DNA of 64,000 nt from Candidatus Nomurabacteria bacterium (GTDB taxonomy: Bacteria; Patescibacteriota; Minisyncoccia; Phycocordibacterales; UBA9973): the NCBI GenBank assembly GCA_029288725.1, contig JARIGS010000004.1, positions 15,132-79,131 on the forward strand. Reading direction: 5' to 3'. The translations under genes were made by a program, and so were the position numbers. The notes under the pieces were generated by a model. It searched no databases. It saw only the letters and a program-made list of their open reading frames with translations, and had not been told where the DNA came from. This document shows, piece by piece, positions 1 to 64,000 of the stretch (its first letter is position 1; the number at the start of each line of letters is the position of its first letter).

Positions 1-280
1 TCTTGATGTTGCACAGTTCTACTGTGCAGTACCGTACCCGAGCACTCCGTTGCACGAACAGGCATCCAAGGCTGGGCTGATACAGGTTCACGATCTAACA
101 AAGTATGAGCTTTGCAACCCAATTATGGATACCTTGGGCGGTCTGACCTATAAAGAAGTAGGAGCACTTCGCCAGCAGGCTATGCATCAGTTTTATGAAA
201 AGAAAAATCTCAATTTAGACATGCTGCAATCAAAGGCATTCAACAATTGGATTATTAACAAATGGACCCCGAGAATGTAA
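1..280 (+). CDS. C-terminal fragment of a protein truncated by the window start. The '...FYCAVPYPSTPLHEQASKAGL...' segment resembles the C-terminal region of radical-SAM/B12-binding-type enzymes.
   Basis: Reading frame is open from nt 2 to the stop at 278-280. The 'PYP(G/S)TPL' motif is weakly diagnostic. The ORF track starts it at a TTG at nt 50, but the frame continues upstream to the window edge. Confidence 0.35.
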   Translation, partial: LDVAQFYCAVPYPSTPLHEQASKAGLIQVHDLTKYELCNPIMDTLGGLTYKEVGALRQQAMHQFYEKKNLNLDMLQSKAFNNWIINKWTPRM

Positions 281-287
281 CTTCTAC

Positions 288-320
288 AATCCCTTGCCAA
301 GAGCAGGGGATTTTTATTTT
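288..320 (+). terminator. Rho-independent terminator (imperfect GC stem AATCCCTTGC/GCAGGGGATT followed by TTTTTATTTT).
   Basis: Hairpin plus T-run immediately after the stop at 280. Confidence 0.6.
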
Positions 321-492
321 CCCAAAATACGGTCATTAAAACGCGAAGGGCAACACATCTCCGATCTCTTCCAGAAAACCTCACACGGTCCAATTCTGGG
401 CCAATTACGCTTTCTTTAGGTCGGCAATGATCCTTAACTTCTCTCGAATTCCAGCCATATATTCGTGATCGTAGAGCACCGTAAGATGTAAA

Positions 493-1149
493 ATGCTAGG
501 ACGACCCAAGAAACAAGTAGGGGGTAATTCCTTAAAATATAATATATTGACAAACAGCTTTAAAAGTATAGGATCATTGGTGATGATTTTAGCTATTCTA
601 AACGCAATTGATGCAACATTAGTTTGGCTCACAAGTGGTGTTGAGAATCACCCAAGTTTGGCGGTGTTATGCGCGGGAGCTTTTGTTTTTATCGTGTACC
701 TAGCTCAAAAAAGCAACGACAGAAGTAACGCGGCGAAACTTATTCTTCAAGAAATAAGATATGCTGAACAAAAAGTTCAAAATTTTAAAGGCCACGGCTC
801 CTATAATTTAAATGAAAAAGTGTTGCCAACAAATAATTGGAATAATAACATTAGTCTTTTCGTAAAAGAACTGGGAGAGACAGAGATTGATCAAATCAGT
901 GATTTTTATTCCAGTGCTGCTCGTTTAGATGAAGTTCTTAAGGCGGTGGCAGATTTTAGAAATAAGCAGGCAATTGAATCTCCTGATGGCCCAGGTACAG
1001 GAACCATATTTACCACAACGGCCGATCTCCCAAAAACCGCAGGAGATTTGATAAAGAAAATTTCAGAAGGAATTACAACTCTGTACAATACTCCAGCAAC
1101 AAGCAAGTTACGACAATTTGCTGATAGAAAATGGTATCAAAAATTATAA
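493..1149 (+). CDS. Hypothetical membrane protein with two predicted TM helices near the N-terminus. The start is uncertain; ATG 583 is an alternative.
   Basis: Long ORF with hydrophobic segments 'SLVMILAILNAIDATLVWLTS' and 'LAVLCAGAFVFIVYLAQ'. No recognisable family motif. Confidence 0.45.
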   Translation: MLGRPKKQVGGNSLKYNILTNSFKSIGSLVMILAILNAIDATLVWLTSGVENHPSLAVLCAGAFVFIVYLAQKSNDRSNAAKLILQEIRYAEQKVQNFKGHGSYNLNEKVLPTNNWNNNISLFVKELGETEIDQISDFYSSAARLDEVLKAVADFRNKQAIESPDGPGTGTIFTTTADLPKTAGDLIKKISEGITTLYNTPATSKLRQFADRKWYQKL

Positions 1150-1188
1150 ACGAAATTTTATGGGTGTGTTAAAATTAATCTACATTGT

Positions 1189-1518
1189 ATGGCAATAAAA
1201 GTTATAAAAATTGAACCAGCCAATCTTGGTATCGCGGGAGATCCTATTGCAGCACACAAAGCCGTTGAATGGTTTGTTTGGGTAAATGAAAGTAATCAAA
1301 CAAGTGGCAAAACTTCTAGAAAAGATATGTATAACTGGATTGTTAATCAAAAGGGACAAGCTTATATAAATGTAGGTGGGCAGACCGCACGGCTTTTTGG
1401 TGCACTTAGTCAAACAGGCGAACAGTATATTCAGGCAGCTAAAGATGGAAAATGGGTAAATGACCTACTTGAATTGTCAGACAAAACTGCACCCTCAACA
1501 CCTGTTGGAGCAGTGTAA
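1189..1518 (+). CDS. Hypothetical small protein (109 aa).
   Basis: Intact ORF followed by a hairpin terminator. No recognisable motif. Confidence 0.45.
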   Translation: MAIKVIKIEPANLGIAGDPIAAHKAVEWFVWVNESNQTSGKTSRKDMYNWIVNQKGQAYINVGGQTARLFGALSQTGEQYIQAAKDGKWVNDLLELSDKTAPSTPVGAV

Positions 1519-1539
1519 TTTGAGGAAATTTTAAAAAAG

Positions 1540-1573
1540 AAAGCTCTCCCTCAAGATGAGGGAGAGCTTTCTG
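1540..1573 (+). terminator. Hairpin terminator (AAAGCTCTCCCTCA / TGAGGGAGAGCTTT).
   Basis: 14-bp perfect stem seen in sequence. The T-run is weak. Confidence 0.55.
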
Positions 1574-1586
1574 CTATACTTGGTCT

Positions 1587-2087
1587 ATGGCTGAATACCC
1601 TGCAACAACTAAGGACAACAAATGCATTTTTTGTGAAATTGTTTCTGGTGCTCTGGAGACTCCTGGTATCTTTTGGGAAAACGACGAGTTTATGGCAGTA
1701 CTTGCAATTGATCCGAATACCGAAGGGTTTACCTCTATAATCCCAAAACAGCATTATGGAAGTGATGTTCTCAAAATGCCTGATGATGTTCTATCTCGAT
1801 TTATCCTTGCTTCAAAAGAGGTTAGTCAGATTCTTGAAAAATATTTTGAAGACGTAGGAAGAGTAGGGGTGTTAATGGAAGGCACGGGTATTGATCATGC
1901 ACATATAAAATTGATGCCACTTCACGGAACACAGGACTTGAAGAATGGAGAATGGAAACAGTATTTTTGTGATCAGGAATTATGGTTCGATAAGTACGAA
2001 GGTTGGATTGCTTCTGCCGGGGGTCCAATTGCAGAAGTTTCCAAGCTGAAAACGTTGGCTGAAGGACTAATAAAGTCTCAACAATAA
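1587..2087 (+). CDS. HIT-family (histidine triad) nucleotide hydrolase/transferase.
   Basis: N-terminal 'CIFCEI' and a histidine triad 'IDHAHIKLMPLHG' (H-x-H-x-H). Confidence 0.85.
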   Translation: MAEYPATTKDNKCIFCEIVSGALETPGIFWENDEFMAVLAIDPNTEGFTSIIPKQHYGSDVLKMPDDVLSRFILASKEVSQILEKYFEDVGRVGVLMEGTGIDHAHIKLMPLHGTQDLKNGEWKQYFCDQELWFDKYEGWIASAGGPIAEVSKLKTLAEGLIKSQQ

Positions 2088-2179
2088 GCGGTTTTTCTTT
2101 AATACTTTTTTAGAAAAATTTTAACTATGAAAGGGTATGATGCGGAAAAATCATTTGTTCACCCTACAATTTAACTACC

Positions 2180-2620
2180 ATGATAGCACTCGTATCGTAT
2201 AACGATTGTCCTCATTTTCCTCGCGGTATTACCGTCATTGACGGTATAGAAGTACTTTTTTTGCCAAGGACTTTTCCTCAAAAAAAGTCGGCCCTCGTGT
2301 CTGCCGATGATGAAAACTGCCGCCTCCTTATGCAATACATTGATATCTTGGATGGGGTTAACATTTTTGTCGGAAAGAAATCATCAGGATCACTAGAGAT
2401 TATTTCACTGTTCTGTTCTTTATTTAAGAGTAAAGAAGAGAAACTTTTCTTTACGCTCTGTGATCATGATGAGCCGGAAAAAATACAATTACTCTCATCT
2501 CTTGGAATCGGTGAGAAGCAGTGGGTGGTGTTTAAGGACGGTCATACCCAATGCAAAGAATGGTATTGGATGTATGGCTGGATGATGTATACCATCAAAG
2601 AGTCTATCATGGCAGAATAA
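2180..2620 (+). CDS. Hypothetical protein (146 aa).
   Basis: Intact ORF ending directly at a hairpin terminator. No family motif recognised. Confidence 0.45.
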   Translation: MIALVSYNDCPHFPRGITVIDGIEVLFLPRTFPQKKSALVSADDENCRLLMQYIDILDGVNIFVGKKSSGSLEIISLFCSLFKSKEEKLFFTLCDHDEPEKIQLLSSLGIGEKQWVVFKDGHTQCKEWYWMYGWMMYTIKESIMAE

Positions 2621-2649
2621 AAAACCGTTTAGCGGTTTTTTATTTTTTG
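2621..2649 (+). terminator. Rho-independent terminator (AAAAACCG ttta CGGTTTTTT + T-run).
   Basis: Seen in sequence immediately after the stop at 2620. Confidence 0.7.
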
Positions 2650-2706
2650 GTTCTGTTTCGATGTGCTTTTTTGCTATACTATTACTGTTCACTTAATTAC
2701 TCTTTC

Positions 2707-3369
2707 ATGAAAATTCTCATAATTGAAGATGAGCCCGATATCGCAAACTTTTTGAAAAAGGGACTTACGGCCGAAATGTGCGTGGTTGAGGTTGCGGCTA
2801 CCGGCAAGGAGGGTATTGCCTGCGCGCGCAACAATTCCTATGATGCCATCATTCTTGACTTCCATCTCGGTGACATGACCGGTGTGGAAATCTCCGCTGC
2901 GATCAGAACATACAAACCTTCTATTCCCATTTTGGTCCTCAGTGTTGAGCGGGATATGGATATCAAGGTTGATATGCTTTCAATCTGCGATGACTATATG
3001 ACCAAGCCGTTCTCGCTTCGTGAGTTGACTGTGCGTCTTCACGCTCTAACCCGTCGTGGTACCGTCATGCGCAGCGATATCATGGAAGCCGGCGGTATTG
3101 TCCTCGACTCAACCAAATACACGGTTACCCTTGATGGCAACCCTATTGCTTTTCGCCACAAAGAGTTCGCTCTGCTTGAATACTTCATGCAGCATCAGGA
3201 TATTGTCCTGTCGCGCGAAATGATTCTTTCCCATGTTTGGGACATGAATGCTGACCCTTTCACCAATACCGTCGATACCCATGTACGTCTGCTCCGCAAA
3301 AAGCTGGAGATCGATGGCCATACCTTCATTCATACCGTACCGAAGCGCGGCTATCGTTTTTCCGTCTAA
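2707..3369 (+). CDS. OmpR/PhoB-family response regulator (receiver domain plus winged-helix domain).
   Basis: 'MKILIIEDEPDI...', phospho-acceptor region 'IILDFHLGDMTG', C-terminal wHTH '...VDTHVRLLRKKLE...PKRGYRF'. Start refined to ATG 2707 inside the longer track ORF. Confidence 0.9.
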   Translation: MKILIIEDEPDIANFLKKGLTAEMCVVEVAATGKEGIACARNNSYDAIILDFHLGDMTGVEISAAIRTYKPSIPILVLSVERDMDIKVDMLSICDDYMTKPFSLRELTVRLHALTRRGTVMRSDIMEAGGIVLDSTKYTVTLDGNPIAFRHKEFALLEYFMQHQDIVLSREMILSHVWDMNADPFTNTVDTHVRLLRKKLEIDGHTFIHTVPKRGYRFSV

Positions 3370-3464
3370 GGTTTTACCTTTTGTTTAAGTTTTTTTCATT
3401 AGTGTTTTACTAAAATTGTAATTGAATTTGTTTTATTTTCTTTTCACAATTTAAAAAAACACAC

Positions 3465-4439
3465 ATGAGAACAATTGAATGTCCAAAACCGCCTGAACAA
3501 AAAAGTTATGAGGCGGACACGATCTATCGCGTACTATCAAAGGATGACCCTATTTTTTACCGCGAAAGAACCGATCGAAACGAAGGGTTTATCGCGCTCA
3601 GTGATCAGCAAATGATTCGAAAAAAAGTCATTGGCGTTGCAGGGTGTGGTGGCATGGGAGGGTTACTTTCAGAAACATTGGTGCGATTGGGTATTGGCGA
3701 GATACATCTTGCCGACCTTGAGCTATTTGATATTTCCAACATTAATCGCCAGCTTTGTAGCACCTCTCTAAGTATTGGCAAACCAAAATTGCCTGAAACC
3801 GCTGAAAGACTTAACATCGTTTCCCCGGATGTTTGTCTCGAGTTGTATCATGAAGGCATTACGAAAAATAACGCATCGTACTTTCTTAGAAATTGCCTAT
3901 TTGGTTTGGATGAAATGGAGTTTTGGGCCCTTGGTTCAAAGATCGCATTTCATGAAGCGGCTCGTAAGCTAGGAATAACCGTGTTTACCGTACCGGTTGT
4001 AGGGCATGGCTTTTACATCTTTAAGTTCACCCCTGGCGGTATGACCATTGAAGAGGTGTTAGGCATGGATTATGAAGAGGCAATGATGTTGCAGATTAAA
4101 ATGCAAACAAGAACCGCAACGCTGAAAGAGGTTCGTAGGGCAATGAATGCGATGTTACGTTTAGTGACACCAGAGGGAATTCCTGAGTACTGCAAGGATA
4201 CTACCAAGCGCAGTACGACCCAAAGAGTGTTGGAAAGACTCGAGATGTACAACACGGCTTCAATTATTGCCACCACTCCTCCCATGGCATCAGGTGCCTT
4301 ATCAAGTGTCTTGTTATTTCACATCATGCAAGAGTCTGAATTTGAAATGAATTATGTATTAACCCCAGAAATGCCGGGGTATCAGATGTTTGACGCTGCT
4401 CGCTGGATAGCAAAGACACACGTAGGAAAATGGTGGTAA
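3465..4439 (+). CDS. ThiF/MoeB/E1-like adenylyltransferase-family protein with a ~130-aa C-terminal extension and no CxxC zinc motif.
   Basis: Nucleotide-binding 'GVAGCGGMGG' and 'LADLELFDISNINRQ' (E1-like D-x-D...NLNRQ block). Confidence 0.8.
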   Translation: MRTIECPKPPEQKSYEADTIYRVLSKDDPIFYRERTDRNEGFIALSDQQMIRKKVIGVAGCGGMGGLLSETLVRLGIGEIHLADLELFDISNINRQLCSTSLSIGKPKLPETAERLNIVSPDVCLELYHEGITKNNASYFLRNCLFGLDEMEFWALGSKIAFHEAARKLGITVFTVPVVGHGFYIFKFTPGGMTIEEVLGMDYEEAMMLQIKMQTRTATLKEVRRAMNAMLRLVTPEGIPEYCKDTTKRSTTQRVLERLEMYNTASIIATTPPMASGALSSVLLFHIMQESEFEMNYVLTPEMPGYQMFDAARWIAKTHVGKWW

Positions 4440-4475
4440 CACAAAAGGTATAAACACACCTAAAAACAAGAAATC

Positions 4476-5090
4476 ATGGAAATTATTGATGTAATCGAAG
4501 AATTGGTTGTTACCGCTTCGGAAGGCGTAATAATCAAATTAGTTACCCCCGTATCTGCTGAGCGAAAAGCTGTTGAAGACTTTGTCTTGGAAGAGTATTA
4601 CCATCGTATGGGTGGCGTGCTTGCCTCTACACCGGAAATTATCTTTGCTGCATTTGAAGAAGGAGTAGTGGTCGGTACGATGGGGTTGGAGTTTCAGGAG
4701 TTGTGTGGATTAATGCCGTGTGAGCACACGTTTGCATTTGATGTTGCGTCGCTCAAGTTTGGTTTGAACCGCAATCGTACCGCACAATATACCCGGCGGA
4801 TTATTAGATCGGACTACAAGGATGGAGCAACGCTTGGCCCGAAACTGATTGCTGCTGTTACTCAATTTGCATTAAGCCAAGGAAAGCTATATGGATTTTG
4901 CGAATTGAAACCCCCACTACTACGGCTAACTTCAAAACTCGGTATCGAATTACATGAAGTAAAAGGTAGTACGATACTGAAAGACAGTGTTCATCCCGAT
5001 GTTGCGAGTTTTTATCTTGTCGAGCCTTATCCAAAGCTCTACCAGATAGAGCTCGTGCAGGTGCTTGAGGCAATAACAAAGAGAAAATAA
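4476..5090 (+). CDS. Hypothetical protein, possibly a GNAT-fold acyltransferase-like (signal-synthase-like topology).
   Basis: 204 aa. 'AAFEEGVVVGTMGL' beta-strand and 'RSDYKDGATLGPKLI...LSQGKLYGFCE' resemble the GNAT core, but no diagnostic motif is certain. Lies between the ThiF-like gene and the histidine kinase with 2-35 nt spacings. Confidence 0.35.
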   Translation: MEIIDVIEELVVTASEGVIIKLVTPVSAERKAVEDFVLEEYYHRMGGVLASTPEIIFAAFEEGVVVGTMGLEFQELCGLMPCEHTFAFDVASLKFGLNRNRTAQYTRRIIRSDYKDGATLGPKLIAAVTQFALSQGKLYGFCELKPPLLRLTSKLGIELHEVKGSTILKDSVHPDVASFYLVEPYPKLYQIELVQVLEAITKRK

Positions 5091-5092
5091 CA

Positions 5093-7135
5093 ATGCGTCG
5101 TAACCCAGGCACGTATGCCTGGGTTATTTTATTAAAACAATCTATAATCCTTATGCCACTTATCACCATGCAATTCGCTATTTTTCAATATATTGCCATT
5201 AGCATCTGCGGCATCTTCATTGCCGCTATTGGCTTGTATGTCCTATATGCCAATGCACGCCGGGCTATAAACCGATGGTTCTGCGTACTGAGCCTTGGCA
5301 TTGCCGCTTGGAACATAGGATTGTCATTGCTGTTCTTCTTTCATGATACGTTTTTTATTACCGTCATTTTGGACGGCGCGATATTGATTGCGGTCGGACT
5401 GTTTTATTTTGGTAAGGTCTTTCCAACAGGAGCGGTGAAAAAGAGGGAATGGTGGTATCTCATTCCGGCAGTTGCCACTGCCATCATGGTGCCGTTCGGT
5501 CTGGTTATTTCCAGCGTTGCAATTACTGCCACTGGATATTTGGCACCGCATAACGAATTTTTATTTCCCGTCTACGGACTTTCGCAGATGGTGTATGCCT
5601 TGGGAGGAGTGCACTTTCTCATACGGAAATACATGTATGCCGAAGGTCAGGCCCGTCAAAAACTGCGCTATTTCTTTTTTGGCATCATCGTACTGGTGTG
5701 TGTTGGCTTGCTCTGTGACGTGATCCTGCCAAGCTTTTCCCTCTATCAATTCAACCTCTTTGGCCCGCTTGCATCACTAGTGCTGGTGGTTGCTACCGCC
5801 TACAGTATCTTGCGCCATAACCTCATGGACATTAGCGTGGTCATTCAGCGCAGTGTCATTTATATCGTACTGCTTAGTGTCATCGTTGCTACTTATGCAT
5901 TTGGCTTGGAACTTGTTGGCTACTTGCTCTCCAAAATCACGAACGTAGCGGTGATTGTCAGTGCCGGGGCAACCATGGTACTCGGCATATTCTTCATGCA
6001 TCCGATTCGCACATACCTGGAGCGGGTGACTGATCCTATTTTCTTCAAGAATAAGTATGTCTATTCGGATGCCATTGCCCGGCTGTCACGCATGCTCAAT
6101 ACAACGATGAGTCAGGCTGACCTTGTTGCGGCGTCTTCGGCGGCATTAGAGGAATTGTTCAAGACATCGCAGGTCGCATTTCTGCTGGCCAACAAGGGTG
6201 AGGAAGCGTTGCCGGCATGGGCTTCCGATATTCGCGTATCACAACCGATTATTTTTGAACATACCGTGATAGGAAAAGTGATACTGGGAAAGAAGCGTTC
6301 CGGGGATGCCTATACTTCCCAGGATATGCAATTGCTTGAAACATTTCTCGACCAGGCTGCCGTGGCATTGGAAAAGGGTCGTCTCTATGAAAAGGTTGAG
6401 GAATACAATACTCAGCTCGAACGCTTGGTCGATGACCGTACCAAGGAAATACAGCATATTCAGGAGGAGCAGAAGCGCATGATGATTGATATTTCTCACA
6501 ACCTGCAAACGCCGCTCGCTATCATTAATAATGACCTTGAAACAATGGCAGACTATTATCCTGATCAGGATAAGATTTTTTCCGTGAAGCGGTCGTTTTT
6601 GCGCGTGTCAGAATTCATCAGGCAATTGCTGCACCTTGCTCGTCTTGATGGGGTGTACGACATCACTCTTACCACATTCGACCTCTCTGAATTTCTCCGA
6701 CAGCAGGTTGAGTATTTTGAGGTGATGGGAAATGAGCAGGATCTTGAGGTTACGGCTGATATCCAGGATGGCGTAGTGTTCACGGGTGACATGCGTCTGC
6801 TCGGCGAGGCATTTACGAACATTGCACAGAACGCCATTAAGTATCGTCGTGAGAATGTGAAAAGCACGCTGCACATTACGCTTCGCGATGATGATACGAC
6901 AGTCACTGTTTCCATTAAGGATAACGGTATGGGAATTGAGGCAAAAGACCTTTCTTCAATCTTCGACCGTTTCTATCGAACGTCCCGCAGTTCCCAGATA
7001 TCAAAAGGGTCAGGGCTCGGTTTGGCCATTGTGAAAAAAATTGTTGATATGCATCATGGCAGCATCGCTGTGCACAGTGTTCTACAGGAAGGAACAGAAT
7101 TTGTACTGACATTTCCCAAGACCATTACTGGCTGA
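5093..7135 (+). CDS. Sensor histidine kinase with a multi-TM N-terminal sensor, a HisKA domain and a HATPase_c domain.
   Basis: At least 7 hydrophobic helices N-terminally. H-box 'DISHNLQTPL'. ATP-lid 'DNGMGIEAKDLSSIFDRFYR...GSGLGLAIV'. Confidence 0.9.
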   Translation: MRRNPGTYAWVILLKQSIILMPLITMQFAIFQYIAISICGIFIAAIGLYVLYANARRAINRWFCVLSLGIAAWNIGLSLLFFFHDTFFITVILDGAILIAVGLFYFGKVFPTGAVKKREWWYLIPAVATAIMVPFGLVISSVAITATGYLAPHNEFLFPVYGLSQMVYALGGVHFLIRKYMYAEGQARQKLRYFFFGIIVLVCVGLLCDVILPSFSLYQFNLFGPLASLVLVVATAYSILRHNLMDISVVIQRSVIYIVLLSVIVATYAFGLELVGYLLSKITNVAVIVSAGATMVLGIFFMHPIRTYLERVTDPIFFKNKYVYSDAIARLSRMLNTTMSQADLVAASSAALEELFKTSQVAFLLANKGEEALPAWASDIRVSQPIIFEHTVIGKVILGKKRSGDAYTSQDMQLLETFLDQAAVALEKGRLYEKVEEYNTQLERLVDDRTKEIQHIQEEQKRMMIDISHNLQTPLAIINNDLETMADYYPDQDKIFSVKRSFLRVSEFIRQLLHLARLDGVYDITLTTFDLSEFLRQQVEYFEVMGNEQDLEVTADIQDGVVFTGDMRLLGEAFTNIAQNAIKYRRENVKSTLHITLRDDDTTVTVSIKDNGMGIEAKDLSSIFDRFYRTSRSSQISKGSGLGLAIVKKIVDMHHGSIAVHSVLQEGTEFVLTFPKTITG

Positions 7136-7157
7136 GGGGGAGTGCTATACTTTCAGT

Positions 7158-8201
7158 ATGAATAAGAAAACCATCTCCCTGATCTTTTTGGCCGTAGCAT
7201 TTTTTGTCGCTGCTCATACCGTTTCCGCCCACGAAGTCTACGTATTGAATCAGCAGACGGTCAGCTACGATGTCAGTCATCCTTCGCCTGATCCATTGAC
7301 GATGGTGAAGGGGGATAGCAGTGACTTCCTGCTGGCAACAATTGTGGGAGTGATTTTGGTGGGAGGAATATTTCTGATTTCCATTTCACGAAGATTAGAA
7401 AAAGCCCTTAACCCACTTCTCATAAAGGCAAAACGCTGGGCGCCTCTAGTGGCGCGATTGACGCTCGGCCTTAGTCTGCTGGCAGCAGCATATTATCGAG
7501 CACTGTTCGGTCCGGAAATTCCTTTGGAAAGCCTGGTCGGGCATTATGCCGGAGTGCTGCAAATAGTGCTTTATCTTATCGGCGTTCTCATCATTATGGG
7601 ATTGTTTGTCCGTCAGAGCGCGTTCATTGCATTGGTGATATTTATTATTGCGGTAATTGCTGAGCGCACCTACATGCTGACCTACGTCAACTATCTTGGT
7701 GAAATCATTGCCAACCTCGTGCTCGGCGGTGGATTGTGGTCGCTTGACCGTCATCTGAACAAGGCAACTATTGCGAATAGTGCCGCTCGTTGGAAGGAAA
7801 GATTGGAACCGTATGCATTTCCGACTTTGCGCGTACTCTTTGGTATTTCCGCGCTGTATGCCTCGTGGTATGCCAAGCTCTTTCATGCCAGCCTTGCCTT
7901 GGATACCGTGACTCAATATCACTTAACAAACTACTTCCACTTTCCCGCACTGTTTGTGGTGCTTGGAGCGTTGATTGTTGAAACACTCGTTGGTGTCTTT
8001 TTCATCCTAGGCATTGAGATTCGCTTTACCGCATTATTTTTTCTGATGTTCCTCACGCTCTCACTGTTTTTCTTCGGAGAAGTAGTCTGGCCGCATATCG
8101 TGCTGATTGGCGTAAACATTGCCTTTATCCTGCACGGCTATGATCGGTACTCACTGGAGGGTCACTTTTTTAAACGCAGGAAGATAGAGCCGGTATTATA
8201 A
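7158..8201 (+). CDS. Polytopic membrane protein with an N-terminal signal peptide (hypothetical).
   Basis: Signal-like 'MNKKTISLIFLAVAFFVAAHTVSA' followed by multiple long hydrophobic helices. Confidence 0.55.
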   Translation: MNKKTISLIFLAVAFFVAAHTVSAHEVYVLNQQTVSYDVSHPSPDPLTMVKGDSSDFLLATIVGVILVGGIFLISISRRLEKALNPLLIKAKRWAPLVARLTLGLSLLAAAYYRALFGPEIPLESLVGHYAGVLQIVLYLIGVLIIMGLFVRQSAFIALVIFIIAVIAERTYMLTYVNYLGEIIANLVLGGGLWSLDRHLNKATIANSAARWKERLEPYAFPTLRVLFGISALYASWYAKLFHASLALDTVTQYHLTNYFHFPALFVVLGALIVETLVGVFFILGIEIRFTALFFLMFLTLSLFFFGEVVWPHIVLIGVNIAFILHGYDRYSLEGHFFKRRKIEPVL

Positions 8202-8229
8202 TCTTGCTCACTATTGCTATACTATAGGT

Positions 8230-8784
8230 ATGGAACATAACAAGGCGATAGCGATATTTGGAGGAGGGTGCTTCTGGTGTACCGAAGCAGTCTTTAAGAT
8301 GATGAAGGGCGTGAGTTCGGTCCTGCCGGGATATGCTGGAGGAACAACCGATAATCCGACCTACGAGCAGGTATCAGAAGGAAATACCGGACACGCTGAG
8401 GTAGTACGCATTGAATACGATCCGACACAGGTGCGGTATGAGGATCTGCTAACGGTATTTTTCGGCAGTCATGATCCGACGACACTGAATCAGCAGGGGA
8501 ATGATATTGGCACGCAGTATCGCTCAGTTATTTTTTATACGAATGACGAGCAGAAGGCCGCGGCGGAATCATTCATTGCTGACATGAATGCCTCAAATAG
8601 TGCTGGTGCTCCGGTAGTGACGGAAGTCGTGCCATTTGAGAAGTTTTATGAAGCCGAGGATTACCACAAGGATTATTATGCCCATCATCAAAATGCCGGG
8701 TACTGCCAAGTGGTGATCAATCCAAAATTGGAAAAAGTCCAGAAACAGTTCGCTGACTTATTAGTAGCTATTAATAAAGAGTAA
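8230..8784 (+). CDS. msrA: Peptide methionine sulfoxide reductase A.
   Basis: '[12 protein letters not shown]' active-site motif. Length 184 aa. Confidence 0.9.
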
Positions 8785-8788
8785 TTGT

Positions 8789-9208
8789 ATGGAAAACAAA
8801 TCCGCCGACGCTAACGCTATGGCGAGACAAAGAACCGAAGAAGAGTGGAAGAAGGAACTGACACCTGAGCAGTATGAGGTCTTGCGCGGCGGAGGCACTG
8901 AGGCACCATTCAAAGGAAAATATGTTCATGAAAATAGTGTTGGTACGTATGTCTGCATGGCCTGCGGCAATCCATTGTTCTCGTCCAGCACTAAGTTTGA
9001 TTCGAAAAGCGGCTGGCCGTCATTTGATGACGCATTGCCAGAAGCGGTAAAGTTTAAGGAAGATACTAGTCATGGTATGAGTCGGGTAGAGGTGGTCTGT
9101 GCCCAATGCGGTTCACACCTTGGCCATGTCTTTCCTGATGGTCCGGAGGAAACGACAGGGCAGCGATACTGTATTAATTCTGTCTGTCTCGATCTTAAAA
9201 AGGAATAG
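8789..9208 (+). CDS. msrB: Peptide methionine sulfoxide reductase B (zinc-binding).
   Basis: Two CxxC pairs ('CMACGNPLF', '[12 protein letters not shown]') and 'SGWPSF' motif. Confidence 0.9.
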
Positions 9209-9220
9209 TGCAAGAAATGA

Positions 9221-9272
9221 CAGATCGCAATAAAAAATCCCCCATTGCTGGGGGATTTTTTATTGCGATCTG
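9221..9272. terminator. 52-nt perfect hairpin (24-bp stem CAGATCGCAATAAAAAATCCCCCA / TGGGGGATTTTTTATTGCGATCTG, loop TTGC). Bidirectional terminator between msrB and a convergent minus-strand gene.
   Basis: Perfect inverted repeat read directly. A/T runs flank the G/C core on both strands. Confidence 0.75.
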
Positions 9273-9273
9273 C

Positions 9274-9693
9274 TTACTGAGAAACAGTAGTACTTGTTGT
9301 GGTAGTAGCAGAAGCCTTCTTTGCGGCCTTAGCAGCCTTTGCTGCTGCCTGTACTGCCTTGCGGTCAGTAGCAATTTTCTTAGCGTCAGCCTTAACAGTT
9401 GCCGCGTCAGTCTTTATCTTCGCCTTGTCAGCAGCAATAGCGGTCTTTGCTGTGCTGATGCCAGCAGTATCCTTAGCCTTCTTTGCTGTTGCAAGAGCCT
9501 TGGTGTCAGTTGCAAGCTGGATCTTGTCAGCTTTCACCGTAGCCTGATCGGTGACGTAGGCCTGGCGATCAGCTGCAAGCGTAGCACTTGCTGATGTTGA
9601 TACAGCTGGAGTGGTAGTCTGTGCTGATGCTACTGAGACGAATAGTCCGAGTGCAAGAGGGGCAATTGTTGCGGTAAGCAATGCTTTTTTCAT
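9274..9693 (-). CDS. Secreted low-complexity Ala/Lys/Thr-rich repeat protein with repeated 'KADxxKIATD' helical motifs.
   Basis: Signal peptide 'MKKALLTATIAPLALGLFVSVASA'. Start refined to ATG 9693 inside the longer track ORF. Last gene of the sigma/anti-sigma operon. Confidence 0.55.
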   Translation of the reverse strand: MKKALLTATIAPLALGLFVSVASAQTTTPAVSTSASATLAADRQAYVTDQATVKADKIQLATDTKALATAKKAKDTAGISTAKTAIAADKAKIKTDAATVKADAKKIATDRKAVQAAAKAAKAAKKASATTTTSTTVSQ

Positions 9694-9775
9694 ATGATAT
9701 AAAACGAGTAAGCAGCGATAAATACTAATATGGTGCCGGCTTACCCCCTTAATACGCGGAAAGGACAGGTTTCTT

Positions 9776-10483
9776 TCATTTCTTCCAAGGTAGGACCGTG
9801 GTGGCCTGGAAATGGCTGCCATCAATCATGGCGCCGGTTATCTTCACTCGTACACCGGGCATAATGATGGTATCAATGCGGGTATCTGGAGCAAATGTCA
9901 CTTCCCATGGCTGGCCATCGCTATCAACAATACTAAATCCGTATATGGTATTGGCCTGCACCTTTCCCGAAAGGAGTCCATCCTCAGGATAGATCCAAAT
10001 GTCACGGTTGCTACTGACCACCGTGCGATAGGCGGGAATAGCGTGATCAAAATAATTGTCGAGATATGCTCCGGCTCCGGCAAAAAATAAAACTGTCCCA
10101 AGGGCTAGACTTGCTCCCAGGCTCCAAAGAATAATTCTGCCTGAGGCGTAGCGATATCCTCGTCCGACCTTTTTAATATTGTTTGCAATCAAGAACATGG
10201 CACACATCAGAATGACAAGCCATACATAGGGGATGGTTTTTATAGCGTGCAGGAACCAGCCTTCGCGCAGCTGGCTTACGGCAAACCAGTCATGATCAGT
10301 GAGGATAAAGAGGGAAACAGTAACAGCAATGCTTCCGATAAGGGTGACAATGATAATGAATGTCATGAAGAACCATTGCTCGGTGAGGAAATACCACTGT
10401 GAGCGGGGGCGCAGTTTCTTGGCGTGAATCTCTTCCAGTATTTTGTTGTTCAATGCGTCATTGTTCATGGTGTTTTTCTTCAA
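9776..10483 (-). CDS. Putative membrane-anchored anti-sigma factor (single TM, extracytoplasmic C-terminal domain).
   Basis: Directly downstream of, and overlapping, the ECF sigma gene. Short cytoplasmic N-terminus, TM 'FFMTFIIIVTLIGSIAVTVSLFIL', then a periplasmic domain. Confidence 0.5.
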   Translation of the reverse strand: MKKNTMNNDALNNKILEEIHAKKLRPRSQWYFLTEQWFFMTFIIIVTLIGSIAVTVSLFILTDHDWFAVSQLREGWFLHAIKTIPYVWLVILMCAMFLIANNIKKVGRGYRYASGRIILWSLGASLALGTVLFFAGAGAYLDNYFDHAIPAYRTVVSSNRDIWIYPEDGLLSGKVQANTIYGFSIVDSDGQPWEVTFAPDTRIDTIIMPGVRVKITGAMIDGSHFQATTVLPWKK

Positions 10484-11033
10484 GGAGAGTTCTTAATCGT
10501 TGCTTTGCTCTGCTGAGTAGGGTAGCGATGGTCCCTGGAGGCTTTTGCAAAATATCCGCTATCTCATCATAGCTCTTGTCTTCGAAATATTTCAAGACAA
10601 TGACATCCTTGTATTTCTGATCAAGCATGTTCAGTACCTCCTTCATACGCTCCGCGTCAATCATTTCTTCTGTCTGTGTGGTCGGGTCTGTTTCGCCGTG
10701 GTCGGCATCGGCAAGCATTTCGGTGATATTCAGCTGTTCAAGTGATAGGGGCTGCAGCTGCTTTCGACGGAAATAACTCATTGTCTCGTTGTGGGTAATG
10801 CGATAGATCCACGATGAGAAAGGAAAGTCGTTGTTGTAGCCATTGAGGTTGCGATAGACCTTGATGAAGACCATCTGCAGAATGTCTTCCTGTTGGGCAG
10901 CGTCGCGCATGCCCAAGTGGCCGACATAGCGCATAAGCTTGGCCCGATAGCGATCCATGATATGACGGTAGGACTCAGGATCTTTTAGGGTGGCCGCCAC
11001 TAACTCTTTGTCGCTTTGTTCCTCGGGGGTCAT
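10458..11033 (-). CDS. ECF-type RNA polymerase sigma-70 family factor.
   Basis: Region-2-like 'ILQMVFIKVYRNL...FSSWIYRITHNE' and region-4 HTH 'SYDEIADILQKPPGTIATLLSRAKQRL'. Confidence 0.85.
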   Translation of the reverse strand: MTPEEQSDKELVAATLKDPESYRHIMDRYRAKLMRYVGHLGMRDAAQQEDILQMVFIKVYRNLNGYNNDFPFSSWIYRITHNETMSYFRRKQLQPLSLEQLNITEMLADADHGETDPTTQTEEMIDAERMKEVLNMLDQKYKDVIVLKYFEDKSYDEIADILQKPPGTIATLLSRAKQRLRTLLEEKHHEQ

Positions 11034-11074
11034 TACGAGCAGTATAGCGGAAATAAGCCTTTTCTGATAAGCTT

Positions 11075-12010
11075 TTGGCTATGAATGAGTATCAAATCCT
11101 TCTTTTTTATAAATACGTGCATCTCGAAGACCCAGCCGCAGTAAGGGACTGGATCAGGGGGTTGTGTGAAAAATACCATTTCAAAGGGCGCCTCATCGTT
11201 GCCGCTGAAGGTATTAATTTTACCTTTGAGGGAAAGACTGCCGATACAGAGGCATTTATTGTGGACATGCAGAAAGATACACGTTTCTTGAACATTCATT
11301 TCAAGCGCAGTCCGGGTACTGGCGATGCATTTCCTAAACTGTCCGTGAAGCTTCGCGAAGAAATTGTGACCGGCAATCTCGGTGTCTGTGATGTAGATCC
11401 CAATGAAGTGACCGGTAAGCACCTGCCACCAGCAGAGCTTCACGAATGGATTCATTCCGGCAAGGAATTTTATATTATTGATATGCGCAATGCCTATGAG
11501 CACAAGGTAGGGAAGTTTGCCGGCTCAATCTGCCCTCCATTGGACAATTTCCGTGACTTGCCAAAAATTATTGACGGTATTGCCCACCTGAAAGACAAGA
11601 CTGTTGTTACGGTCTGTACTGGCGGTGTCCGTTGTGAAAAGGCCAGTGGCTATCTGATTACTCAAGGCTTCACTGATGTCTATCAGCTTGATGGCGGTAT
11701 TGTGTCATATATGGAAATGTTCCCGAACGAGGATTTCGAGGGCAAGCTCTACGTCTTTGATCGACGTCTTATGTTGGGCTTCTATACTGACGACCCAAAG
11801 CACAAGGTCATCGGTACGTGCGATCACTGCGGTGCTTCAAGCGAACAGTATGTGAACTGTGCCAACAAGACTTGTAACAAGCACATGATTCTTTGCGATG
11901 ATTGTGTTGCAAAGACTGTAGCAAAACATGGCGCACGTGTATGCCCTCAAGGATGCGGGCAAAAGAAGTCACTTTGGAGTAAGATAAAGAAAGTATGGAC
12001 AAAAAGCTAG
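11075..12010 (+). CDS. trhO: Rhodanese-domain tRNA U34 hydroxylase (TrhO/YceA, UPF0176) with a C-terminal Cys-rich tail.
   Basis: 'ILLFYKYVHLEDP' N-terminus, rhodanese 'CTGGVRCEKAS' active-site loop, C-terminal 'CDHCG...CANKTC'. Confidence 0.8.
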   Translation: MAMNEYQILLFYKYVHLEDPAAVRDWIRGLCEKYHFKGRLIVAAEGINFTFEGKTADTEAFIVDMQKDTRFLNIHFKRSPGTGDAFPKLSVKLREEIVTGNLGVCDVDPNEVTGKHLPPAELHEWIHSGKEFYIIDMRNAYEHKVGKFAGSICPPLDNFRDLPKIIDGIAHLKDKTVVTVCTGGVRCEKASGYLITQGFTDVYQLDGGIVSYMEMFPNEDFEGKLYVFDRRLMLGFYTDDPKHKVIGTCDHCGASSEQYVNCANKTCNKHMILCDDCVAKTVAKHGARVCPQGCGQKKSLWSKIKKVWTKS

Positions 12011-12705
12011 AAGGAACCTTACATCCGCTTACCTTGGTTTTGGAAGAAATTTACGGCATTTTTGCCAAGCAGGGATTTTCTGTTGCCACTGGTCCGGAAC
12101 TCGAAGACGAATGGCATAACTTCGATGCATTGAATGTGCCCAAAGACCATCCGGCCCGTGACATGCAGGACACCTTTTTCATCAAGGGGCGTCCAGGCTT
12201 TGTGATGCGGACTCACACCTCACCAGTCCAGATTCGCTTTATGAAGGAACACGTTCCACCATTTGCGATCATTGCACCCGGTAAGGTCTTTCGTAATGAA
12301 TCAACTGATGCAACGCATGAGATGCAGTTTCACCAGTTGGAAGGATTGGTAGTTGGTGAGAACATTACTGTTGAACACTTGAAGGGAACACTGATCTCCT
12401 TCCTAAAAGAATTTTTTGGTGCACAAACAGAACTGCGTCTTCGCCCAAGCTTTTTCCCATTCGTTGAACCTGGTTTTGAAGTCGATGCTAAGGTTGGTGA
12501 CAAGTGGCTTGAAATTGGCGGTGCCGGCATGGTTCACCCTCATGTGTTTGAAGCGGCAGGCTATGATCCCAAAAAGGTCACCGGCTTTGCATTTGGCATG
12601 GGTGTCGACCGTTTGGCCAATGTGAAGTTTGGCGTGACTGACGTGCGCTTCTTCTATCAGGGCGACCTTCGTTTGAATCAATGGACTCCCACTGTTGAAC
12701 ACTAA
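11995..12705 (+). CDS. pheS: Phenylalanyl-tRNA synthetase alpha subunit: short 236-aa form containing only the catalytic core.
   Basis: Class II motifs 'HPARDMQDTFF', 'RTHTSPVQ', 'FRNE', 'GFAFGMGVDRLA'. Confidence 0.9.
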   Translation: MDKKLEGTLHPLTLVLEEIYGIFAKQGFSVATGPELEDEWHNFDALNVPKDHPARDMQDTFFIKGRPGFVMRTHTSPVQIRFMKEHVPPFAIIAPGKVFRNESTDATHEMQFHQLEGLVVGENITVEHLKGTLISFLKEFFGAQTELRLRPSFFPFVEPGFEVDAKVGDKWLEIGGAGMVHPHVFEAAGYDPKKVTGFAFGMGVDRLANVKFGVTDVRFFYQGDLRLNQWTPTVEH

Positions 12706-12718
12706 GTATTGAACATAT

Positions 12719-14551
12719 ATGAAATACTCATACAACTGGTTACAATCACATATCGAAGACCCGCTTCCATCACCGGAGGTACTAAAGGAAACAATTATTT
12801 TTCATGCCTTTGAAGTGGAAGATATTGAAGTTATTGATGGCGATACTATTTTTGACATCAAGGTATTGCCTGACCGTGCAGGGGACTGTCTCAGCCACTA
12901 CGGTATGGCCCGAGAAATTGCCGGATTGCTGGACCTGAACTTCAATGACATCCAATACACAACGCCATCAGTGACTGATGAAGTATCAATCGATATTCAG
13001 TCACCGGCATGCCTGCGTTATGCAGCTGTTCGCATAGAAGGGGTACGGGTTGGTCCTTCACCGGAATGGCTAGTGCAGAAATTGGCAGCGGTGGGACAGC
13101 GTTCAATCAATACTGTCGTTGATGCAACCAATTTCATCTTGCTTGATCTTGGACAGCCGACGCATGTATTTGATGCGGAAAAGATTCAGGGCAGCATCGT
13201 TGTTCGTCAGGCTATGGCTGAAGAGAAGATCACTACGCTTGGCAGTGAGGACCCTTCGACAGGCTCAGGGCGTGAAAAAGTTCTGAATGATACGATGATG
13301 GTTATTGCTGATGCGGGAAAACCGCTTGCTATTGCAGGAGTAAAAGGAGGGAATGCAGCGGAAGTGACTGAAGCAACAACTTCTATCATTGCAGAAATTG
13401 CTAATTTTGATGCCGTTAGTGTTCGTAAGACTTCACGCAGTCTTGGATTGGTTACGGATGCGTCCAAAAGATTTGAAAACAATCTCTCACCTCAGGTAGT
13501 GGAAAGTGTGCGGGCAAAATTACTTGGCTTGATCCACTTGCTTGCTGGCGGAACAGTGGTAGCAGCAAGTGACCACTATCCGCATCCACAGACAGAACGA
13601 GCGATTGCATTCAGTCTCCATGATATGCAGCGCATGCTCGGCACTACTATTACCGATGTCAGTATTGTAAAATCCCTTGATCGGTATGGGTACAGTTATG
13701 ATGCCGTGCCGCATCCTGAAGAGGGAACGATGTATACGATGGCAGTGCCGTTGTGGCGTCAGGATATTACTGGCGCACATGACATGGCCGAGGAAATCGG
13801 ACGAGTAATCGGATACGATACTATTCCAAGCAGTCCATTGCCATTTACTCCTACTGTCATTCCTAATGAACAATATGAAAAGATTCGTGCCATCAAATAC
13901 TATCTTTCACAGCAGGGCTATAACGAGGTGATGAACTATACGTTTCGCAAAAAGGGTGACGTGCAGATTGCCTATGGTCCCAAGGATAAGAGCGCATTGC
14001 GCAGCAACTTGAGCGATGCGATGAAGGAAAGTTATGAGATGAACCGCCTCAATGCGCCAGTGCTCGGTCTTGCAGAAGTGAAGCTATTTGAAGTCGGTAC
14101 GGTCTTTGCAGAAAATGGTTCCGCCTCCGCACAAGGCTCTGGCGAGACGAAGGAATCAATGCACGTAGTTATTGCTGACAAAACCGGTATCAAGGAAAGT
14201 ACTGTAGAAGCATTTGAACTTCCTGATGGCATAGTGATCCCTCCGACCACCATCACCCCGAAACCGTTCGTGCCGTGGTCTGTCTATCCATTTATTGTAC
14301 GCGATATCGCAGTGTGGGTGGATGATGCGGCTATGCTGCCCAACTTGGAGGCAATGGTGCAGGACTTTGCTCGTGCGCACTGTGTCCGATCAGCCGTATT
14401 GTTTGATACCTTTACCAAGGAAGGTAAGACTAGTGTGGCCTACCGTCTGGTCTTTCAGTCAAAGGATAAAACCCTGACTGATGGGGAAGTGGAACCACTA
14501 TTTAAAACGCTCGTTGATGCCATTTCTAGCAAGGGAATGACCATTCGCTAA
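12719..14551 (+). CDS. pheT: Phenylalanyl-tRNA synthetase beta subunit (reduced 610-aa form).
   Basis: 'MKYSYNWLQSHI' N-terminus typical of PheT. B3/4 and B5 regions present. Adjacent to pheS. Confidence 0.9.
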   Translation: MKYSYNWLQSHIEDPLPSPEVLKETIIFHAFEVEDIEVIDGDTIFDIKVLPDRAGDCLSHYGMAREIAGLLDLNFNDIQYTTPSVTDEVSIDIQSPACLRYAAVRIEGVRVGPSPEWLVQKLAAVGQRSINTVVDATNFILLDLGQPTHVFDAEKIQGSIVVRQAMAEEKITTLGSEDPSTGSGREKVLNDTMMVIADAGKPLAIAGVKGGNAAEVTEATTSIIAEIANFDAVSVRKTSRSLGLVTDASKRFENNLSPQVVESVRAKLLGLIHLLAGGTVVAASDHYPHPQTERAIAFSLHDMQRMLGTTITDVSIVKSLDRYGYSYDAVPHPEEGTMYTMAVPLWRQDITGAHDMAEEIGRVIGYDTIPSSPLPFTPTVIPNEQYEKIRAIKYYLSQQGYNEVMNYTFRKKGDVQIAYGPKDKSALRSNLSDAMKESYEMNRLNAPVLGLAEVKLFEVGTVFAENGSASAQGSGETKESMHVVIADKTGIKESTVEAFELPDGIVIPPTTITPKPFVPWSVYPFIVRDIAVWVDDAAMLPNLEAMVQDFARAHCVRSAVLFDTFTKEGKTSVAYRLVFQSKDKTLTDGEVEPLFKTLVDAISSKGMTIR

Positions 14552-14581
14552 GGACAAAAAATATTTGCTATACTGTCCGAT

Positions 14582-15151
14582 ATGAATACAAAATCAATTA
14601 TCGGCATCATTGTAGTTATCATTATTATTGTGCTTATCGCGGTATGGCTGCATAAGGCACCTGCATCTCCTGCTCAACCTGCTACTCCGGCGGTGACGCA
14701 GACTGATGGTCAGGCCACCCCCATCAATCAGGCTGCTCCTGCCTCAGCACCAGCTCCGGCAAATGGATCCGCCTCCGCACAAGGCTCTGGCGAGACAAGG
14801 AAAATTATCAGTACTAAGACAGTAAACAATATGAAAATTGAAGTAACAAAAGAAGGATCAGGACCAGCTATTACCAACGGACAGACTGCCGTAATGCTCT
14901 ATACCGGCAAGCTCACTGACGGTTCAGTCTTTGATTCAACCGATAAGCACGGTGGTCAGCCATTCTCATTCACCCTTGGTGCTGGTCAGGTTATCAAAGG
15001 ATGGGATGAAGGTATTCTTGGCATGAAGGTAGGTGAGGAACGCACCCTTACCATTCCACCAGAACTAGGCTATGGCGCAAATGGTTTTCCTCCAGTAATC
15101 CCACAGAATGCGACCCTCGTATTTGATGTAACATTAGTAGGAATTAAATAA
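14582..15151 (+). CDS. Membrane-anchored FKBP-type peptidyl-prolyl cis-trans isomerase.
   Basis: N-terminal TM '[18 protein letters not shown]'. FKBP core '[16 protein letters not shown]...[36 protein letters not shown]'. Confidence 0.85.
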
Positions 15152-15162
15152 TACTTTCTTAT

Positions 15163-15960
15163 ATGCAACCATTCATGGAAAAATACCAGCACATTATCAT
15201 TCGCCTTATTGTCGTTATCGGAGTATTTCTCGCGCTCTTTCTCATCATCGCAACATTTGGCCAGGTGAAGTCATATAAGTACATCGGTTCAGGATTGCCT
15301 GCATCAAATGTAATCACCGTTCAGGGTCATGGGGAAGTAGAAAAGGCTCCTGATACTGCCAAGTTCTCATTTACCGTACAGAATGAAGACAAAAATACTG
15401 CTACTGCTCAGGATGTCGTCTCCAAGAAGGTCGCCCAGGTAAAGGCTGACCTCCTTGCGGCTGGCGTAGAGGAAAAGTACCTCACGACTGACTCATACAA
15501 TTCATACCCTGACTACCAGTACAATACAGTCGAATGCTTCCGTGCCCCTTGCCCTTCATCTCAGCAGACACTGAAGGGATACATCGTTTCTCAGACTGTG
15601 AAGGTCAGCTTGAAGGATCTCACCAAGAGCGAGACTGTTGCTGGTATTCTCGGCAAGGATGGCGTGACTAGCATCGATGGTCCAAATCTTGGCTTCGAGG
15701 ATCCGCATGAAGTAAGCAACGAAGCACGCGATCAGGCTATCGCTGATGCCAAAACTCAGGCAGATGTCTTGGCAAAGCAGCTTGGCGTATCATTGGTTCG
15801 CATCGTTTCATTCAATGAAAATGGCGGTGGCAATCCTATGCCAATGTACAACAAGGCAGCACTTTCAGCCGTTGCTCCAACTGCAGCAGCTGCACCAAGT
15901 ATTCCAACTGGAGTACAGACTGTCACTTCTGATGTAACTATCACGTACGAAATTAGATAG
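15163..15960 (+). CDS. SIMPL-domain (DUF541) protein, membrane-anchored.
   Basis: N-terminal TM followed by a domain with '...TVQGHGEV...' onset and C-terminal 'DQAIADAKTQADVLAKQLG', as in SIMPL/BP26-like proteins. Confidence 0.65.
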   Translation: MQPFMEKYQHIIIRLIVVIGVFLALFLIIATFGQVKSYKYIGSGLPASNVITVQGHGEVEKAPDTAKFSFTVQNEDKNTATAQDVVSKKVAQVKADLLAAGVEEKYLTTDSYNSYPDYQYNTVECFRAPCPSSQQTLKGYIVSQTVKVSLKDLTKSETVAGILGKDGVTSIDGPNLGFEDPHEVSNEARDQAIADAKTQADVLAKQLGVSLVRIVSFNENGGGNPMPMYNKAALSAVAPTAAAAPSIPTGVQTVTSDVTITYEIR

Positions 15961-16088
15961 TGTAGTAGCAAAGAAAAAAGCTTCCTGAAGCAGGCTTCGC
16001 AGGGCTGGCCCGAGACCGAGCAATTTTTCAGCAGAAAAATATGCGTACTGCGGAAGGAATGCTTTTTTCGGAGCCATTTTCCTTGCTA

Positions 16089-16117
16089 TTGACTAAGAAA
16101 TGCCCTTAAGGTATTAT
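16089..16117 (+). promoter_or_regulatory. Sigma-70-like promoter TTGACT-N17-TATTAT upstream of secE-nusG.
   Basis: Near-consensus -35/-10 with a 17-nt spacer, read directly. Confidence 0.45.
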
Positions 16118-16164
16118 TGAAAAGTAATGCCCCCGGGGCGTTTTTTAGTATAAAAAAGAAACAT

Positions 16165-16347
16165 ATGAGTATTGCATCATTCTTAAAAGAAACCCGAAAT
16201 GAAATGCGCCTGGTCGTATGGCCTTCACGCCGCCGCACCATCGCCTACACCGTTATCATCATCGTGCTTTCACTAGCACTCGGCTACCTTCTGAACGGTC
16301 TTGATCTTGGCTTCCGTACATTATTGGGTCACTTCATCATCAAATAA
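16165..16347 (+). CDS. secE: Preprotein translocase subunit SecE.
   Basis: 60-aa single-TM protein 'MSIASFLKETRNEMRLVVWPSRRRTIAYTVIIIVLSLALGYLL' immediately upstream of nusG. Start refined to ATG 16165. Confidence 0.8.
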   Translation: MSIASFLKETRNEMRLVVWPSRRRTIAYTVIIIVLSLALGYLLNGLDLGFRTLLGHFIIK

Positions 16348-16352
16348 CCATC

Positions 16353-16901
16353 ATGGCGAAACAAGAAGAAAATCAGGAGCGTCACTGGTACGCGATTCAT
16401 ACATACTCTGGCTATGAAAATGCCGTGCTTCGTAATCTCAAGCAGCGTATCGAATCACTGGGCATGGAAGACAAGATATTCAATGTTGTTGTTCCTACTG
16501 AAAAGAAAATCAAGATCAAGGCAGGGAAGCGCGTTGAAGTAGAAGAAAAGGTCTACCCAGGGTACATTCTCGTTGACATGATCGTGACTGACGACTCATG
16601 GTTCGTGGTCCGCAATACGCCACGCGTAACCGGATTCGTTGGTTCAGGTGTCACACCGGTACCGCTTACTCAGAAGGAAATCGACTACTTGCTCGGTCAG
16701 ATGAATGACGATCAGGAAGCAAAGCACGCTATCGATCTTGAGGTTGGCGAAACAATCATCATCAATGACGGTCCATTCAAGGATTCAGAAGGTCGTGTTA
16801 ATGAAGTTGACCGCGAACGCGGTAAGGTCAAGGTCTTCGTGTCGCTCTTCGGTCGCGAAACCCCTGTCGAATTGGACTTCTTGCAGGTCAAGAAGATGTA
16901 A
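16353..16901 (+). CDS. nusG: Transcription termination/antitermination factor NusG.
   Basis: NGN domain 'WYAIHTYSGYENAV' and KOW 'GETIIINDGPFKDSEGRVNEVD'. Confidence 0.9.
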   Translation: MAKQEENQERHWYAIHTYSGYENAVLRNLKQRIESLGMEDKIFNVVVPTEKKIKIKAGKRVEVEEKVYPGYILVDMIVTDDSWFVVRNTPRVTGFVGSGVTPVPLTQKEIDYLLGQMNDDQEAKHAIDLEVGETIIINDGPFKDSEGRVNEVDRERGKVKVFVSLFGRETPVELDFLQVKKM

Positions 16902-16979
16902 TGGACAAAAGCGTTATTTCTGATATAGTAAATCCCGTTACGCTAACGCTTCACTTTAGTAAAACAACCGTTATCTTAT

Positions 16980-17405
16980 ATGGCAAAAAACATTACAAAA
17001 CGCATCAAACTCCAGGCTATGGGTGCCATGGCAACCCCTGCGCCACCACTTGGTCCAGCGCTTGGTCAGGCTGGTATTAACATCTCTGACTTCGTTCAGA
17101 AATTCAATGCCGCTACCCAGGAACAGAAGGGTGAAAAGCTCGGTGTGAAGGTGGTAGTCTACGATGATCGTTCATACGACTTCGTGGTAACTACTCCCCC
17201 TGTCACCAGTCTCCTTCTTAAGGCCGCTGGTATCGACAAGGGTTCAGCAAAGCCTCGCACTTCAAAGGCAGGCAAGGTCACTCGTGAACAGGTTCGTGCA
17301 ATTGCAGAACGCAAAATGCCTGACTTGAACGCAAACGACATCGACGCCGCGATGAAAATCGTCGAAGGCTCAGCTCGCTCAGCCGGCATCGAAGTGGTTG
17401 GATAG
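16980..17405 (+). CDS. rplK: 50S ribosomal protein L11.
   Basis: 'IKLQAMGAMATPAPPLGPALGQAGINI' highly conserved L11 N-terminus. Confidence 0.95.
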   Translation: MAKNITKRIKLQAMGAMATPAPPLGPALGQAGINISDFVQKFNAATQEQKGEKLGVKVVVYDDRSYDFVVTTPPVTSLLLKAAGIDKGSAKPRTSKAGKVTREQVRAIAERKMPDLNANDIDAAMKIVEGSARSAGIEVVG

Positions 17406-17421
17406 ACCCTTCCATGAAAAG

Positions 17422-17460
17422 AAAAATCCCTCTTTTGAAATTCAATTGAGGGATTTTTTT
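17422..17460. terminator. Bidirectional hairpin terminator (AAATCCCTC ... GAGGGATTTTTTT) between rplK and a convergent minus-strand gene.
   Basis: Stem plus T-run. The next gene on the minus strand ends at 17463. Confidence 0.65.
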
Positions 17461-17462
17461 AA

Positions 17463-17978
17463 TTAGAAATTCATTGGCTCATTTCGATACCTTACTATCG
17501 TTGCTCCGGCAAAGTGCCTGTCTTTCGGGATTTCACCTACCACTAACGGTTGCCATTCCAGCGACGAGAGCGGTTCAAAAGCCTCGGCATTTTCAATGGC
17601 CGCATGTATGGTAATGACATACGTTGATCCTATCTGCTCCTTATGCTCAACAAAGGCTGATTCACGAAGGGGTTTGTCGCACAAGACATAGACTGTTTTG
17701 TGGCTTTCACCGATATGCTCCAACGCTTCAGCAATTGAAGAAACAAAACTAGTATTGGTCACTCCTCGTGCCAGAACGCCGGGTCTCTCGCTGACAATAT
17801 ATACTCTGCGTGAACTGAATGGTGGAGAGGTATTGGTGAGACCTTCAAATAAATCTCTTGAGAGGATAACAATATTGTCGATAGTAAGCTTGTTGAAATA
17901 ATGACTCATTTCAATATGACCAGTAGGGGAATAAGCGTTGTTATTTCCAATAAAAATAATTGGTTCTATATTTTTCAT
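17463..17978 (-). CDS. Divergent dihydrofolate reductase-like protein.
   Basis: Collinear similarity to DHFR: 'PIIFIGNNNAY' versus 'ISLIAALAVDRVIG', 'NIVILSRDLFEGL' versus 'KPVIMGRHTWESIG', 'RRVYIVSERPG' versus 'RKNIILSSQPG'. Sits next to dcd/thyA. Confidence 0.5.
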   Translation of the reverse strand: MKNIEPIIFIGNNNAYSPTGHIEMSHYFNKLTIDNIVILSRDLFEGLTNTSPPFSSRRVYIVSERPGVLARGVTNTSFVSSIAEALEHIGESHKTVYVLCDKPLRESAFVEHKEQIGSTYVITIHAAIENAEAFEPLSSLEWQPLVVGEIPKDRHFAGATIVRYRNEPMNF

Positions 17979-18029
17979 AATGTGCCTTTTTCAGGATACT
18001 ACCTTTAAATGGGGGAAAAGGAAAGAAAA

Positions 18030-18060
18030 ATGCCGTCCCCATTATAGGGGGCGGCATTGG
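18030..18060 (-). terminator. Hairpin terminator downstream of dcd on the minus strand (AATGCCG.CCCC ATTATA GGGG.CGGCATT).
   Basis: Stem-loop followed by a T-run on the minus strand. Confidence 0.55.
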
Positions 18061-18067
18061 TTTTGCA

Positions 18068-18670
18068 TCAAATGGTTTTAATAAACTCCATCCATTTATT
18101 GTTACCGGGCTGGAACTTTTTATAATACTGACTCGGTTGAGGTTTCTTACCGCCGTATCCATTATTGGAAAGCTTGGAGGAACCGTAAGCATTTTCACAT
18201 GGGCTTGAGAGAGTATCAAAACTAATTTGTGCAACCGGCATACCCCAATACAAAGTGATAGGGGCGTGATTTGCATTGTATAACTCAAGGGTCATACAAA
18301 GCTGATTACCAGGATTAAGGGTGCTTGCCGTGACATGCACAAACGTTCCGAGCCGACCAAGTGAGCTCAATCCATCAAGCCTTCCTACGTGGCAATTATC
18401 AACGCCTACACATTATTCTAAGACACCAAGTGCGAATTCGCCAGGGTGTAAAACAAATGGTTTGTTTTGGCTGATTTCTACTTCCCGCATCATATGCTCA
18501 ACTGATTCTTCTGGTTGAATGTGCGTTGTATCATTTCTTACATACACTAAAAAGTGCTTGCCAAGGTGTACGTCAACTGATGCGCTCTGGATGCTGTTAG
18601 GAAATAAGGGGTCAATGGTTATTGAGCCATTGTCTAATGCGACTTTAATATCTCTATCTGAAAGTGCCAT
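18068..18670 (-). pseudogene. dcd: dCTP deaminase split by a single in-frame TAA (minus-strand codon at 18413-18415). It is either a nonsense-mutated pseudogene or a sequencing error.
   Basis: The N-terminal ORF '...HPGEFALGVLE' and the C-terminal ORF 'SSLGRLGTFVHVTAS...' are in the same frame and collinear with E. coli Dcd ('[41 protein letters not shown]'). The stop sits where E. coli has Ser. Confidence 0.7.
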
Positions 18671-18771
18671 AATTTTGATTTTTCTTCACATTACGGATTT
18701 TATAGTAAAAGTCAATTCATTGCTTATTTTGAAGGTTTTGTTAAAGTACTGAAAACTAAAGCATTAAAAAT

Positions 18772-19230
18772 ATGAAAGGTATACACGTTTATTTCAGTTG
18801 CGGATTAACTGGTGTGACTGATGAGTACAAGCAGGGCGCATTTTTACTGAGAGAAGAAATAAGAAAGATCCCCGGCGTTACGATCCTAGATTTTTGCGAG
18901 CCTGGTATTGGTGAAATCCAATCCAGCCTCGATGATGAGCATGTATACATTAATGATATACATGCATGTGTTGCAAAAGCAGACGCTATTGTCGCAGATG
19001 TCTCATTAGCTTCTTTTGGTGTCGGATACGAGTTGGGCGTAGGAATAGAAAAATATAAAATTCCAACATTCATGTGCAAAAAAATCGATGTTCGTATCTC
19101 TAAGATAGCGATGGGGACATCAATACATAATGACTATGTCACAATGGGCCATTATCATGAATCTCTCATAGAATTATTACCCAACGTAAAGCTCTTTTTA
19201 GAAAAAGTTATTCAGCAAAAAGATCAATAA
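18772..19230 (+). CDS. Nucleoside 2-deoxyribosyltransferase-like / deoxynucleotide N-hydrolase (Rcl/DNPH1-like) family protein.
   Basis: 'IHVYFSCGLTG' N-terminal Rossmann-like strand and 'VSLASFGVGYELGVG' fit the PF05014-like pattern. Confidence 0.55.
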   Translation: MKGIHVYFSCGLTGVTDEYKQGAFLLREEIRKIPGVTILDFCEPGIGEIQSSLDDEHVYINDIHACVAKADAIVADVSLASFGVGYELGVGIEKYKIPTFMCKKIDVRISKIAMGTSIHNDYVTMGHYHESLIELLPNVKLFLEKVIQQKDQ

Positions 19231-19232
19231 TA

Positions 19233-19258
19233 AAAGCCCCCGATAATTCGGGGGCTTT
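19233..19258. terminator. Bidirectional terminator hairpin GCCCCCG-ATAATT-CGGGGGC between the Rcl-like gene and thyA.
   Basis: Read directly. Flanked by A-run and T-run. Confidence 0.65.
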
Positions 19259-19261
19259 GTA

Positions 19262-19281
19262 CTGTGTAATATATTACACAG
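19262..19281. repeat. 20-bp perfect palindrome CTGTGTAATATATTACACAG overlapping the thyA stop codon.
   Basis: Read directly. Self-complementary. Confidence 0.8.
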
Positions 19282-20068
19282 CAATAGGTGCTTTAATGTT
19301 TGGCCAAGCATCGTAGTCTTCCAAAGTGAAGTCATCGTAGGTAAAAGAAAAAATATCTTTTACCTCAGGGTTGAGTTTCATCTTCGGAAGTTTACGTGGT
19401 TCGCGAGCAAGTTGGGTGCTAACTTGTTCAAAATGATTGTTGTACAAATGCACATCTCCACCGGTCCAAATAAAGTCGCCCACTTCCAGACCAACAACTT
19501 GAGCAACCATCATAGTCAATAATGCATATGACGCAATATTAAACGGAACACCGAGGAAGGTATCACAGCTTCGTTGGTAGAGCTGGCAGCTTAGTTTTCC
19601 ATTAGCAACATAAAACTGAAATAGGCAATGGCAGGGAGGAAGTACCATTTGATCAACGTCGGCAACATTCCATGCGGATACAATTATTCTCCTTGAGTCA
19701 GGAGAAGTCTTAAGCTGCTTTATTATCTGAGCAATCTGATCGATATGCGTTCCGGTGGGAGTCGGCCAAGATCGCCATTGGTAACCGTATACTGGACCTA
19801 AATTTCCTTGTTCATCGGCCCATTGGTCCCAGATTTTCACGCCATTATCATTCAGGTACTTGATATTAGTATCACCATTCAAGAACCAAATGAGTTCGTG
19901 AATGATTGATTTCAGATGCAACTTTTTTGTTGTCGTCAAAGGAAACCCTTCGCTGAGATCAAATCTCATTTGATACCCAAAAATACTTCTTGTCCCGACA
20001 CCAGTCCGGTCAGTTTTGTCTGCACCGTTTTGCATGATGTGCTTCATAAGGTCTAAATACTGCTTCAT
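19274..20068 (-). CDS. thyA: Thymidylate synthase (ThyA, canonical 264-aa form).
   Basis: Roughly 65% identical by eye to E. coli ThyA over the full length, including '[12 protein letters not shown]', '[10 protein letters not shown]', '[12 protein letters not shown]' and '[12 protein letters not shown]'. Confidence 0.95.
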
Positions 20069-20153
20069 ATATTCAATTGTTTTTAAAGAAGTTAAAGATT
20101 TTAGTTATTTTGTTTCCTGAACTTTACGGAATTTGAGGCAAAAGTCAATAAAC

Positions 20154-20184
20154 AAAAATCCGCCCTTTTTAAGGGGCGGATTGG
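20154..20184 (-). terminator. Hairpin terminator (ATCCGCCC TTTTTAAG GGGCGGAT) downstream of the minus-strand DUF gene.
   Basis: Stem-loop with a T-run on the minus strand. Confidence 0.55.
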
Positions 20185-20190
20185 GATAAT

Positions 20191-20763
20191 TCAAACCATT
20201 ACATCGATACCTTCGTCTGTAAGGATTTTACAGAATACGGCATAATTGCAAATGTCGGTAAAAATTTCTTCAAAATGAACACGTTTCTTTTCTGGTGCAA
20301 GCGAGGACTTGTGAATAGTTGCGGCCCGGTCGAATTTAGTGAGCATTTCATCTACCATAAACCCGATCGTTCTTTTTCGCCACGATTCACCATAGTCATG
20401 ATTTTTCCTGACGAATACTTCTTTGGTTTTTGTTACCTCGTTATCGTACATCTTTTCAAGTTCGTTGAGGGATACAGAAGCACCGACAGCAACCCCGTTT
20501 TCCCATTCGCGGCATTTTACTTTCCCTAAAATACTATAGTTGATAATAGCAGGGAATTCTGATGCAACAGTATCTTCAACTTTTTGCTGACCAACCTGTT
20601 GAATAGTCTGTATTCTTTCAAGTTTAATGCATATTTTTTCAAGAAGGGAAGCTGCTCGGTATCGCTGCCAACTTTGGCCATATTCACTGTTCTTTTTAAA
20701 AAACTCTGTTCTGCAAGAATGTATGACCTTGTCATATTCCTCGTTAGATTTATTTTGATCCAT
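20191..20763 (-). CDS. Hypothetical protein with a tandem duplicated domain carrying the K-N-x-x-Y-G-x-S-W motif.
   Basis: Two copies: 'FFKKNSEYGQSWQRYR' and 'FVRKNHDYGESWRKRTIGFMVDEMLTKFDRA'. Start refined to ATG 20763. Divergent from argS, same strand as thyA. Confidence 0.5.
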   Translation of the reverse strand: MDQNKSNEEYDKVIHSCRTEFFKKNSEYGQSWQRYRAASLLEKICIKLERIQTIQQVGQQKVEDTVASEFPAIINYSILGKVKCREWENGVAVGASVSLNELEKMYDNEVTKTKEVFVRKNHDYGESWRKRTIGFMVDEMLTKFDRAATIHKSSLAPEKKRVHFEEIFTDICNYAVFCKILTDEGIDVMV

Positions 20764-20869
20764 TGATATTTGTTTTCTGCAATATACGGGAAACGAACCA
20801 AAAGTCAAACCACCCTAATTCCTAGAGCAGGAAAATAGTAAAATCCTCATTTTCTGCTAGAATCACAGC

Positions 20870-22567
20870 ATGGAAACGACTATTCGCGAACTGATTACTG
20901 CTGCGCTGAAGGAATGCTATGGCCTTGAGGGGGTGGTATTTGCAGTGGAGCGTCCGAAGGAATTGGCGCATGGGGACTATGCGACGAATGTTGCATTGGT
21001 CATTGCAAAGACGCTTGAGGACCGACCTCAAGCATGTGCGGAAACGCTTGTTGCAACATTGAATAAAAACAAGCCGGCGGATATTGAGACCATTAGTATT
21101 GCCGGTCCGGGTTTTATCAATTTCTCACTCAGTGCAACTTTTTTTACGACCACGCTCAAAAATATTTTTGAACAAAAAGACCGATGGGGAAGTAGCGACC
21201 TCTACAAAGGAAAAAATATTTTAGTGGAGCATTCCAGCCCGAACCTGTTCAAGGCATTTCACATTGGCCATGTCATGAACAATGCCATTGGTGAATCCAT
21301 TGGTCGTCTCGCAAAACATTCTGGAGCGAATGTTCGCGTTATTTCTTTTCCTTCCGATATTTCTCTCGGTGTAGCAAAGGCAATCTTCATTCTTCTTGAA
21401 AAGTATGGCGAACACTTTGTGCCAACAGATATCGCAACATTGGGTGACGCGTATGTTGAAGGTACGAGACGTTACGATGAGGATGAAAGTATTCATGCGC
21501 GCGTGAAGGAAATTGCTGATCATTTGTATCAGCAGACGCCATCGCCAGAATGGACTATTTTTAGTATCTGCAAGGACTACAATATTAAATATTTTGAATA
21601 CATTACTGCTCGTCTCGGTTCGCATTTTGATGGCTATATCTACGAAAGTCAGGCAGGGGAAATTGGCAAAAAAATTGTTCTAGAACATACTCCGAGCGTG
21701 TTCACCGAAAGCGAAGGAGCGATCGTATATGTGCCGGATGAGGCTCGCAAGGATATCAATACTGCCGTATTCATCAACAGTCAGGGCAATCCAACGTATG
21801 AGGCCAAGGATATTGGGCTGTTGAGTATGAAGTTTGCCGATCAGCCGCTCGACCTCTCAATCTTTGTAACTGACAATCAGCAAGTACCGCATTTTCAAGT
21901 CGTGCTCGATGCTGCACATCATATCAATCCTGCATGGTCAGAAAAAAGTGTCCATGTTCATCACGGACGCATGTCATTCAAGGGCCAGAAGATGTCATCA
22001 CGTTTAGGCGGAGTGCCACTGGCAGCTGACCTTTTGGAAACACTCATTGCTGAAGTGCAGGAATACACGAAAGATCGACCAACTGCTGATGCAAAAGAAA
22101 ACCCCGAAGCAATCGCTATTGCAGCATTGAAATTCAGCATTCTCCGTGCGATGGCAGGGAAGGATATTAACTTTGATCCTGAAACGTCTTTATCATTTGA
22201 GGGAGATAGCGGTCCGTACCTGCAATACAGTACTGTTCGTGCCAACTCTATTCTTGCTAAGGCGAAAGATTGGGGAGCCGAGCTTCCAGAAGGATGGCAA
22301 ACAACTGATCTTGAAAAGATACTCATTCATTTCCCTGAAGTGGTGGAACATGCAATACAGGAATGGTCTCCGCACTTTATCGTGACCTATCTTTTGGAAT
22401 TGGCTCAGGCATTTAACAGTTGGTACGGCAATACAAAAATTATTGACCAAAGCGTCGAGCAGTCTGATGCCGCCTCTCCCTACAAGATTGCATTGACCAA
22501 AGCCTTTACACAAACGATGCAGAATGGTCTGTACCTGCTCGGTATCTCGGTGCCGGAGAAAATGTAG
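20870..22567 (+). CDS. argS: Arginyl-tRNA synthetase.
   Basis: Class I 'SSPNLFKAFHIGHVMNNAIGE' (HIGH) and 'KMSSRLGG' (KMSKS-like). Length 565 aa. Confidence 0.9.
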   Translation: METTIRELITAALKECYGLEGVVFAVERPKELAHGDYATNVALVIAKTLEDRPQACAETLVATLNKNKPADIETISIAGPGFINFSLSATFFTTTLKNIFEQKDRWGSSDLYKGKNILVEHSSPNLFKAFHIGHVMNNAIGESIGRLAKHSGANVRVISFPSDISLGVAKAIFILLEKYGEHFVPTDIATLGDAYVEGTRRYDEDESIHARVKEIADHLYQQTPSPEWTIFSICKDYNIKYFEYITARLGSHFDGYIYESQAGEIGKKIVLEHTPSVFTESEGAIVYVPDEARKDINTAVFINSQGNPTYEAKDIGLLSMKFADQPLDLSIFVTDNQQVPHFQVVLDAAHHINPAWSEKSVHVHHGRMSFKGQKMSSRLGGVPLAADLLETLIAEVQEYTKDRPTADAKENPEAIAIAALKFSILRAMAGKDINFDPETSLSFEGDSGPYLQYSTVRANSILAKAKDWGAELPEGWQTTDLEKILIHFPEVVEHAIQEWSPHFIVTYLLELAQAFNSWYGNTKIIDQSVEQSDAASPYKIALTKAFTQTMQNGLYLLGISVPEKM

Positions 22568-22581
22568 TATCATAAAGACTT

Positions 22582-23061
22582 ATGACACACGAAAAAGAGG
22601 AGCGCAGTTTGATCATTATTAAGCCTGATGCCTTGCAGCGCAGTTTAGTCGGGGAAATCATTACCCGTTTTGAGCGCAAGGGATTGAAGATTATCGGCAT
22701 GAAAATGATGCAGCTGGATACTGCCCTGGTGGAGGAGCATTATGCTCATATCAAGGACAATGATGCCGTATTTCCTCGTATCAAGCGCTTTATGACCGCT
22801 ACTCCGGTGATTGTGATGGCAGTATCAGGCATCAGTGTTATTGATGCTATTCGTAGTATCGTTGGTCCGACCCGTGGCTATGAGGCGGCAGCCGGTACTA
22901 TTCGCGGTGACTATTCACTTTCTATCCAGTCAAACATCGTCCATGCGTCTGATTCAAAGGAATCAGCCGAAGTGGAAATCAAGCGCTTCTTCAAGGAAGA
23001 TGAATTGATGCAGTACGAAAAGATCAATACCGTGTTCGTGCACTCTGATCATTTGCTGTAA
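22582..23061 (+). CDS. ndk: Nucleoside diphosphate kinase.
   Basis: 'ERSLIIIKPDALQRSLVGEIITRFERKG' and active-site region 'NIVHASDS'. Confidence 0.95.
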   Translation: MTHEKEERSLIIIKPDALQRSLVGEIITRFERKGLKIIGMKMMQLDTALVEEHYAHIKDNDAVFPRIKRFMTATPVIVMAVSGISVIDAIRSIVGPTRGYEAAAGTIRGDYSLSIQSNIVHASDSKESAEVEIKRFFKEDELMQYEKINTVFVHSDHLL

Positions 23062-23445
23062 TTAGTACAGCGAAATGTTTGACCTCATATTTTCTTGCTG
23101 TCTATCTTGTCTTCCTGATTTCATCAACTATACTGCAGGTACGGCTATCTAAAATAGTGCCTAGAACAATTTTTGTTTGGGGAAGTCTTGTGAAAAGAGG
23201 GTGCGTCAGAATTTTTATCGCGGCGTTCCTCAATTCCGGTCATCCCACTTGGCTTACAGCTAAGGCACTATTTCCAGATAGCCGTAATGAAACCATCATG
23301 CACATGCATGGTGTTTTTATATTTACCCGTGTGGTTTTCGCTCCCAGGATGTAATTTTTCCTGGCAGGCTGGCGGAAAAGATCACATCCTTTCGCATCGC
23401 GTGCATCTCACAGTATTACCTTCATTGCCGTGCTACACTATTGAT

Positions 23446-24825
23446 ATGGAACCATCGAAAACATTGAAACTCACGTTTGCGGGCGGCACTGGATCTGTTA
23501 CTGGTGCGAATTTTTTATTACAGGGCGAAGGAAAAAGTTTTTTGATTGATTGCGGATTGGCTCAGGGTTCAAAATTGGCCGAAGAGTCCAACTGGAAACC
23601 GTTTGTCTACGATCCAAGCACTATTGATGCACTGTTCATCACTCATGCTCACATTGATCACATCGGTCGTATTCCAAAACTGGTCCACGATGGGTTCAAG
23701 GGGGTTATTTATTCCACTATTCCTACCAAGGACATCACTGAACTGATGCTTGAAGATACTGCCAACATCCTTACTCACAGTGACCGTGAGGGTAATGAGA
23801 TGGTGAAGGAGATTTATACGAAGCCAATCCTCGACAAGATCTTCCAAAGCTGGCAGGTTATTGATTATCATCAGGATCTCACTATTGGTCCGTTCATTTT
23901 TCGCTATCGCGATGCTGGTCATGTCCTCGGTTCAGGCATGCTTGAAGTTATGTATAACAATAAAAAGCTCATTTTTACTGGTGATCTTGGTAACTCACCG
24001 TCACCATTGTTGCGCGATACTGAAGCCATCAAAAACGTTGACTACTTGATCATGGAAAGTGTTTACGGTGACCGCAATCACACTGCTCGCAATGAGCGTC
24101 GTATTCGTCTGGAACAGACTATTGAGGACAATTACAAGAATAAGGGCACGCTCGTCATCCCAACGTTCTCATTGGAACGTGCGCAGGAATTATTGTTTGA
24201 GATTGATCAGCTTGTTGAGCATGATCGCATTCCTGAAATGCCGATCTTCTTTGATTCGCCATTGGCCATCAAGCTTACCAAGGTCTACAGCAAGTACACA
24301 CGCTACTTCAATGACTTTGCCCGCAAGCAGATAGGGGATGGTGATGATATTTTTAATTTCCCTGGTTTGAAATTTACCCTCCTGACCGAAGAGTCAAAGG
24401 AAATTGTTCATGAGCACAATCCTAAGATTGTTATTGCCGGTAGTGGTATGAGCAATGGCGGTCGTATTCTCCATCATGAGGCAAACTATTTACCGATTGC
24501 CAATAACACGCTGTTGCTGACGGGCTATCAGGCCGAAGGAACGCTCGGTCGGATGATTGAGGATGGTGCGAAACAGATCCGCATCAGCGGCCATGAAATA
24601 GCAGTTCGTTCACACGTTGTCTTCATTGATGGATACTCAGGTCACAAGGATTCCGACCATCTCGTGCAGTTTGTCGAGCAGACGGCGGATTCGCTCAAGA
24701 AAGTCTTCGTGGTGATGGGGGAACCGAAATCATCACTGTTCCTGACCCAGCGCCTGCGTGACTATCTCGGTGTTGAGGCTTTTGCACCACAGGAAAACGA
24801 TGTAGTAGAATTAGACTGTCAATAA
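23446..24825 (+). CDS. MBL-fold beta-CASP family RNA-metabolising hydrolase (RNase J-like), 459 aa.
   Basis: 'THAHIDHIGRIPKL' metallo-beta-lactamase motif 2, later 'DAGHVLGSG', and C-terminal beta-CASP His motifs 'GYSGHKDSDHL'. Start refined to ATG 23446. Confidence 0.75.
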   Translation: MEPSKTLKLTFAGGTGSVTGANFLLQGEGKSFLIDCGLAQGSKLAEESNWKPFVYDPSTIDALFITHAHIDHIGRIPKLVHDGFKGVIYSTIPTKDITELMLEDTANILTHSDREGNEMVKEIYTKPILDKIFQSWQVIDYHQDLTIGPFIFRYRDAGHVLGSGMLEVMYNNKKLIFTGDLGNSPSPLLRDTEAIKNVDYLIMESVYGDRNHTARNERRIRLEQTIEDNYKNKGTLVIPTFSLERAQELLFEIDQLVEHDRIPEMPIFFDSPLAIKLTKVYSKYTRYFNDFARKQIGDGDDIFNFPGLKFTLLTEESKEIVHEHNPKIVIAGSGMSNGGRILHHEANYLPIANNTLLLTGYQAEGTLGRMIEDGAKQIRISGHEIAVRSHVVFIDGYSGHKDSDHLVQFVEQTADSLKKVFVVMGEPKSSLFLTQRLRDYLGVEAFAPQENDVVELDCQ

Positions 24826-24826
24826 T

Positions 24827-25453
24827 ATGCCCGAACCAATCCCACCTATCCCAACATTAGAAAACACTACCAAGCATAACCATTTGAAAATAAAAATTGG
24901 CGTGTCTGGCGCGGCTGAAACCGGCCACTGTGGCTTGCATGCATTGGAAAAAGCCAAGGCATTGGGAAGCGAAGTAGTGAAGCAGGACTGTGTATTGGTT
25001 ACTGGCGCTACTACTGGCTTTCCACTATGGGCGGCGATGGGGGCGAAGGAAGCCGGCGGCATTTCAATTGGGCTGTCGCCGGCTTCAAGCGAACGTGAGC
25101 ACATCGAAACTTGGCGCCTGCCTGTTGACTATATGGATTTGATCATCTACACCGGCTTTGGTTTTCCCGGCCGTGACCTCCTCTTCACTCGTTCCTGCGA
25201 TGCCATTATTCTCGGCTGTGGCCGTATCGGCACCATTCATGAATTCACTATTGCCTTCGAAGACGGTAAGCCAATTGGCATTCTTGAGGGTCCTTGGGCC
25301 ATGGCCGACGAAATCAAGGAAATCATTGCCAAGGGCAATCGCCCTGCGCCCCACGTCATCTTTGATGATGACCCTCATAACCTCGTCCACCGCATCATTG
25401 GCATGGTGGAAGCCAATAAGGCTGAGATCAAGAAGGATTTGCCTAATATTTAG
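24827..25453 (+). CDS. TIGR00725/LOG-like (SLOG) Rossmann-fold protein.
   Basis: 'KIGVSGAAETG...VTGATTGFPLWAAMGAKEAGGISIGLSP' matches the LOG/TIGR00725 pattern. Confidence 0.6.
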   Translation: MPEPIPPIPTLENTTKHNHLKIKIGVSGAAETGHCGLHALEKAKALGSEVVKQDCVLVTGATTGFPLWAAMGAKEAGGISIGLSPASSEREHIETWRLPVDYMDLIIYTGFGFPGRDLLFTRSCDAIILGCGRIGTIHEFTIAFEDGKPIGILEGPWAMADEIKEIIAKGNRPAPHVIFDDDPHNLVHRIIGMVEANKAEIKKDLPNI

Positions 25454-25508
25454 AAATAAGGTGTTTTTTTTGATTTATTACTCGCTGATGCTATAATTTT
25501 TTCCAGAA

Positions 25509-25677
25509 AATGACTGATGACGAGAAAAAACAAAAGATAGAGGAAATATACGAAACAGCGCGTCAGAAAATTCTTGAGTTGGAAAAACAACAAAAGGAAA
25601 TTATCAAACAATATCTTCAGGGCCTAGAACAGAAAAAAATTGAAGCCCTGCGAAAGGAAATTACAAATTCATTTTAA
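25509..25677 (+). CDS. Small (56 aa) charged coiled-coil protein. Not in the ORF track because it is under 60 aa.
   Basis: ATG 25509 to TAA 25675-25677, 'MTDDEKKQKIEEIYETARQKILELEKQQKEIIKQYLQGLEQKKIEALRKEITNSF'. Immediately upstream of a second coiled-coil gene. Confidence 0.3.
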
Positions 25678-25681
25678 TACC

Positions 25682-26749
25682 ATGGAAAACGAAAACGATT
25701 TACTAAAAAAAGACCTTGCGGGCCTCGAAAAGAAAGAAGATATTGAAAAATTCATTGATGATGCGGAATTACTTGGTGGAAACGAGGAAGTCATTGCATT
25801 GGCAAAGGAAAAAATTGACGCACTCGAACGTCAGGCAGAATCAGCTACGGTACTCCACGATAATGAAAAAAGCCAAGTGGAATATTTGGGGGGCAGTGGC
25901 ACTGAACTTGAAGAAAAAATAGCGTCAACAAATGAAGCAATAGGAACAATAAAAACGGAGGCTACTGATCAAATCAAGAAGTTGGAAAATCTTTCAGAGG
26001 AAAAATCTTCCCTCGAAAAGGTAGCTGAAATGAAAAGCCTTGATGAGGCGGCTAGTCTGGAAGAAGCTCAGGCATATGTTAAGAAACTTCAGCAGGAATA
26101 TCAGGCAATAGGCGAGAAGGACGTACCAAAGATTAAGGAATTTCTCTCGACTATTACCGAAGATGAAATGCAGAAACTTGTTAAGGAGGGCCCAGATCAG
26201 CAGCGAGATTTAGCGTATGTAAAAGAACAAATTCAAAAAGCATTGCAATCAGAAGGAAAAGAAATAAAAGGAGTTCATTGGGTGAGAGCAGTATCAGCGT
26301 TGAGAAACCTTGATAGAAATTTTTCCGATCAATTGGAGCAAGATGATGACGAGCAAACAGCAAAAAGAAAGGAAGGGTATCGGTTTGAGAACTTTTCTCG
26401 TTCATTAGAACGAATGAAAAAAGAGGGGACCAGTGAGTATATTCAAAATGCAATGAATCCATGGCGATCATGGTCAGGCGCAGATGAAGAAAACGATGCC
26501 GTAGCGCTTGCTCGACAAATGGGCATAATTACACCTGACGAGATTAAAAAAGCCATTACGGAATATTTTGACGCAAGGTTTATAAATAATGAATATCCTA
26601 ATAAGATGCAAAATCTCTTGAGGAGTGCAGAGTATCTCCTTGACCGAGGAAAGCAATTTGGAGAAGTCGAAGTGGTCAAAGAAAACTTAAAAAAGGCAGG
26701 ATTGACCGACATGCAGATTCAGCAGGCGGAAACCAGACAGTACCATTAA
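25682..26749 (+). CDS. Hypothetical acidic coiled-coil protein (355 aa).
   Basis: Long heptad-rich, E/K-rich sequence. Start refined to ATG 25682. Confidence 0.5.
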   Translation: MENENDLLKKDLAGLEKKEDIEKFIDDAELLGGNEEVIALAKEKIDALERQAESATVLHDNEKSQVEYLGGSGTELEEKIASTNEAIGTIKTEATDQIKKLENLSEEKSSLEKVAEMKSLDEAASLEEAQAYVKKLQQEYQAIGEKDVPKIKEFLSTITEDEMQKLVKEGPDQQRDLAYVKEQIQKALQSEGKEIKGVHWVRAVSALRNLDRNFSDQLEQDDDEQTAKRKEGYRFENFSRSLERMKKEGTSEYIQNAMNPWRSWSGADEENDAVALARQMGIITPDEIKKAITEYFDARFINNEYPNKMQNLLRSAEYLLDRGKQFGEVEVVKENLKKAGLTDMQIQQAETRQYH

Positions 26750-26767
26750 AGAAATATTTGACTGCCA

Positions 26768-26796
26768 TTGAAACGTAGTTATTTTTGTGCTACATT
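26768..26796 (+). promoter_or_regulatory. Promoter TTGAAA-N17-TACATT (with upstream TG) driving the ileS leader.
   Basis: Read directly. Positioned about 10 nt before the start of the T-box leader. Confidence 0.4.
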
Positions 26797-26802
26797 TCGA
26801 TT

Positions 26803-27045
26803 AGCAGCGATGAAGAGGCTATCACCTCGGAGCTCTGGGAAGAAAGCCCGCCTACGCATAATGCTACGGCGCGGGAACTAGACCCCAGCGGGCATGCCCG
26901 TTATAGCAGTAATGAAGAATCCGCCTTTGCAAATGCTACGGCGAGATGAGGAACTAAGGTGGTACCGCGACATGAAAATCGCCCTTAGATTATGATGAGT
27001 ATTTCATCGTGATCTCAGGGCGATTTTTTGTTACAACAGGCAATA
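26803..27045 (+). promoter_or_regulatory. T-box riboswitch leader (tRNA-Ile sensing) upstream of ileS.
   Basis: T-box consensus 'AACTAAGGTGGTACCGCGA' at 26952-26969. An intrinsic terminator 'AAAATCGCCCT...TCAGGGCGATTTTTT' (26976-27029) overlaps it, giving the antiterminator/terminator alternative. Candidate specifier 'GCTATCAC' (ATC, Ile codon) at 26821-26823. Start of ileS follows at 27064. Confidence 0.7.
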
Positions 27046-27063
27046 AAATTAATTTACAACTAT

Positions 27064-30000
27064 ATGGAAGAAGACACAAACCCAGCCGTCGCTAAAGCTA
27101 TGGCGAGCAAAGAAAAATCACAACGTGCACAGACCGAGGAGCGGATCCTCGCATTTTGGCAGCAGGAACATATTTTTGAAAAGACCTTGGAAAAGGATGC
27201 CCCAAAGGGGGAGTATATTTTTTATGAAGGACCACCGACTGCCAATGCCAAGCCGGCATTGCACCACCTGGAGTCTCGCGCATTCAAGGACGTTATTCCT
27301 CGATACAAGACCATGCAGGGGTATCGTGTGCCGCGTCGTGCCGGATGGGATACGCACGGTTTGCCAGTAGAATTGCAGATTGAAAAGAAATTGGGTCTTA
27401 CTTCCAAGAAAGAGATCGAGGCGTATGGTGTCGCACAGTTCAATAAGGAATGTAAGGATAGTGTTTTCACCTACATCAAGGACTGGGAAGACTTTACCGA
27501 CCGCATCGGTTACTGGGTTGATAAGAAAAGCGCGTACTATACGTTTGATACGAATTACATTGAATCAGTCTGGCATATCTTGTCGACCGTAAACAACAAG
27601 GGCCTTGTCTACAAAGACTTCAAGGTCCTGCCGTGGTGCCCACGTTGCGGTACAGCGCTCTCAAGTCATGAATTGGCACAGCCAGGCGCATATATGGACG
27701 TGAAGGATTTGTCAGTGACAGCAAAGTTTAAAGTTGTTGGACAGGATAATACCTACATCCTCGCTTGGACTACTACACCGTGGACATTGCCAGGGAATGT
27801 CGGTTTAGCTGTTGGGGCGGATATTGATTATGTTGCAGTAGAAAAAGATGGAGAAACGCTGATCCTTGCAAAGGAGCGTATGGAAGTGCTCGGCGGCGAC
27901 CTTACGGTGATAAAAGAAATGAAAGGCAAAGATCTTGTTGGCCTTTCCTATGAACCGCTTTATCCATATCTTGCGAATCTTATCGCTGGTGACGAAGCAA
28001 AGAAAATGGATGCAGCATATAAGGTCTATCCAGCAGATTTCGTTACTACCACTGATGGTACCGGTATCGTACACACAGCCGTAATGTATGGTGCTGATGA
28101 CTTTGATTTGGGAACGGCAGTTGGTTTGCCAAAGTTTCATACCGTTGATGATACAGGGCATTTCATTGCCGGTACTGATTTTCTTGGGGGGCGATTTGTG
28201 AAGGATGAGGAAGTGGCTGTCGATATCATTAAAGACCTTGCGCATCGGGGATTGCTGTTCAAGAAGGAAAAATATGAGCACTCTTATCCGCATTGCTGGC
28301 GTTGTAAGACTCCATTGCTCTACTATGCCCGTGATTCATGGTACATCGCGATGTCAAAAATGCGTGATGAGCTAGTAAAGGAAAACGAGACCATCAACTG
28401 GGAACCGGCTCACATCAAGCAGGGGCGCTTTGGCGAATGGCTGAAGGACCTTAAGGATTGGGCGATTTCTCGTGAACGATACTGGGGTACGCCATTGCCG
28501 ATTTGGCAGGCAGCCGATGGTGAGCGACTATTTGTTGATTCCGTTGCAACATTGAAGCAATACATCAAGAAGTCAGGCAATACGTACTTCATCATGCGCC
28601 ATGGCCAGACTGAGCACAACCTCAAAGGATTGTGGAATTTCGGTGACACCACTGATCCGTTGACTGATGCAGGAAGGGAGCAGGTAGTGGCAAGCGCCGC
28701 TATGTTGAAGGATAAAAAGATTGACCTGATCATCACTTCACCGTTTGCCCGTACGCTGGAAACGGCAACACTGGTAGCGGCACGAATTGGATTGACTGAG
28801 GAAAATATCATTACCGATAGTCGCATCGGTGAGTGGAATGTCGGCGCAGCATTTGATGGCAAACCAATGGATGAGTTCTTTGCTATTCGCAATGCTCAGG
28901 CTGATCGATATGGGTTCAAAACCGAAGATGGTGAATCCTATGCTGACCTTATCAAGCGGGCAGGGGATTTTCTCTACGATATTGAAAAAAAATATGAAGG
29001 CAAAACAATTCTGATTGTCTCTCATGGTGGCGTTGATCGTGCGATGGATCTGATCTCGCAGGGTCTTTCAATGAGAAATCTGTTTGAACAGAGTCGCGCG
29101 TATCAGAACTTTGCCAATGCCGAAGTGCGGCAGATTGATTTTGCTCCCATGCCGCACAATGAACAATATGAGCTTGATCTGCACCGCCCGTTTATTGATG
29201 ACGTTGTGCTGGTCAAACCGGCAACTGACATGTCAGGAGAGGCAAGGGAATTCAGACGCGTGAAGGAAGTGATGGATGTCTGGTTTGACTCAGGGTCAAT
29301 GCCATTTGCACAGGATCATTATCCCTTCGGGCTACGCCCTCAGGGTCTGACGACCCATACAACCCAAGAACTTGCGTATCCGGCGGACTTTATCTCAGAA
29401 GCGATTGATCAGACCCGTGGATGGTTCTACACCTTGCATGCTATTGGAACATTGATGGGTCGTGGCAAGGCGTATAAAAACGTTATTTGTCTTGGTCATA
29501 TCCTTGATGCCGAAGGCAAGAAAATGTCGAAGTCCATCGGTAACATCGTTGATCCGTGGCAGGAAATGGGCCGTTTCGGTGTCGATACGTTGCGTTTGTG
29601 GATGTACTCAGTTAATCAGCCGGGGGATTCAAAAAACTATGACCCAAAGACCGTGATGGAAATGGAGCGTCAGACATTTGGCCTGCTGTATAACGTCCTT
29701 TCATTTTATGAACTCTATCGTGATACAGAGTTAGAGGTTCAATCTCTCAGTGAATCAACCAACGTATTGGATCAGTGGATCATTGCTCGTCTCAATATTT
29801 TGATCATCATCTGTACTGATGGTTTAGATCATTACAAAACGATGGAACCAGTACGAGCGATTCGTGATTTCATTGGTGACCTTTCAACGTGGTATGTGCG
29901 TCGATCGCGTGAGCGATTGAAGGGAGAAGGTCGCGTTTTAATGGACGGTACGCGACACGATTCCGCAGAATCGGCTAAAGCGACTCTGTACCATATTCTT

Positions 30001-30615
30001 AAAACACTTGCTCAATTACTTGCGCCATTTGCGCCATTCGCGGCAGAGGATATATGGGGTCACTTAAAACATTCTTCTGATACAGTATCGGTCCACCTAT
30101 CATCATGGCCTACGGTTGTACCTACTTCTATAGATGGAGTAATACTATTGGAAAACATGATCACTGTCCGTAGCATCTGTACAATTGGTAACGCCCTTCG
30201 TAAGAAACTGGCAATTCCAGTTCGTCAGCCATTGCAGTCTATTACCGTGAAAGGTGAGGCATTGCCTCAAGAGTATGTGGCATTGATCATGGATGAATTG
30301 AATGTGAAGGAAGTAGTGTTTAATACCGACCTAGAAACTGAAGCCGAGCTTGATACTACTATCACACCCGCTCTCAAAGCCGAGGGTGACTATCGTGAAC
30401 TTGTGCGTGCAGTACAGGACTTGCGCAAGACAAAAGGCTTAACACCGAGTGATGAGATTACCATCACGCTTAGCCCTGCCGGAGAATCATTGCTCACACC
30501 GTTCATGGAGGATTTCAAAAAAACCGTCCTTGCAACCGAGGTGAATTTTGCAGAAAATGAGGGGGAAGCAATTACGATCGGAGATCGGACTATGGAAATA
30601 ATCCTTACGGCATAA
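27064..30615 (+). CDS. ileS: Isoleucyl-tRNA synthetase (type-2/T. thermophilus-like), unusually long at 1183 aa because of an inserted ~200-aa histidine-phosphatase (PGAM-like) domain. The HIGH motif is degenerate.
   Basis: 'FYEGPPTANAKPALHH' (HIGH position reads ALHH), CP1 editing region, 'WCPRCGT', 'RERYWGTPLPIW', 'DVWFDSGSMPF', 'KKMSKSIGN'. Start refined to ATG 27064. Confidence 0.9.
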   Translation: MEEDTNPAVAKAMASKEKSQRAQTEERILAFWQQEHIFEKTLEKDAPKGEYIFYEGPPTANAKPALHHLESRAFKDVIPRYKTMQGYRVPRRAGWDTHGLPVELQIEKKLGLTSKKEIEAYGVAQFNKECKDSVFTYIKDWEDFTDRIGYWVDKKSAYYTFDTNYIESVWHILSTVNNKGLVYKDFKVLPWCPRCGTALSSHELAQPGAYMDVKDLSVTAKFKVVGQDNTYILAWTTTPWTLPGNVGLAVGADIDYVAVEKDGETLILAKERMEVLGGDLTVIKEMKGKDLVGLSYEPLYPYLANLIAGDEAKKMDAAYKVYPADFVTTTDGTGIVHTAVMYGADDFDLGTAVGLPKFHTVDDTGHFIAGTDFLGGRFVKDEEVAVDIIKDLAHRGLLFKKEKYEHSYPHCWRCKTPLLYYARDSWYIAMSKMRDELVKENETINWEPAHIKQGRFGEWLKDLKDWAISRERYWGTPLPIWQAADGERLFVDSVATLKQYIKKSGNTYFIMRHGQTEHNLKGLWNFGDTTDPLTDAGREQVVASAAMLKDKKIDLIITSPFARTLETATLVAARIGLTEENIITDSRIGEWNVGAAFDGKPMDEFFAIRNAQADRYGFKTEDGESYADLIKRAGDFLYDIEKKYEGKTILIVSHGGVDRAMDLISQGLSMRNLFEQSRAYQNFANAEVRQIDFAPMPHNEQYELDLHRPFIDDVVLVKPATDMSGEAREFRRVKEVMDVWFDSGSMPFAQDHYPFGLRPQGLTTHTTQELAYPADFISEAIDQTRGWFYTLHAIGTLMGRGKAYKNVICLGHILDAEGKKMSKSIGNIVDPWQEMGRFGVDTLRLWMYSVNQPGDSKNYDPKTVMEMERQTFGLLYNVLSFYELYRDTELEVQSLSESTNVLDQWIIARLNILIIICTDGLDHYKTMEPVRAIRDFIGDLSTWYVRRSRERLKGEGRVLMDGTRHDSAESAKATLYHILKTLAQLLAPFAPFAAEDIWGHLKHSSDTVSVHLSSWPTVVPTSIDGVILLENMITVRSICTIGNALRKKLAIPVRQPLQSITVKGEALPQEYVALIMDELNVKEVVFNTDLETEAELDTTITPALKAEGDYRELVRAVQDLRKTKGLTPSDEITITLSPAGESLLTPFMEDFKKTVLATEVNFAENEGEAITIGDRTMEIILTA
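28561..29163 (+). other. Histidine-phosphatase superfamily (phosphoglycerate-mutase-like) domain inserted in-frame inside ileS.
   Basis: Branch-1 signature 'FIMRHGQTEHN' (RHGxT) and second catalytic-His motif 'ILIVSHGGVDRAM'. Flanked by the conserved IleS blocks 'WGTPLPIW' upstream and 'DLHRPFIDD...DVWFDSGS' downstream. Confidence 0.75.
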
Positions 30616-30723
30616 CGTAGTATACTAAGTGTCATGGCAATACAACAGCAATTGGACACTGCGGCACAGCGGCAACGAGACGCGATGGAAGCATTACTAC
30701 ATAAGGCTCACAAGAGTAATTCT

Positions 30724-31362
30724 ATGAATATACACAAGATTGGACACTGCTGTCTTATTATCGAAACGAAAGGCGTACGGATCATGACTGACCCCGGTTC
30801 TTTTACGACAGCGCAAAATGAGGAAAAAAATATCGATATCGTGATGATCACGCACGAGCATGCGGACCATTTCCATGTTGATTCATTGAAACAAGTGATG
30901 GCAAACAATCCTGAAGCAAAAGTTATTACTAATACGGCAGTAGGAAAGCTGCTGGATGCAGAAGGCATTGCATATGAAATCCTTGAAGAAGGCGGCACTA
31001 TGACCGTTCGTGATATCGTACTGGAAGGTTTTGGCGAAAAGCACGCAATCATCTACAAGGATATGGGACAGGTTCAGAATACCGGCTACTTCATCGATGA
31101 GACCTTGTTCTACCCGGGCGATGCATTTACTGCTCCCGGTAAACCGGTGAAAGTATTGGCATTACCAACGGTTGCACCATGGATGAAATTGTCCGAAGCG
31201 ATCGAATACGCATTGGCAGTAAAACCAACCTATGCCTTTCCGGTGCACGATGCAATTGCAACCATGCCCGGCATGTTTGCCCGTATGCTCACCCCATTAC
31301 TTGGGCCAGAAGGCATTGATTTCATTCCATTGGAGGCAGGACAGTCTCATACCTTCGAGTAA
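30724..31362 (+). CDS. MBL-fold metallo-hydrolase (UlaG/YtnP-like). The start is uncertain; an upstream ATG at 30634 is in frame.
   Basis: 'MITHEHADHFHVD' (HxHxDH) motif. Confidence 0.6.
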   Translation: MNIHKIGHCCLIIETKGVRIMTDPGSFTTAQNEEKNIDIVMITHEHADHFHVDSLKQVMANNPEAKVITNTAVGKLLDAEGIAYEILEEGGTMTVRDIVLEGFGEKHAIIYKDMGQVQNTGYFIDETLFYPGDAFTAPGKPVKVLALPTVAPWMKLSEAIEYALAVKPTYAFPVHDAIATMPGMFARMLTPLLGPEGIDFIPLEAGQSHTFE

Positions 31363-31377
31363 TTTCACCCATTCGTC

Positions 31378-31953
31378 ATGCACCCCATCCACCATACCGA
31401 AGCGATTGTCATCCGCAGCGAACCTTCGGGTGAGGCTAACAAACGCGTGTGGTTGCTGACCGACACCTTCGGTTTGATCGTTGCGGTAGTGCAAGGAGTA
31501 CGCAAGCCGGAAGCAAAATTGAAAAGTCATGTCACTGACTATGGCGTTATTGCTGCCGATCTTATCAAAGGAAAACATACCTGGCGACTGGTAAGCGCAA
31601 CCGTACGGGATGCAGTAATAAACCATGACTATAGCCGTAATCCTTTGGTCAGAGCGTATGTTCGCACCATCGCATTCCTGGAGCGATTTTTAGTAGGGGA
31701 AGGAGCACAGCCGGAACTGTATGCGCATGTGCGTACGGTGGGGGCAATGATCGGTGGTCAGTACGATCCACGAGCAGTTGATGCATTGTCACTATGGAAA
31801 ATGCTTGCCATCCTGGGATATATTGCCATTGATGATGCTGATGAGGAATTATTCACGCTGCCCTTTGAGCAGGCGATTATGTTGGTTGACGATATGCGCA
31901 TAAAGAAATTGATACAAAGTGCGACGGATGCCATTACTTCCAGCCATCTTTGA
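31378..31953 (+). CDS. recO: RecO-like recombination mediator: short 191-aa form with the N-terminal OB fold and no C-terminal zinc finger.
   Basis: Collinear with the E. coli RecO N-terminus: 'EAIVIRSEPSGEANKRVWLLTDTFGLIVAVVQGVRKP' versus '[37 protein letters not shown]'. Confidence 0.55.
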   Translation: MHPIHHTEAIVIRSEPSGEANKRVWLLTDTFGLIVAVVQGVRKPEAKLKSHVTDYGVIAADLIKGKHTWRLVSATVRDAVINHDYSRNPLVRAYVRTIAFLERFLVGEGAQPELYAHVRTVGAMIGGQYDPRAVDALSLWKMLAILGYIAIDDADEELFTLPFEQAIMLVDDMRIKKLIQSATDAITSSHL

Positions 31954-31965
31954 TATACTGTATCC

Positions 31966-33852
31966 ATGGCAGATGACCACATCGATCACCTTGGCGAATT
32001 GGAGAAACGTCTCTATGCACGCGATCCGGAAAATGTTCCTAAAAGAACGTTTGGCATCTTGCGTCCTGAACGGCAAAATGTCACATCAGCATGGGGACAG
32101 ACCGCTGTGCCTAAAACTCAGACCGTGCCAAAGAGCGGAGCGGGAGGCTATCGTCGCTTCTTTATTTTCTCCCTCATTTTTTTCCTGCTTGCATTAGGGG
32201 CTGCGGCATTCAGCATCTATCGCGGGGCGTCTACACTTTCGAGTAAGAACGTTGATATTTCAATATTGGGGAATTCTTTTGTGGCGGCCGGTGACACCCT
32301 GCCATTACAGGTAGAGGTTGCCAATAGCAATTCAGCCGCATTACTCGATGCCAAGTTGTCATTGGAGTATCCCAAGGGGGCTGATGATGGATCAGGAAGT
32401 GATACTGCTCATGTCGAGCAGGACATGGGAACGGTCAATGCCGGTCAGACTAAAAGCCAATCCTTCTCAGTCGTGCTGTATGGCCAACAGGGTACTTCTC
32501 AGACCATTACCGCAACATTTTCATATCAGTTAAAAAATTCCAGCGCCGTCTTTCAAAAGACCAAGACCTTTTCGGTCATGATCAGTTCCAGTCCATTGAC
32601 CTTAACGGTTGACGGGCCCACTTCCATTGCGGCCAATCAGTCTTTTGAGCTTTCATTGAATAATAGCTTCACCAGCACTTCGCCTTTGAACAATGTCATT
32701 ACTCGCGTGGAATATCCAAATGGATTCGTCTTTGCGTCTGCTGATCCCGCTCCGACGGGAGGGAACAATGTCTGGGCATTGGGTGATTTGGAAAGCGGCA
32801 CCAATCGCACGATTGTGATCAGGGGAAAGCTGACCGGTGAGGAAAATGAACAGAAGTCATTTCGCGTCTATGTCGGCACGCCGGCATCCGCTACTGACAC
32901 TTCCATTGCTACCGTCTATAACTCGGCTTTGCAGACGATTACTCTTGCCAACCCGTTCATTGATGCACAGCTCAACGTCAATGGCATAAAGACTGACATC
33001 ATTCCTGTATCAGTCGGGGATACTTCAAACGGTACTATTTCATGGGCCAATACGTCTGCAACGACCATTACTAATCCAACCTTCACGCTTTCTCTCCAAG
33101 GTACTGGAGTTGATCCAGACAGTGTCACTGCAAGCAATGGATACTATGATCCGGCAAGCAATACCATTACCTGGAATGCCGATTCAGACAAAGATCTAGC
33201 AACACTGTCACCGGGCCAGACGGGCAGTCTATCATTCACCTTCCTATCAAAGGCCACTGATACCAGCGACGTTGGCCTGCACCTGTCAGTTCAGGGAACA
33301 TTCCCAGAGAACAACTACCAGCAGCAGACGATCAATGACATTGATGTGAAGACCGTGCGATACAGTGCACACCTGCAATTTGCGGCACAGTCATTGTATT
33401 CAGTTGGACCAATCAAAAATACTGGACCGTATCCTTCAAAGGCCAATCAGGTTACTACCTATACCATTACCTGGACTGCTCGTCCTTCTGAAAATCCGCT
33501 CACGAACATGGTCGCCAGTGCCGTCCTTCCTCCTGGAGTAACATGGGTTGGTGTCGTGTCCCCGCAATCTGAACCCGTCAGTTATGCCAGTGACACTCGG
33601 ACGGTGACATGGAATGCCGGCGTGATGCCGCAGGCCACCAGTACACCAAAAGCCAAGACTGTTTCGTTTCAGATTTCGGTCAAACCAACGAAGGATCAGG
33701 TTGGACAGGAATTGCCCCTACTCGGTGAGACGACCGTAGTGGCAACCGATGCCACTGCCAACGTGCCGTTGACCGTCACCCGTCCCGCTCTTACTAACAC
33801 ACTGTCCACTGACCCTGTATATAGTCAAGGAAAAGAGCATGTGTTACCATAG
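31966..33852 (+). CDS. Membrane-anchored cell-surface protein with repeated beta-rich (DUF11/CARDB-like) domains.
   Basis: Cytoplasmic N-terminus, TM 'FFIFSLIFFLLALGAAAFSIY', then repeated Thr/Ser/Asn-rich beta modules. Confidence 0.5.
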   Translation: MADDHIDHLGELEKRLYARDPENVPKRTFGILRPERQNVTSAWGQTAVPKTQTVPKSGAGGYRRFFIFSLIFFLLALGAAAFSIYRGASTLSSKNVDISILGNSFVAAGDTLPLQVEVANSNSAALLDAKLSLEYPKGADDGSGSDTAHVEQDMGTVNAGQTKSQSFSVVLYGQQGTSQTITATFSYQLKNSSAVFQKTKTFSVMISSSPLTLTVDGPTSIAANQSFELSLNNSFTSTSPLNNVITRVEYPNGFVFASADPAPTGGNNVWALGDLESGTNRTIVIRGKLTGEENEQKSFRVYVGTPASATDTSIATVYNSALQTITLANPFIDAQLNVNGIKTDIIPVSVGDTSNGTISWANTSATTITNPTFTLSLQGTGVDPDSVTASNGYYDPASNTITWNADSDKDLATLSPGQTGSLSFTFLSKATDTSDVGLHLSVQGTFPENNYQQQTINDIDVKTVRYSAHLQFAAQSLYSVGPIKNTGPYPSKANQVTTYTITWTARPSENPLTNMVASAVLPPGVTWVGVVSPQSEPVSYASDTRTVTWNAGVMPQATSTPKAKTVSFQISVKPTKDQVGQELPLLGETTVVATDATANVPLTVTRPALTNTLSTDPVYSQGKEHVLP

Positions 33853-33860
33853 CTCTACGT

Positions 33861-35240
33861 ATGCAATCCGACCCCAACCCCGTATCCATGGACCAATTAA
33901 TCAGCCTTTGTAAGCGCAGAGGCTTTATTTTTCAAGGGTCTGAGGTCTATGGCGGTTTGGCTGGCACCTGGGACTACGGTCCACTTGGAACCGAACTAAA
34001 GCGCAATATTCAAAATGCCTGGTGGAAGATGTTCGTCACCGACCGCGAAGACATGTACGGTGTCGATGCTGCAATTTTGATGAATCAGAACGTATGGAAA
34101 GCATCAGGACACGTTGCTGGATTTTCTGACCCATTGGTAGAAGATGTAGTGACTCAAAAAAGATACCGCGCTGATCATGTGCTTGAGGAACACCACATTG
34201 ATCCGAAAGGCATGAGCATTGAAACAATGTCTGCCGTCATTGCAGAAAAGCAATTAAAAAGTCCTGACGGTAATGCATTGGGAGAGGTACGCACCTTTAA
34301 CATGATGTTTCAAACAAATATTGGTGCACTACAGGATGAGGCTTCAGTAAGCTATCTTCGTCCAGAAACTGCACAGGGCATGTTTGTAAACTTCAAGAAT
34401 GTTGTTGATAGTTTGCACCCAAAGTTGCCGTTTGGTTTGGGACAGATAGGGAAGGCATTTCGTAATGAGATTGCGCCACGTGATTTCGTTTTTCGTTCTC
34501 GCGAATTTGAACAAATGGAAATTGAATATTTTGTTGAAGAAAAGGATTGGCAGGGAAGATTCAGTGATTGGATCAATGCCATGTATCAATGGATGGATCA
34601 TGTCGGCATTCCTCGTGCGTCAGTTCATGAACTTGAAGTTGCACCGGAAGACCTGGCACACTACTCAAAGCGAACGATGGACTTTGAATTTGATTTTCCT
34701 TTCGGACGAAAGGAGCTCTATGGTTTGGCGTATCGCACTAACTTTGATCTGAACAATCATGCAGAAGCAAGTAAGGTGCCGTTGTATGTAGTTGATGATG
34801 AGACAAGCGAAAAGATCGTGCCGCACTGCATTGAGCCAACCTTCGGCCTTGATCGTACTATTCTTGCAGTGCTTGCAAGTGCTTATCATGAAGAAGGAGA
34901 AGGCGATGATATGCGCGTGGTATTGAAATTAAAGCCATCGATTGCACCGTATAAAGTCTGTGTTTCTCCGTTGCTGAAAAATAAACCACAACTCGTTGAT
35001 AAGGCACGCATTGTATATGGCGGCTTGAAGAAAGTATTTGGCAATGTAACGTGGGACGATAATGGCAACATCGGAAAAAGATATAGACGACAAGATGAAA
35101 TCGGTACGCCGTACTGCATCACGATTGATTTTGATACATTAGAAAATGATAGTGTGACTGTTCGTGACCGCGACACTGGTACTCAGGACCGTGTAGTGAT
35201 CAGTGATTTGGAAAATTTCTTGAAGGAAAAACTGCAATAA
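33861..35240 (+). CDS. glyQS: Glycyl-tRNA synthetase, alpha2 (archaeal/eukaryal-like) type.
   Basis: 'RGFIFQGSEVYGGLAGTWDYGPLG' N-terminus, class II motif 2 'FRNEIAPR', anticodon-binding C-terminus. Confidence 0.9.
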   Translation: MQSDPNPVSMDQLISLCKRRGFIFQGSEVYGGLAGTWDYGPLGTELKRNIQNAWWKMFVTDREDMYGVDAAILMNQNVWKASGHVAGFSDPLVEDVVTQKRYRADHVLEEHHIDPKGMSIETMSAVIAEKQLKSPDGNALGEVRTFNMMFQTNIGALQDEASVSYLRPETAQGMFVNFKNVVDSLHPKLPFGLGQIGKAFRNEIAPRDFVFRSREFEQMEIEYFVEEKDWQGRFSDWINAMYQWMDHVGIPRASVHELEVAPEDLAHYSKRTMDFEFDFPFGRKELYGLAYRTNFDLNNHAEASKVPLYVVDDETSEKIVPHCIEPTFGLDRTILAVLASAYHEEGEGDDMRVVLKLKPSIAPYKVCVSPLLKNKPQLVDKARIVYGGLKKVFGNVTWDDNGNIGKRYRRQDEIGTPYCITIDFDTLENDSVTVRDRDTGTQDRVVISDLENFLKEKLQ

Positions 35241-35251
35241 AAAATTGCAAC

Positions 35252-35283
35252 AAAAAAATTGGGAGCTGAGCTCCCAATTTTAC
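35252..35283. terminator. Bidirectional terminator AAAAAAATTGGGAGC-TGA-GCTCCCAATTTT.
   Basis: Perfect 8-bp GC-containing stem with A-run and T-run on each side. Confidence 0.7.
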
Positions 35284-35294
35284 TTTTGATACTG

Positions 35295-35432
35295 TTACTT
35301 GTCCTGGACAAGTCCTTTACGGTTTACATCTCTGGTGTACCACTTAAACCATGCATACAGAGTGCAACCGATTATTAATCCCACAGTAATATATCCTTCT
35401 TTTGTCATGGAAAAACCTGTTTCTTTCACCAT
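35295..35432 (-). CDS. Candidate 45-aa small membrane protein. Not in the ORF track.
   Basis: ATG at 35430-35432 (minus) is preceded by 'GGAGAAAGAGGT' at 6-8 nt spacing, an unusually good SD for this window. Product 'MVKETGFSMTKEGYITVGLIIGCTLYAWFKWYTRDVNRKGLVQDK' has one TM helix. Confidence 0.25.
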   Translation of the reverse strand: MVKETGFSMTKEGYITVGLIIGCTLYAWFKWYTRDVNRKGLVQDK

Positions 35433-35494
35433 ACCTCTTTCTCCACAATCTTGTCAATTTTGCATAAAAAGGTGATTTCGGCTTTAATGGGGGC

Positions 35495-36766
35495 ATGAAA
35501 GTTATCGAAAAAACACTTCCTAATGGATTGCGTGTGGTCATGGTACCGCAGGCTGATGCTGCTACCGCGACTGTACTGATCTTGGTCGGTGCAGGGTCAA
35601 AGTACGAAACAAAAAGGGAAAATGGCCTGTCGCATTTTTTGGAGCACATGTTTTTTAAAGGCACCACGCTTCGTCCAACGGCAAAGATTATTTCCGAACA
35701 GCTCGACAATCTCGGTGCCGTATCAAATGCATTCACGTCACATGAATACACTGGGTACTATGTTAAGGGCAATCCGAAGCACACGGAAACATTCATCGAT
35801 GTGCTGAGTGATATTTACTTGCACTCACTGTTTTCAGAAAAGGAAATTGAAAAGGAGAAGGGCGTGATCATTGAAGAGATCAACATGTATGAAGACATGC
35901 CGCAGCACAAAGTATGGGATGTGTTATTCGCAACGATGTACGGTGACCAACCAGTAGGGTGGCCGATTTCTGGAACTAAGGAACACGTGCGCAATTTTTC
36001 GCGAAAAGATTTTCTGCGCTATCAAAAGGAGCACTACACGTCGAGCAACACGGTCATCACTATTGCCGGTGCATTTGATGAAAAGAAAATATTTGCTGCC
36101 ATCAAGAAACAATTTGGTACAGTTGCAATGACTGATGCAAAAGATAAAAAGAAGGTCCGTGATACGCAAAAGGCATTTCAGCAAAAAGTTTTCCACAGGA
36201 AGACTGATCAGGCACACCTCGCATTGGGCTTCAGATCACCCGCTTTAGGACACAAAGATGGTCCTACGGCAAGTCTTTTGGCGACAATGTTAGGGGGAGG
36301 AATGAGCGCTCGGCTGTTCCAGGAGCTACGTGAAGAGCTTGGTGTGGCGTACTATGTTCGGGCGGAACATGACCCCTTTACGGACCACGGCATGTTTACA
36401 ATTAGCGCCGGAATCACCACTAATCGATTGACAGAGGTACTTGATTGTATTGTAGCTGTGTTACAGGATTTGAAAAATAACCCTATAAACAAAGAAGAAT
36501 TGACAAAAATACAGGAATACAGTGTAGGGATGATGCGTTTGGGGCTAGAATCCAGTGACAGTATCGCTGGATTTTATGGCAGCCAATTGCTGCTCAAAAA
36601 AGGCTACAAGACCCCCGAACAACTGACAAAAGAGTACCTCAGCGTGACCCCAGAGGACCTCAAAAGGGTGGCAAAAAAGATCTTTGTTTCGACCAGTGCA
36701 ACCCTCGTTTTAGTCGGTCCTTTTGATGAAAAAAAACTGATCGAAAACCCTCTAAAAAACCTTTAG
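35495..36766 (+). CDS. M16-family zinc metallopeptidase (pitrilysin/insulinase-like).
   Basis: Inverted zinc-binding motif 'HFLEHMFFKGT' (HxxEH) and downstream E. Confidence 0.85.
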   Translation: MKVIEKTLPNGLRVVMVPQADAATATVLILVGAGSKYETKRENGLSHFLEHMFFKGTTLRPTAKIISEQLDNLGAVSNAFTSHEYTGYYVKGNPKHTETFIDVLSDIYLHSLFSEKEIEKEKGVIIEEINMYEDMPQHKVWDVLFATMYGDQPVGWPISGTKEHVRNFSRKDFLRYQKEHYTSSNTVITIAGAFDEKKIFAAIKKQFGTVAMTDAKDKKKVRDTQKAFQQKVFHRKTDQAHLALGFRSPALGHKDGPTASLLATMLGGGMSARLFQELREELGVAYYVRAEHDPFTDHGMFTISAGITTNRLTEVLDCIVAVLQDLKNNPINKEELTKIQEYSVGMMRLGLESSDSIAGFYGSQLLLKKGYKTPEQLTKEYLSVTPEDLKRVAKKIFVSTSATLVLVGPFDEKKLIENPLKNL

Positions 36767-36815
36767 AAATAGTTTATTATTGGTAATTTGTGGAGTATAC
36801 TTATGAAGTATATTT

Positions 36816-39800
36816 ATGCACCTCAGTTCCCAACGATTCAATCGGATTATTGCCATCCTCGCCATCCTCTCGACGGTGAGCGTTTTTGCGTATAGAGCCG
36901 CTGCGTCTTCGTTGCCGGGTGCCTTCCTCGGATCAAAAATTACGGTCGGTGACACCAACAACACCTATGCCATTGCCGACACCAACTACCTCGAAGGAGG
37001 ACACATGCAGGTGGCAACCCATGCGGCTTTGTTGGCCATCACTCGTGAGCGTCGCGAAGTCGGCATGCTTGTCACTGTCGTCGATGATGACACGGGAACA
37101 GTGGGAAATCAGACCGTAACCTATCGTCTGATCAGCAATCCAACTGCGGATGGTTCAGGAGGAACCGCAACACCAACAACCGATGCAAACTGGACAGTGA
37201 TCATTCCTTCACTTGGTGGAAACGGAGGTAAGTTCTTGACGACTGATGGTACGACCGTAAGCTGGGCAACGGTCAGTGGCGGAGGAGGCGGTGGTACCTA
37301 TACTGCTGGTACTGGTTTGACACTCACCGGCAGTGCGTTCTCCGTGAACACTTCACAGAATATTGCAACCCTCTCTAATCTCACCACTGACGGTTTTGTA
37401 AGAACTACTGGTGCGAATGGCACGCTTACTTCTGCACCACTTTCATCTGCAGAAGTTGCCAGTGCGCTTGGGTACACCCCGTACAATGCATCAACCAATT
37501 CTTCTGGGTACATTGCCGGCAATCTTACCGGTGCGATTACTTCCGTAGGCAATGCTACCTCACTTGGTTCATTTACCTCTGCAAATCTCAGCGGTGCACT
37601 CACTGATGAGACGGGAAGTGGGGCAGCAGTATTTGCCAACTCACCAACATTCGTGACGCCAACACTCGGTGCCGCAAATGCGACATCAGTCAATGGCTTG
37701 TCACTTACTGCAAATCCAACTGGTTTTGCCATTGCTGGTGGTAGTACTACTTCAAAGACTCTTACCATTTCAAATTCATTAACACTTGCTGGTACTGACG
37801 GCTCAACGCTCAACATCGGCACTGGTGGCACGCTTGGTTCTGCAGCCTTCACCAACGCTTCTGCGTATGAAGTGCCGCTAACGTTTAGCACTGGACTCAC
37901 CAGAACAGGTAATACCATTACGGTGAATGCATCACAAAATATTTCTACACTCTCAAACCTCACCTCAAACGGTTTGATTAAGACAACAGGAGGAACGGGG
38001 GCGCTTTCGATTGCGGCCGCTGATATTGATTACTCTACACCAACTGGTGTTGAGACAATTACCAATAAGGATTTTACCTCTGGTACCAACACTTTCCCAA
38101 CATTCAACCAGAATACGACCGGTAGTGCGGCAACATTAACCACAGCTCGATTGATTGCCGGCAACAGCTTCAACGGCTCAGCCAATGTGCCGTTTGCAAA
38201 CAAATTCATTGTTCAGGGTACGAGTGATGCTGGTCTGACCGGCGCCCAGTTCCTTGGTGCATTGGCAACAGGCTTATTAAAAAACACGACCACCACTGGC
38301 GTACTGTCAGTCGCTACTCCTGGTAGTGATTATGAAGTGCCGCTGACATTTTCAACAGGACTGACACGCACCGTTAACACCATCACTGTCAATACTTCAC
38401 AGAACATTTCCACACTCTCAAATCTCACCTCGAACGGTTTCGTCACCACGTCTGGTGGTACGGGCGCACTTTCTGTCACCGGATCAACGGGGTCTGGCAA
38501 TGTCGTGCTTGCAACATCTCCAACATTGGTAACACCGGTATTGGGTGCTGCTACCGCAACAAGTATCAATAAAGTTGCCTTTACCGCTCCCGCAACTGGT
38601 GCAACGTTGACTATTGCTGATGGCAAGACGCTTACTGCATCAAACTCCCTTACCTTTGCCGGTAGTGATGGATCGACATTGAATGTTGGTAGTGGAGGAA
38701 CATTGGGAACTGCGGCATATACCAGTTCATCAGCGTATGAAGTGCCGCTAACATTCAGTACTGGTCTTACTCGTACTGTTAACACCATCACTGTTAACAC
38801 TTCCCAGAACATCGCGACCCTTTCAAACCTCACTTCAAACGGTTCAGTCCAGACATCCGGAGGCAACGGTACGCTTTCCGTCGTTGCTAATACCGGTACC
38901 GGTAACAATGTCCTTGCGAATTCACCAAGTCTCACTAGTCCCTCTTTTTCAACAATTGTAAATACTGGTACACTGACACTCCCTACTTCTACCGATACGC
39001 TGGTTGGTCGTGCAACAACTGACACACTAACCAACAAAACTATAAGTGGATCAAACAATACACTGACCAATATTCCAAACAGTGCTCTTACCAACTCATC
39101 ATTAACGCTTGCTCTCGGCACGTCTGGTACTGACGTAAACTGGGGTGCATCAACGGTCTCATTGGGCGGTACTGCAACGCTCAACATTCCTGATGCCTCT
39201 GCCACCGCTCGAGGCCTTATCACTACTGGCGCGCAGACCATTGCCGGTGCAAAGACATTTTCAAGTTCAGCGACATTCTCAGCATATACGTCAGGTTCAG
39301 TGCCTTATATTTCAACTGGTGGATTGCTAGCGCAGGACAATGCGAATTTCTTCTATGACGGAATAAACCACCGATTGGGATTGGGCACCACCTCACCGTC
39401 TGCCTTCATCCATGTTCTAGGAACAACCGAGCAGCTTCGTCTCGGATATGATGCAAGCAACTATGGATCATTTACCACTGGCAACACTGGAGGGCTTACC
39501 GTTACCACCACCGGAACGAATGCAAATGTTAACCTCAGTCCTGCTACGGGCATTGTCACCGTGAACGGTACTATCCCCGAGCAGCGCTTCGTCACCTCGG
39601 GCGACAGCAACTACGCGCGCTTCCAGCGCTCAACCGCAAGCGACCAGTTCGTCGGCAAGAACAACGTCTTGCAGTCAGGGGGAGTAGGAAAGGCAATTAC
39701 CGTAACACTTGGTGCCAATCGATATCTTCAAGCTTCTGATGCAGGGTTGCCTACTGGTAGTTCCATTACGTTAAGTTTCAGTGAATGGTATAAATGGACT

Positions 39801-42800
39801 AGTGGCAGCGTAAACGTGCTCTTCTCATACGGTCCCGCTACAAGTAATAATCAGCTTACTTTTTACCTTACTAGTACGACCGGTGTCCTCGCTACGACTG
39901 GTGGAAGTCCGCTGGGTACTGTTTCAATGTCCGGTACTCCTAATGATGGTAACTGGCACCATATTGTAGTGGTGATTAACGGCAGTTCATTGACTGTATA
40001 TACTGATAATATCTCCCACACGGCCACGCTTACTGCTTACAACATCACTTTAAGTGGTACCTTCCAAAACTATCAACCAACAACTGCCTTGGCAGGAGCA
40101 CTAGACCAGGAGCTTGTATATAATAGAGTGCTCAGCCGCACCTCCGGTGCCGGTTCCTCCGACGAAATTGCGCAACTGTACAATGGAGGATCCGGTACTG
40201 CCTCAATCCCGACGACAGGCCTCATTCGCCGCTACGACTTCGAAGAGGGCACTGGCACGACAGCAAATGACACCAACCCAAATGGCACCCAGTATCCATT
40301 GACATTAATTAACGGTCCGACGTGGACCTTGAACGGCTTCGTGCCAGTCAGTGCAAGCAGCACCGAGTCCCCATTCTTCTCAGTCAGTGACGGCCTCACC
40401 AACGCCGAGCGCGGCATCGCGACCTGGGGCGACTTCAACGGCCGCAACCAGCAGCAGGGTAAGTGGTTCCAGTGGTTCCAGAACGGCGTGTACCCACTGG
40501 CAAGCAACAACAGCGGACAGTGGCTGTTCAATCCGAATAATAGTTCAAATACGGCACCAACAATTGCTTCCACCATCGACGTGGCCGGTAACCTTACGAT
40601 TGGCGCGACATATGCGGGAGTGAACGCCGCGCCGACCAACGGCCTGCTGGTGCAGGGCAACGTGGGTATTGGTACGACTACTGCAAACGGTACTCTTTCA
40701 CTGGGGGGCAACCAGACTGCTGCTGCCTGGGGTACTACTGGTATCAACTTCAGCACGGCAGCTGCAACCTACACTAACTCCTCAACCGCAGCAAATGGAA
40801 CAGTGGCCAATAGCGCCGTCAACTCTTTCGGTGTTCCAACTCTTGCTGCTTCCAACACGGGTGTTACTAGCACTACTGCATCAACTTTGTATATAGCAGG
40901 GGCACCGGTAGCGGGAACAAACATGACCATTACCAATCCATTGGCCCTCTATGTTGCAACAGGCAACGCCTCATTTGGTGGTAATGTTGGCATTGGTACA
41001 ACTAGTCCGACGGCAAGACTTCAGCTTGGTGCTGGTACTGCTACTGCGGGTACTGCGCCACTGAAGTTCGCCAGTGGAACTAATCTTGCTACACCAGAAG
41101 CCGGTGCGATGGAATTTGACGGTACGCAGCTATATTTCTCACCGTCAACTACTCGAAACATTGTCGCACAGGTTTCAGGAGGCACCCCACTAACGGCAGG
41201 ATCAATTCCGTTTGCAACCGCAAGTGGTTATTTCACACAAAACAATAATAATTTCTACATTCAAAACAGCTCATCTACTCCAATGACCCTTGCTACCAAC
41301 ACCAACGTTGCGTTTAGTGTGAACACGAACGGTGACTTTACGGGTACCGATGCTGTTAATATCTATGGTCAGTATGATGCGTATCTGCCTAACAGCGCCA
41401 TCACCAATTCATTGACTGGTTTGAACACTGATGGAGCGTTTCCAGGATACGGGGTTTCTTCATCCCGCGGCACAGGACAGTCACCAGTACAGCTCCAGAC
41501 CGGTGACCTAGTTGGTGGTTTCTTTGGCTTTGGTGCCCAAGGTGCGTCGTCACCAACGTATCAAAACCTTGGTGGTATGGCTGTGACGACCATAGGAAGT
41601 TCGACCAATAACCTTGGTGGACAGTTGAATTTCTATACTAAGGCTGACGGCGGATCATTAACTCAGCACTTGAGCATTGATAATGCTGGTGTGCTCTCGG
41701 TATCAAGTACCACCCCCGAGCAGCGCTTCGTCACCTCGGGCGACAGCAACTACGCGCGCTTCCAGCGCTCAACCGCAAGCGACCAGTTCGTCGGCAAGAA
41801 CAACGTATTGCAGTCAGGGGGAAGTGGTCAGGCAATAGTCTTCAACTCCGCTTCTAGTCAGTATTTTACTGCCCCTGATACTGGCCTGCCAACAGGATCA
41901 AGTATTGCCTTAACGGTATCGCAGTGGATCAAGTATAACGGGGGCGTACCGGCCAACCTTCCGTTGCTGTATTATGGAACGGGCTCAACCAGTCTGACTG
42001 CCTTTATAGTAACTAACAGTGGACAAGTCGCTGTGTATAATGGTAATACAGCACTAAGTTCTGCCTTTGGCGTGCGTATTGATGATGGTAAGTGGCACCA
42101 TGTTGTCCTTACAATAAACGGCAGTGCATTGACTGTCTACATAGACAATGTGTCATATACTGGTACGTTGCCTGCCTATACCGTAGCGACAGGAGCGTCA
42201 ATGGTAAACAATAATGTTGCGAACTCGACGTTTTATTTCTCCTATTCACTTGATCAATTATTGGTGTACAACAGAGTGCTCAGCCGCACCTCCGGTGCCG
42301 GTTCCTCCGACGAAATTAGCCAATTGTATAATTCTGGTGCGGGTACCGCTTCCATTTCTACTACCAACCTGCTTCGCCGTTACGACTTCGAGGAGGGCAC
42401 TGGCAGTACTGTAAGCGACACCAATCCGAATGGTACGCAATACCAAATGACACTGGTAAATAGCCCATCTTGGACATTGAACGGCATCGTGCCTATTGGC
42501 GCTAGTAGTACAGAGACATCATTCTTCGCTATCAAAGACGGCCTCACCAACGCCGAGCGCGGCATCGCGACCTGGGGCGACTTCAACGGCCGCAACCAGC
42601 AGCAGGGTAAGTGGTTCCAGTGGTTCCAGAACGGTTCATACCCACTGGCAAGCAACAACAGCGGACAGTGGCTGTTCAATCCAAGCAACAATACTAACGG
42701 CGTTCCGACTATTGCCTCAACTATCGACGTTGCCGGCAACATAACCGTTGGTGCGATATATGCGGGAGTGAACGCCGCGCCGACCAACGGCCTGCTGGTG

Positions 42801-44336
42801 CAGGGCAACGTGGGTATTGGCACTGCTGCTACGACCGTCGCATCCAAACTCCATATTCTTACTACTGCACTTGGAACTACGCAGGCAAACTCTTCTGGTA
42901 TTTACCTGCAAAACAATACTGCGGCAGCTGCAGGTGCGCAACAAATTTCTCCGGGTATCGTGTTTGAAGGTCAGGGATGGAAAACAAATGCAACGGCTGC
43001 ATCACAGGCAGTAGACTTCCGCGAATTCGTTGTACCGGTGCAGGGAACTGCGAATCCTACCGGCTATCTCTCATGGGGTTCTTCAGTCAACGGTGCCGGA
43101 TATACTGACGGATTGCTCGCATTAACGACTGGTGGAAACCTCGGTATCGGCACTACTGCTCCATCAGGCGCACTTTCAGTCGGAGGCAACCGTACCGCTT
43201 CCGCCTGGGGCGTGAACGGTATTAACCTACAAACTGTTGCGGCAACGTACACTGACTCATCGACTGCTGCCAACGGTACCGTTACTAATACCGCCATCAA
43301 CTCATTCGGCATCCCAACGGTGGCGGCGACAAACAGTAGTGTTACCTACACCAACTACTCCAATCTCTACATTGCCGGTGCGCCATTAGCCGGAACAAAT
43401 GTAAGCCTTACTAACCGTTTTGCATTGAACGTCGCCGGTGGCAGCTCATTCTTTGGCGGTAGTGTCGGCATCAGTACTGCGGGTACGCCATTCACCCCAA
43501 GCTTTACGCTGCAGGTTGGGGATGGCGCGGTTAGTGGCATCGTTGCTCGTTTCCAAAACAGCGCCGGTACTTGTGACATTAACCCGCTTACCAGCTCATT
43601 GGCTTGTTCTTCTGATATGAACCTGAAGAAAAATATTACTAACTTGTCCGATGGTAGCGCATGGAGCTTCAGCAACAATATTTCTGTTGCCAATGATAGT
43701 GATCTTGATAAGATCCTTGCCCTTAATCCGGTGACTTACAACTGGAATGTTGAACAGGACACCGACCAAAAGCATATCGGTTTCATTGCTCAGGATGTGC
43801 AGCAGATCTTCCCTGATTTGGTCGCAACTGATCCAAACACCCACTTGCTGTCATTGAACTACATCGGCTTCATTCCATATACCATTGAGGCAATCAAGGA
43901 AATAAACTTCAACATCACCGCCATCGACGATCTTACCAAGAGCAATACCTGGAGAGACGCATTGATTGGATGGTTTGCTGATAGCGCCAACGGCATCAAG
44001 TCATTGGTTGTTCATGACAAGGTCTGTGTCGATGACCAATGTTTGACCAAGAGTGACATTCAGCGATTGTTGCAGCTTGAAAACCAGCAGGGAGGTACGA
44101 CTACGGTATCAAACTCATCATCAAATACGACAAGTAGTACTACCACCGACAGTAGTACTGATACTACGTCACAAACCCAAAGTCCTGATGTGACTGCACC
44201 AGCACCAGATACCACTACTACCAGTACCGCTTCTCCTGCGCCAGACACGACTACTTCAACGGATACTTCTAGTTCCAGTACCACTGACACGAGCAGCACT
44301 CCGCCCCCAGCTGATACTACTAGTGCGAGCCAATAA
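36816..44336 (+). CDS. Giant (2506 aa) secreted multi-repeat protein: signal peptide, about 4 N-terminal ~140-aa repeats, two ~715-aa modules each carrying a LamG/ConA-like lectin domain, a phage tail-fibre-type intramolecular chaperone (Peptidase S74) domain, and a Ser/Thr-rich tail.
   Basis: Signal 'IIAILAILSTVSVFAYRAAAS'. Repeats 'YEVPLTFSTGLTRT.NTITVN.SQNI.TLSNLTSNG' occur three times with this motif (~nt 37866, 38332, 38740), with a fourth divergent copy at ~nt 37328 lacking the YEVPLTFS start. LamG motif 'LVYNRVLSRTSGAGSSDEI.QLYN' occurs twice. S74 chaperone motif 'LNPVTYNWNVEQDTDQKHIGFIAQDVQQIFPDLV'. Confidence 0.8.
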   Translation: MHLSSQRFNRIIAILAILSTVSVFAYRAAASSLPGAFLGSKITVGDTNNTYAIADTNYLEGGHMQVATHAALLAITRERREVGMLVTVVDDDTGTVGNQTVTYRLISNPTADGSGGTATPTTDANWTVIIPSLGGNGGKFLTTDGTTVSWATVSGGGGGGTYTAGTGLTLTGSAFSVNTSQNIATLSNLTTDGFVRTTGANGTLTSAPLSSAEVASALGYTPYNASTNSSGYIAGNLTGAITSVGNATSLGSFTSANLSGALTDETGSGAAVFANSPTFVTPTLGAANATSVNGLSLTANPTGFAIAGGSTTSKTLTISNSLTLAGTDGSTLNIGTGGTLGSAAFTNASAYEVPLTFSTGLTRTGNTITVNASQNISTLSNLTSNGLIKTTGGTGALSIAAADIDYSTPTGVETITNKDFTSGTNTFPTFNQNTTGSAATLTTARLIAGNSFNGSANVPFANKFIVQGTSDAGLTGAQFLGALATGLLKNTTTTGVLSVATPGSDYEVPLTFSTGLTRTVNTITVNTSQNISTLSNLTSNGFVTTSGGTGALSVTGSTGSGNVVLATSPTLVTPVLGAATATSINKVAFTAPATGATLTIADGKTLTASNSLTFAGSDGSTLNVGSGGTLGTAAYTSSSAYEVPLTFSTGLTRTVNTITVNTSQNIATLSNLTSNGSVQTSGGNGTLSVVANTGTGNNVLANSPSLTSPSFSTIVNTGTLTLPTSTDTLVGRATTDTLTNKTISGSNNTLTNIPNSALTNSSLTLALGTSGTDVNWGASTVSLGGTATLNIPDASATARGLITTGAQTIAGAKTFSSSATFSAYTSGSVPYISTGGLLAQDNANFFYDGINHRLGLGTTSPSAFIHVLGTTEQLRLGYDASNYGSFTTGNTGGLTVTTTGTNANVNLSPATGIVTVNGTIPEQRFVTSGDSNYARFQRSTASDQFVGKNNVLQSGGVGKAITVTLGANRYLQASDAGLPTGSSITLSFSEWYKWTSGSVNVLFSYGPATSNNQLTFYLTSTTGVLATTGGSPLGTVSMSGTPNDGNWHHIVVVINGSSLTVYTDNISHTATLTAYNITLSGTFQNYQPTTALAGALDQELVYNRVLSRTSGAGSSDEIAQLYNGGSGTASIPTTGLIRRYDFEEGTGTTANDTNPNGTQYPLTLINGPTWTLNGFVPVSASSTESPFFSVSDGLTNAERGIATWGDFNGRNQQQGKWFQWFQNGVYPLASNNSGQWLFNPNNSSNTAPTIASTIDVAGNLTIGATYAGVNAAPTNGLLVQGNVGIGTTTANGTLSLGGNQTAAAWGTTGINFSTAAATYTNSSTAANGTVANSAVNSFGVPTLAASNTGVTSTTASTLYIAGAPVAGTNMTITNPLALYVATGNASFGGNVGIGTTSPTARLQLGAGTATAGTAPLKFASGTNLATPEAGAMEFDGTQLYFSPSTTRNIVAQVSGGTPLTAGSIPFATASGYFTQNNNNFYIQNSSSTPMTLATNTNVAFSVNTNGDFTGTDAVNIYGQYDAYLPNSAITNSLTGLNTDGAFPGYGVSSSRGTGQSPVQLQTGDLVGGFFGFGAQGASSPTYQNLGGMAVTTIGSSTNNLGGQLNFYTKADGGSLTQHLSIDNAGVLSVSSTTPEQRFVTSGDSNYARFQRSTASDQFVGKNNVLQSGGSGQAIVFNSASSQYFTAPDTGLPTGSSIALTVSQWIKYNGGVPANLPLLYYGTGSTSLTAFIVTNSGQVAVYNGNTALSSAFGVRIDDGKWHHVVLTINGSALTVYIDNVSYTGTLPAYTVATGASMVNNNVANSTFYFSYSLDQLLVYNRVLSRTSGAGSSDEISQLYNSGAGTASISTTNLLRRYDFEEGTGSTVSDTNPNGTQYQMTLVNSPSWTLNGIVPIGASSTETSFFAIKDGLTNAERGIATWGDFNGRNQQQGKWFQWFQNGSYPLASNNSGQWLFNPSNNTNGVPTIASTIDVAGNITVGAIYAGVNAAPTNGLLVQGNVGIGTAATTVASKLHILTTALGTTQANSSGIYLQNNTAAAAGAQQISPGIVFEGQGWKTNATAASQAVDFREFVVPVQGTANPTGYLSWGSSVNGAGYTDGLLALTTGGNLGIGTTAPSGALSVGGNRTASAWGVNGINLQTVAATYTDSSTAANGTVTNTAINSFGIPTVAATNSSVTYTNYSNLYIAGAPLAGTNVSLTNRFALNVAGGSSFFGGSVGISTAGTPFTPSFTLQVGDGAVSGIVARFQNSAGTCDINPLTSSLACSSDMNLKKNITNLSDGSAWSFSNNISVANDSDLDKILALNPVTYNWNVEQDTDQKHIGFIAQDVQQIFPDLVATDPNTHLLSLNYIGFIPYTIEAIKEINFNITAIDDLTKSNTWRDALIGWFADSANGIKSLVVHDKVCVDDQCLTKSDIQRLLQLENQQGGTTTVSNSSSNTTSSTTTDSSTDTTSQTQSPDVTAPAPDTTTTSTASPAPDTTTSTDTSSSSTTDTSSTPPPADTTSASQ
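39575..43860 (+). repeat. Tandem duplication of a ~2.15-kb coding module inside the giant gene (unit 1 ~39575-41712, unit 2 ~41713-43860), with several 42-108-nt islands that are 100% identical.
   Basis: Identical stretches: 39575-39667 and 41714-41806; 40125-40169 and 42273-42317; 40389-40485 and 42537-42633; 40492-40533 and 42640-42681; 40611-40672 and 42759-42820. Sequence between the islands is diverged. Confidence 0.85.
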
Positions 44337-44361
44337 CCATAACGTATGATAGGATACCACC

Positions 44362-45423
44362 ATGCATGACACACGAACCATCCGCATAAGCACTGACACG
44401 ATGATCCGCGGTATTTTGTTGATCGTGGCAGCGGTTATCCTCTTTAAAATCAAGGATATTTTGCTTCTCGTGCTTGTTTCCATAGTGATCGCTTCCTTTG
44501 TTGAGGCCGGGGTACGCATGTTCAAATCATGGGGCATTGACCGTACCTTGTCAGTACCGATTATCTTTACAGCGGTCATCGGTATGGTGACGGTACTGTT
44601 TTACACCTTTGTGCCGATTGTCATTCGGGAACTTTCTGGTGTCCTTACCTCATTACTGACGTATCTGCCAAGCAGTACGCCGGTAAGTAGCCAGTCCGTT
44701 GAAAGTGTCACGGCATTCATCGCAAATATTGCTCACCATACTTCGCTGACAGAATTATTGGGAAGTATCAAGACGAGTGCGTCTTCATTATCACAGGGGG
44801 CGACGACGTTTATCGGTTCAACATTCGGCAATTTGCTCGATGTGGTCTTGGTAGTGGTGATGTCATTTTATCTTTCTATCCAGGAGCGGGGGATTGATAA
44901 CTTCCTACGCATCCTTACACCGCTGAAGCATGAACACTATGTCGTGAACTTGTGGAATCGCACCCAGCACAAGATCGGGGTCTGGTTCAAAGGACAGCTC
45001 TTGCTCGGTCTGATCATGGGAGCAATTACTATCGTTGCATTGGCACTGTTGGGTGTGCAGTACTCATTTCTTATCGGCTGCGTGACTGGTATCGCCGAGC
45101 TTATTCCGTTTGGCATTATCTTTGCGGCCGTACCGGCCATTCTCTTTGCCATTATTGGCGGAGGATACATACTCGGTATCAAGGTATTGATCTTCTATAT
45201 TGTCGCTCATCAGGTTGAGGGCTATGTCCTTAGTCCGGTGGTGGCACATCGCACTGTTGGTATTCCGCCACTTGTCGTGCTCCTGTCATTCTTGATTGGC
45301 ATTACTGTTGCCGGATTCTGGGGCGCTATTATTGCCATTCCGGTGGCAGTATTTATCCTTGAATATCTCAGCGATGTTGAAAAACAAAAGCTCGTACCGA
45401 TTACGATAAACAAGCCTCAATAA
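44362..45423 (+). CDS. AI-2E family (UPF0118/PerM-like) transporter.
   Basis: Eight-TM pattern with the characteristic central and C-terminal blocks 'LIPFGIIFAAVPAILFAI' and 'SPVVAHRTVGIPPLVVLLS'. Confidence 0.75.
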   Translation: MHDTRTIRISTDTMIRGILLIVAAVILFKIKDILLLVLVSIVIASFVEAGVRMFKSWGIDRTLSVPIIFTAVIGMVTVLFYTFVPIVIRELSGVLTSLLTYLPSSTPVSSQSVESVTAFIANIAHHTSLTELLGSIKTSASSLSQGATTFIGSTFGNLLDVVLVVVMSFYLSIQERGIDNFLRILTPLKHEHYVVNLWNRTQHKIGVWFKGQLLLGLIMGAITIVALALLGVQYSFLIGCVTGIAELIPFGIIFAAVPAILFAIIGGGYILGIKVLIFYIVAHQVEGYVLSPVVAHRTVGIPPLVVLLSFLIGITVAGFWGAIIAIPVAVFILEYLSDVEKQKLVPITINKPQ

Positions 45424-45428
45424 CTTTT

Positions 45429-46892
45429 ATGGAAAAAACGTTTTACATTACTACCACGCTGCCATACGTGAATGCACCATTACATATGGGGCATGCTTTG
45501 GAATTTGTACGAGCAGACGCTATTGCTCGGTATAAAACCCTTCAAGGGTACGATGTATTCTTTAATACTGGAACCGATGAGCATGGTCAAAAAATCTATA
45601 CCAAAGCCGTAGAAAAAGGCGAAGACCCGCAGGTTTTTGTTGATAAAAATTTTGTTACGTTTAAGGAACAGGTAGGGGCATTTGGAATGCTTGAAAATCT
45701 GCACTATGTGCGCACGACTGATGAAGCACACATAAAGGCGGCGCAAGTATTTTGGACCAAGGTCTATGACAATGGTTATATTTATAAAAAGACATATCAG
45801 GCAAAATATTGTATCGGATGTGAGGCGGAGAAAACAGATTCCGAACTCGATGAAAACGGGCACTGCCTACTCCATCCTGGATTGGAGCTTGAAATAATCA
45901 ATGAGGAAAATTACTTCTTTAAGTTCTCTGAGTTTGGAGAAAAACTTTTGACATTCTATGAATCTAAGCCCCACTTTGTTTTGCCAGATTTCCGTTTTAA
46001 TGAAGTAAAGTCATTTGTAAAAAACGGTCTACAGGATTTTTCTATTTCGAGAATGAAGGAAAAAATGGCATGGGGGATACCCGTACCGGGAGACGACTCA
46101 CAAGTGATGTATGTCTGGTTTGATGCATTGGTGAATTATATCTCCACATTGGGCTATCCATTGCTTGAAGATAATTTTGAAAAGTATTGGGTACGAGGTA
46201 CTCCGCTTCAATATTGCGGAAAAGACAATACCCGTTTCCAGGCAATTATGTGGCAGGCAATGCTTATCGCCGCCGATCTGCCAAATTCAGATCAAATCGT
46301 TGTAAATGGATTTATCACTGGCGACAAGGGGATTCGCATGTCGAAAACATTAGGAAACGTAGTTGACCCCTTAGACATCGTACGGGAATATGGTACTGAT
46401 GTGTTGCGCTTTTTCCTTCTGAAGGAAATCTCGAGCTTTGAAGACAGCCCTTTTACCATTGAGCGTTTCAGAGAGTCATATCAGGCAAACTTGGCTAATG
46501 GCTTGGGCAACCTGGTCTCCCGCATCATGAAGATGGTGACGAATTATGAAGTGAACTATTTGTTGCCAACTGATGAAGATCTGCTTGAATTTGATGATGC
46601 AGTACCAGAGGATTTTCACACCAAGATTGATCAGTATGATCTCAAAGCAGCGATGGATGATATCTGGCGCGAAGTGAATTCGCTTGATTGGCTAATTCAG
46701 AACAAGGAACCGTTCAAATTGGCAAAGACCGATATGCCTGAAGCCCAGAGAATAGTAGGGGATTTGGCAATTCGTCTCTACATCATTGGATTCCTCTTGC
46801 AGCCATTTATGCCACAGACTGCTGAAACTATTATGAAGTTAGTGAAGGAGAAAAAGACTCCGGAGAAGCCTTTGTTTAATAGATTGGCATAA
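45429..46892 (+). CDS. metG: Methionyl-tRNA synthetase, short 487-aa form without the C-terminal tRNA-binding domain.
   Basis: 'TTTLPYVNAPLHMGHALE' (HIGH as HMGH), Cys knuckles 'CIGCE...GHCLLH', 'RMSKTLGN' (KMSKS). Confidence 0.9.
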   Translation: MEKTFYITTTLPYVNAPLHMGHALEFVRADAIARYKTLQGYDVFFNTGTDEHGQKIYTKAVEKGEDPQVFVDKNFVTFKEQVGAFGMLENLHYVRTTDEAHIKAAQVFWTKVYDNGYIYKKTYQAKYCIGCEAEKTDSELDENGHCLLHPGLELEIINEENYFFKFSEFGEKLLTFYESKPHFVLPDFRFNEVKSFVKNGLQDFSISRMKEKMAWGIPVPGDDSQVMYVWFDALVNYISTLGYPLLEDNFEKYWVRGTPLQYCGKDNTRFQAIMWQAMLIAADLPNSDQIVVNGFITGDKGIRMSKTLGNVVDPLDIVREYGTDVLRFFLLKEISSFEDSPFTIERFRESYQANLANGLGNLVSRIMKMVTNYEVNYLLPTDEDLLEFDDAVPEDFHTKIDQYDLKAAMDDIWREVNSLDWLIQNKEPFKLAKTDMPEAQRIVGDLAIRLYIIGFLLQPFMPQTAETIMKLVKEKKTPEKPLFNRLA

Positions 46893-47168
46893 CCTCGCCC
46901 GCTCCGAGGAATCTTTCCCTTCTGGAGACACGCATATTTTTCTGCTGAAAAATTGCTGTGCTCGCGCCAGTCGCGCTGCGCAAGTCTCCATCTGTGAAAA
47001 TTCCTCTTCACATGCTCGATCACGTAATGTGGATACAAAGGCAGAACGTTTCCGGTGCCACCTAATGCGAGGCCGAAGATGATCTAATCTTTTCCCGCCT
47101 GCTTGCCAGGGAAAAATTAGATCATCAGAGCAATATCCCACATTTATGAATTTATATATACTACTACT
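46893..47168 (+). ncRNA. Candidate structured noncoding region between metG and tatD (nested helices plus an ~18-bp hairpin).
   Basis: Nested inverted repeats: CCTCG...CGAGG (46893-46909), GAGGAAT...ATTCCTC, GGAGAC...GTCTCC, TTTTTC-TGCT-GAAAAA and GCGC-cagtc-GCGC (46906-47018). Long hairpin GATGATCTAATCTTTTCCC / GGGAAAAATTAGATCATC (47078-47127). No ORF and no T-run terminator. Confidence 0.3.
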
Positions 47169-48008
47169 ATGAAAACAATAGACACCCATTCCCACTATAA
47201 TCTTGCGCAGTTTGATGAGGATCGCGAGGCGGCGATTGCGCGCATGATGGAAGCGGGGGTAGGGACGATCTGTGTTGGAGTGGATTTGGAAACGAGCAAA
47301 TTGGCAATCGATATTGCGGCTCAGAACGAAACAATTTGGGCATGTGTTGGTCAGCATCCGACCGAATGGGCGCAAGAGTACGATGCAGCGGAATTTGCTG
47401 ATCTTGCCAAAGGCAACAATGTTGTGGCAATCGGCGAATGTGGTTTGGATTATTACCGACCGGAGGAACGTGCACACAAGCCAGAACAGGTAGTATTGTT
47501 TCGCCGTCAGATTGAATTGGCGATAGAAAGTGGCTTGCCATTGATGCTGCACATTAGGCCGAGCAGGCTTGGCTCGCCAGAGCAAAGCGACGGCGGCGAA
47601 TATGATGCGTATGATGATGCCATTGCCATTTTAAAGGAGTATAAAAACGATCTTATTGAGGAGAACGCCCCTTCGACTTCGCTCAGGGCACTACGTGGTA
47701 CCGCCCATTTCTTTGTTGGTGACAAGCGCATTGCCCAGGAATTCCTGGATTTGGGCTTCCATATTTCGTTTTCCGGGGTCATTACCTTCGTGAAGGAATA
47801 TGAGGAAATCGTGGCATTTGTCCCGCTAGATCGTATTTTGAGCGAAACTGACGCGCCGTTTGCCGCCCCAGCCCCATATCGTGGCAAACGCAATGAACCA
47901 GCGTATGTACCAGAGATAGTACAAAAAATAGCCCAAATAAAGGGGTTCTCATTAGAAGAGACCGAAAAACGGCTACTTTTAAATGCTAAAAACCTCTTCG
48001 GTATTTAA
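47169..48008 (+). CDS. tatD: TatD-family metal-dependent hydrolase/DNase.
   Basis: 'IDTHSHYNL' (HxH), 'AIGECGLDYY', 'MLHIR', 'HFFVGD', 'ILSETDAPF'. Confidence 0.85.
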   Translation: MKTIDTHSHYNLAQFDEDREAAIARMMEAGVGTICVGVDLETSKLAIDIAAQNETIWACVGQHPTEWAQEYDAAEFADLAKGNNVVAIGECGLDYYRPEERAHKPEQVVLFRRQIELAIESGLPLMLHIRPSRLGSPEQSDGGEYDAYDDAIAILKEYKNDLIEENAPSTSLRALRGTAHFFVGDKRIAQEFLDLGFHISFSGVITFVKEYEEIVAFVPLDRILSETDAPFAAPAPYRGKRNEPAYVPEIVQKIAQIKGFSLEETEKRLLLNAKNLFGI

Positions 48009-48054
48009 ATATCGACATAACCTCAATACGTTTCCGGCACCACAGATTTTGCCT

Positions 48055-48083
48055 ATTTTACAATATAGGCTTTTTAGGGTAGT
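48055..48083 (+). promoter_or_regulatory. Promoter TTTACA-N17-TAGTAT upstream of rpsF.
   Basis: Read directly. Confidence 0.4.
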
Positions 48084-48085
48084 AT

Positions 48086-48164
48086 GACCCCGTAGCCCCC
48101 GTTCCACGTCTGACGTGGCATTGGTCCGAAGCGGGCTCATTTAACAAATAAAACCATATATTAC
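48086..48164 (+). promoter_or_regulatory. Structured 5' leader of the rpsF-ssb-rpsR operon: candidate S6:S18 autoregulatory element.
   Basis: Hairpins 'CCACGTC-t-GACGTGG' and 'GTAGCCC...GGGCTC' directly upstream of the rpsF start. The position is analogous to the known rpsF leader motif. Confidence 0.3.
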
Positions 48165-48698
48165 ATGGATAATAATCGTACCTACGAACTCGGATACCTT
48201 CTCGTACCGACTATCATTGAAAGCGAGGTTGATACTGCAGTGGCAACACTGAAAAATACCCTTGCCTCAGTTGAAGGCTCAGTCATTTCAGAAGGCACTC
48301 CAGAATTCATCGATCTTGCTTACCAGATCGAAAAGAACGTTAAAAGTAAGAAAATGAAGTGGTCACAAGGATACTTCGGTTGGATCAAATTCACCGCAGC
48401 CCCTGAAACCCTCGAAGCACTTAAGAAAGCATTTGATGCCAACCTTGAATTGATGCGCTACATGCTCATCAAGACCGATGCAGCAAATAACGTGATCTTT
48501 AAGAAGCCAAAAGTTGAAGCAAAGCGCGGTGGCGAAGAGTCATTTGACGAAGCGGAACTTGAAAGTATCGCAAGCGATATGGACAAAGAAGTCGTAGCCG
48601 AAGGCGAAGATTCCGAGCAGAGCGAAGAAGGAGAAGACCTTAAAGAAGTTCACGAAACCCTTCCAAACGTCGAAAGTGATATAATTAGTGAAGCGTAA
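48165..48698 (+). CDS. rpsF: 30S ribosomal protein S6 with an acidic C-terminal extension.
   Basis: 'RTYELGYLLVPT...EGSVISEGTPEFIDLAYQI' S6 fold. Gene order rpsF-ssb-rpsR. Confidence 0.85.
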   Translation: MDNNRTYELGYLLVPTIIESEVDTAVATLKNTLASVEGSVISEGTPEFIDLAYQIEKNVKSKKMKWSQGYFGWIKFTAAPETLEALKKAFDANLELMRYMLIKTDAANNVIFKKPKVEAKRGGEESFDEAELESIASDMDKEVVAEGEDSEQSEEGEDLKEVHETLPNVESDIISEA

Positions 48699-48725
48699 TA
48701 TTACCAACTAATTTATTCCATTATT

Positions 48726-49208
48726 ATGTATCTCAACAAAGTATTTCTCATCGGTAACCTTACCCGCGATCCAGAACTGAAGGCATTGCCTTCAGGCAGC
48801 AAAGTGGCCAGTATTTCAATGGCTACCAATCGCGTCTGGAAAGACCAGGCTGGTGCCCGTCAGGAAGCAACCGAATACCACAACGTTGTGGCATTTGGCC
48901 GCCAGGCGGAAAACCTCGCTCAGTACGCCCGCAAGGGAAGTTCACTGTTCGTAGAAGGACGCATTCAGACTCGAAGTTGGGATGGTCAGGACGGCAAGAA
49001 AAATTACCGTACCGAAATCATCATTGATAACTTCCAGTTTGGTCCAAAAGCAGGAGGTAGTGCTGGTGGGTTCGGAGATGGTTCACGCCCCGCTCCTTCA
49101 ATGTCCGGCGTATCAGACGCCGAAGCACCACAAAAGAGTGCTCCAGCTGATCTTGATACCATCGAATATCCTGATGAGGAAATCAACCTTGAAGACATTC
49201 CATTCTAA
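48726..49208 (+). CDS. ssb: Single-stranded DNA-binding protein.
   Basis: OB-fold '[16 protein letters not shown]...[37 protein letters not shown]', Gly-rich linker and acidic 'DIPF' tip. Confidence 0.9.
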
Positions 49209-49213
49209 ATCTT

Positions 49214-49414
49214 ATGAAAAACGATTACTTTAATTCAAATAACATTGCGTTTATCGACTACAAGGATGTCGAAAGCCTCAAGAAATTCTTGAATCCAAAC
49301 GGCCGCATCCTGTCTCGCCGCCGCACCGGCCTTACTGCCAAGAACCAGCGTTCATTGGCTGAAGCGGTAAAGCGCGCACGATTCATGGCACTATTGCCAT
49401 TCGTAGCGAACTAA
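49214..49414 (+). CDS. rpsR: 30S ribosomal protein S18.
   Basis: '[50 protein letters not shown]'. Confidence 0.95.
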
Positions 49415-49421
49415 CGAAAGC

Positions 49422-49455
49422 AAAAAGCCGATCCCTTACGGGATCGGCTTTTTGT
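49422..49455. terminator. Bidirectional terminator AAAAAGCCGATCCC-TTAC-GGGATCGGCTTTTT between rpsR and efp.
   Basis: Perfect 10-bp stem with an A-run and a T-run. Confidence 0.8.
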
Positions 49456-49481
49456 TTTGTGAGCTAGGTCTGATCTAGTGA

Positions 49482-50063
49482 TTAAACGCGTTCCGCGTAT
49501 TCACCGGTATCGGTATTGATACGGATCTTGTCGCCAGCTTCCACGAACAGGGGAGCGTCGATAGTAGAACCGTTTTCGAGTACTACTACCTTGGTGCCAC
49601 CGGTCACACTGTTACCCTTTACGGATGGTGGTGCTTCCTTCACTTCCATTTCCACCTTGATTGGTACCTTGATACCGATGATGCGTTCCTCATCTTCATC
49701 ATTCACGAAGACATTCAATTCGATTTCTGAATTTTCCTTGATGTACTTGAGCTTGTCACCGACAATGTCCTCCTTGAGAGAGAAGCGCTGACTGCGGTCC
49801 TTCACGTCACAGAACCAGATTTCGCCCTTTGCCTTGTACAAATAAATGGCAGGACGGTTAACCATGTCGGCTTCATGGACCTTTTCGGATGAACCGAATG
49901 AGATTTCAGCCACGCGTCCGGTGATAAGGTTCTTCAGTTTGGTCGCATTGACCGGCTTGCGCTGCTGCTTACGGAAAACGTGACTATGAATGACTTCATA
50001 CGGTTCACCTTCCCAAAGGATAATCTTGCGTTCGCGAATTTCGTTGTATTCTAACATTGCCAT
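49482..50063 (-). CDS. efp: Translation elongation factor P.
   Basis: Three-domain EF-P, 'VIHSHVFRKQQRKPVNATKLKNLITG' loop region. Length 193 aa. Confidence 0.9.
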   Translation of the reverse strand: MAMLEYNEIRERKIILWEGEPYEVIHSHVFRKQQRKPVNATKLKNLITGRVAEISFGSSEKVHEADMVNRPAIYLYKAKGEIWFCDVKDRSQRFSLKEDIVGDKLKYIKENSEIELNVFVNDEDEERIIGIKVPIKVEMEVKEAPPSVKGNSVTGGTKVVVLENGSTIDAPLFVEAGDKIRINTDTGEYAERV

Positions 50064-50160
50064 AGGATAACTCTGGATTATTGTTTAACTGAAAAATTGT
50101 AGCCGAAAGAGGGGTAAAAGTCCAATTAAGAAACCCGCCATTGCTGACGGGTTTTAATTG

Positions 50161-50496
50161 TTACTGGGGACTGCTTGTAGCAACGAGTTCGTATACTACG
50201 CGTAAAATTTCGATGATAATACCGTGGTACCCATCCCTACTTGTCGGTTCTTCTATTGATTTATTATGCATTTCTATCAATAGGACTTCTTGTTTTTTGT
50301 AAGCCTCGGGGAAGATTTTTTTACTTAAACTAAGCAACGTATTAATTTCTTCAGATGAAAGGTTTTCATCTTTAAACATATACGAACATATCTGTATAAG
50401 ATCATTCATATCTCCATCCTTAATCTTACTTCCCAAGATGCGGGTAAATTGTCCCATACTGGGAAACAGGGAATCGAAGCTAACTTGTGGTGCCAT
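50161..50496 (-). CDS. Hypothetical protein (111 aa).
   Basis: Intact ORF with a downstream hairpin (50130-50158). No motif recognised. Confidence 0.4.
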   Translation of the reverse strand: MAPQVSFDSLFPSMGQFTRILGSKIKDGDMNDLIQICSYMFKDENLSSEEINTLLSLSKKIFPEAYKKQEVLLIEMHNKSIEEPTSRDGYHGIIIEILRVVYELVATSSPQ

Positions 50497-50604
50497 TTTT
50501 TTATATTATTAAATTTCTTTCTTTATTATACCACATTTAAAATAAAAAAGCAACCCTATCAAGGGTTGGCTTTTTAGCTTGCAATAAAAGGGGATTGGAA
50601 GGAA

Positions 50605-51735
50605 TTACTCAGCGGCGCTGGTCATGACTACTTCCTTCATGCGCTTGCGTACATCTTTAAGGATCTGGTCACGGATCTTGGTATTTTCACGCATGAAGAT
50701 ACGGCTCGCGTCGTAACCACGGCCAAGTTTGATTTCACCTTCTTCGCTCGCCGTAGATTCATCGGAGGAGGGTTCGTTTGCGTCTTCACCATCTTTGCCC
50801 GCCTTCGTCTTCTTCGAAGACTTCGGAGCGGGGACACTAGGGAGGTATGAGTATGAAGTGCCACTTTTCTTGATCAGACCGAGGCTTTCACCAAGGGCGA
50901 GCAGTTCGCCTTCGAGAGAAATACCTTCACCATAAATGATATCGAATTCGGTCTGCTTGAATGGGGCAGCGACCTTGTTCTTCACGACTTTCACGCGGGT
51001 ACGAGAGCCTACCACTTCGTCACCCTTCTTGATCTGGGCAATGCGGCGAATATCAAGACGGACTGAGGTGTAGAACTTCAATGCCTTGCCACCTGGAGTG
51101 GTCTCTGGGTTACCAAACATGATACCGATCTGCATGCGGATCTGGTTAATGAAGATCACAATAGTATTGGAACGAGCAACGATAGCAGTGAGCTTACGAA
51201 GGGCCTGAGACATCAGACGAGCCTGCTTACCGACATGCTGTGCGCCCATGTCACCCTCGATTTCATCCTTTGGGGTGAGGGCAGCCACTGAGTCAACGAC
51301 GATAACGTCGATCTTGCCACTGCGTACGAGGCTTTCAGTGATTTCAAGACCCTGTTCACCCGTGTCAGGCTGGGAAATGAGCAGTTCCTTGATGTTCACG
51401 CCGATGTTTGCCGCATAGTCAGGATCCATAGCGTGTTCTGCATCAATGTAGGCACAGACACCGCCGAGTTTTTGAGCTTCTGCCACGACGTGCAATGCAA
51501 GGGTAGTCTTACCGGATGATTCTGGACCAAATATTTCAATGATACGACCGCGGGGAAGACCGCCAATACCAAGGGCAATATCAAGACCGATAGAGCCAGT
51601 CGGGATAGCGGAAACTGCTACTTTCGGGGTTTCGCCGAGTTTCATGATTGCTCCTTCGCCGAACTTGGTCTGAAGGGATTTGATTGTATCTTCAATCGAA
51701 GCGTTATGTTCTTTGGGTGCGGATTTTTTTGCCAT
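50605..51735 (-). CDS. recA: Recombinase RecA with a low-complexity Ser/Lys/Glu-rich insertion near the C-terminus.
   Basis: Walker A 'GPESSGKTT', 'IVVDSVAAL', L2 loop '[15 protein letters not shown]'. The insertion is '[36 protein letters not shown]'. Confidence 0.95.
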
Positions 51736-51760
51736 AGGGGATGTAAATAATTAGGGAGTA

Positions 51761-52156
51761 CTAACGCTGATAAGGAGAGGCACTGTTGTCCGCCACGGTA
51801 GCGGAAGGGATTGCCACAACATGCAGGGTATCGGTCTTTTGCTTGCCGAACTGATCACGCTCTGCAACCTCTACTATATTATACCCCGGAGAGAGGATGA
51901 CGCCATCAGAGAACTGACCCTGACGATCAACACCAATGGAGCGGCCGTTCACGGTAATTGCCGTAGCGTGCTTTGCCGAACCAGTAATAGGGAGGTAAGT
52001 ACCGTCAACAGTTGAGCCGTCGGCCACAGCATTCACCGTCAATGGCGTGCCAAACAGCATATCCTTGATATTGTAGAGTACCAATCCGAGAAATCCTGCA
52101 ACGAGGACACCAGTCAGAATAGTAATAAGAGTAAGTTTTCCGATAATTTTTCTCAT
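51761..52156 (-). CDS. Hypothetical membrane-anchored protein with an extracytoplasmic beta domain.
   Basis: N-terminal TM 'LTLITILTGVLVAGFLGLVLY'. No family motif recognised. Confidence 0.45.
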   Translation of the reverse strand: MRKIIGKLTLITILTGVLVAGFLGLVLYNIKDMLFGTPLTVNAVADGSTVDGTYLPITGSAKHATAITVNGRSIGVDRQGQFSDGVILSPGYNIVEVAERDQFGKQKTDTLHVVAIPSATVADNSASPYQR

Positions 52157-52159
52157 ATG

Positions 52160-54373
<2,214 letters not shown>

Positions 54374-54547
54374 GGCGTTCTGTCCTCTGAGTATATCACT
54401 GAGCGTAATGAAAAACTATTATGGTGTATGGGTTTTTTCAATACTACTGTCTTGAAAGGCAAGACTTGTCCGATAAGATAATGAAGCGTATACTGCCGAT
54501 ACTTGTCCGATAGGGAGGATAATATAAAGGACTATAAGAGACATATT

Positions 54548-55183
54548 ATGGACTCATTACAATACTTACATACAAAGGAAAAAATAAAAGACAATACAAA
54601 AGGACAAAAAATTGCAGCGGCTTTGTACCTCATTAGCAATCATTTGTCCGATAATGATCCTCTTAAAAACAGCCTTCGCAGTCACGGAGTGACCCTGACG
54701 ACCACTGAGCATGAGGGTCAGAAAAGAGTGGCTATTCGAGCAATCGAAACCCTGCTTGGTACAGCAGTATTGGCTGGATTAATGAGCGAAAAAAATGTCT
54801 CCATTATCTATCTCGAACTTCGTCACTACGCAGTGCAACTCACTACTGAATCTGACCCCATCTCCTCCCTGTTTTCTCCTGTCCTTGAAAGTACCCTCCC
54901 TTCGTCTCAAAATTTGTCCTATAAAACTAACCCAGTAAAATCTTTCACTAATCAGGTTGCATACCAAAAAAATATTCAAACAAATGAAAGCAAATCAAAA
55001 AGACAGGATGCTATTTTGTCTTTTATCAATGAACGCAAGTCAGTCGGCATCAAGGACATTGCAGCCCTCTTTTCGGACACCAGTGAGAAGACTATCCAGC
55101 GTGAATTGGGAGCATTAGTAGCGGCTGGCAAGATCAATAAGAGAGGGGAGAAACGGTGGAGTATCTATTTGAGTGTGAACTAA
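54548..55183 (+). CDS. Putative transcriptional regulator with a C-terminal winged-helix DNA-binding domain.
   Basis: C-terminal 'RQDAILSFINERKSVGIKDIAALFSDTSEKTIQRELGALVAAGKINKRGEKRWSIYL' is DeoR/HTH-like. The track ORF opens at a TTG at 54503; the first ATG is 54548. Confidence 0.45.
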   Translation: MDSLQYLHTKEKIKDNTKGQKIAAALYLISNHLSDNDPLKNSLRSHGVTLTTTEHEGQKRVAIRAIETLLGTAVLAGLMSEKNVSIIYLELRHYAVQLTTESDPISSLFSPVLESTLPSSQNLSYKTNPVKSFTNQVAYQKNIQTNESKSKRQDAILSFINERKSVGIKDIAALFSDTSEKTIQRELGALVAAGKINKRGEKRWSIYLSVN

Positions 55184-55698
55184 GGTAGCCCATCCGAGAG
55201 ACTGCATTTATTGTAAGATTTCTCTCATTGTTTCGTCTAACAGATAAGTGGTTTTTCACGCATTGTTTTTGCAGGAAAGTCAGTTACGGGCTATACTGTC
55301 CGAGTCATAATACGCTAGTCTTAAACCGACTATTGTGTTATTATGATAACTGTCTTTCTGTGTCACTATCTCGACAGGAAACTGTCGTGTTAGAGAAACA
55401 GAAGACAATAGTGGGAAACCACGAATTGAATGGTCATTGAAAACAGAATAACGACTGATCGAAAGATCACAAACGTTACGAAATTTTCGACGACCGTTCT
55501 TTTGTTTTCTGTTCTACAGAAGACTTGATATCGGCCTTGTCGACACGGCAGATACGCAATGCAGTAATTCATTGCCGTCTGCAAATTACATCTCTTTTAT
55601 ATAGTGTGATAAAGACACCGTATAAAGGAAACACGTACTGTTCGCACTATTTGTCGATAGTGCAATGAACGCTACGATTAATAAACATTAAATCTTCT
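55184..55698 (+). ncRNA. 515-nt ORF-poor, hairpin-rich region upstream of the major surface protein gene. Candidate 5' leader or small RNA.
   Basis: GNRA-capped hairpin 'CGACAG-GAAA-CTGTCG' (~55372-55387), 'GCAATG-cagtaatt-CATTGC' and 'TGCAG...CTGCA' (~55556-55590). No convincing ORF. Confidence 0.25.
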
Positions 55699-57786
55699 AT
55701 GACAAAATTTACAAAATTCGTCGTAGCTTCAGTTGCTGCTCTTGCTGTTTTCGCAACAGTAAGTACAGCTTCTGCTGCTTACGTACAATCTGGAACTCTT
55801 AAACAGGGTTCAAAAGGTTCTCAGGTGATGTCACTTCAGCAGACACTTAACATGACTTCATGTAAGGTTGCTACTTCTGGAGCTGGCTCAGCTGGTATGG
55901 AAACAACTACTTTCGGTCCTGCTACAAAGGCAGCTGTAAAGTGTTTCCAGGCTGCTAACGGTCTTACTGCTGACGGTGTTGTTGGCGCTATGACTGGTGC
56001 TAAGCTTTCACTCGTTGCTGGCGGTACAGTTTCAACTGGCCTTCCTGCAGGATGTGTATCAACTTCTGGTTACAGTACAGTATCTGGCGCTCCATGTTCT
56101 GGAACTCCTGCTACTACTGTATTCCCAGCTGGTTGTGTATCATCTGTTGGATTCAGTTCAACAACTGGTATGCCTTGTTCATCAAGTTCAACAGCTGTAG
56201 TTGGTGGTCCTTTGAGTATCAACCAGGTGGTTGGTGGCTCAGGCTACACTGCTTCTACTGTTGGTGTTGGTGCTTCAAACAAGCAGGTTGCTGACCTTCG
56301 CATCACTACTGGTGCAGGTGGTTCAGGAACTCTTACTGGTTTGAATGTTACTTTCAAGAACACAAAGACTCCTGGTGACTACATGTTCACTAAGTACGCT
56401 TCAAACGTATCAGTATGGTTGAATGGTGTTCAGGTTGGTTCTCTTCCTGCATCTTCTTTCACTGTGTACAACCAGGCTTTCTCAGCGTACATTCCTCTAG
56501 CTGGTGCAACTCTTGCTCCAAATACAACTAGTGATTTGTACATTGCAGTTTCATCACTTCCAGTGATCGACTCTGCTAACCTTGGTGCAACAAACAACAC
56601 ATTCAGTATCACTGGTACTTCAATCCGTTACAGTGACTCAACAGGTTCTGCATTCCAGTACACTGTTAGTGACTCAACATTGACTAGTTCTACATTCGTA
56701 TTTGACACTGCAGCTTCTGCTTCAAGTATCAAGTTGAATGTTACTAAGGATGTGAATGATTCAACAGACCACACAGTACAGGCTTCATCATCAGCTCACA
56801 CTAATGGTATTACTCTTGCTATGATCGATTTGAACTCACAGGGTACAAACGTATCAATCCAGAGTCTTCCAGTGACTGTTGGTGTTAAGAACACTGGTTC
56901 TGGCACAAACGTTAGTGATGTAGTAAGTACACTTCGCCTTTACAACTCAGCTGGTACTTTGATCGACTCTGAAACAGTTCCTGCAAACGGATCATGTTCA
57001 GGATCAAGTCTCTCTGCTGTTTCAGGTGCAGCATGTGCAACAGTTACATTCACTAACTTCACCAACAACGGTCTTGCTATCCCAACTGGATCAACAAACG
57101 TGTTCACTATCAAGGGTGACATCAACACTGTTGATGGAACTGTGGTAGGTGCTGGTACTTATGCAGTTGCAGAAGTTACAGCCGCTAACACTCTTGCTAT
57201 CCAGGCATACGATGCAAACAACAACCGCCTTACATCAAACAGTACTTACCTTGTTGGTTCAACAACAGGTTCTAAGAACTACTTCTATGTAAACGGTATC
57301 AACGTTGCTGCTAACGGTTCAACTACAAACTCTTACTCTGCTGCAGGTGGTTCACAGACACACGGAATCTTCACTATGACTATTCCTTTCTCTGTAACTT
57401 CATACGGTACGACTTCATACATCCCATCAGCTACAGCTCTTGTATCTGCTGGTACTGTGAACAATCCTACTGCTACCAACGCGCAGACTATCCAGTATGC
57501 AGTTGATAACGGTTCTGCACTTCAGTCATCAGGTGCGAGTGCTACAATTACTTACACAGGCAGTGACTCTCTTGTTCCTGACACAAATGGTAATTACCAA
57601 ATTCCAGTTGGTCAGACAAAGACATTCAACCTTGTTGTAACTTACACTCCTTCTGCTGCTGGTTCATACCGTGCACAGTTGGTTAACGTAAACAACGGCA
57701 CTACCTCTGCAACTTCTGGTTACACTGCGTACACTGCTGGCTTGAATACAAACCAATTCCGCACTTCATACGTAGCTGGTCAGTAA
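55699..57786 (+). CDS. Secreted cell-surface protein: signal peptide, peptidoglycan-binding (PG_binding_1-like) domain, and a long Ser/Thr/Gly/Ala-rich beta region. Candidate major surface or S-layer-like protein.
   Basis: Signal 'FVVASVAALAVFATVSTASA'. PG-binding-like 'GSKGSQVMSLQQTLN...FGPATKAAVKCFQAANGLTADGVVG'. Extreme bias to T/A-ending Ser/Thr/Ala/Gly codons. Strong terminator immediately downstream. Confidence 0.7.
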   Translation: MTKFTKFVVASVAALAVFATVSTASAAYVQSGTLKQGSKGSQVMSLQQTLNMTSCKVATSGAGSAGMETTTFGPATKAAVKCFQAANGLTADGVVGAMTGAKLSLVAGGTVSTGLPAGCVSTSGYSTVSGAPCSGTPATTVFPAGCVSSVGFSSTTGMPCSSSSTAVVGGPLSINQVVGGSGYTASTVGVGASNKQVADLRITTGAGGSGTLTGLNVTFKNTKTPGDYMFTKYASNVSVWLNGVQVGSLPASSFTVYNQAFSAYIPLAGATLAPNTTSDLYIAVSSLPVIDSANLGATNNTFSITGTSIRYSDSTGSAFQYTVSDSTLTSSTFVFDTAASASSIKLNVTKDVNDSTDHTVQASSSAHTNGITLAMIDLNSQGTNVSIQSLPVTVGVKNTGSGTNVSDVVSTLRLYNSAGTLIDSETVPANGSCSGSSLSAVSGAACATVTFTNFTNNGLAIPTGSTNVFTIKGDINTVDGTVVGAGTYAVAEVTAANTLAIQAYDANNNRLTSNSTYLVGSTTGSKNYFYVNGINVAANGSTTNSYSAAGGSQTHGIFTMTIPFSVTSYGTTSYIPSATALVSAGTVNNPTATNAQTIQYAVDNGSALQSSGASATITYTGSDSLVPDTNGNYQIPVGQTKTFNLVVTYTPSAAGSYRAQLVNVNNGTTSATSGYTAYTAGLNTNQFRTSYVAGQ

Positions 57787-57823
57787 TCTTCATTGATTAA
57801 CGATCACTTCGTGTAAGTGAGAC

Positions 57824-57851
57824 AAAAAACCACCCTTCGGGGTGGTTTTTT
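57824..57851 (+). terminator. Strong rho-independent terminator AAAAAACCACCC-TTCG-GGGTGGTTTTTT.
   Basis: Perfect stem with a UUCG-type loop and a T-run. Confidence 0.85.
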
Positions 57852-57877
57852 GCTTTCCGGTACCTTATACTCTGGGG

Positions 57878-58924
57878 GTGAAGTTACATACTCGGAAAAG
57901 GACGACGCTCCAACTGGCAGGGGCAGGGTTGCTAGTAATAACGCTAGGAATCATAATAGGCTGGTTTGCTCATGGGGATGCTGGACATGCGGCTACTGTT
58001 ACCCCGAAGCTAGTACGAGAAAACTCTTTTTCTTATAAGTTCATCAATCCGATTATCCTGGCTCAGGTACCAGAAAATACCTCCATTCCGGAATTTCAGA
58101 CTCTTAAGAAAAACATCACAGCCTACATTACTACTGCCAAGGCCGATAAGAATGTGGCCGATGCCTCAGTCTATTTTCGACAGCTCAATACTGACAGTTG
58201 GATTGGGGTGAATGTCGATGACCTGTATGCTCCTGCTAGTATGCTCAAGGCGGTCTCACTTATTAGTTTTCTCCATGCTGTCCAACAGAATCCATCCTTG
58301 TACACCACTACTACCGCTATTACTTCCCAGGATGTGAACACTAATATCAATCAGGACTACTATTCTCCCAAGGACCCTATCGAGGTAGGGGAAACGTATC
58401 CTTCAAGCGAACTGCTGTCATACATGATTATCAATTCAGACAATACTGCTGCCAATGCCGTCAACGATATACTCGGTACTTCAGCACTCAATCAAACTTA
58501 TAGTGATCTGACCTTGCCCGTGCTGACCAGTACAACACCTGCTGACTTTATGTCACCGAAAATGTTTTCGCGAGTATTTAGAACTCTCTATAACGGAGCC
58601 TATCTGTCGGGTGCCGTTTCCGAACAGGCCCTTGATTTGATGAGCAAGACAACCTTCACCCAGGGCTTGGTGGCCGGTGTACCGTTTGGCACAGTGGTAT
58701 CCCACAAGTTTGGGGAGCGTACTCTTACCACCAAGAATGCTGATGGTACCAGTACTACGGTACGCGAATTGCATGACTGTGGCATTGTCTATGCACCCAA
58801 TGATCCCTATCTGCTCTGTGTCATGACAAAGGGGAATGCATTTACCTCACTGCAAAAGGTCATTGCTGATATTTCCGCCATGTCCTGGCAGTCTGTCCAG
58901 CATTTGGATAGCCAGAAAGGATAG
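57878..58924 (+). CDS. Membrane-anchored class A beta-lactamase-like serine hydrolase. The start is uncertain (non-ATG; GTG 57878 proposed).
   Basis: 'ASMLKAVSL' (SxxK), 'INSDNTAAN' (SDN), later 'HKFGERT'. N-terminal TM 'LQLAGAGLLVITLGIIIGWFA'. There is no in-frame ATG before the TM, and the track start at 57842 lies inside the upstream terminator. Confidence 0.6.
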   Translation: MKLHTRKRTTLQLAGAGLLVITLGIIIGWFAHGDAGHAATVTPKLVRENSFSYKFINPIILAQVPENTSIPEFQTLKKNITAYITTAKADKNVADASVYFRQLNTDSWIGVNVDDLYAPASMLKAVSLISFLHAVQQNPSLYTTTTAITSQDVNTNINQDYYSPKDPIEVGETYPSSELLSYMIINSDNTAANAVNDILGTSALNQTYSDLTLPVLTSTTPADFMSPKMFSRVFRTLYNGAYLSGAVSEQALDLMSKTTFTQGLVAGVPFGTVVSHKFGERTLTTKNADGTSTTVRELHDCGIVYAPNDPYLLCVMTKGNAFTSLQKVIADISAMSWQSVQHLDSQKG

Positions 58925-58944
58925 TGTAGTATTAGGGTACTTGT

Positions 58945-60966
58945 ATGGAACAGCCTGTCATCAACGCCAAAAAAACCATTTTCTGGATTGTGGCATTGCT
59001 CATTATTGTTGCCCCACTCATTATCTCGAAGGTAATAGTCTATGAATATATCAATCCAAAACTCTTTACCATCGAATTGGGATTGGGGTTGGTTATTGCA
59101 CTGACTCTGCTTCTTGCTCCACTGGCTATATGGAAAAAAGGACTGCGCCAACCGGCAGGATGGGGCATAGGATTGTTTCTAGTAACACTGGTAGGTGCTA
59201 CTTGTGCAAGTATGGATCCTGTTACGTCATGGTTTGGCAATATTGATCGTGGTACTGGTACATTTTTTCTCCTGCTACTAGGAATTGCCGCATGGGCAAT
59301 GGGGTCATTAATGAAAAGGGAAGAGGCACGCAAGTATTTGTTGTTGCCACTTGGTATTTCAGGAGCGATTCTTGCTCTTTCTATTTATGCTGAAGAATTA
59401 GGCTGGGGAGTATTGAAGACAGCTGATACTGGTGGATTTATTGGCAACACATCGATGACGGGTACCTACTTGCTGATGACACTGTTTGTCACGGCGTACT
59501 TGCTCTGGTCCGCATCATCACGCCGTGCCAAGTGGCTCTATGGCATTGCGATAGCAGTGATGCTAATCAACCCTGTCTTTGTGCACTTCTCATTTTTTAC
59601 TCATGACGCGGGACTGTTTTCAGTTGTCGGTGAAGCACGCGGTGCGGCATTTTCAGTATTGTTCGGTCTGGTCATTGCCGGTGGGGTATGGGGCATGACT
59701 TCCGCTGGACAGGTGAAAAAGTGGTGCGGTGCTGTCATCCTCGGTCTTGCGGTACTGTCTGCAGCAATTGGCATTGGCGCTCTGGTGACACCAAACACCA
59801 CTATTCACAACTGGTTCGTCAGTAAGGAAACCGACGTGCGCTTTATTTATTGGAATGCCGCCGTGAAGGGGTTTCAGCATTACCCAGTACTCGGAACAGG
59901 ACCAGAAACCTATGGCTATACGTACCAGCGATACTTTGATCCGATTGTGATGGTGCCCGGCCAATCCGGTGAGATCTGGTCAAACAAGCCACACAATATG
60001 TACCTTCAGGTTTTGACTGAGACAGGAGTAGTGGGTACCATTGGCTATCTTGCGCTCTTTGCCGGACTGATCGTATCGGTCATTGCCGCATACAGAAACG
60101 ATGGCAAAAATGATGAGCAGAGGAAATGGGTAATTATGCTCTCAGGATTATTGGCAGCCTATCTTCTTAATAACCTTATTGTCTTTGATACGGTCACGAG
60201 TTACTTCGCCTTCTTTATTATTGCCGCTGCCATTATTGCGCGGAGTCCGTACAGTTTCGAACAGGTTACAGAGTCAGCCCAGGAAAAGGGATTGCGCATC
60301 ATTGCTGGTCTGGGCGTTATGGTGCTGGTAGTGTGGATTGTCATTCCTCAAATAGTGAAAACTCATCGCGCTTACGAGGAATTCATCATCCCGCTTGATC
60401 GTCGAGCCGCATATTATCAGACCGTGGAAGACACGGCTTCATACGGTGCCGCACTATTTGTCTCACAGCGCGCGGACTTTTCATACGAGCAGATCTTCTC
60501 ACCGAATCTCGCCAGCATCTTGCAGCAAAATCAGGGCAATAAAACAATTGCTGCCAACGCCATTCAGTCTTTGATCGATACCTTGCAGCGTAGCTTTACC
60601 AAGTACCCTCCAAATGTTCAGGGTGAACTGGCAATGGGTAAGTTGGCGAGCATCAAGATGGTGATACTGAATGCGCCTGATTCAGCATCATTGGCAACAA
60701 TGAAGTCGGGAGCGGAAATGGCAGTCAGCCTTGCACCGAACAACCCTAACGGCTATATGCTTCTCGGTCAGGAATATGTCTATGAACAGCAATACAATAA
60801 TGCGTATGCTCAGTTTGAAAAAGCCCGCACATTGGAGCCATTATGGTTAGCGCCTCATATGGCATTGATCAACCTTGCCAACCTCTTGCATGATGACAAA
60901 AAGGCAGCGTTCTACGTTGTGCAAGCGCAGCAGGAAGTGCCTGGTTTTACTGCTACTAAGAAATAA
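58945..60966 (+). CDS. O-antigen ligase (Wzy_C/WaaL)-family polytopic membrane protein with a C-terminal soluble TPR-like domain.
   Basis: 'WNAAVKGFQHYPVLGTGPETYGY...PHNMYLQVLTETGVVG' Wzy_C-like block. At least 10 TM helices. Confidence 0.7.
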   Translation: MEQPVINAKKTIFWIVALLIIVAPLIISKVIVYEYINPKLFTIELGLGLVIALTLLLAPLAIWKKGLRQPAGWGIGLFLVTLVGATCASMDPVTSWFGNIDRGTGTFFLLLLGIAAWAMGSLMKREEARKYLLLPLGISGAILALSIYAEELGWGVLKTADTGGFIGNTSMTGTYLLMTLFVTAYLLWSASSRRAKWLYGIAIAVMLINPVFVHFSFFTHDAGLFSVVGEARGAAFSVLFGLVIAGGVWGMTSAGQVKKWCGAVILGLAVLSAAIGIGALVTPNTTIHNWFVSKETDVRFIYWNAAVKGFQHYPVLGTGPETYGYTYQRYFDPIVMVPGQSGEIWSNKPHNMYLQVLTETGVVGTIGYLALFAGLIVSVIAAYRNDGKNDEQRKWVIMLSGLLAAYLLNNLIVFDTVTSYFAFFIIAAAIIARSPYSFEQVTESAQEKGLRIIAGLGVMVLVVWIVIPQIVKTHRAYEEFIIPLDRRAAYYQTVEDTASYGAALFVSQRADFSYEQIFSPNLASILQQNQGNKTIAANAIQSLIDTLQRSFTKYPPNVQGELAMGKLASIKMVILNAPDSASLATMKSGAEMAVSLAPNNPNGYMLLGQEYVYEQQYNNAYAQFEKARTLEPLWLAPHMALINLANLLHDDKKAAFYVVQAQQEVPGFTATKK

Positions 60967-60974
60967 TTACTGTC

Positions 60975-62978
60975 ATGGCTACACGGACCACACAAGTTGG
61001 CGGAACACTGTCGATGAGGGAACGTATCCTGAAGTGGGGGATTGTTGCCCTAGTTGCCATATTGCCGCTGCTCTACTTTCCTGGAAGAATCGCTTCCTAT
61101 GTTACCTCGAAGCAGTATTTTTTTATTGGTTCAGTTGAAATGCTGGTGGTGCTATGGCTTTGGCTCATGGTCAGTGACGTACGGTACCGCCTGACCAAAA
61201 GAAATTGGCTGTTTCTCATACCCGGCGGACTGTTTCTGCTTTCATTGACGATCAGTGCATGGATGGGCGTTGATCCTTCGACATCATTTTTTTCTACCGT
61301 TGAAAGCGGTACTGGTTTGATCCTGCTGTATCATATCTTTGCATTCACCTGCATGACGGCATCAGTCATCCGCGTCCAGCAGAAAAAGTTCATCACTACA
61401 GCAATGCAAGCAATACTCGCGGCATCAGTAGTGCTGGCTATTGCTACATTCTTTACGGGGGCCAATGGTCTGGTTACCTTGCATAGCGCCATGTTGAACG
61501 GTTCAAGTGGCGGAGCGATGATGGGGAATGTTTTGTTGGTAGGGGCGTACTTCATCTTCTCCTGTTTTTTTGCAATGATCCTATTCAGTCATGAGAAAAT
61601 GCCGCGCAAAAAAATCCTGTATCTCATCAGCTTGGCAGTACTGCTGTTTAGTCCGGTCTATTGGAATGCCACTATCTGGAAGGGGGCATCTTTTGCGGAA
61701 CTTGCAGCATCAAAATACTATGTGCTCGGTGAAGCACGCATTGCTGCTGTGGCACTTGTTATCGGTGCATTGTCTGCAGGATTGCTGTGGTGTGTTCTGC
61801 AAAGGAAAAAAAGGAGCCTGCGTACTGTTGGCTTCATTGGCATTGCAATCGGTCTTGCCGTAAGCTTGATAATGGCAATGGAACTTTTTATTCCAACTAC
61901 CGCTCTCCATCATTTTTTTGTTACCCAGGGTGGCAATAGAACGGTGGACTGGCAAGAGTCAGTGCGAGGCATACAGGAGCGGCCGATCTTTGGCTGGGGG
62001 CCGGAAAATTTCCGTGTGGTCTATCAGCGGTATCTTGATCCGGTCGTCTTCAGTCCTGGTCACGGTAATGAAGTCTGGTCAATGCACCCACACAACAACA
62101 CTCTTGAAGTGTTGATCAACGGTGGATTGATTGGTTTTGTTCTGTACCTCTTTATGCTGGCAAGTCTGGTAACGGGAATGATCCGACTGTATCGAAACGG
62201 TACGCTTGATAGAAAGACTACGGTGTTACTTGCGGGAATGCTGGTGGCATTTGTGCTTCAGCAACAAATGATCTATGACTCTATCGTCAGCTACGTCATG
62301 TTCTTCTTTGTTATTGCCATAGTGGCCGGGCTAGTGGACACTGATCGGCGAGCTCATCGAATCATTCCTGCCCGTTCTGTCGGCATACAGGCAATAGTAT
62401 GGGTCGTAACCATTGCCCTGATTCCCGTATGGTTCTACGCAGCCTACCTGCCGGCGCGCAAGATGGAGGAATTGCAATCTATTGCCACGGCTCATAGTGA
62501 TCAGCGTATCTCACAGTACCAACACCTCTTTCATTCAGCAGGGTCATATGCGATCAATACTGATGCGGAATTTTATACTGATCCACTCTTTTATTCATAC
62601 ACCGGAGAGCAAGAGATGTTAAAACATACCCCAACCTATCAAAAAGTGGCATCAGAAGAATTGGCAGCATTGCTGACGGCGGTTGATCCGGTGTGGCAAG
62701 GTATGCCTCACGATTACCATTTGTCACTTTCACTGCTGCAGATAGAGAATCTGCGGTATTACCTCACTGAAGACTCGATGCAACTACAGCATGCTGACCA
62801 GTATGCCAAGATCGCATTGGCATTGTCACCGACCGATCCGCAGATATACGTTGCCTATGCTCAGACGCTGCTCTACGAGAAAAATATTCCCGCAGCGAGA
62901 ATGATGGTCGACAAGGCATTGGCGCTCAGTCCGTATTATCAGCCGGCAATCAACCTTAAGAAAACATTACCGCTATGA
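60975..62978 (+). CDS. Second O-antigen ligase-family membrane protein, a tandem paralog of the upstream gene.
   Basis: 'GWGPENFRVVYQRYLDPVVFSPGHGNEVWSMHPHNNTLEVLINGGLIG' parallels the upstream paralog. The overall architecture is the same. Confidence 0.7.
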   Translation: MATRTTQVGGTLSMRERILKWGIVALVAILPLLYFPGRIASYVTSKQYFFIGSVEMLVVLWLWLMVSDVRYRLTKRNWLFLIPGGLFLLSLTISAWMGVDPSTSFFSTVESGTGLILLYHIFAFTCMTASVIRVQQKKFITTAMQAILAASVVLAIATFFTGANGLVTLHSAMLNGSSGGAMMGNVLLVGAYFIFSCFFAMILFSHEKMPRKKILYLISLAVLLFSPVYWNATIWKGASFAELAASKYYVLGEARIAAVALVIGALSAGLLWCVLQRKKRSLRTVGFIGIAIGLAVSLIMAMELFIPTTALHHFFVTQGGNRTVDWQESVRGIQERPIFGWGPENFRVVYQRYLDPVVFSPGHGNEVWSMHPHNNTLEVLINGGLIGFVLYLFMLASLVTGMIRLYRNGTLDRKTTVLLAGMLVAFVLQQQMIYDSIVSYVMFFFVIAIVAGLVDTDRRAHRIIPARSVGIQAIVWVVTIALIPVWFYAAYLPARKMEELQSIATAHSDQRISQYQHLFHSAGSYAINTDAEFYTDPLFYSYTGEQEMLKHTPTYQKVASEELAALLTAVDPVWQGMPHDYHLSLSLLQIENLRYYLTEDSMQLQHADQYAKIALALSPTDPQIYVAYAQTLLYEKNIPAARMMVDKALALSPYYQPAINLKKTLPL

Positions 62979-63868
62979 TCATCACCAGACTTTCCGGCGG
63001 CATGGGCAATCAGATGTTTCAGTATGCGACTGGGCGGGCATTGGCGATCAAGTACAATGTGCCGTTGAAAGTCGATACGACCTTTCTTCTGCAACGGGTA
63101 TCGTTCCCGCATTTCTTGCGTCCGCATTTTGTCTTTCGCAACTATGACCTCGATGTTTTTATGATCGATGCTACCATTGCCACTCCTCGTGACATGCGCT
63201 GGTGGCAACGGCCGATACTGTCCGGCAAGCTTATGGTCGGCATTGATGCAATATTGAGAAAGTTTCCATTCCTCAGAGGATGGGAAAAAACATATACGTT
63301 TGACCCTGCAGTTGCATCACTCGGTCCTGATGCCTATCTTGCCGGCTTTTGGCAAAGCCCGAAATACTTTAACGATATTCGGGAAACGCTTTTGCGCGAT
63401 TTCCAGCTTGTGCAGCCAGTAGCTGCACCGACTGAGGCATTGAAACATGAGATAGCAGGTGCGCAATCAGTATGCGTGCATGTTCGTCGCGCTGATATTG
63501 CTGCCAAGGATTTTCATGGAGCGATTGGTACGGAATATTACGATACTGCTATTGCCACGCTCAGCCACAAAGTATCGATTGAGAAAATATACGTATTCTC
63601 AGACGACATTGAGTGGTGCAAGCAGCATATTAATTTCTCCTTTGAAACCATGTTTGTGGGACAGGAATATGCCGGTCAAAAAGGGGAGGAGCATATGGAG
63701 CTGATGCGTCACTGCCGGCATTTCATCATTCCCAACAGTACGTTTTCATGGTGGGCGGCCTGGTTGGCAACTGCTCCAGAGAAAATTGTCATTGCTCCAA
63801 AGCGATGGTTTAACAGTGATACAATAAGTAGTGCAGATCTCATTCCAGCGGAGTGGATACGCCTATAA
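62975..63868 (+). CDS. GT11-family alpha-1,2-fucosyltransferase.
   Basis: 'IITRLSGGMGNQMFQYATGRALA' is the hallmark GT11 N-terminal motif. Start overlaps the previous stop by 4 nt. Confidence 0.8.
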   Translation: MIITRLSGGMGNQMFQYATGRALAIKYNVPLKVDTTFLLQRVSFPHFLRPHFVFRNYDLDVFMIDATIATPRDMRWWQRPILSGKLMVGIDAILRKFPFLRGWEKTYTFDPAVASLGPDAYLAGFWQSPKYFNDIRETLLRDFQLVQPVAAPTEALKHEIAGAQSVCVHVRRADIAAKDFHGAIGTEYYDTAIATLSHKVSIEKIYVFSDDIEWCKQHINFSFETMFVGQEYAGQKGEEHMELMRHCRHFIIPNSTFSWWAAWLATAPEKIVIAPKRWFNSDTISSADLIPAEWIRL

Positions 63869-63877
63869 CAATACCTT

Positions 63878-64000
63878 ATGAAAATTGCATTGATTGCCGG
63901 TGGACTGGATGACATTCCCTCAAAAAAATTTGGCGCGATAGAGATGATACTCTGGAACTACAAGCGCGACTTGGAGGCTCTGGGTCATGAAGTGGTTATT
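63878..64000 (+). CDS. 5' fragment of a probable glycosyltransferase, truncated by the window end.
   Basis: 'MKIALIAGGLDDIPSKKFGAIEMILWNYKRDLEALGHEV' resembles the N-terminus of a GT4-like protein. Only 41 codons are in the window. Confidence 0.35.
   Translation, partial: MKIALIAGGLDDIPSKKFGAIEMILWNYKRDLEALGHEVVI

Follow-up and report, generated by a model that had tools for sequence, protein, structure and literature searches.

A giant Patescibacteria gene encoding a candidate self-cleaving surface fibre with two LamG domains and a C-terminal S74 chaperone

The window analysed here, a stretch of 64,000 nt, contains a giant gene that consists of a single ATG-to-stop open reading frame (ORF) at 36816..44336 (+) and encodes a protein of 2506 aa (Table 1). 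An ORF of this size and position had been claimed in the original prediction, and it was found to be one uninterrupted frame; with no frameshifts and no internal stops, the gene is whole in the assembled sequence, and not broken as had been considered beforehand. The protein is identical to the giant ORF product on record for an NCBI contig of 91,758 bp, and NCBIfam holds no family for it. Its gene neighbours are of a housekeeping type, namely, IleRS, RecO, GlyRS, M16, AI-2E, MetRS, TatD, S6, RecA, and FtsK. Genes of the Wzy_C type are also found nearby. The best named IleRS matches come from Ca. Nomurabacteria, Paceibacterota, and Minisyncoccia, and by sequence the source genome belongs to the Patescibacteria (CPR) and is Paceibacteria/Nomurabacteria-like; episymbiosis of this lineage is assumed. 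A promoter/terminator scan of positions 35300-45600 gave counts that were not above those of shuffled sequence and none at either junction, i.e., no promoter-like match in the 49-bp upstream gap and no terminator-like site in the 25-bp downstream gap. The giant gene may be co-transcribed with its neighbours. Its GC3 (0.48) lies within the range of the neighbours (0.41-0.54), and a recent foreign origin was rejected on this composition; the raised GC of the gene arises from codon position 2 and reflects the amino-acid composition.

Table 1. Features of the giant gene and its junctions in the 64,000-nt window.
Feature	Position (nt)	Strand	Basis or remark
Upstream junction, M16 peptidase stop to giant gene start	36767..36815	+	49-bp gap
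Signal peptide or signal anchor (predicted), aa 1-30, MHLSSQRFNRIIAILAILSTVSVFAYRAAA followed by S	36816..36905	+	Sole hydrophobic segment of the protein
Class B N-terminal domain, aa 31-150, LPGAFLGSKITVGD..NYLEGGHM..	36906..37265	+	Homology to P0004 and P0023 N-termini
Thr/Ser/Gly-rich fibre region, aa 151-876	37266..39443	+	Four 49-aa core repeats, variable spacers
49-aa core repeat copies	37287-37433, 37866-38012, 38331-38477, 38736-38882	+	Internal repeat comparison
Widely shared module, aa 414-520, ..NQNTTGSAATLTTARLIAGNSFNGSANVPFANKFIVQG..	38055..38375	+	Identity to MAG and viral-contig proteins
Large module 1, aa 877-1430, LamG cassette and GNVGIGT-type fibre repeats	39444..41105	+	Homology to aa 1571-2252
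LamG/pentraxin-like domain 1, aa 947-1123	39654..40184	+	Laminin_G_3, second stretch
Linker between modules, aa 1431-1570, non-repeated	41106..41525	+	No internal counterpart
Large module 2, aa 1571-2252	41526..43571	+	Homology to aa 877-1430
LamG/pentraxin-like domain 2, aa 1660-1839	41793..42332	+	Laminin_G_3, best stretch aa 1680-1824
Cys-X10-Cys loop, aa 2253-2264, just before the predicted cleavage site	43572..43607	+	Cys positions
S2266-D-M-N-L-K2271, predicted Ser-Lys dyad, scissile bond between S2265 and S2266	43611..43628	+	Alignment of homologues
Peptidase_S74 C-terminal intramolecular chaperone domain, aa 2266-2376	43611..43943	+	Pfam, profile, and fold matches
Post-chaperone extension, aa 2377-2430: amphipathic helix WRDALIGWFADSANGI, Cys2404-X4-Cys2409 hairpin, helix	43944..44105	+	Conservation in CPR-type homologues
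Ser/Thr/Pro/Asp-rich low-complexity tail, aa 2431-2506 and stop, ends in Q	44106..44336	+	Composition
Downstream junction, giant gene to AI-2E transporter start codon	44337..44361	+	25-bp gap

The hydrophobic segment at the N-terminus spans aa 8-30, after R7/R10 and before A28-A29-A30 and S31. By the -3/-1 rule, the A30-S31 bond would fit a signal peptidase I site, which is compatible with the signal peptide that had been predicted. Other means of surface retention were searched for in the giant protein, and none were recognised: there is no lipobox Cys (no Cys at all occurs before residue 2253), no C-terminal LPXTG, no C-terminal hydrophobic or transmembrane segment, and no SLH. Sortase or lipoprotein anchoring was ruled out, since neither LPXTG with a hydrophobic segment nor a lipobox Cys is present; with no recognisable anchor, cleavage of the signal peptide might merely set the mature fibre free. 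The four Cys of the protein form two conserved short-range pairs, which fits an extracytoplasmic protein. The class B domain that follows the signal segment shares 87% identity with the N-terminus of the homologue P0004 and 67% with that of P0023, two proteins of which the middle regions differ. This domain had no Pfam, PHROG, or PDB match (PDB and PHROG were queried with aa 31-160), and a metagenome scan for it returned one further locus only, the P0023 contig.

For the N-terminal part, four repeats of ~140 aa had been proposed. Four copies are indeed present, yet they are not of a uniform 140 aa; instead, a 49-aa core (YEVPLTFSTGLTRT..SQNI.TLSNLT) recurs every 135-193 aa, with three full copies (at aa 351, 506, and 641) and a degenerate copy at ~aa 161. 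At the DNA level this is a 147-nt repeat in four copies, spaced by 579, 465, and 405 nt. The fibre region also gave a weak BppL_N match in Pfam (aa 803-817). Modules from the region aa 151-876 recur in 22 IMG/VR contigs, and the module at aa 414-520 is 55-80% identical in metagenome-assembled genomes (MAGs) named as Mycobacterium, Bacteroidales, Elusimicrobia, Ignavibacteriota, Omnitrophota, and Acidobacteriota, and is present in viral contigs as well. In the module-bearing viral contigs, the gene neighbours are mostly without a PHROG match, the exceptions being an endolysin and a virion structural protein. Matches of the N-terminal repeats to cultured phages are scarce (2 records); the evidence that repeat modules are shared with phages thus comes from uncultivated viral contigs, among which there could be misbinned cellular DNA.

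The two large modules that had been predicted, each of ~715 aa and each with a LamG-like domain, are both found: aa 877-1430 recur, shifted by 713-716 aa, in aa 1571-2252, and the second module holds an additional inserted module of ~100 aa (aa ~2024-2121). In Pfam, Laminin_G_3 (PF13385) matches in two stretches with an E-value of 7.6e-16 and 59 bits (cut-off 27.6), and Laminin_G_1 and Laminin_G_2 likewise exceed their curated cut-offs; the motif from which LamG domains had been proposed lies at aa 1100 and 1816. Profile and structure searches agree with this assignment. The LamG profile (A2) matches neurexin LNS at 4.6e-18, and a LamG domain model (AF2, pLDDT 74) gave target-normalised TM scores in Foldseek of 0.6-0.74 to SAP, CRP, PTX3, and neurexin LNS, so that the modelling confirms a beta-sandwich jelly-roll (LamG/pentraxin) fold. 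The cores of the two LamG domains are 27-53% identical and their flanks 73-93%, a divergence of cores between similar flanks that fits diversification of binding sites. The domains are likely to be ligand (glycan) binding sites, possibly with lectin activity. A LamG cassette of ~385 aa (aa ~910-1295) recurs in 43 cluster representatives (E<=1e-30), and is 58% identical to a chromosomal protein of Mucilaginibacter.

At the C-terminal end, Peptidase_S74 (PF13884) was matched in Pfam at aa 2266-2336 with an E-value of 1.7e-15 and 57.4 bits (cut-off 22), and the string from which this domain had been called lies at aa 2303. The Laminin_G_3 and Peptidase_S74 scores are far above chance, and both domain claims of the original prediction, for which a lack of significant matches had been envisaged, thus stand. 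Solved intramolecular chaperone domains are also matched by the S74 profile, namely, the tail fibres 6f45 (1.6e-15) and 8jov (2.4e-14), MYRF 7dc3 (9.6e-10), the GA-1 neck appendage 3gud (1.2e-5), and the T5 L-shaped fibre 8hqz (2.4e-5). A profile was required for PDB matches of the C-terminal region; single-sequence queries of PDB, one with the last 306 aa and one with aa 1-2200, returned low-complexity noise alone. PHROG tail-fibre families match via their own extreme C-termini. A monomer model of the C-terminal region (AF2) reached an overall pLDDT of 71 and 85-93 in the S74 core, and Foldseek gave a probability of 1.0 to the MYRF ICA and 159 viral models; the accompanying TM scores are low (~0.3-0.46), since a monomer model was compared with solved domains that are intertwined trimers.

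The autocleavage Ser that was to be expected in such a domain has a candidate in S2266, at the domain start, with K2271 five residues on. In an alignment of 22 homologues (A1), S2266, D2267, and K2271 are invariant, and the SDxxxK motif aligns with 6f45 and 8jov, and with SDERHK, the first residues of the released GA-1 chaperone (3gud). Strict conservation of the Ser-Lys dyad and its flanking motif argues for retained catalysis. The surroundings of the domain are less usual. In 115 of the 118 best S74-profile matches the domain is found at the extreme C-terminus, which is not the case in the giant protein, where the distance from the Ser to the end is 241 aa as compared to a median of 103 aa in those 118. 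The post-chaperone extension, of which the hairpin and helix were modelled with a pLDDT of ~80, is kept in CPR-type homologues, as is the C2253/C2264 pair, and occurs in just 3 of the 118; cultured-phage matches end at ~aa 2376 and leave the extension uncovered. The Ser/Thr-rich tail that had been described is borne out by the composition of aa 2401-2506 (28% Thr, 21% Ser, 11% Asp, and 7.5% Pro), and tails of a similar kind were found in homologues. Judged from sequence comparison, the S74 cassette is a minority variant: one Cys loop precedes the predicted cleavage site, and the domain is followed by a helix, another Cys loop, and an S/T/P tail. Cleavage as in phages would remove the chaperone and the tail (aa 2266-2506), in which case the tail would not be part of the mature fibre; given the position of S74 away from the C-terminus, the processing outcome could differ.

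Two such outcomes were considered: either S74 is an uncleaved trimerisation or folding module, or a MYRF-like cleavage frees the whole fibre from an envelope tether that is formed by the C-terminal extension and tail. MYRF is a eukaryotic ER-membrane transcription factor in which the segment downstream of the chaperone is a transmembrane helix. The MYRF ICA (7dc3) represents a cellular, non-viral use of S74 with sequence downstream of it, and it is the best fold match among solved structures; together with the ~130 conserved residues after the domain, which the 115 proteins mentioned above do not have, this speaks for an outcome of either kind. In the giant protein, however, the downstream segment would be soluble, Cys-bridged, and of low complexity, without a hydrophobic or known wall-binding segment that could serve as a tether, and the part upstream of the domain is probably an extracellular fibre. 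With the Ser-Lys dyad and flanking motif strictly conserved as well, an uncleaved or tether-type S74 is regarded as distinctly unlikely, and cleavage in the manner of the phage proteins is preferred.

A closer comparison with phage S74 chaperones (K1F endosialidase, T5 pb1 8hqz, GA-1 3gud, and S16-type 6f45) shows that PF13884 and the S-D-x-x-x-K and G-F-I-A-Q motifs are common to both, and that in the phage proteins the domain is likewise located C-terminally to a long repetitive fibre region, with supporting profile and fold matches. The giant protein differs in being encoded in a bacterial housekeeping array, in having a Sec signal segment, in the Cys-X10-Cys before and the helix, Cys-loop hairpin, and S/T/P tail after the domain, and in being 2-5 times as long. 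The resemblance raises the question of whether the protein serves a prophage or a tailocin/eCIS particle as a structural tail fibre, or comes from a contaminating viral fragment, rather than being a cell-surface protein. Such a viral or particle-borne role would be in line with the matches of the C-terminal domain to phage tail-fibre families and with the 22 IMG/VR contigs that hold N-terminal repeat modules. Moreover, eCIS operons are known to include S74 genes as components of the shell (PMC8213781), a bacterial, non-phage setting of PF13884 with a presumed fibre role. In those operons the S74 genes adjoin sheath, tube, and baseplate genes, whereas none were found around the giant gene; among the window ORFs that were Pfam-scanned or synteny-inferred, there are no capsid, terminase, tail, sheath, baseplate, or contractile-system genes. 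The gaps of 49 bp and 25 bp place the gene within a conserved housekeeping array, and a prophage or eCIS origin was rejected on this context. In addition, codon usage is native, the N-terminus bears a signal segment in place of a virion-attachment domain and its class B domain has no PHROG match, and 2506 aa far exceeds typical phage fibres. A viral or particle-borne fibre is thus considered very improbable.

The protein instead has close counterparts in related bacteria. In three close relatives the gene order is the same and the M16 peptidase gene is followed directly by that of the AI-2E transporter (a gap of ~30-47 bp), indicating that the giant gene is a strain-specific single-gene difference at this site. 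The S74 giant genes of the relatives are located elsewhere (PheT/FKBP), downstream of a cassette of six genes, a dockerin gene among them; the 64,000-nt window lacks this cassette. The homologues include HTH93413.1 (P0008), named 'tail fiber domain-containing protein [Candidatus Paceibacterota]'. Such PGAP-named Paceibacterota/Nomurabacteria giants (P0008, P0002, P0003, P0004, P0014, and P0023) have the same CPR-type C-terminal cassette at 49-67% identity, share repeat modules and a signal segment with the giant protein, and are of comparable size (1441-4261 aa). Apart from its locus, the giant protein differs from them in its LamG cassette, which among the top matches it alone has, and has twice, and in the rare class B N-terminus, which it shares with P0004 and P0023 only. 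Receptor-binding or adhesive proteins typically vary in their presence among strains and have middle regions that are mosaic. This kind of protein has thus been named in databases already; in the literature searched for S74 or intramolecular chaperones in CPR or non-phage bacteria, no study of such proteins was found.

Very large Patescibacteria proteins have been described as surface-targeted and as carrying adhesion domains, including concanavalin A (PMC13059738). The Absconditicoccaceae giants in that paper, which were proposed as host-interaction factors, exceed 1500 aa and have a signal peptide or transmembrane segment and domains of adhesion type, concanavalin A-like ones included; the protein studied here, with 2506 aa, a signal segment, two LamG domains, and a CPR genome, has the same features. 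The two differ in that the Absconditicoccaceae belong to a different CPR class, and the terms S74 and tail fibre are absent from that paper.

Taken together, the giant protein is probably a cellular (non-viral), Sec-exported, trimeric surface fibre with C-terminal self-cleavage, of which adhesion is the likeliest role. The precursor would be exported via Sec through its N-terminal signal segment. The C-terminal S74 chaperone would then align three chains in register and nucleate the folding of the long fibre, upon which the Ser2266/Lys2271 dyad would cleave between S2265 and S2266 and free the C-terminal 241 residues, in which the S/T-rich tail follows the chaperone and the Cys-loop extension. 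What remains would be the mature trimeric fibre, ~2235 residues long, with the putative disulfide-closed loop C2253-C2264 as its tip and with two LamG/pentraxin-type domains per chain, the diverged cores of which are the likely glycan or ligand sites. The fibre may be held on the cell by the class B N-terminal domain (aa 31-150) or by an uncleaved signal anchor, and it would most likely serve adhesion to another cell or a surface; a host-cell attachment fibre is plausible.

The same predicted architecture would also suit a surface-borne or secreted fibre that does not serve host attachment, e.g., a spacer associated with the envelope or S-layer, a fibre of a matrix or biofilm, a decoy for phages, or a device that captures glycans for nutrient scavenging. 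LamG domains also occur as carbohydrate-binding modules in glycosidases, and the A2 profile indeed matches an arabinanase LamG domain, while the homologue P0012 has a GH43 family match. An anchor motif is lacking, and free-living Parcubacteria are reported in one recent paper. On the other hand, no catalytic domain was detected in the giant protein, and its strain-specific presence, mosaicism, and diverged LamG cores are more to be expected of a specificity determinant than of a structural element of the core. A non-attachment role is thus deemed unlikely, and adhesion remains the preferred function.

A broader and more speculative view, to which a low probability is given, is that CPR of the Paceibacteria type may own a family of 'cellular tail fibres', with a shared module pool, a lineage-specific, tether-type S74 cassette, and swappable specificity genes. 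The module pool may be common to phage receptor-binding proteins and surface proteins of other phyla; examples are the LamG cassette with its Mucilaginibacter counterpart and the module at aa 414-520, for which identities of 70-80% extend over six or more phyla and to viral contigs. By analogy with MYRF, the post-chaperone extension may act as a temporary envelope tether, with self-cleavage arming or releasing the fibre. In the present strain, a fibre whose N-terminal docking domain is rare and whose two LamG heads have diverged may have arrived in a housekeeping operon, with the canonical locus, site of the dockerin/cohesin-like six-gene anchoring cassette, left empty; a change of partner or host may lie behind this.

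To our knowledge, little has been established on how ultra-small CPR bacteria recognise their partner cells and stay attached to them, except for the type IV pili of Saccharibacteria. The giant protein is a concrete, testable candidate for CPR partner attachment, with a predicted cleavage site between S2265 and S2266 and two separable LamG modules, and the relatives that lack the gene at the M16/AI-2E site offer a natural comparison. Should it be merely another repetitive surface protein, the value of the finding would be limited to an annotation better than 'tail fiber domain-containing protein'. More generally, the intramolecular-chaperone solution of phages for long trimeric fibres appears to serve cellular, predicted-exported proteins in one of the major radiations of bacteria, where it takes the form of a distinct cassette, and fibre modules are common to CPR bacteria, other phyla, and viral contigs.

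The giant gene is a single ORF of 2506 codons from ATG to stop, and a protein identical to its product is already on record from a 91,758-bp NCBI contig. Thr, Gly, Ser, Ala, and Asn are its most abundant residues. The sole hydrophobic stretch has two Arg before it and A-A-A|S after it, in keeping with the proposed signal segment, and the final ~105 residues contain 28% Thr and 21% Ser, which bears out the Ser/Thr-rich tail. Pfam assigned Laminin_G_3 to two stretches (E 7.6e-16, 59 bits, cut-off 27.6) and Peptidase_S74 (PF13884) to the C-terminal region (E 1.7e-15, 57.4 bits, cut-off 22), i.e., both domains of the original prediction exceed their cut-offs. Tiled self-comparison and DNA repeat finding revealed two repeat systems. 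One comprises the two anticipated ~715-aa modules, offset by 713-716 aa. The other is N-terminal, where four copies are indeed present, but as a 49-aa (147-nt) core with variable spacers (spacings of 193, 155, and 135 aa) instead of ~140-aa units; three copies are full ('YEVPLTFSTGLTRT...SQNISTLSNLTSNG') and one is degenerate. The ORF, repeat, Pfam, and composition results therefore indicate that the predicted features are real, with the N-terminal repeats as the single correction.

Coordinates of the giant protein, its parts, and other window features
Feature	Window (nt)	Protein (aa)
Giant gene	36816-44336 (+)	
Hydrophobic stretch		8-30
Class B N-terminal domain		31-150
Module shared across phyla	38055-38375	414-520
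LamG cassette		~910-1295
LamG cassette, nucleotide span	39543-40700	
Large modules		877-1430; 1571-2252
Peptidase_S74		2266-2336
PheT-FKBP junction	12719-15151	
369-aa ORF	25640-26749	
IleRS (His_Phos_1 domain)	27028-30615	521-675 of IleRS
628-aa protein	31966-33852	
695-aa secreted protein	55699-57786	
Wzy_C pair and GT11	58945-63868	

In an alignment of the C-terminal regions of 22 homologues, S2266 (the predicted autocleavage Ser, which was to be sought in the chaperone domain), D2267, and K2271 are invariant, as are two residues, G and A, within the motif GFIAQ. The profile of this alignment matched several solved structures, namely, the long tail fibre distal subunit 6f45 (1.6e-15), tail fibre 8jov (2.4e-14), the MYRF intramolecular chaperone (ICA) domain 7dc3 (9.6e-10), the GA-1 neck-appendage chaperone 3gud (1.2e-5), and the T5 L-shaped fibre 8hqz (2.4e-5). 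Since the dyad is conserved and the crystallised chain of 3gud starts at the released Ser (SDERHK), the scissile bond is predicted to be S2265|S2266. PHROG tail-fibre families match aa ~2260-2370 via their own extreme C-termini. The core of the AF2 monomer model reached pLDDT 85-93, and Foldseek returned, at E<=0.001, 159 models of viral proteins whose annotations name an ICA domain, a tail fibre, or a neck appendage; the top solved match was the MYRF ICA, with low TM-scores, as expected when a monomer model is set against intertwined trimers.

The protein end lies ~103 aa past the Ser in 115 of the 118 best S74-profile matches, whereas the giant protein continues for 241 aa. Five elements of this extended cassette are common to the window protein and its closest relatives (P0002-P0004, P0008, P0009, P0014, P0017-P0019, P0023, P0027, and the gene of relative locus L001): a Cys-X10-17-Cys loop immediately N-terminal to the cleavage site; the motif C-S|S-D-M-N-L-K-K-N-I; an amphipathic helix WRDAL..WFADSANGI; a second Cys-loop hairpin with a helix (AF2 pLDDT ~80); and an S/T/P/D-rich tail, often with Q as the last residue. 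Cultured-phage matches end at ~aa 2376, and none covers the post-chaperone extension. The only cysteines of the entire protein (2253, 2264, 2404, and 2409) form two short-range pairs, suggesting that it is extracytoplasmic.

The LamG unit (~385 aa) behaves as a cassette: when 1.84 billion cluster representatives were searched exhaustively, 43 proteins matched it at E<=1e-30 and 311 did so at E<=1e-10, most of them with a single copy. A profile built from 18 cassettes matched neurexin LNS domains (4.6e-18), the LamG domain of an arabinanase, a protein with an S-layer domain, and pentraxins. Superposition of the AF2 model (pLDDT 74) gave target-normalised TM values of 0.6-0.74 against SAP, CRP, PTX3, and neurexin. 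Of the named homologues, the best is encoded on a Mucilaginibacter chromosome, WP_066000226.1 (58% identity over 388 aa), and its C-terminus is a different conserved domain (WPDYVF..HLP..PSA..LLKKIEELTLY); this likeness suggests module exchange between phyla. Because just 1-2 of the 49 homologues with a full cassette have an S74 motif at their end, and P0012 is the only one of the top 120 whole-protein relatives to share the cassette, two LamG units with a Patescibacteria (CPR)-type S74 cassette constitute a rare architecture. Within the giant protein, the flanks of the two copies are 73-93% identical versus 27-53% for the LamG cores, a pattern expected if putative ligand-binding surfaces had been diversified or swapped.

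Another module (~100 aa) recurs at 55-80% identity in MAGs that bear the labels of six other phyla or genera (Mycobacterium, Bacteroidales, Elusimicrobia, Ignavibacteriota, Omnitrophota, and Acidobacteriota). Such cross-phylum conservation is unusually high for a fibre segment. This module and adjoining repeat modules were also found in 22 IMG/VR contigs, whose neighbouring genes gave one endolysin and one virion structural protein; a viral nature of these contigs is faintly indicated. Hardly any cultured-phage match was obtained for this region.

The best named relatives of the window IleRS belong to Ca. Nomurabacteria, Ca. Paceibacterota, Minisyncoccia, and 'Patescibacteria group', and the genome is therefore that of a CPR bacterium of Paceibacteria type. 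This IleRS contains a His_Phos_1 (histidine-phosphatase) domain, a lineage trait, since the same insertion is found in 120/120 of its best homologues (Paceibacterota and Nomurabacteria type). The Pfam-scanned window ORFs are housekeeping, cell-envelope, or uncharacterised (named are PheRS, FKBP, NusG, ArgRS, RNase J, IleRS, RecO, GlyRS, M16 peptidase, AI-2E transporter, MetRS, TatD, S6, RecA, and FtsK), with no phage or contractile-system genes among them. The order IleRS-RecO-627aa-GlyRS-M16-AI-2E-MetRS-TatD-S6 is identical in three close relatives (IleRS 76-81% identical), all with an M16 to AI-2E gap of ~30-47 bp. Exactly between these two genes sits the 7.5-kb giant gene, with gaps of 49 bp and 25 bp, a GC3 of 0.48 (inside the range of its neighbours), and no repeats, promoter, or terminator standing out at its junctions. 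Two further ORFs were noted here: an acidic, coiled-coil-looking one of 369 aa (TTG start, no Pfam match) between an LDcluster4-like gene and IleRS, a second window-specific difference, as the position is without a gene in relatives L034 and L035; and the 628-aa protein between RecO and GlyRS, without Pfam or NCBIfam match, whose position is kept in all relatives examined.

In relatives, S74 giant genes occupy another locus, PheS-PheT-[six genes]-GIANT-FKBP-SIMPL-SecE-NusG; P0023 also lies upstream of FKBP, without the six genes. In the window this locus is empty, with PheT abutting FKBP, and no homologues of the six genes occur anywhere in the 64 kb. The six-gene cassette accompanies giants with a class A N-terminus (VPQIINFQGRL...), immediately upstream of them (L001 40-5931; L011 3893-9900), and encodes two paralogous secreted proteins, one protein held by a TM segment at its C-terminus, a Big_6+Dockerin_1 protein, and a further pair of paralogues with C-terminal anchors; it may serve fibre anchoring or assembly. 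The N-terminus of the window giant is of the rare class B; only P0004 and P0023 share it, and their middle regions differ. This pattern, conserved at both ends and mosaic in between, is reminiscent of how phage fibres are organised.

In the best-supported reading, the giant protein would be exported via Sec, S74 would nucleate trimerisation and folding of the fibre, Ser-Lys autoproteolysis would release aa 2266-2506, and the mature fibre would comprise ~2235 residues, its tip closed by a disulfide loop and each chain bearing two LamG heads. In the T4 long tail fibre each residue accounts for ~0.05 nm, and by this analogy a fibre length on the order of 100 nm would be expected. How the fibre stays on the cell is the weakest link of this reading. 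The giant protein lacks an LPXTG motif, a lipobox, and a TM segment at the C-terminus, which leaves an uncleaved signal anchor or docking through the class B N-terminal domain as the candidate means of retention. Elsewhere in the window, a tandem pair of Wzy_C (O-antigen-ligase-like) membrane proteins and, after it, a GT11 glycosyltransferase possibly represent surface or protein glycosylation machinery, and one may speculate that S/T/P tails are its substrates. A secreted protein that combines PG_binding_1 with a long beta-type region rich in Thr, Ser, and Gly ends in ...GQ, as do many giant fibres.

The domain families involved are known, S74 from phages and MYRF, and relatives are named 'tail fiber domain-containing protein' at NCBI. 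S74 is also known in extracellular contractile injection system operons (PMC8213781), and giant adhesion-domain proteins are a recognised CPR theme (PMC13059738). That the fibre attaches to a partner cell can reasonably be inferred from its LamG heads, its variability between strains, and what has been published on giant CPR surface proteins (PMC13059738). No description was found in searchable literature of an exported chromosomal CPR fibre family with an extended S74 cassette, of the double LamG combination, or of the locus behaviour.

Follow-up and report, generated by a model that had tools for sequence, protein, structure and literature searches.

Conserved-motif recombination is described for the tail-fibre and adhesin genes of T-even phages. 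Long-lasting concerted evolution is known in prokaryotes (PMC6053082), higher GC goes along with recombination across bacteria (Lassalle et al. 2015, PMC4450053), and in vertebrates a link between gene conversion and GC has been drawn for paralogues (histones, Hsp70 and HINTW) in the work listed as references 94-96 in PMC3924838. Evidence for GC-biased gene conversion in bacteria has so far been mostly statistical and genome-wide, whereas the locus described here holds the contrast within a single gene.

The gene encodes a giant surface-fibre protein of an uncultured Patescibacteria (CPR) bacterium and lies in the window (the whole stretch of DNA analysed, 64 kb). Its product has, in order, a hydrophobic N-terminus, which by eye appears signal/anchor-like, fibre repeats, two sugar-binding LamG modules (A and B), a Peptidase_S74 domain and a Ser/Thr/Pro-rich tail:

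36816 to 44336, plus strand: giant surface-fibre gene, 2,506 aa (open reading frame, translation, Pfam)
39547 to 40702, plus strand: module A core, the part that aligns with module B (pairwise alignment of nucleotides and codons)
41686 to 42850, plus strand: module B core (pairwise nucleotide and codon alignments)
39684 to 40120, plus strand: LamG body of module A, variable, with several indels and ~40% amino-acid identity relative to module B (pairwise alignment)
41823 to 42268, plus strand: variable LamG body of module B (pairwise alignment)
40695 to 41050, plus strand: distal homologous segment of A, pairing with 43167-43540 in B (alignment)
43611 to 43823, plus strand: Peptidase_S74 intramolecular-chaperone domain, aa 2266-2336 (Pfam)

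Laminin_G_3 (Pfam) matches the product in two stretches, the best LamG stretch of module B being aa 1680-1824 (nt 41853-42287), and PF13884 (Peptidase_S74) matches aa 2266-2336 at E = 1.7e-15, with about 170 residues lying further C-terminal; GNVGIGT-type fibre motifs are also present. A protein search with the 123-aa C-terminal part returned three weak matches only, and the whole protein forms a singleton cluster whose nearest homologues are at most 72% identical. The structure prediction of module A from an 8-sequence alignment had a mean pLDDT of 55, falling below 50 in the islands described below, and is too poor for placing these on the fold. The modules are offset by 2139 and 2148 nt, both in frame (multiples of three). 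The original prediction had described them as a 2.15-kb tandem repeat; a two-module repeat is indeed present, but only ~1.15 kb of each period is alignable, plus the ~0.35-kb distal segment. The LamG bodies of the two modules were never homogenised, and the distal segment, in which amino acids are conserved, has identical codons at 23 of 70 sites with 23.1 expected, so its synonymous sites are fully saturated.

The giant gene is neighboured by genes for an M16 peptidase, aminoacyl-tRNA synthetases and an AI-2E transporter, and related Paceibacterota contigs lack one segment at this site, between their M16 peptidase and MetRS genes:

36767 to 45428, unstranded: accessory segment of 8.66 kb with the giant gene and the AI-2E transporter (comparison with related contigs)

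Judged from these contigs, the site is a variable accessory slot. No direct repeats of at least 8 nt flank the inserted gene, the giant gene was absent from the RecA-cluster relatives examined, and a Pfam scan of the ORFs found no phage genes in the window. The neighbours of homologues are phage-like, with Clp protease and M15 peptidase beside L001 and DUF6712 and CHAP beside L212.

Modules A and B share five exactly identical segments, which we refer to as islands:

39575 to 39667, plus strand: island 1 copy A, 93 nt, GC3 0.93, PEQRFVTSGDSNYARFQRSTASDQFVGKNN (exact match)
41714 to 41806, plus strand: island 1 copy B, identical to 39575-39667 (exact match)
40125 to 40169, plus strand: island 2 copy A, 45 nt, GC3 0.67, RVLSRTSGAGSSDEI, C-terminal LamG strand motif (exact match)
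42273 to 42317, plus strand: island 2 copy B (exact match to 40125-40169)
40389 to 40486, plus strand: island 3 copy A, 98 nt, GC3 0.97, DGLTNAERGIATWGDFNGRNQQQGKWFQWFQN (exact match)
42537 to 42634, plus strand: island 3 copy B (exact match to 40389-40486)
40491 to 40534, plus strand: island 4 copy A, 44 nt, GC3 0.71 (exact match)
42639 to 42682, plus strand: island 4 copy B (exact match to 40491-40534)
40610 to 40672, plus strand: island 5 copy A, 63 nt, GC3 0.80, YAGVNAAPTNGLLVQGNVGI (exact match)
42758 to 42820, plus strand: island 5 copy B (exact match to 40610-40672)
40224 to 40343, plus strand: partly decayed islands, copy A, RRYDFEEGTG and TWTLNGFV (codon alignment)

Past a single mismatch, island 1 extends for another 15 nt (39669-39683 = 41808-41822), and islands 3 and 4 are split by a 4-nt patch that corresponds to a Val/Ser difference. 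The two decayed segments consist of runs of 3-4 identical codons with a GC3 of 0.75-1.0, and we read them as older conversion tracts. Five segments of complete identity between the modules had been predicted from the sequence, and two of the pairs (39575-39667 with 41714-41806, and 40389-40485 with 42537-42633) had been placed to within 1 nt; the exact identity was borne out, while the proposed size range of 42-108 nt narrows to a measured 44-98 nt. The islands lie on the protein motifs that are best conserved in the family, and the island 5 motif is widespread among tail-fibre-like proteins. Some equally conserved segments, for example APTIASTIDVAGN, are non-islands.

The islands are real and far beyond chance. 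Inside them, all 107 of 107 conserved degenerate codons are identical between modules A and B, whereas outside them 83 of 215 are, against 73.7 expected at full synonymous saturation, which agrees with the flanking divergence originally described; nucleotide identity in the flanks is 40-75%. The probability of 107 identical codons arising by chance is ~1e-44 at 0.39 per codon, and still ~1e-22 when codons are drawn from the islands' own usage, and identical codons run for up to 32 in a row, compared with a maximum of 29 across 100,000 permutations. Saturation of the synonymous sites outside the islands shows that the duplication is old, and their homogenisation within the islands excludes protein constraint as the only cause. 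The mixed synonymous codons in the islands (Ala GCG/GCA/GCC, Gly GGC/GGT/GGA, Ser TCG/AGC/TCA/TCC) agree site by site between the copies, so that the identity is one of descent and not of codon convergence.

The islands are also GC-rich, with a GC3 of 0.86 overall and 0.93-0.97 in the two longest, against 0.48 in the whole gene and 0.47 in the 39 other ORFs of the window. G/C-ending codons number 91 of 107 in the islands vs. 48 expected (z = 8.5), and the codons chosen are like those of a high-GC genome (Leu is encoded only by CTG/CTC and Arg mostly by CGC). The original prediction was right about these G/C-ending codons, but the A/T-ending preference it ascribed to the genome is only weak (GC3 0.47). 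The sliding-window GC3 analysis it had proposed shows the sharpness of the signal: among 16,158 windows of 30 codons in 40 ORFs, a GC3 of at least 0.85 occurs solely at the islands. Along the modules, codon identity correlates with GC3 (rho 0.53 in copy A, 0.37 in copy B), and with fully identical windows removed the correlation is 0.45 in A (p = 0.006) and 0.24 in B (p = 0.16). Proxies for highly expressed genes (S6, SSB, EF-P, NusG, NDK, RecA) have a GC3 of 0.43-0.57, which shows that codon usage in this genome is only weakly optimised; the island excess is explained neither by translational codon preference nor by the encoded motif.

Other repeats and homologous modules served as controls. 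The N-terminal repeats of the same gene share 81-88% amino-acid identity with identical codons at only 41-45% of sites and a GC3 of 0.40-0.50, and eight homologous modules from other contigs encode the same motifs in ordinary or AT-rich codons (GC3 0.23-0.54 in island columns). A mild GC3 excess in these columns was seen in L002 and L084 (0.52-0.54 vs. 0.35-0.36). The silent sites of the distant homologues have reached saturation. The phage-like two-module tail fibre homologue L212 has no identity islands (85 of 195 codons identical); its modules share only 74% amino-acid identity in the island columns and differ there at most synonymous sites. A Saccharibacteria LamG repeat, L010, does carry a conversion island, of 47 nt, which is AT-rich, so conversion alone does not make tracts GC-rich. 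In every partition module A is closest to module B and vice versa, and the relatives are ranked alike in islands and non-island parts.

Several kinds of element were considered and rejected. Long antisense ORFs across the islands had been pointed out, and they exist:

40232 to 40756, minus strand: antisense ORF, 174 aa, not a gene (frame analysis)
42380 to 42847, minus strand: antisense ORF, 155 aa, not a gene (frame analysis)

That they matter is not supported, since their frame is open along the whole gene (51 stops vs. 119 and 187 in the other two antisense frames), longer antisense open stretches of 324 and 243 aa occur elsewhere in the gene, and the longest antisense ORFs listed lie upstream, where there are no islands; we reject them as genes and regard them as an effect of gene-wide composition. 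A diversity-generating retroelement was rejected, as the Pfam scan of the window's 40 main ORFs found no RVT family (reverse transcriptase) and the 175 mismatches between A and B are not adenine-specific but fall on all bases (A 47, C 48, G 43 and T 37, by the base in copy A). An RNA element was rejected because the islands have no Rfam match at E up to 1 and six island folds are ordinary (z-scores -1.58 to +0.64), and a Chi-like or otherwise common DNA motif because no k-mer of 7 nt or longer is common to different islands.

We consider it probable that the islands reflect long-running intragenic gene conversion between two ancient tandem modules, confined to protein-conserved segments and ending in favour of G/C. 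Support for the conversion part is good: recent patchy gene conversion was the first of three origins originally proposed, and it fits the complete synonymous identity in the islands, the saturation outside them and the site-by-site match of codons. GC-biased resolution would be the simplest account of the GC-richness, the direction of the bias being predicted. The islands would be tracts of non-reciprocal homologous recombination between paralogous modules of one gene, in which protein constraint may keep segments similar enough for RecA-dependent strand exchange, while the LamG bodies and other segments would have drifted and escaped, so that conversion would have continued only in short islands with diverged DNA on either side. 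In the course of many cycles of mutation and conversion, heteroduplex mismatches would be resolved toward G/C, and a third position with effectively two letters, G and C, would raise chance identity and sustain further conversion; together these steps could bring island GC3 to 0.86-0.97 despite a genome GC3 of 0.47. Homologous-recombination genes are present in the window, namely RecA (50605-51735) and a RecO_N-domain protein (31378-31953). Unequal crossing-over at any island might produce loss or gain of a module or a chimeric LamG module, and since the offsets are multiples of three the products would be in frame. Several points weigh against the explanation. Only a strong bias would keep GC3 near 0.9 in the face of the genome composition, and cause and effect could be reversed, as it has been argued that GC-rich tracts convert more easily (PMC3924838). 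The AT-rich island of L010 and the equally conserved segments that are non-islands also count against it. In addition, a GC-rich exact repeat of 29 nt, in frame, is shared by the neighbouring genes pheT and FKBP (14120-14148 = 14768-14796); these genes are unrelated, so this tract cannot stem from conversion between homologues, and it hints at another short-patch copying process, which counts against our explanation.

The second origin proposed is that a foreign homologue (e.g. a phage tail-fibre gene from a GC-rich host) supplied short high-GC tracts to one or both modules, with subsequent spread to the other. Such an import would account for the high-GC-like codons (GC3 0.86-0.97), and the variable accessory slot, the homologues in phage-like contigs and the second GC-rich exact tract common to two unrelated genes are consistent with it. 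We nevertheless regard it as unlikely. Scans of genome, metagenome and viral collections with degenerate peptides (KWFQWFQN, DQFVGKNN, QWLFNPNN and others) found no island donor above 60% identity, the best match in an exhaustive profile search of 1.84 billion representatives reached only 72%, exact island scans of viral contigs gave 0 matches, and GenBank phages yielded no megablast match and only weak LamG matches by tblastn. The unchanged ranking of relatives in islands and elsewhere also speaks against a donor, and import requires at least five precise in-frame swaps of 44-98 nt per module, for which homologous recombination would find no stretch of identity in a donor whose codon usage differs; the identity of A and B would still require conversion. 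Nucleotide-level purifying selection without conversion, the third origin proposed, in which DNA or RNA elements or strict codon choice were frozen since the duplication, draws on the coincidence of islands with the most conserved motifs and on the mild excess in L002 and L084, but we find it very improbable as the sole cause: besides the empty Rfam search, ordinary folds and lack of a common motif, homologues use ordinary or AT-rich codons, the L212 paralogues differ at most synonymous sites, and ~107 synonymous sites in two copies would need near-absolute constraint beside saturated neighbours. Equally remote is an assembly or polishing artefact in which cross-mapping of reads between modules homogenised the consensus. 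The source is a metagenome-assembled contig and the protein a singleton with no independent assembly, but cross-mapping needs near-identical segments beforehand and cannot create GC3 enrichment, collapse of islands of at most 98 nt inside unique diverged sequence would remove a copy and not yield two, the reading frame is intact over 7.5 kb, the islands end where one would sensibly expect, and the 4-nt patch that parts islands 3 and 4 is a real Val/Ser difference.

The islands might instead be conserved recombination linkers, kept identical and GC-rich as crossover points for in-frame shuffling, gain and loss of receptor-binding cassettes, of which phages or other parts of the genome may hold further copies. 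They flank the variable LamG body, the offsets are multiples of three, the protein is a tail-fibre-like receptor binder in a hypervariable slot, and there is a parallel with the conserved-motif recombination of T-even phages. This is an unlikely alternative, since no third copy or silent cassette was found in the 64-kb window or in 225 fetched loci, island DNA was likewise absent from the fetched loci and viral contigs, the variable segments between islands are saturated with no sign of recent exchange, and selection for evolvability is unnecessary for the pattern. We give similarly little weight to a broader reading, in which the lineage would possess a short-patch, GC-favouring form of templated copying; this would introduce or preserve identical stretches of 30-100 nt in coding sequences that lie near one another. 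On this reading the LamG islands would be in-frame crossover points at which the cell could reshuffle its receptor-binding modules or alter how many it has, and the pheT/FKBP tract would be a second product.

If GC-favouring intragenic conversion is confirmed, the locus would be a simple test case for recombination pushing base composition in a reduced-genome CPR bacterium, as one gene combines converted tracts (GC3 ~0.9) and unconverted sequence (0.47) with natural controls in its own unconverted repeats and the unconverted paralogues of a homologue. The giant protein would be a tail-fibre-like surface protein in a hypervariable slot whose binding modules may be lost, duplicated or recombined in frame, which is relevant to the variation of attachment proteins in such likely symbiotic bacteria. 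For annotation it carries a warning, as GC-rich patches and antisense ORFs are here neither separate genes nor foreign inserts.

Among known systems, phage tail fibres and tailspikes of the endosialidase type, whose S74 chaperone is C-terminal and whose receptor-binding domains are exchangeable, share with the giant protein the S74 domain, GNVGIGT-type motifs, LamG-type binding modules and homologues beside phage-like genes, whereas the giant gene sits among chromosomal housekeeping genes and has a signal/anchor-like N-terminus and a Ser/Thr/Pro-rich tail after S74. Diversity-generating retroelements, with their pairs of template and variable repeats, are similar in that a ligand-binding surface protein, here from a CPR bacterium, contains two near-identical repeats, but here the identical parts are the conserved framework and not the variable region, and the window holds no reverse transcriptase. 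In the antigenic-variation conversion systems pilE/pilS and vlsE (PMC4534519), conserved nucleotide segments alternate with variable ones in a surface protein, as they do here; no silent donor cassettes were found in the window or the fetched loci, and no recent exchange of variable segments is seen. Concerted evolution in prokaryotes (PMC6053082) likewise leaves identity tracts in diverged paralogues with homogenised silent sites, and RecA and a RecO-like protein make recombination plausible, although here the process is limited to five islands (44-98 nt) in a single gene and does not extend over whole genes, and a single genome is compared. The case matches GC-biased gene conversion in that the rise in GC3 is limited to the sites of evident conversion and does not follow the codon choice of highly expressed genes; the bacterial evidence (PMC4450053) consists of genome-wide statistics on allelic recombination, whereas here a sharp local signal (GC3 0.47 to 0.9) lies between repeats in one CPR gene, with the direction of bias a predicted one. 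The islands are most simply the footprint of recurrent, GC-favouring copy correction between the two modules and not a new kind of genetic element, and they would represent an unusually clean bacterial example of a known process.

The islands lie within a single giant open-reading frame of a Patescibacteria bacterium, encoding a surface protein that resembles tail fibres. The protein forms a singleton cluster, and no paralogue of it was found elsewhere in the window. Its parts, and the five islands recovered by exact-match extension between its two LamG-containing modules (A and B), are:

36816-44336 (+): giant open-reading frame, 2,506 aa, containing the whole finding
N-terminus: hydrophobic signal/anchor-like segment, judged by eye
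Fibre repeat: four copies
Laminin_G_3 regions: two
aa 2266-2336: Peptidase_S74 intramolecular-chaperone domain
C-terminal of Peptidase_S74: Ser/Thr/Pro-rich tail
39575-39667 = 41714-41806: island 1, 93 nt
40125-40169 = 42273-42317: island 2, 45 nt
40389-40486 = 42537-42634: island 3, 98 nt
40491-40534 = 42639-42682: island 4, 44 nt
40610-40672 = 42758-42820: island 5, 63 nt

In phage fibres Peptidase_S74 is a cleaved C-terminus; here ~170 residues (43824-44336) follow the domain, and the last 105 aa are 57% S/T/P.

The A-to-B offsets of the islands are 2139 and 2148 nt, each divisible by three, and the island 1 pair is followed by a 15-nt exact continuation. Codon-aware alignment joins the cores 39547-40702 (A) and 41686-42850 (B), a distal segment (40695-41050 with 43167-43540) is alignable as well, and between islands 1 and 2 the LamG bodies are ~40% identical in amino acids, with several indels. 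Module B also carries a ~315-nt insertion relative to module A (42851-43166), between island 5 and the distal segment. At amino acids conserved between A and B and not limited to a single codon, the two copies use the same codon at 107/107 positions within islands vs. 83/215 outside, where 73.7 are expected at complete saturation from the giant gene's own codon usage; in the distal segment the count is exactly that of saturation (23 identical codons observed vs. 23.1 expected). A and B agree over as many as 32 consecutive codons, longer than in any of 100,000 permutations (maximum 29), and if each copy were drawn separately from the skewed codon usage of the islands themselves, a full match would have a probability of ~1e-22. 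Because differing synonymous codons agree position by position, the identity is by descent and not by convergent codon choice. The original prediction of five identical islands inside an otherwise diverged repeat is thus upheld: they are recent identities by descent within an ancient duplication, limited to the most conserved motifs of the family, and exact as far as the assembly is. A structure prediction of module A (pLDDT 55, island regions <50) was too poor to place them on the fold.

The islands are also rich in G/C-ending codons, as had been proposed. GC3 in islands 1-5 is 0.93, 0.67, 0.97, 0.71 and 0.80 (pooled 0.86), against a background of 0.48 in the giant gene and 0.47 in 39 other ORFs, and 91 G/C-ending codons were seen vs. 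48 expected from the encoded amino acids (z = 8.5). A scan of 40 ORFs with a sliding 30-codon window (16,158 positions) reaches a GC3 of at least 0.85 at the A/B islands and nowhere else. Codon identity and GC3 are correlated along the modules (rho 0.53 in A, 0.37 in B); without fully identical windows the values are 0.45 (p = 0.006) and 0.24 (p = 0.16), and short, partly decayed runs (YDF, EGTG, LNGV) are GC3-rich too. Proxies for highly expressed genes in the window have GC3 of 0.43-0.57, therefore translational selection for G/C-ending codons is weak here.

Strong protein conservation alone yields neither nucleotide identity nor GC-rich codons in this gene, as its N-terminal fibre repeats (37857-38870; YEVPLTFSTGLTRT…NISTLSNLTSNG) demonstrate: three copies share 81-88% amino-acid identity, yet only 41-45% of codons are identical, GC3 is 0.40-0.50 and the exact matches are 20 nt and 17 nt. 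Eight homologous modules with DNA (from loci L001, L002, L084, L085, L212 (two), L213 and L215) retain the island motifs (57-82% identical in amino acids); in island columns their GC3 is 0.23-0.54, no more than mildly above their own background. The L212 locus (5001-9938 of a Logan SRR11658488 contig) encodes a fibre protein of 1,645 aa, probably a prophage tail fibre, that shares the two-module layout; phage-like DUF6712 and CHAP genes lie beside it, with bacterial genes beyond them. Its modules are mutually closest relatives in their C-terminal part, but no nucleotide identity islands occur between them: 85/195 codons are identical, the codons are AT-ending, and amino-acid identity in island columns is 74%. 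On a Saccharibacteria chromosome (OZ246398.1; locus L010), tandem LamG domains of an 855-aa protein (repeat 76% identical) share a 47-nt exact island (3084-3130 / 3798-3844) with AT-ending codons. It resembles a conversion tract but is not enriched in GC, so GC-richness is no automatic outcome of conversion.

The remainder of the window is ordinary bacterial chromosome, encoding PheS/PheT, ArgRS, IleRS, a class II synthetase, MetRS, NusG, thymidylate synthase, S6, SSB, EF-P, RecA, FtsK and two Wzy_C proteins, with no phage, integrase, transposase or reverse-transcriptase genes; its RecA matches proteins labelled Candidatus Paceibacterota or Patescibacteria at 90% identity. In ten related Paceibacterota contigs (L216-L225; RecA cluster at least 90%, 64-80% nucleotide identity) an M16 peptidase gene directly adjoins MetRS, where the window has an extra 8.66 kb (36767-45428) comprising the giant gene and an AI-2E transporter, and a nearer relative holds an AI-2E gene and a 672-aa gene. 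Since its contents differ among relatives, this is a variable (hypervariable) accessory slot; no direct repeats of at least 8 nt flank the segment. Elsewhere, an IleRS-like protein (27028-30615; 1,195 aa) has its class I synthetase core interrupted by an inserted His_Phos_1 domain (aa 521-675), and the tandem O-antigen-ligase-like Wzy_C genes (58945-60966 and 60975-62978; ~670 aa each), conserved in relatives, have no common exact match of at least 16 nt.

Antisense ORFs over the islands do exist, but they are not genes: all fall in one antisense frame, stop-depleted gene-wide (51 vs. 119 and 187 stops), which in places stays open over 324 and 243 aa, and the longest of the antisense ORFs listed lie upstream of the modules. 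This is a composition effect of a Thr/Ser/Gly/Ala/Asn-rich protein. An RNA element was rejected (no Rfam match; 0/6 island folds differ from dinucleotide shuffles), and the islands share no oligomer of at least 7 nt. A DGR was likewise rejected, as 175 mismatches in ungapped blocks cover all four bases and no reverse transcriptase is present, as were copies from a third locus, no third island copy being found in the window or any fetched locus.

The only other exact repeat of at least 20 nt in the window outside the giant gene is a 29-nt direct repeat (14120-14148 = 14768-14796; 69% GC; TCCGCCTCCGCACAAGGCTCTGGCGAGAC). Read in frame, it gives SASAQGSGE both in PheT (12719-14551), where the peptide falls in a loop, and in the adjacent but unrelated gene for an FKBP isomerase (14582-15151), where it belongs to the N-terminal linker; the flanks have only AAATGG and AAGGAA in common. 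Conversion between homologues cannot explain it, which leaves some probability, though small, to a different short-patch copying mechanism. A 28-nt sequence containing a short palindrome (AGCAATTTTTCAGCAGAAAAATATGCGT) occurs in opposite, intergenic copies upstream of nusG and between metG and tatD (16019-16046 (+) = 46930-46957 (-)), and could represent a small element or a regulatory site common to both places.

Gene conversion is very probably the source of the island identity. RecA-dependent conversion would persist only where protein constraint keeps enough identity, and diverged neighbouring sequence would block extension of the tracts. Unbiased conversion cannot hold GC3 at 0.9, because a converting pair gains substitutions at the ordinary rate and drifts to the genomic 0.47, as the saturated flanks already have. 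The GC-richness needs G/C-favouring mismatch resolution, selection for G/C in the tracts, or very recent import. Import of the tracts from a foreign homologue is mechanistically awkward and gains no support from searches: degenerate peptide patterns, several from island peptides, scanned against 185,579 species genomes, JGI metagenomes and IMG/VR returned best relatives 50-60% identical, HMMER, run exhaustively against 1.84 billion representatives, reached at most 72% over the 123-aa C-terminal part, exact island strings were absent from viral contigs, and GenBank phages gave weak LamG matches only. Relatives rank about alike whether island or other columns are compared (L215 and L002 lead, L085 comes last), so the islands show no separate ancestry. 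Selection for G/C codons in the tracts is contradicted by the homologues, and the wider proposal of nucleotide-level selection as sole cause is not supported, there being no Rfam match or unusual fold.

In GC-biased conversion, resolution of heteroduplex mismatches would favour G/C, and G/C-only third positions would raise chance identity and favour further conversion, a plausible feedback; that GC-richness eases conversion has been argued as reverse causality (PMC3924838). As the source of the GC-richness, biased resolution is an evenly balanced proposition, and we consider the combined statement of conversion with biased resolution moderately probable. GC-biased conversion is supported in bacteria at genome scale (PMC4450053) and, according to work cited in PMC3924838 (its references 94-96), in vertebrate paralogues. 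The islands are strongly non-random and are best classed as intragenic gene conversion bearing a GC-favouring signature; they are no new element, and the process is of a known kind, seen here in a clean and instructive case.
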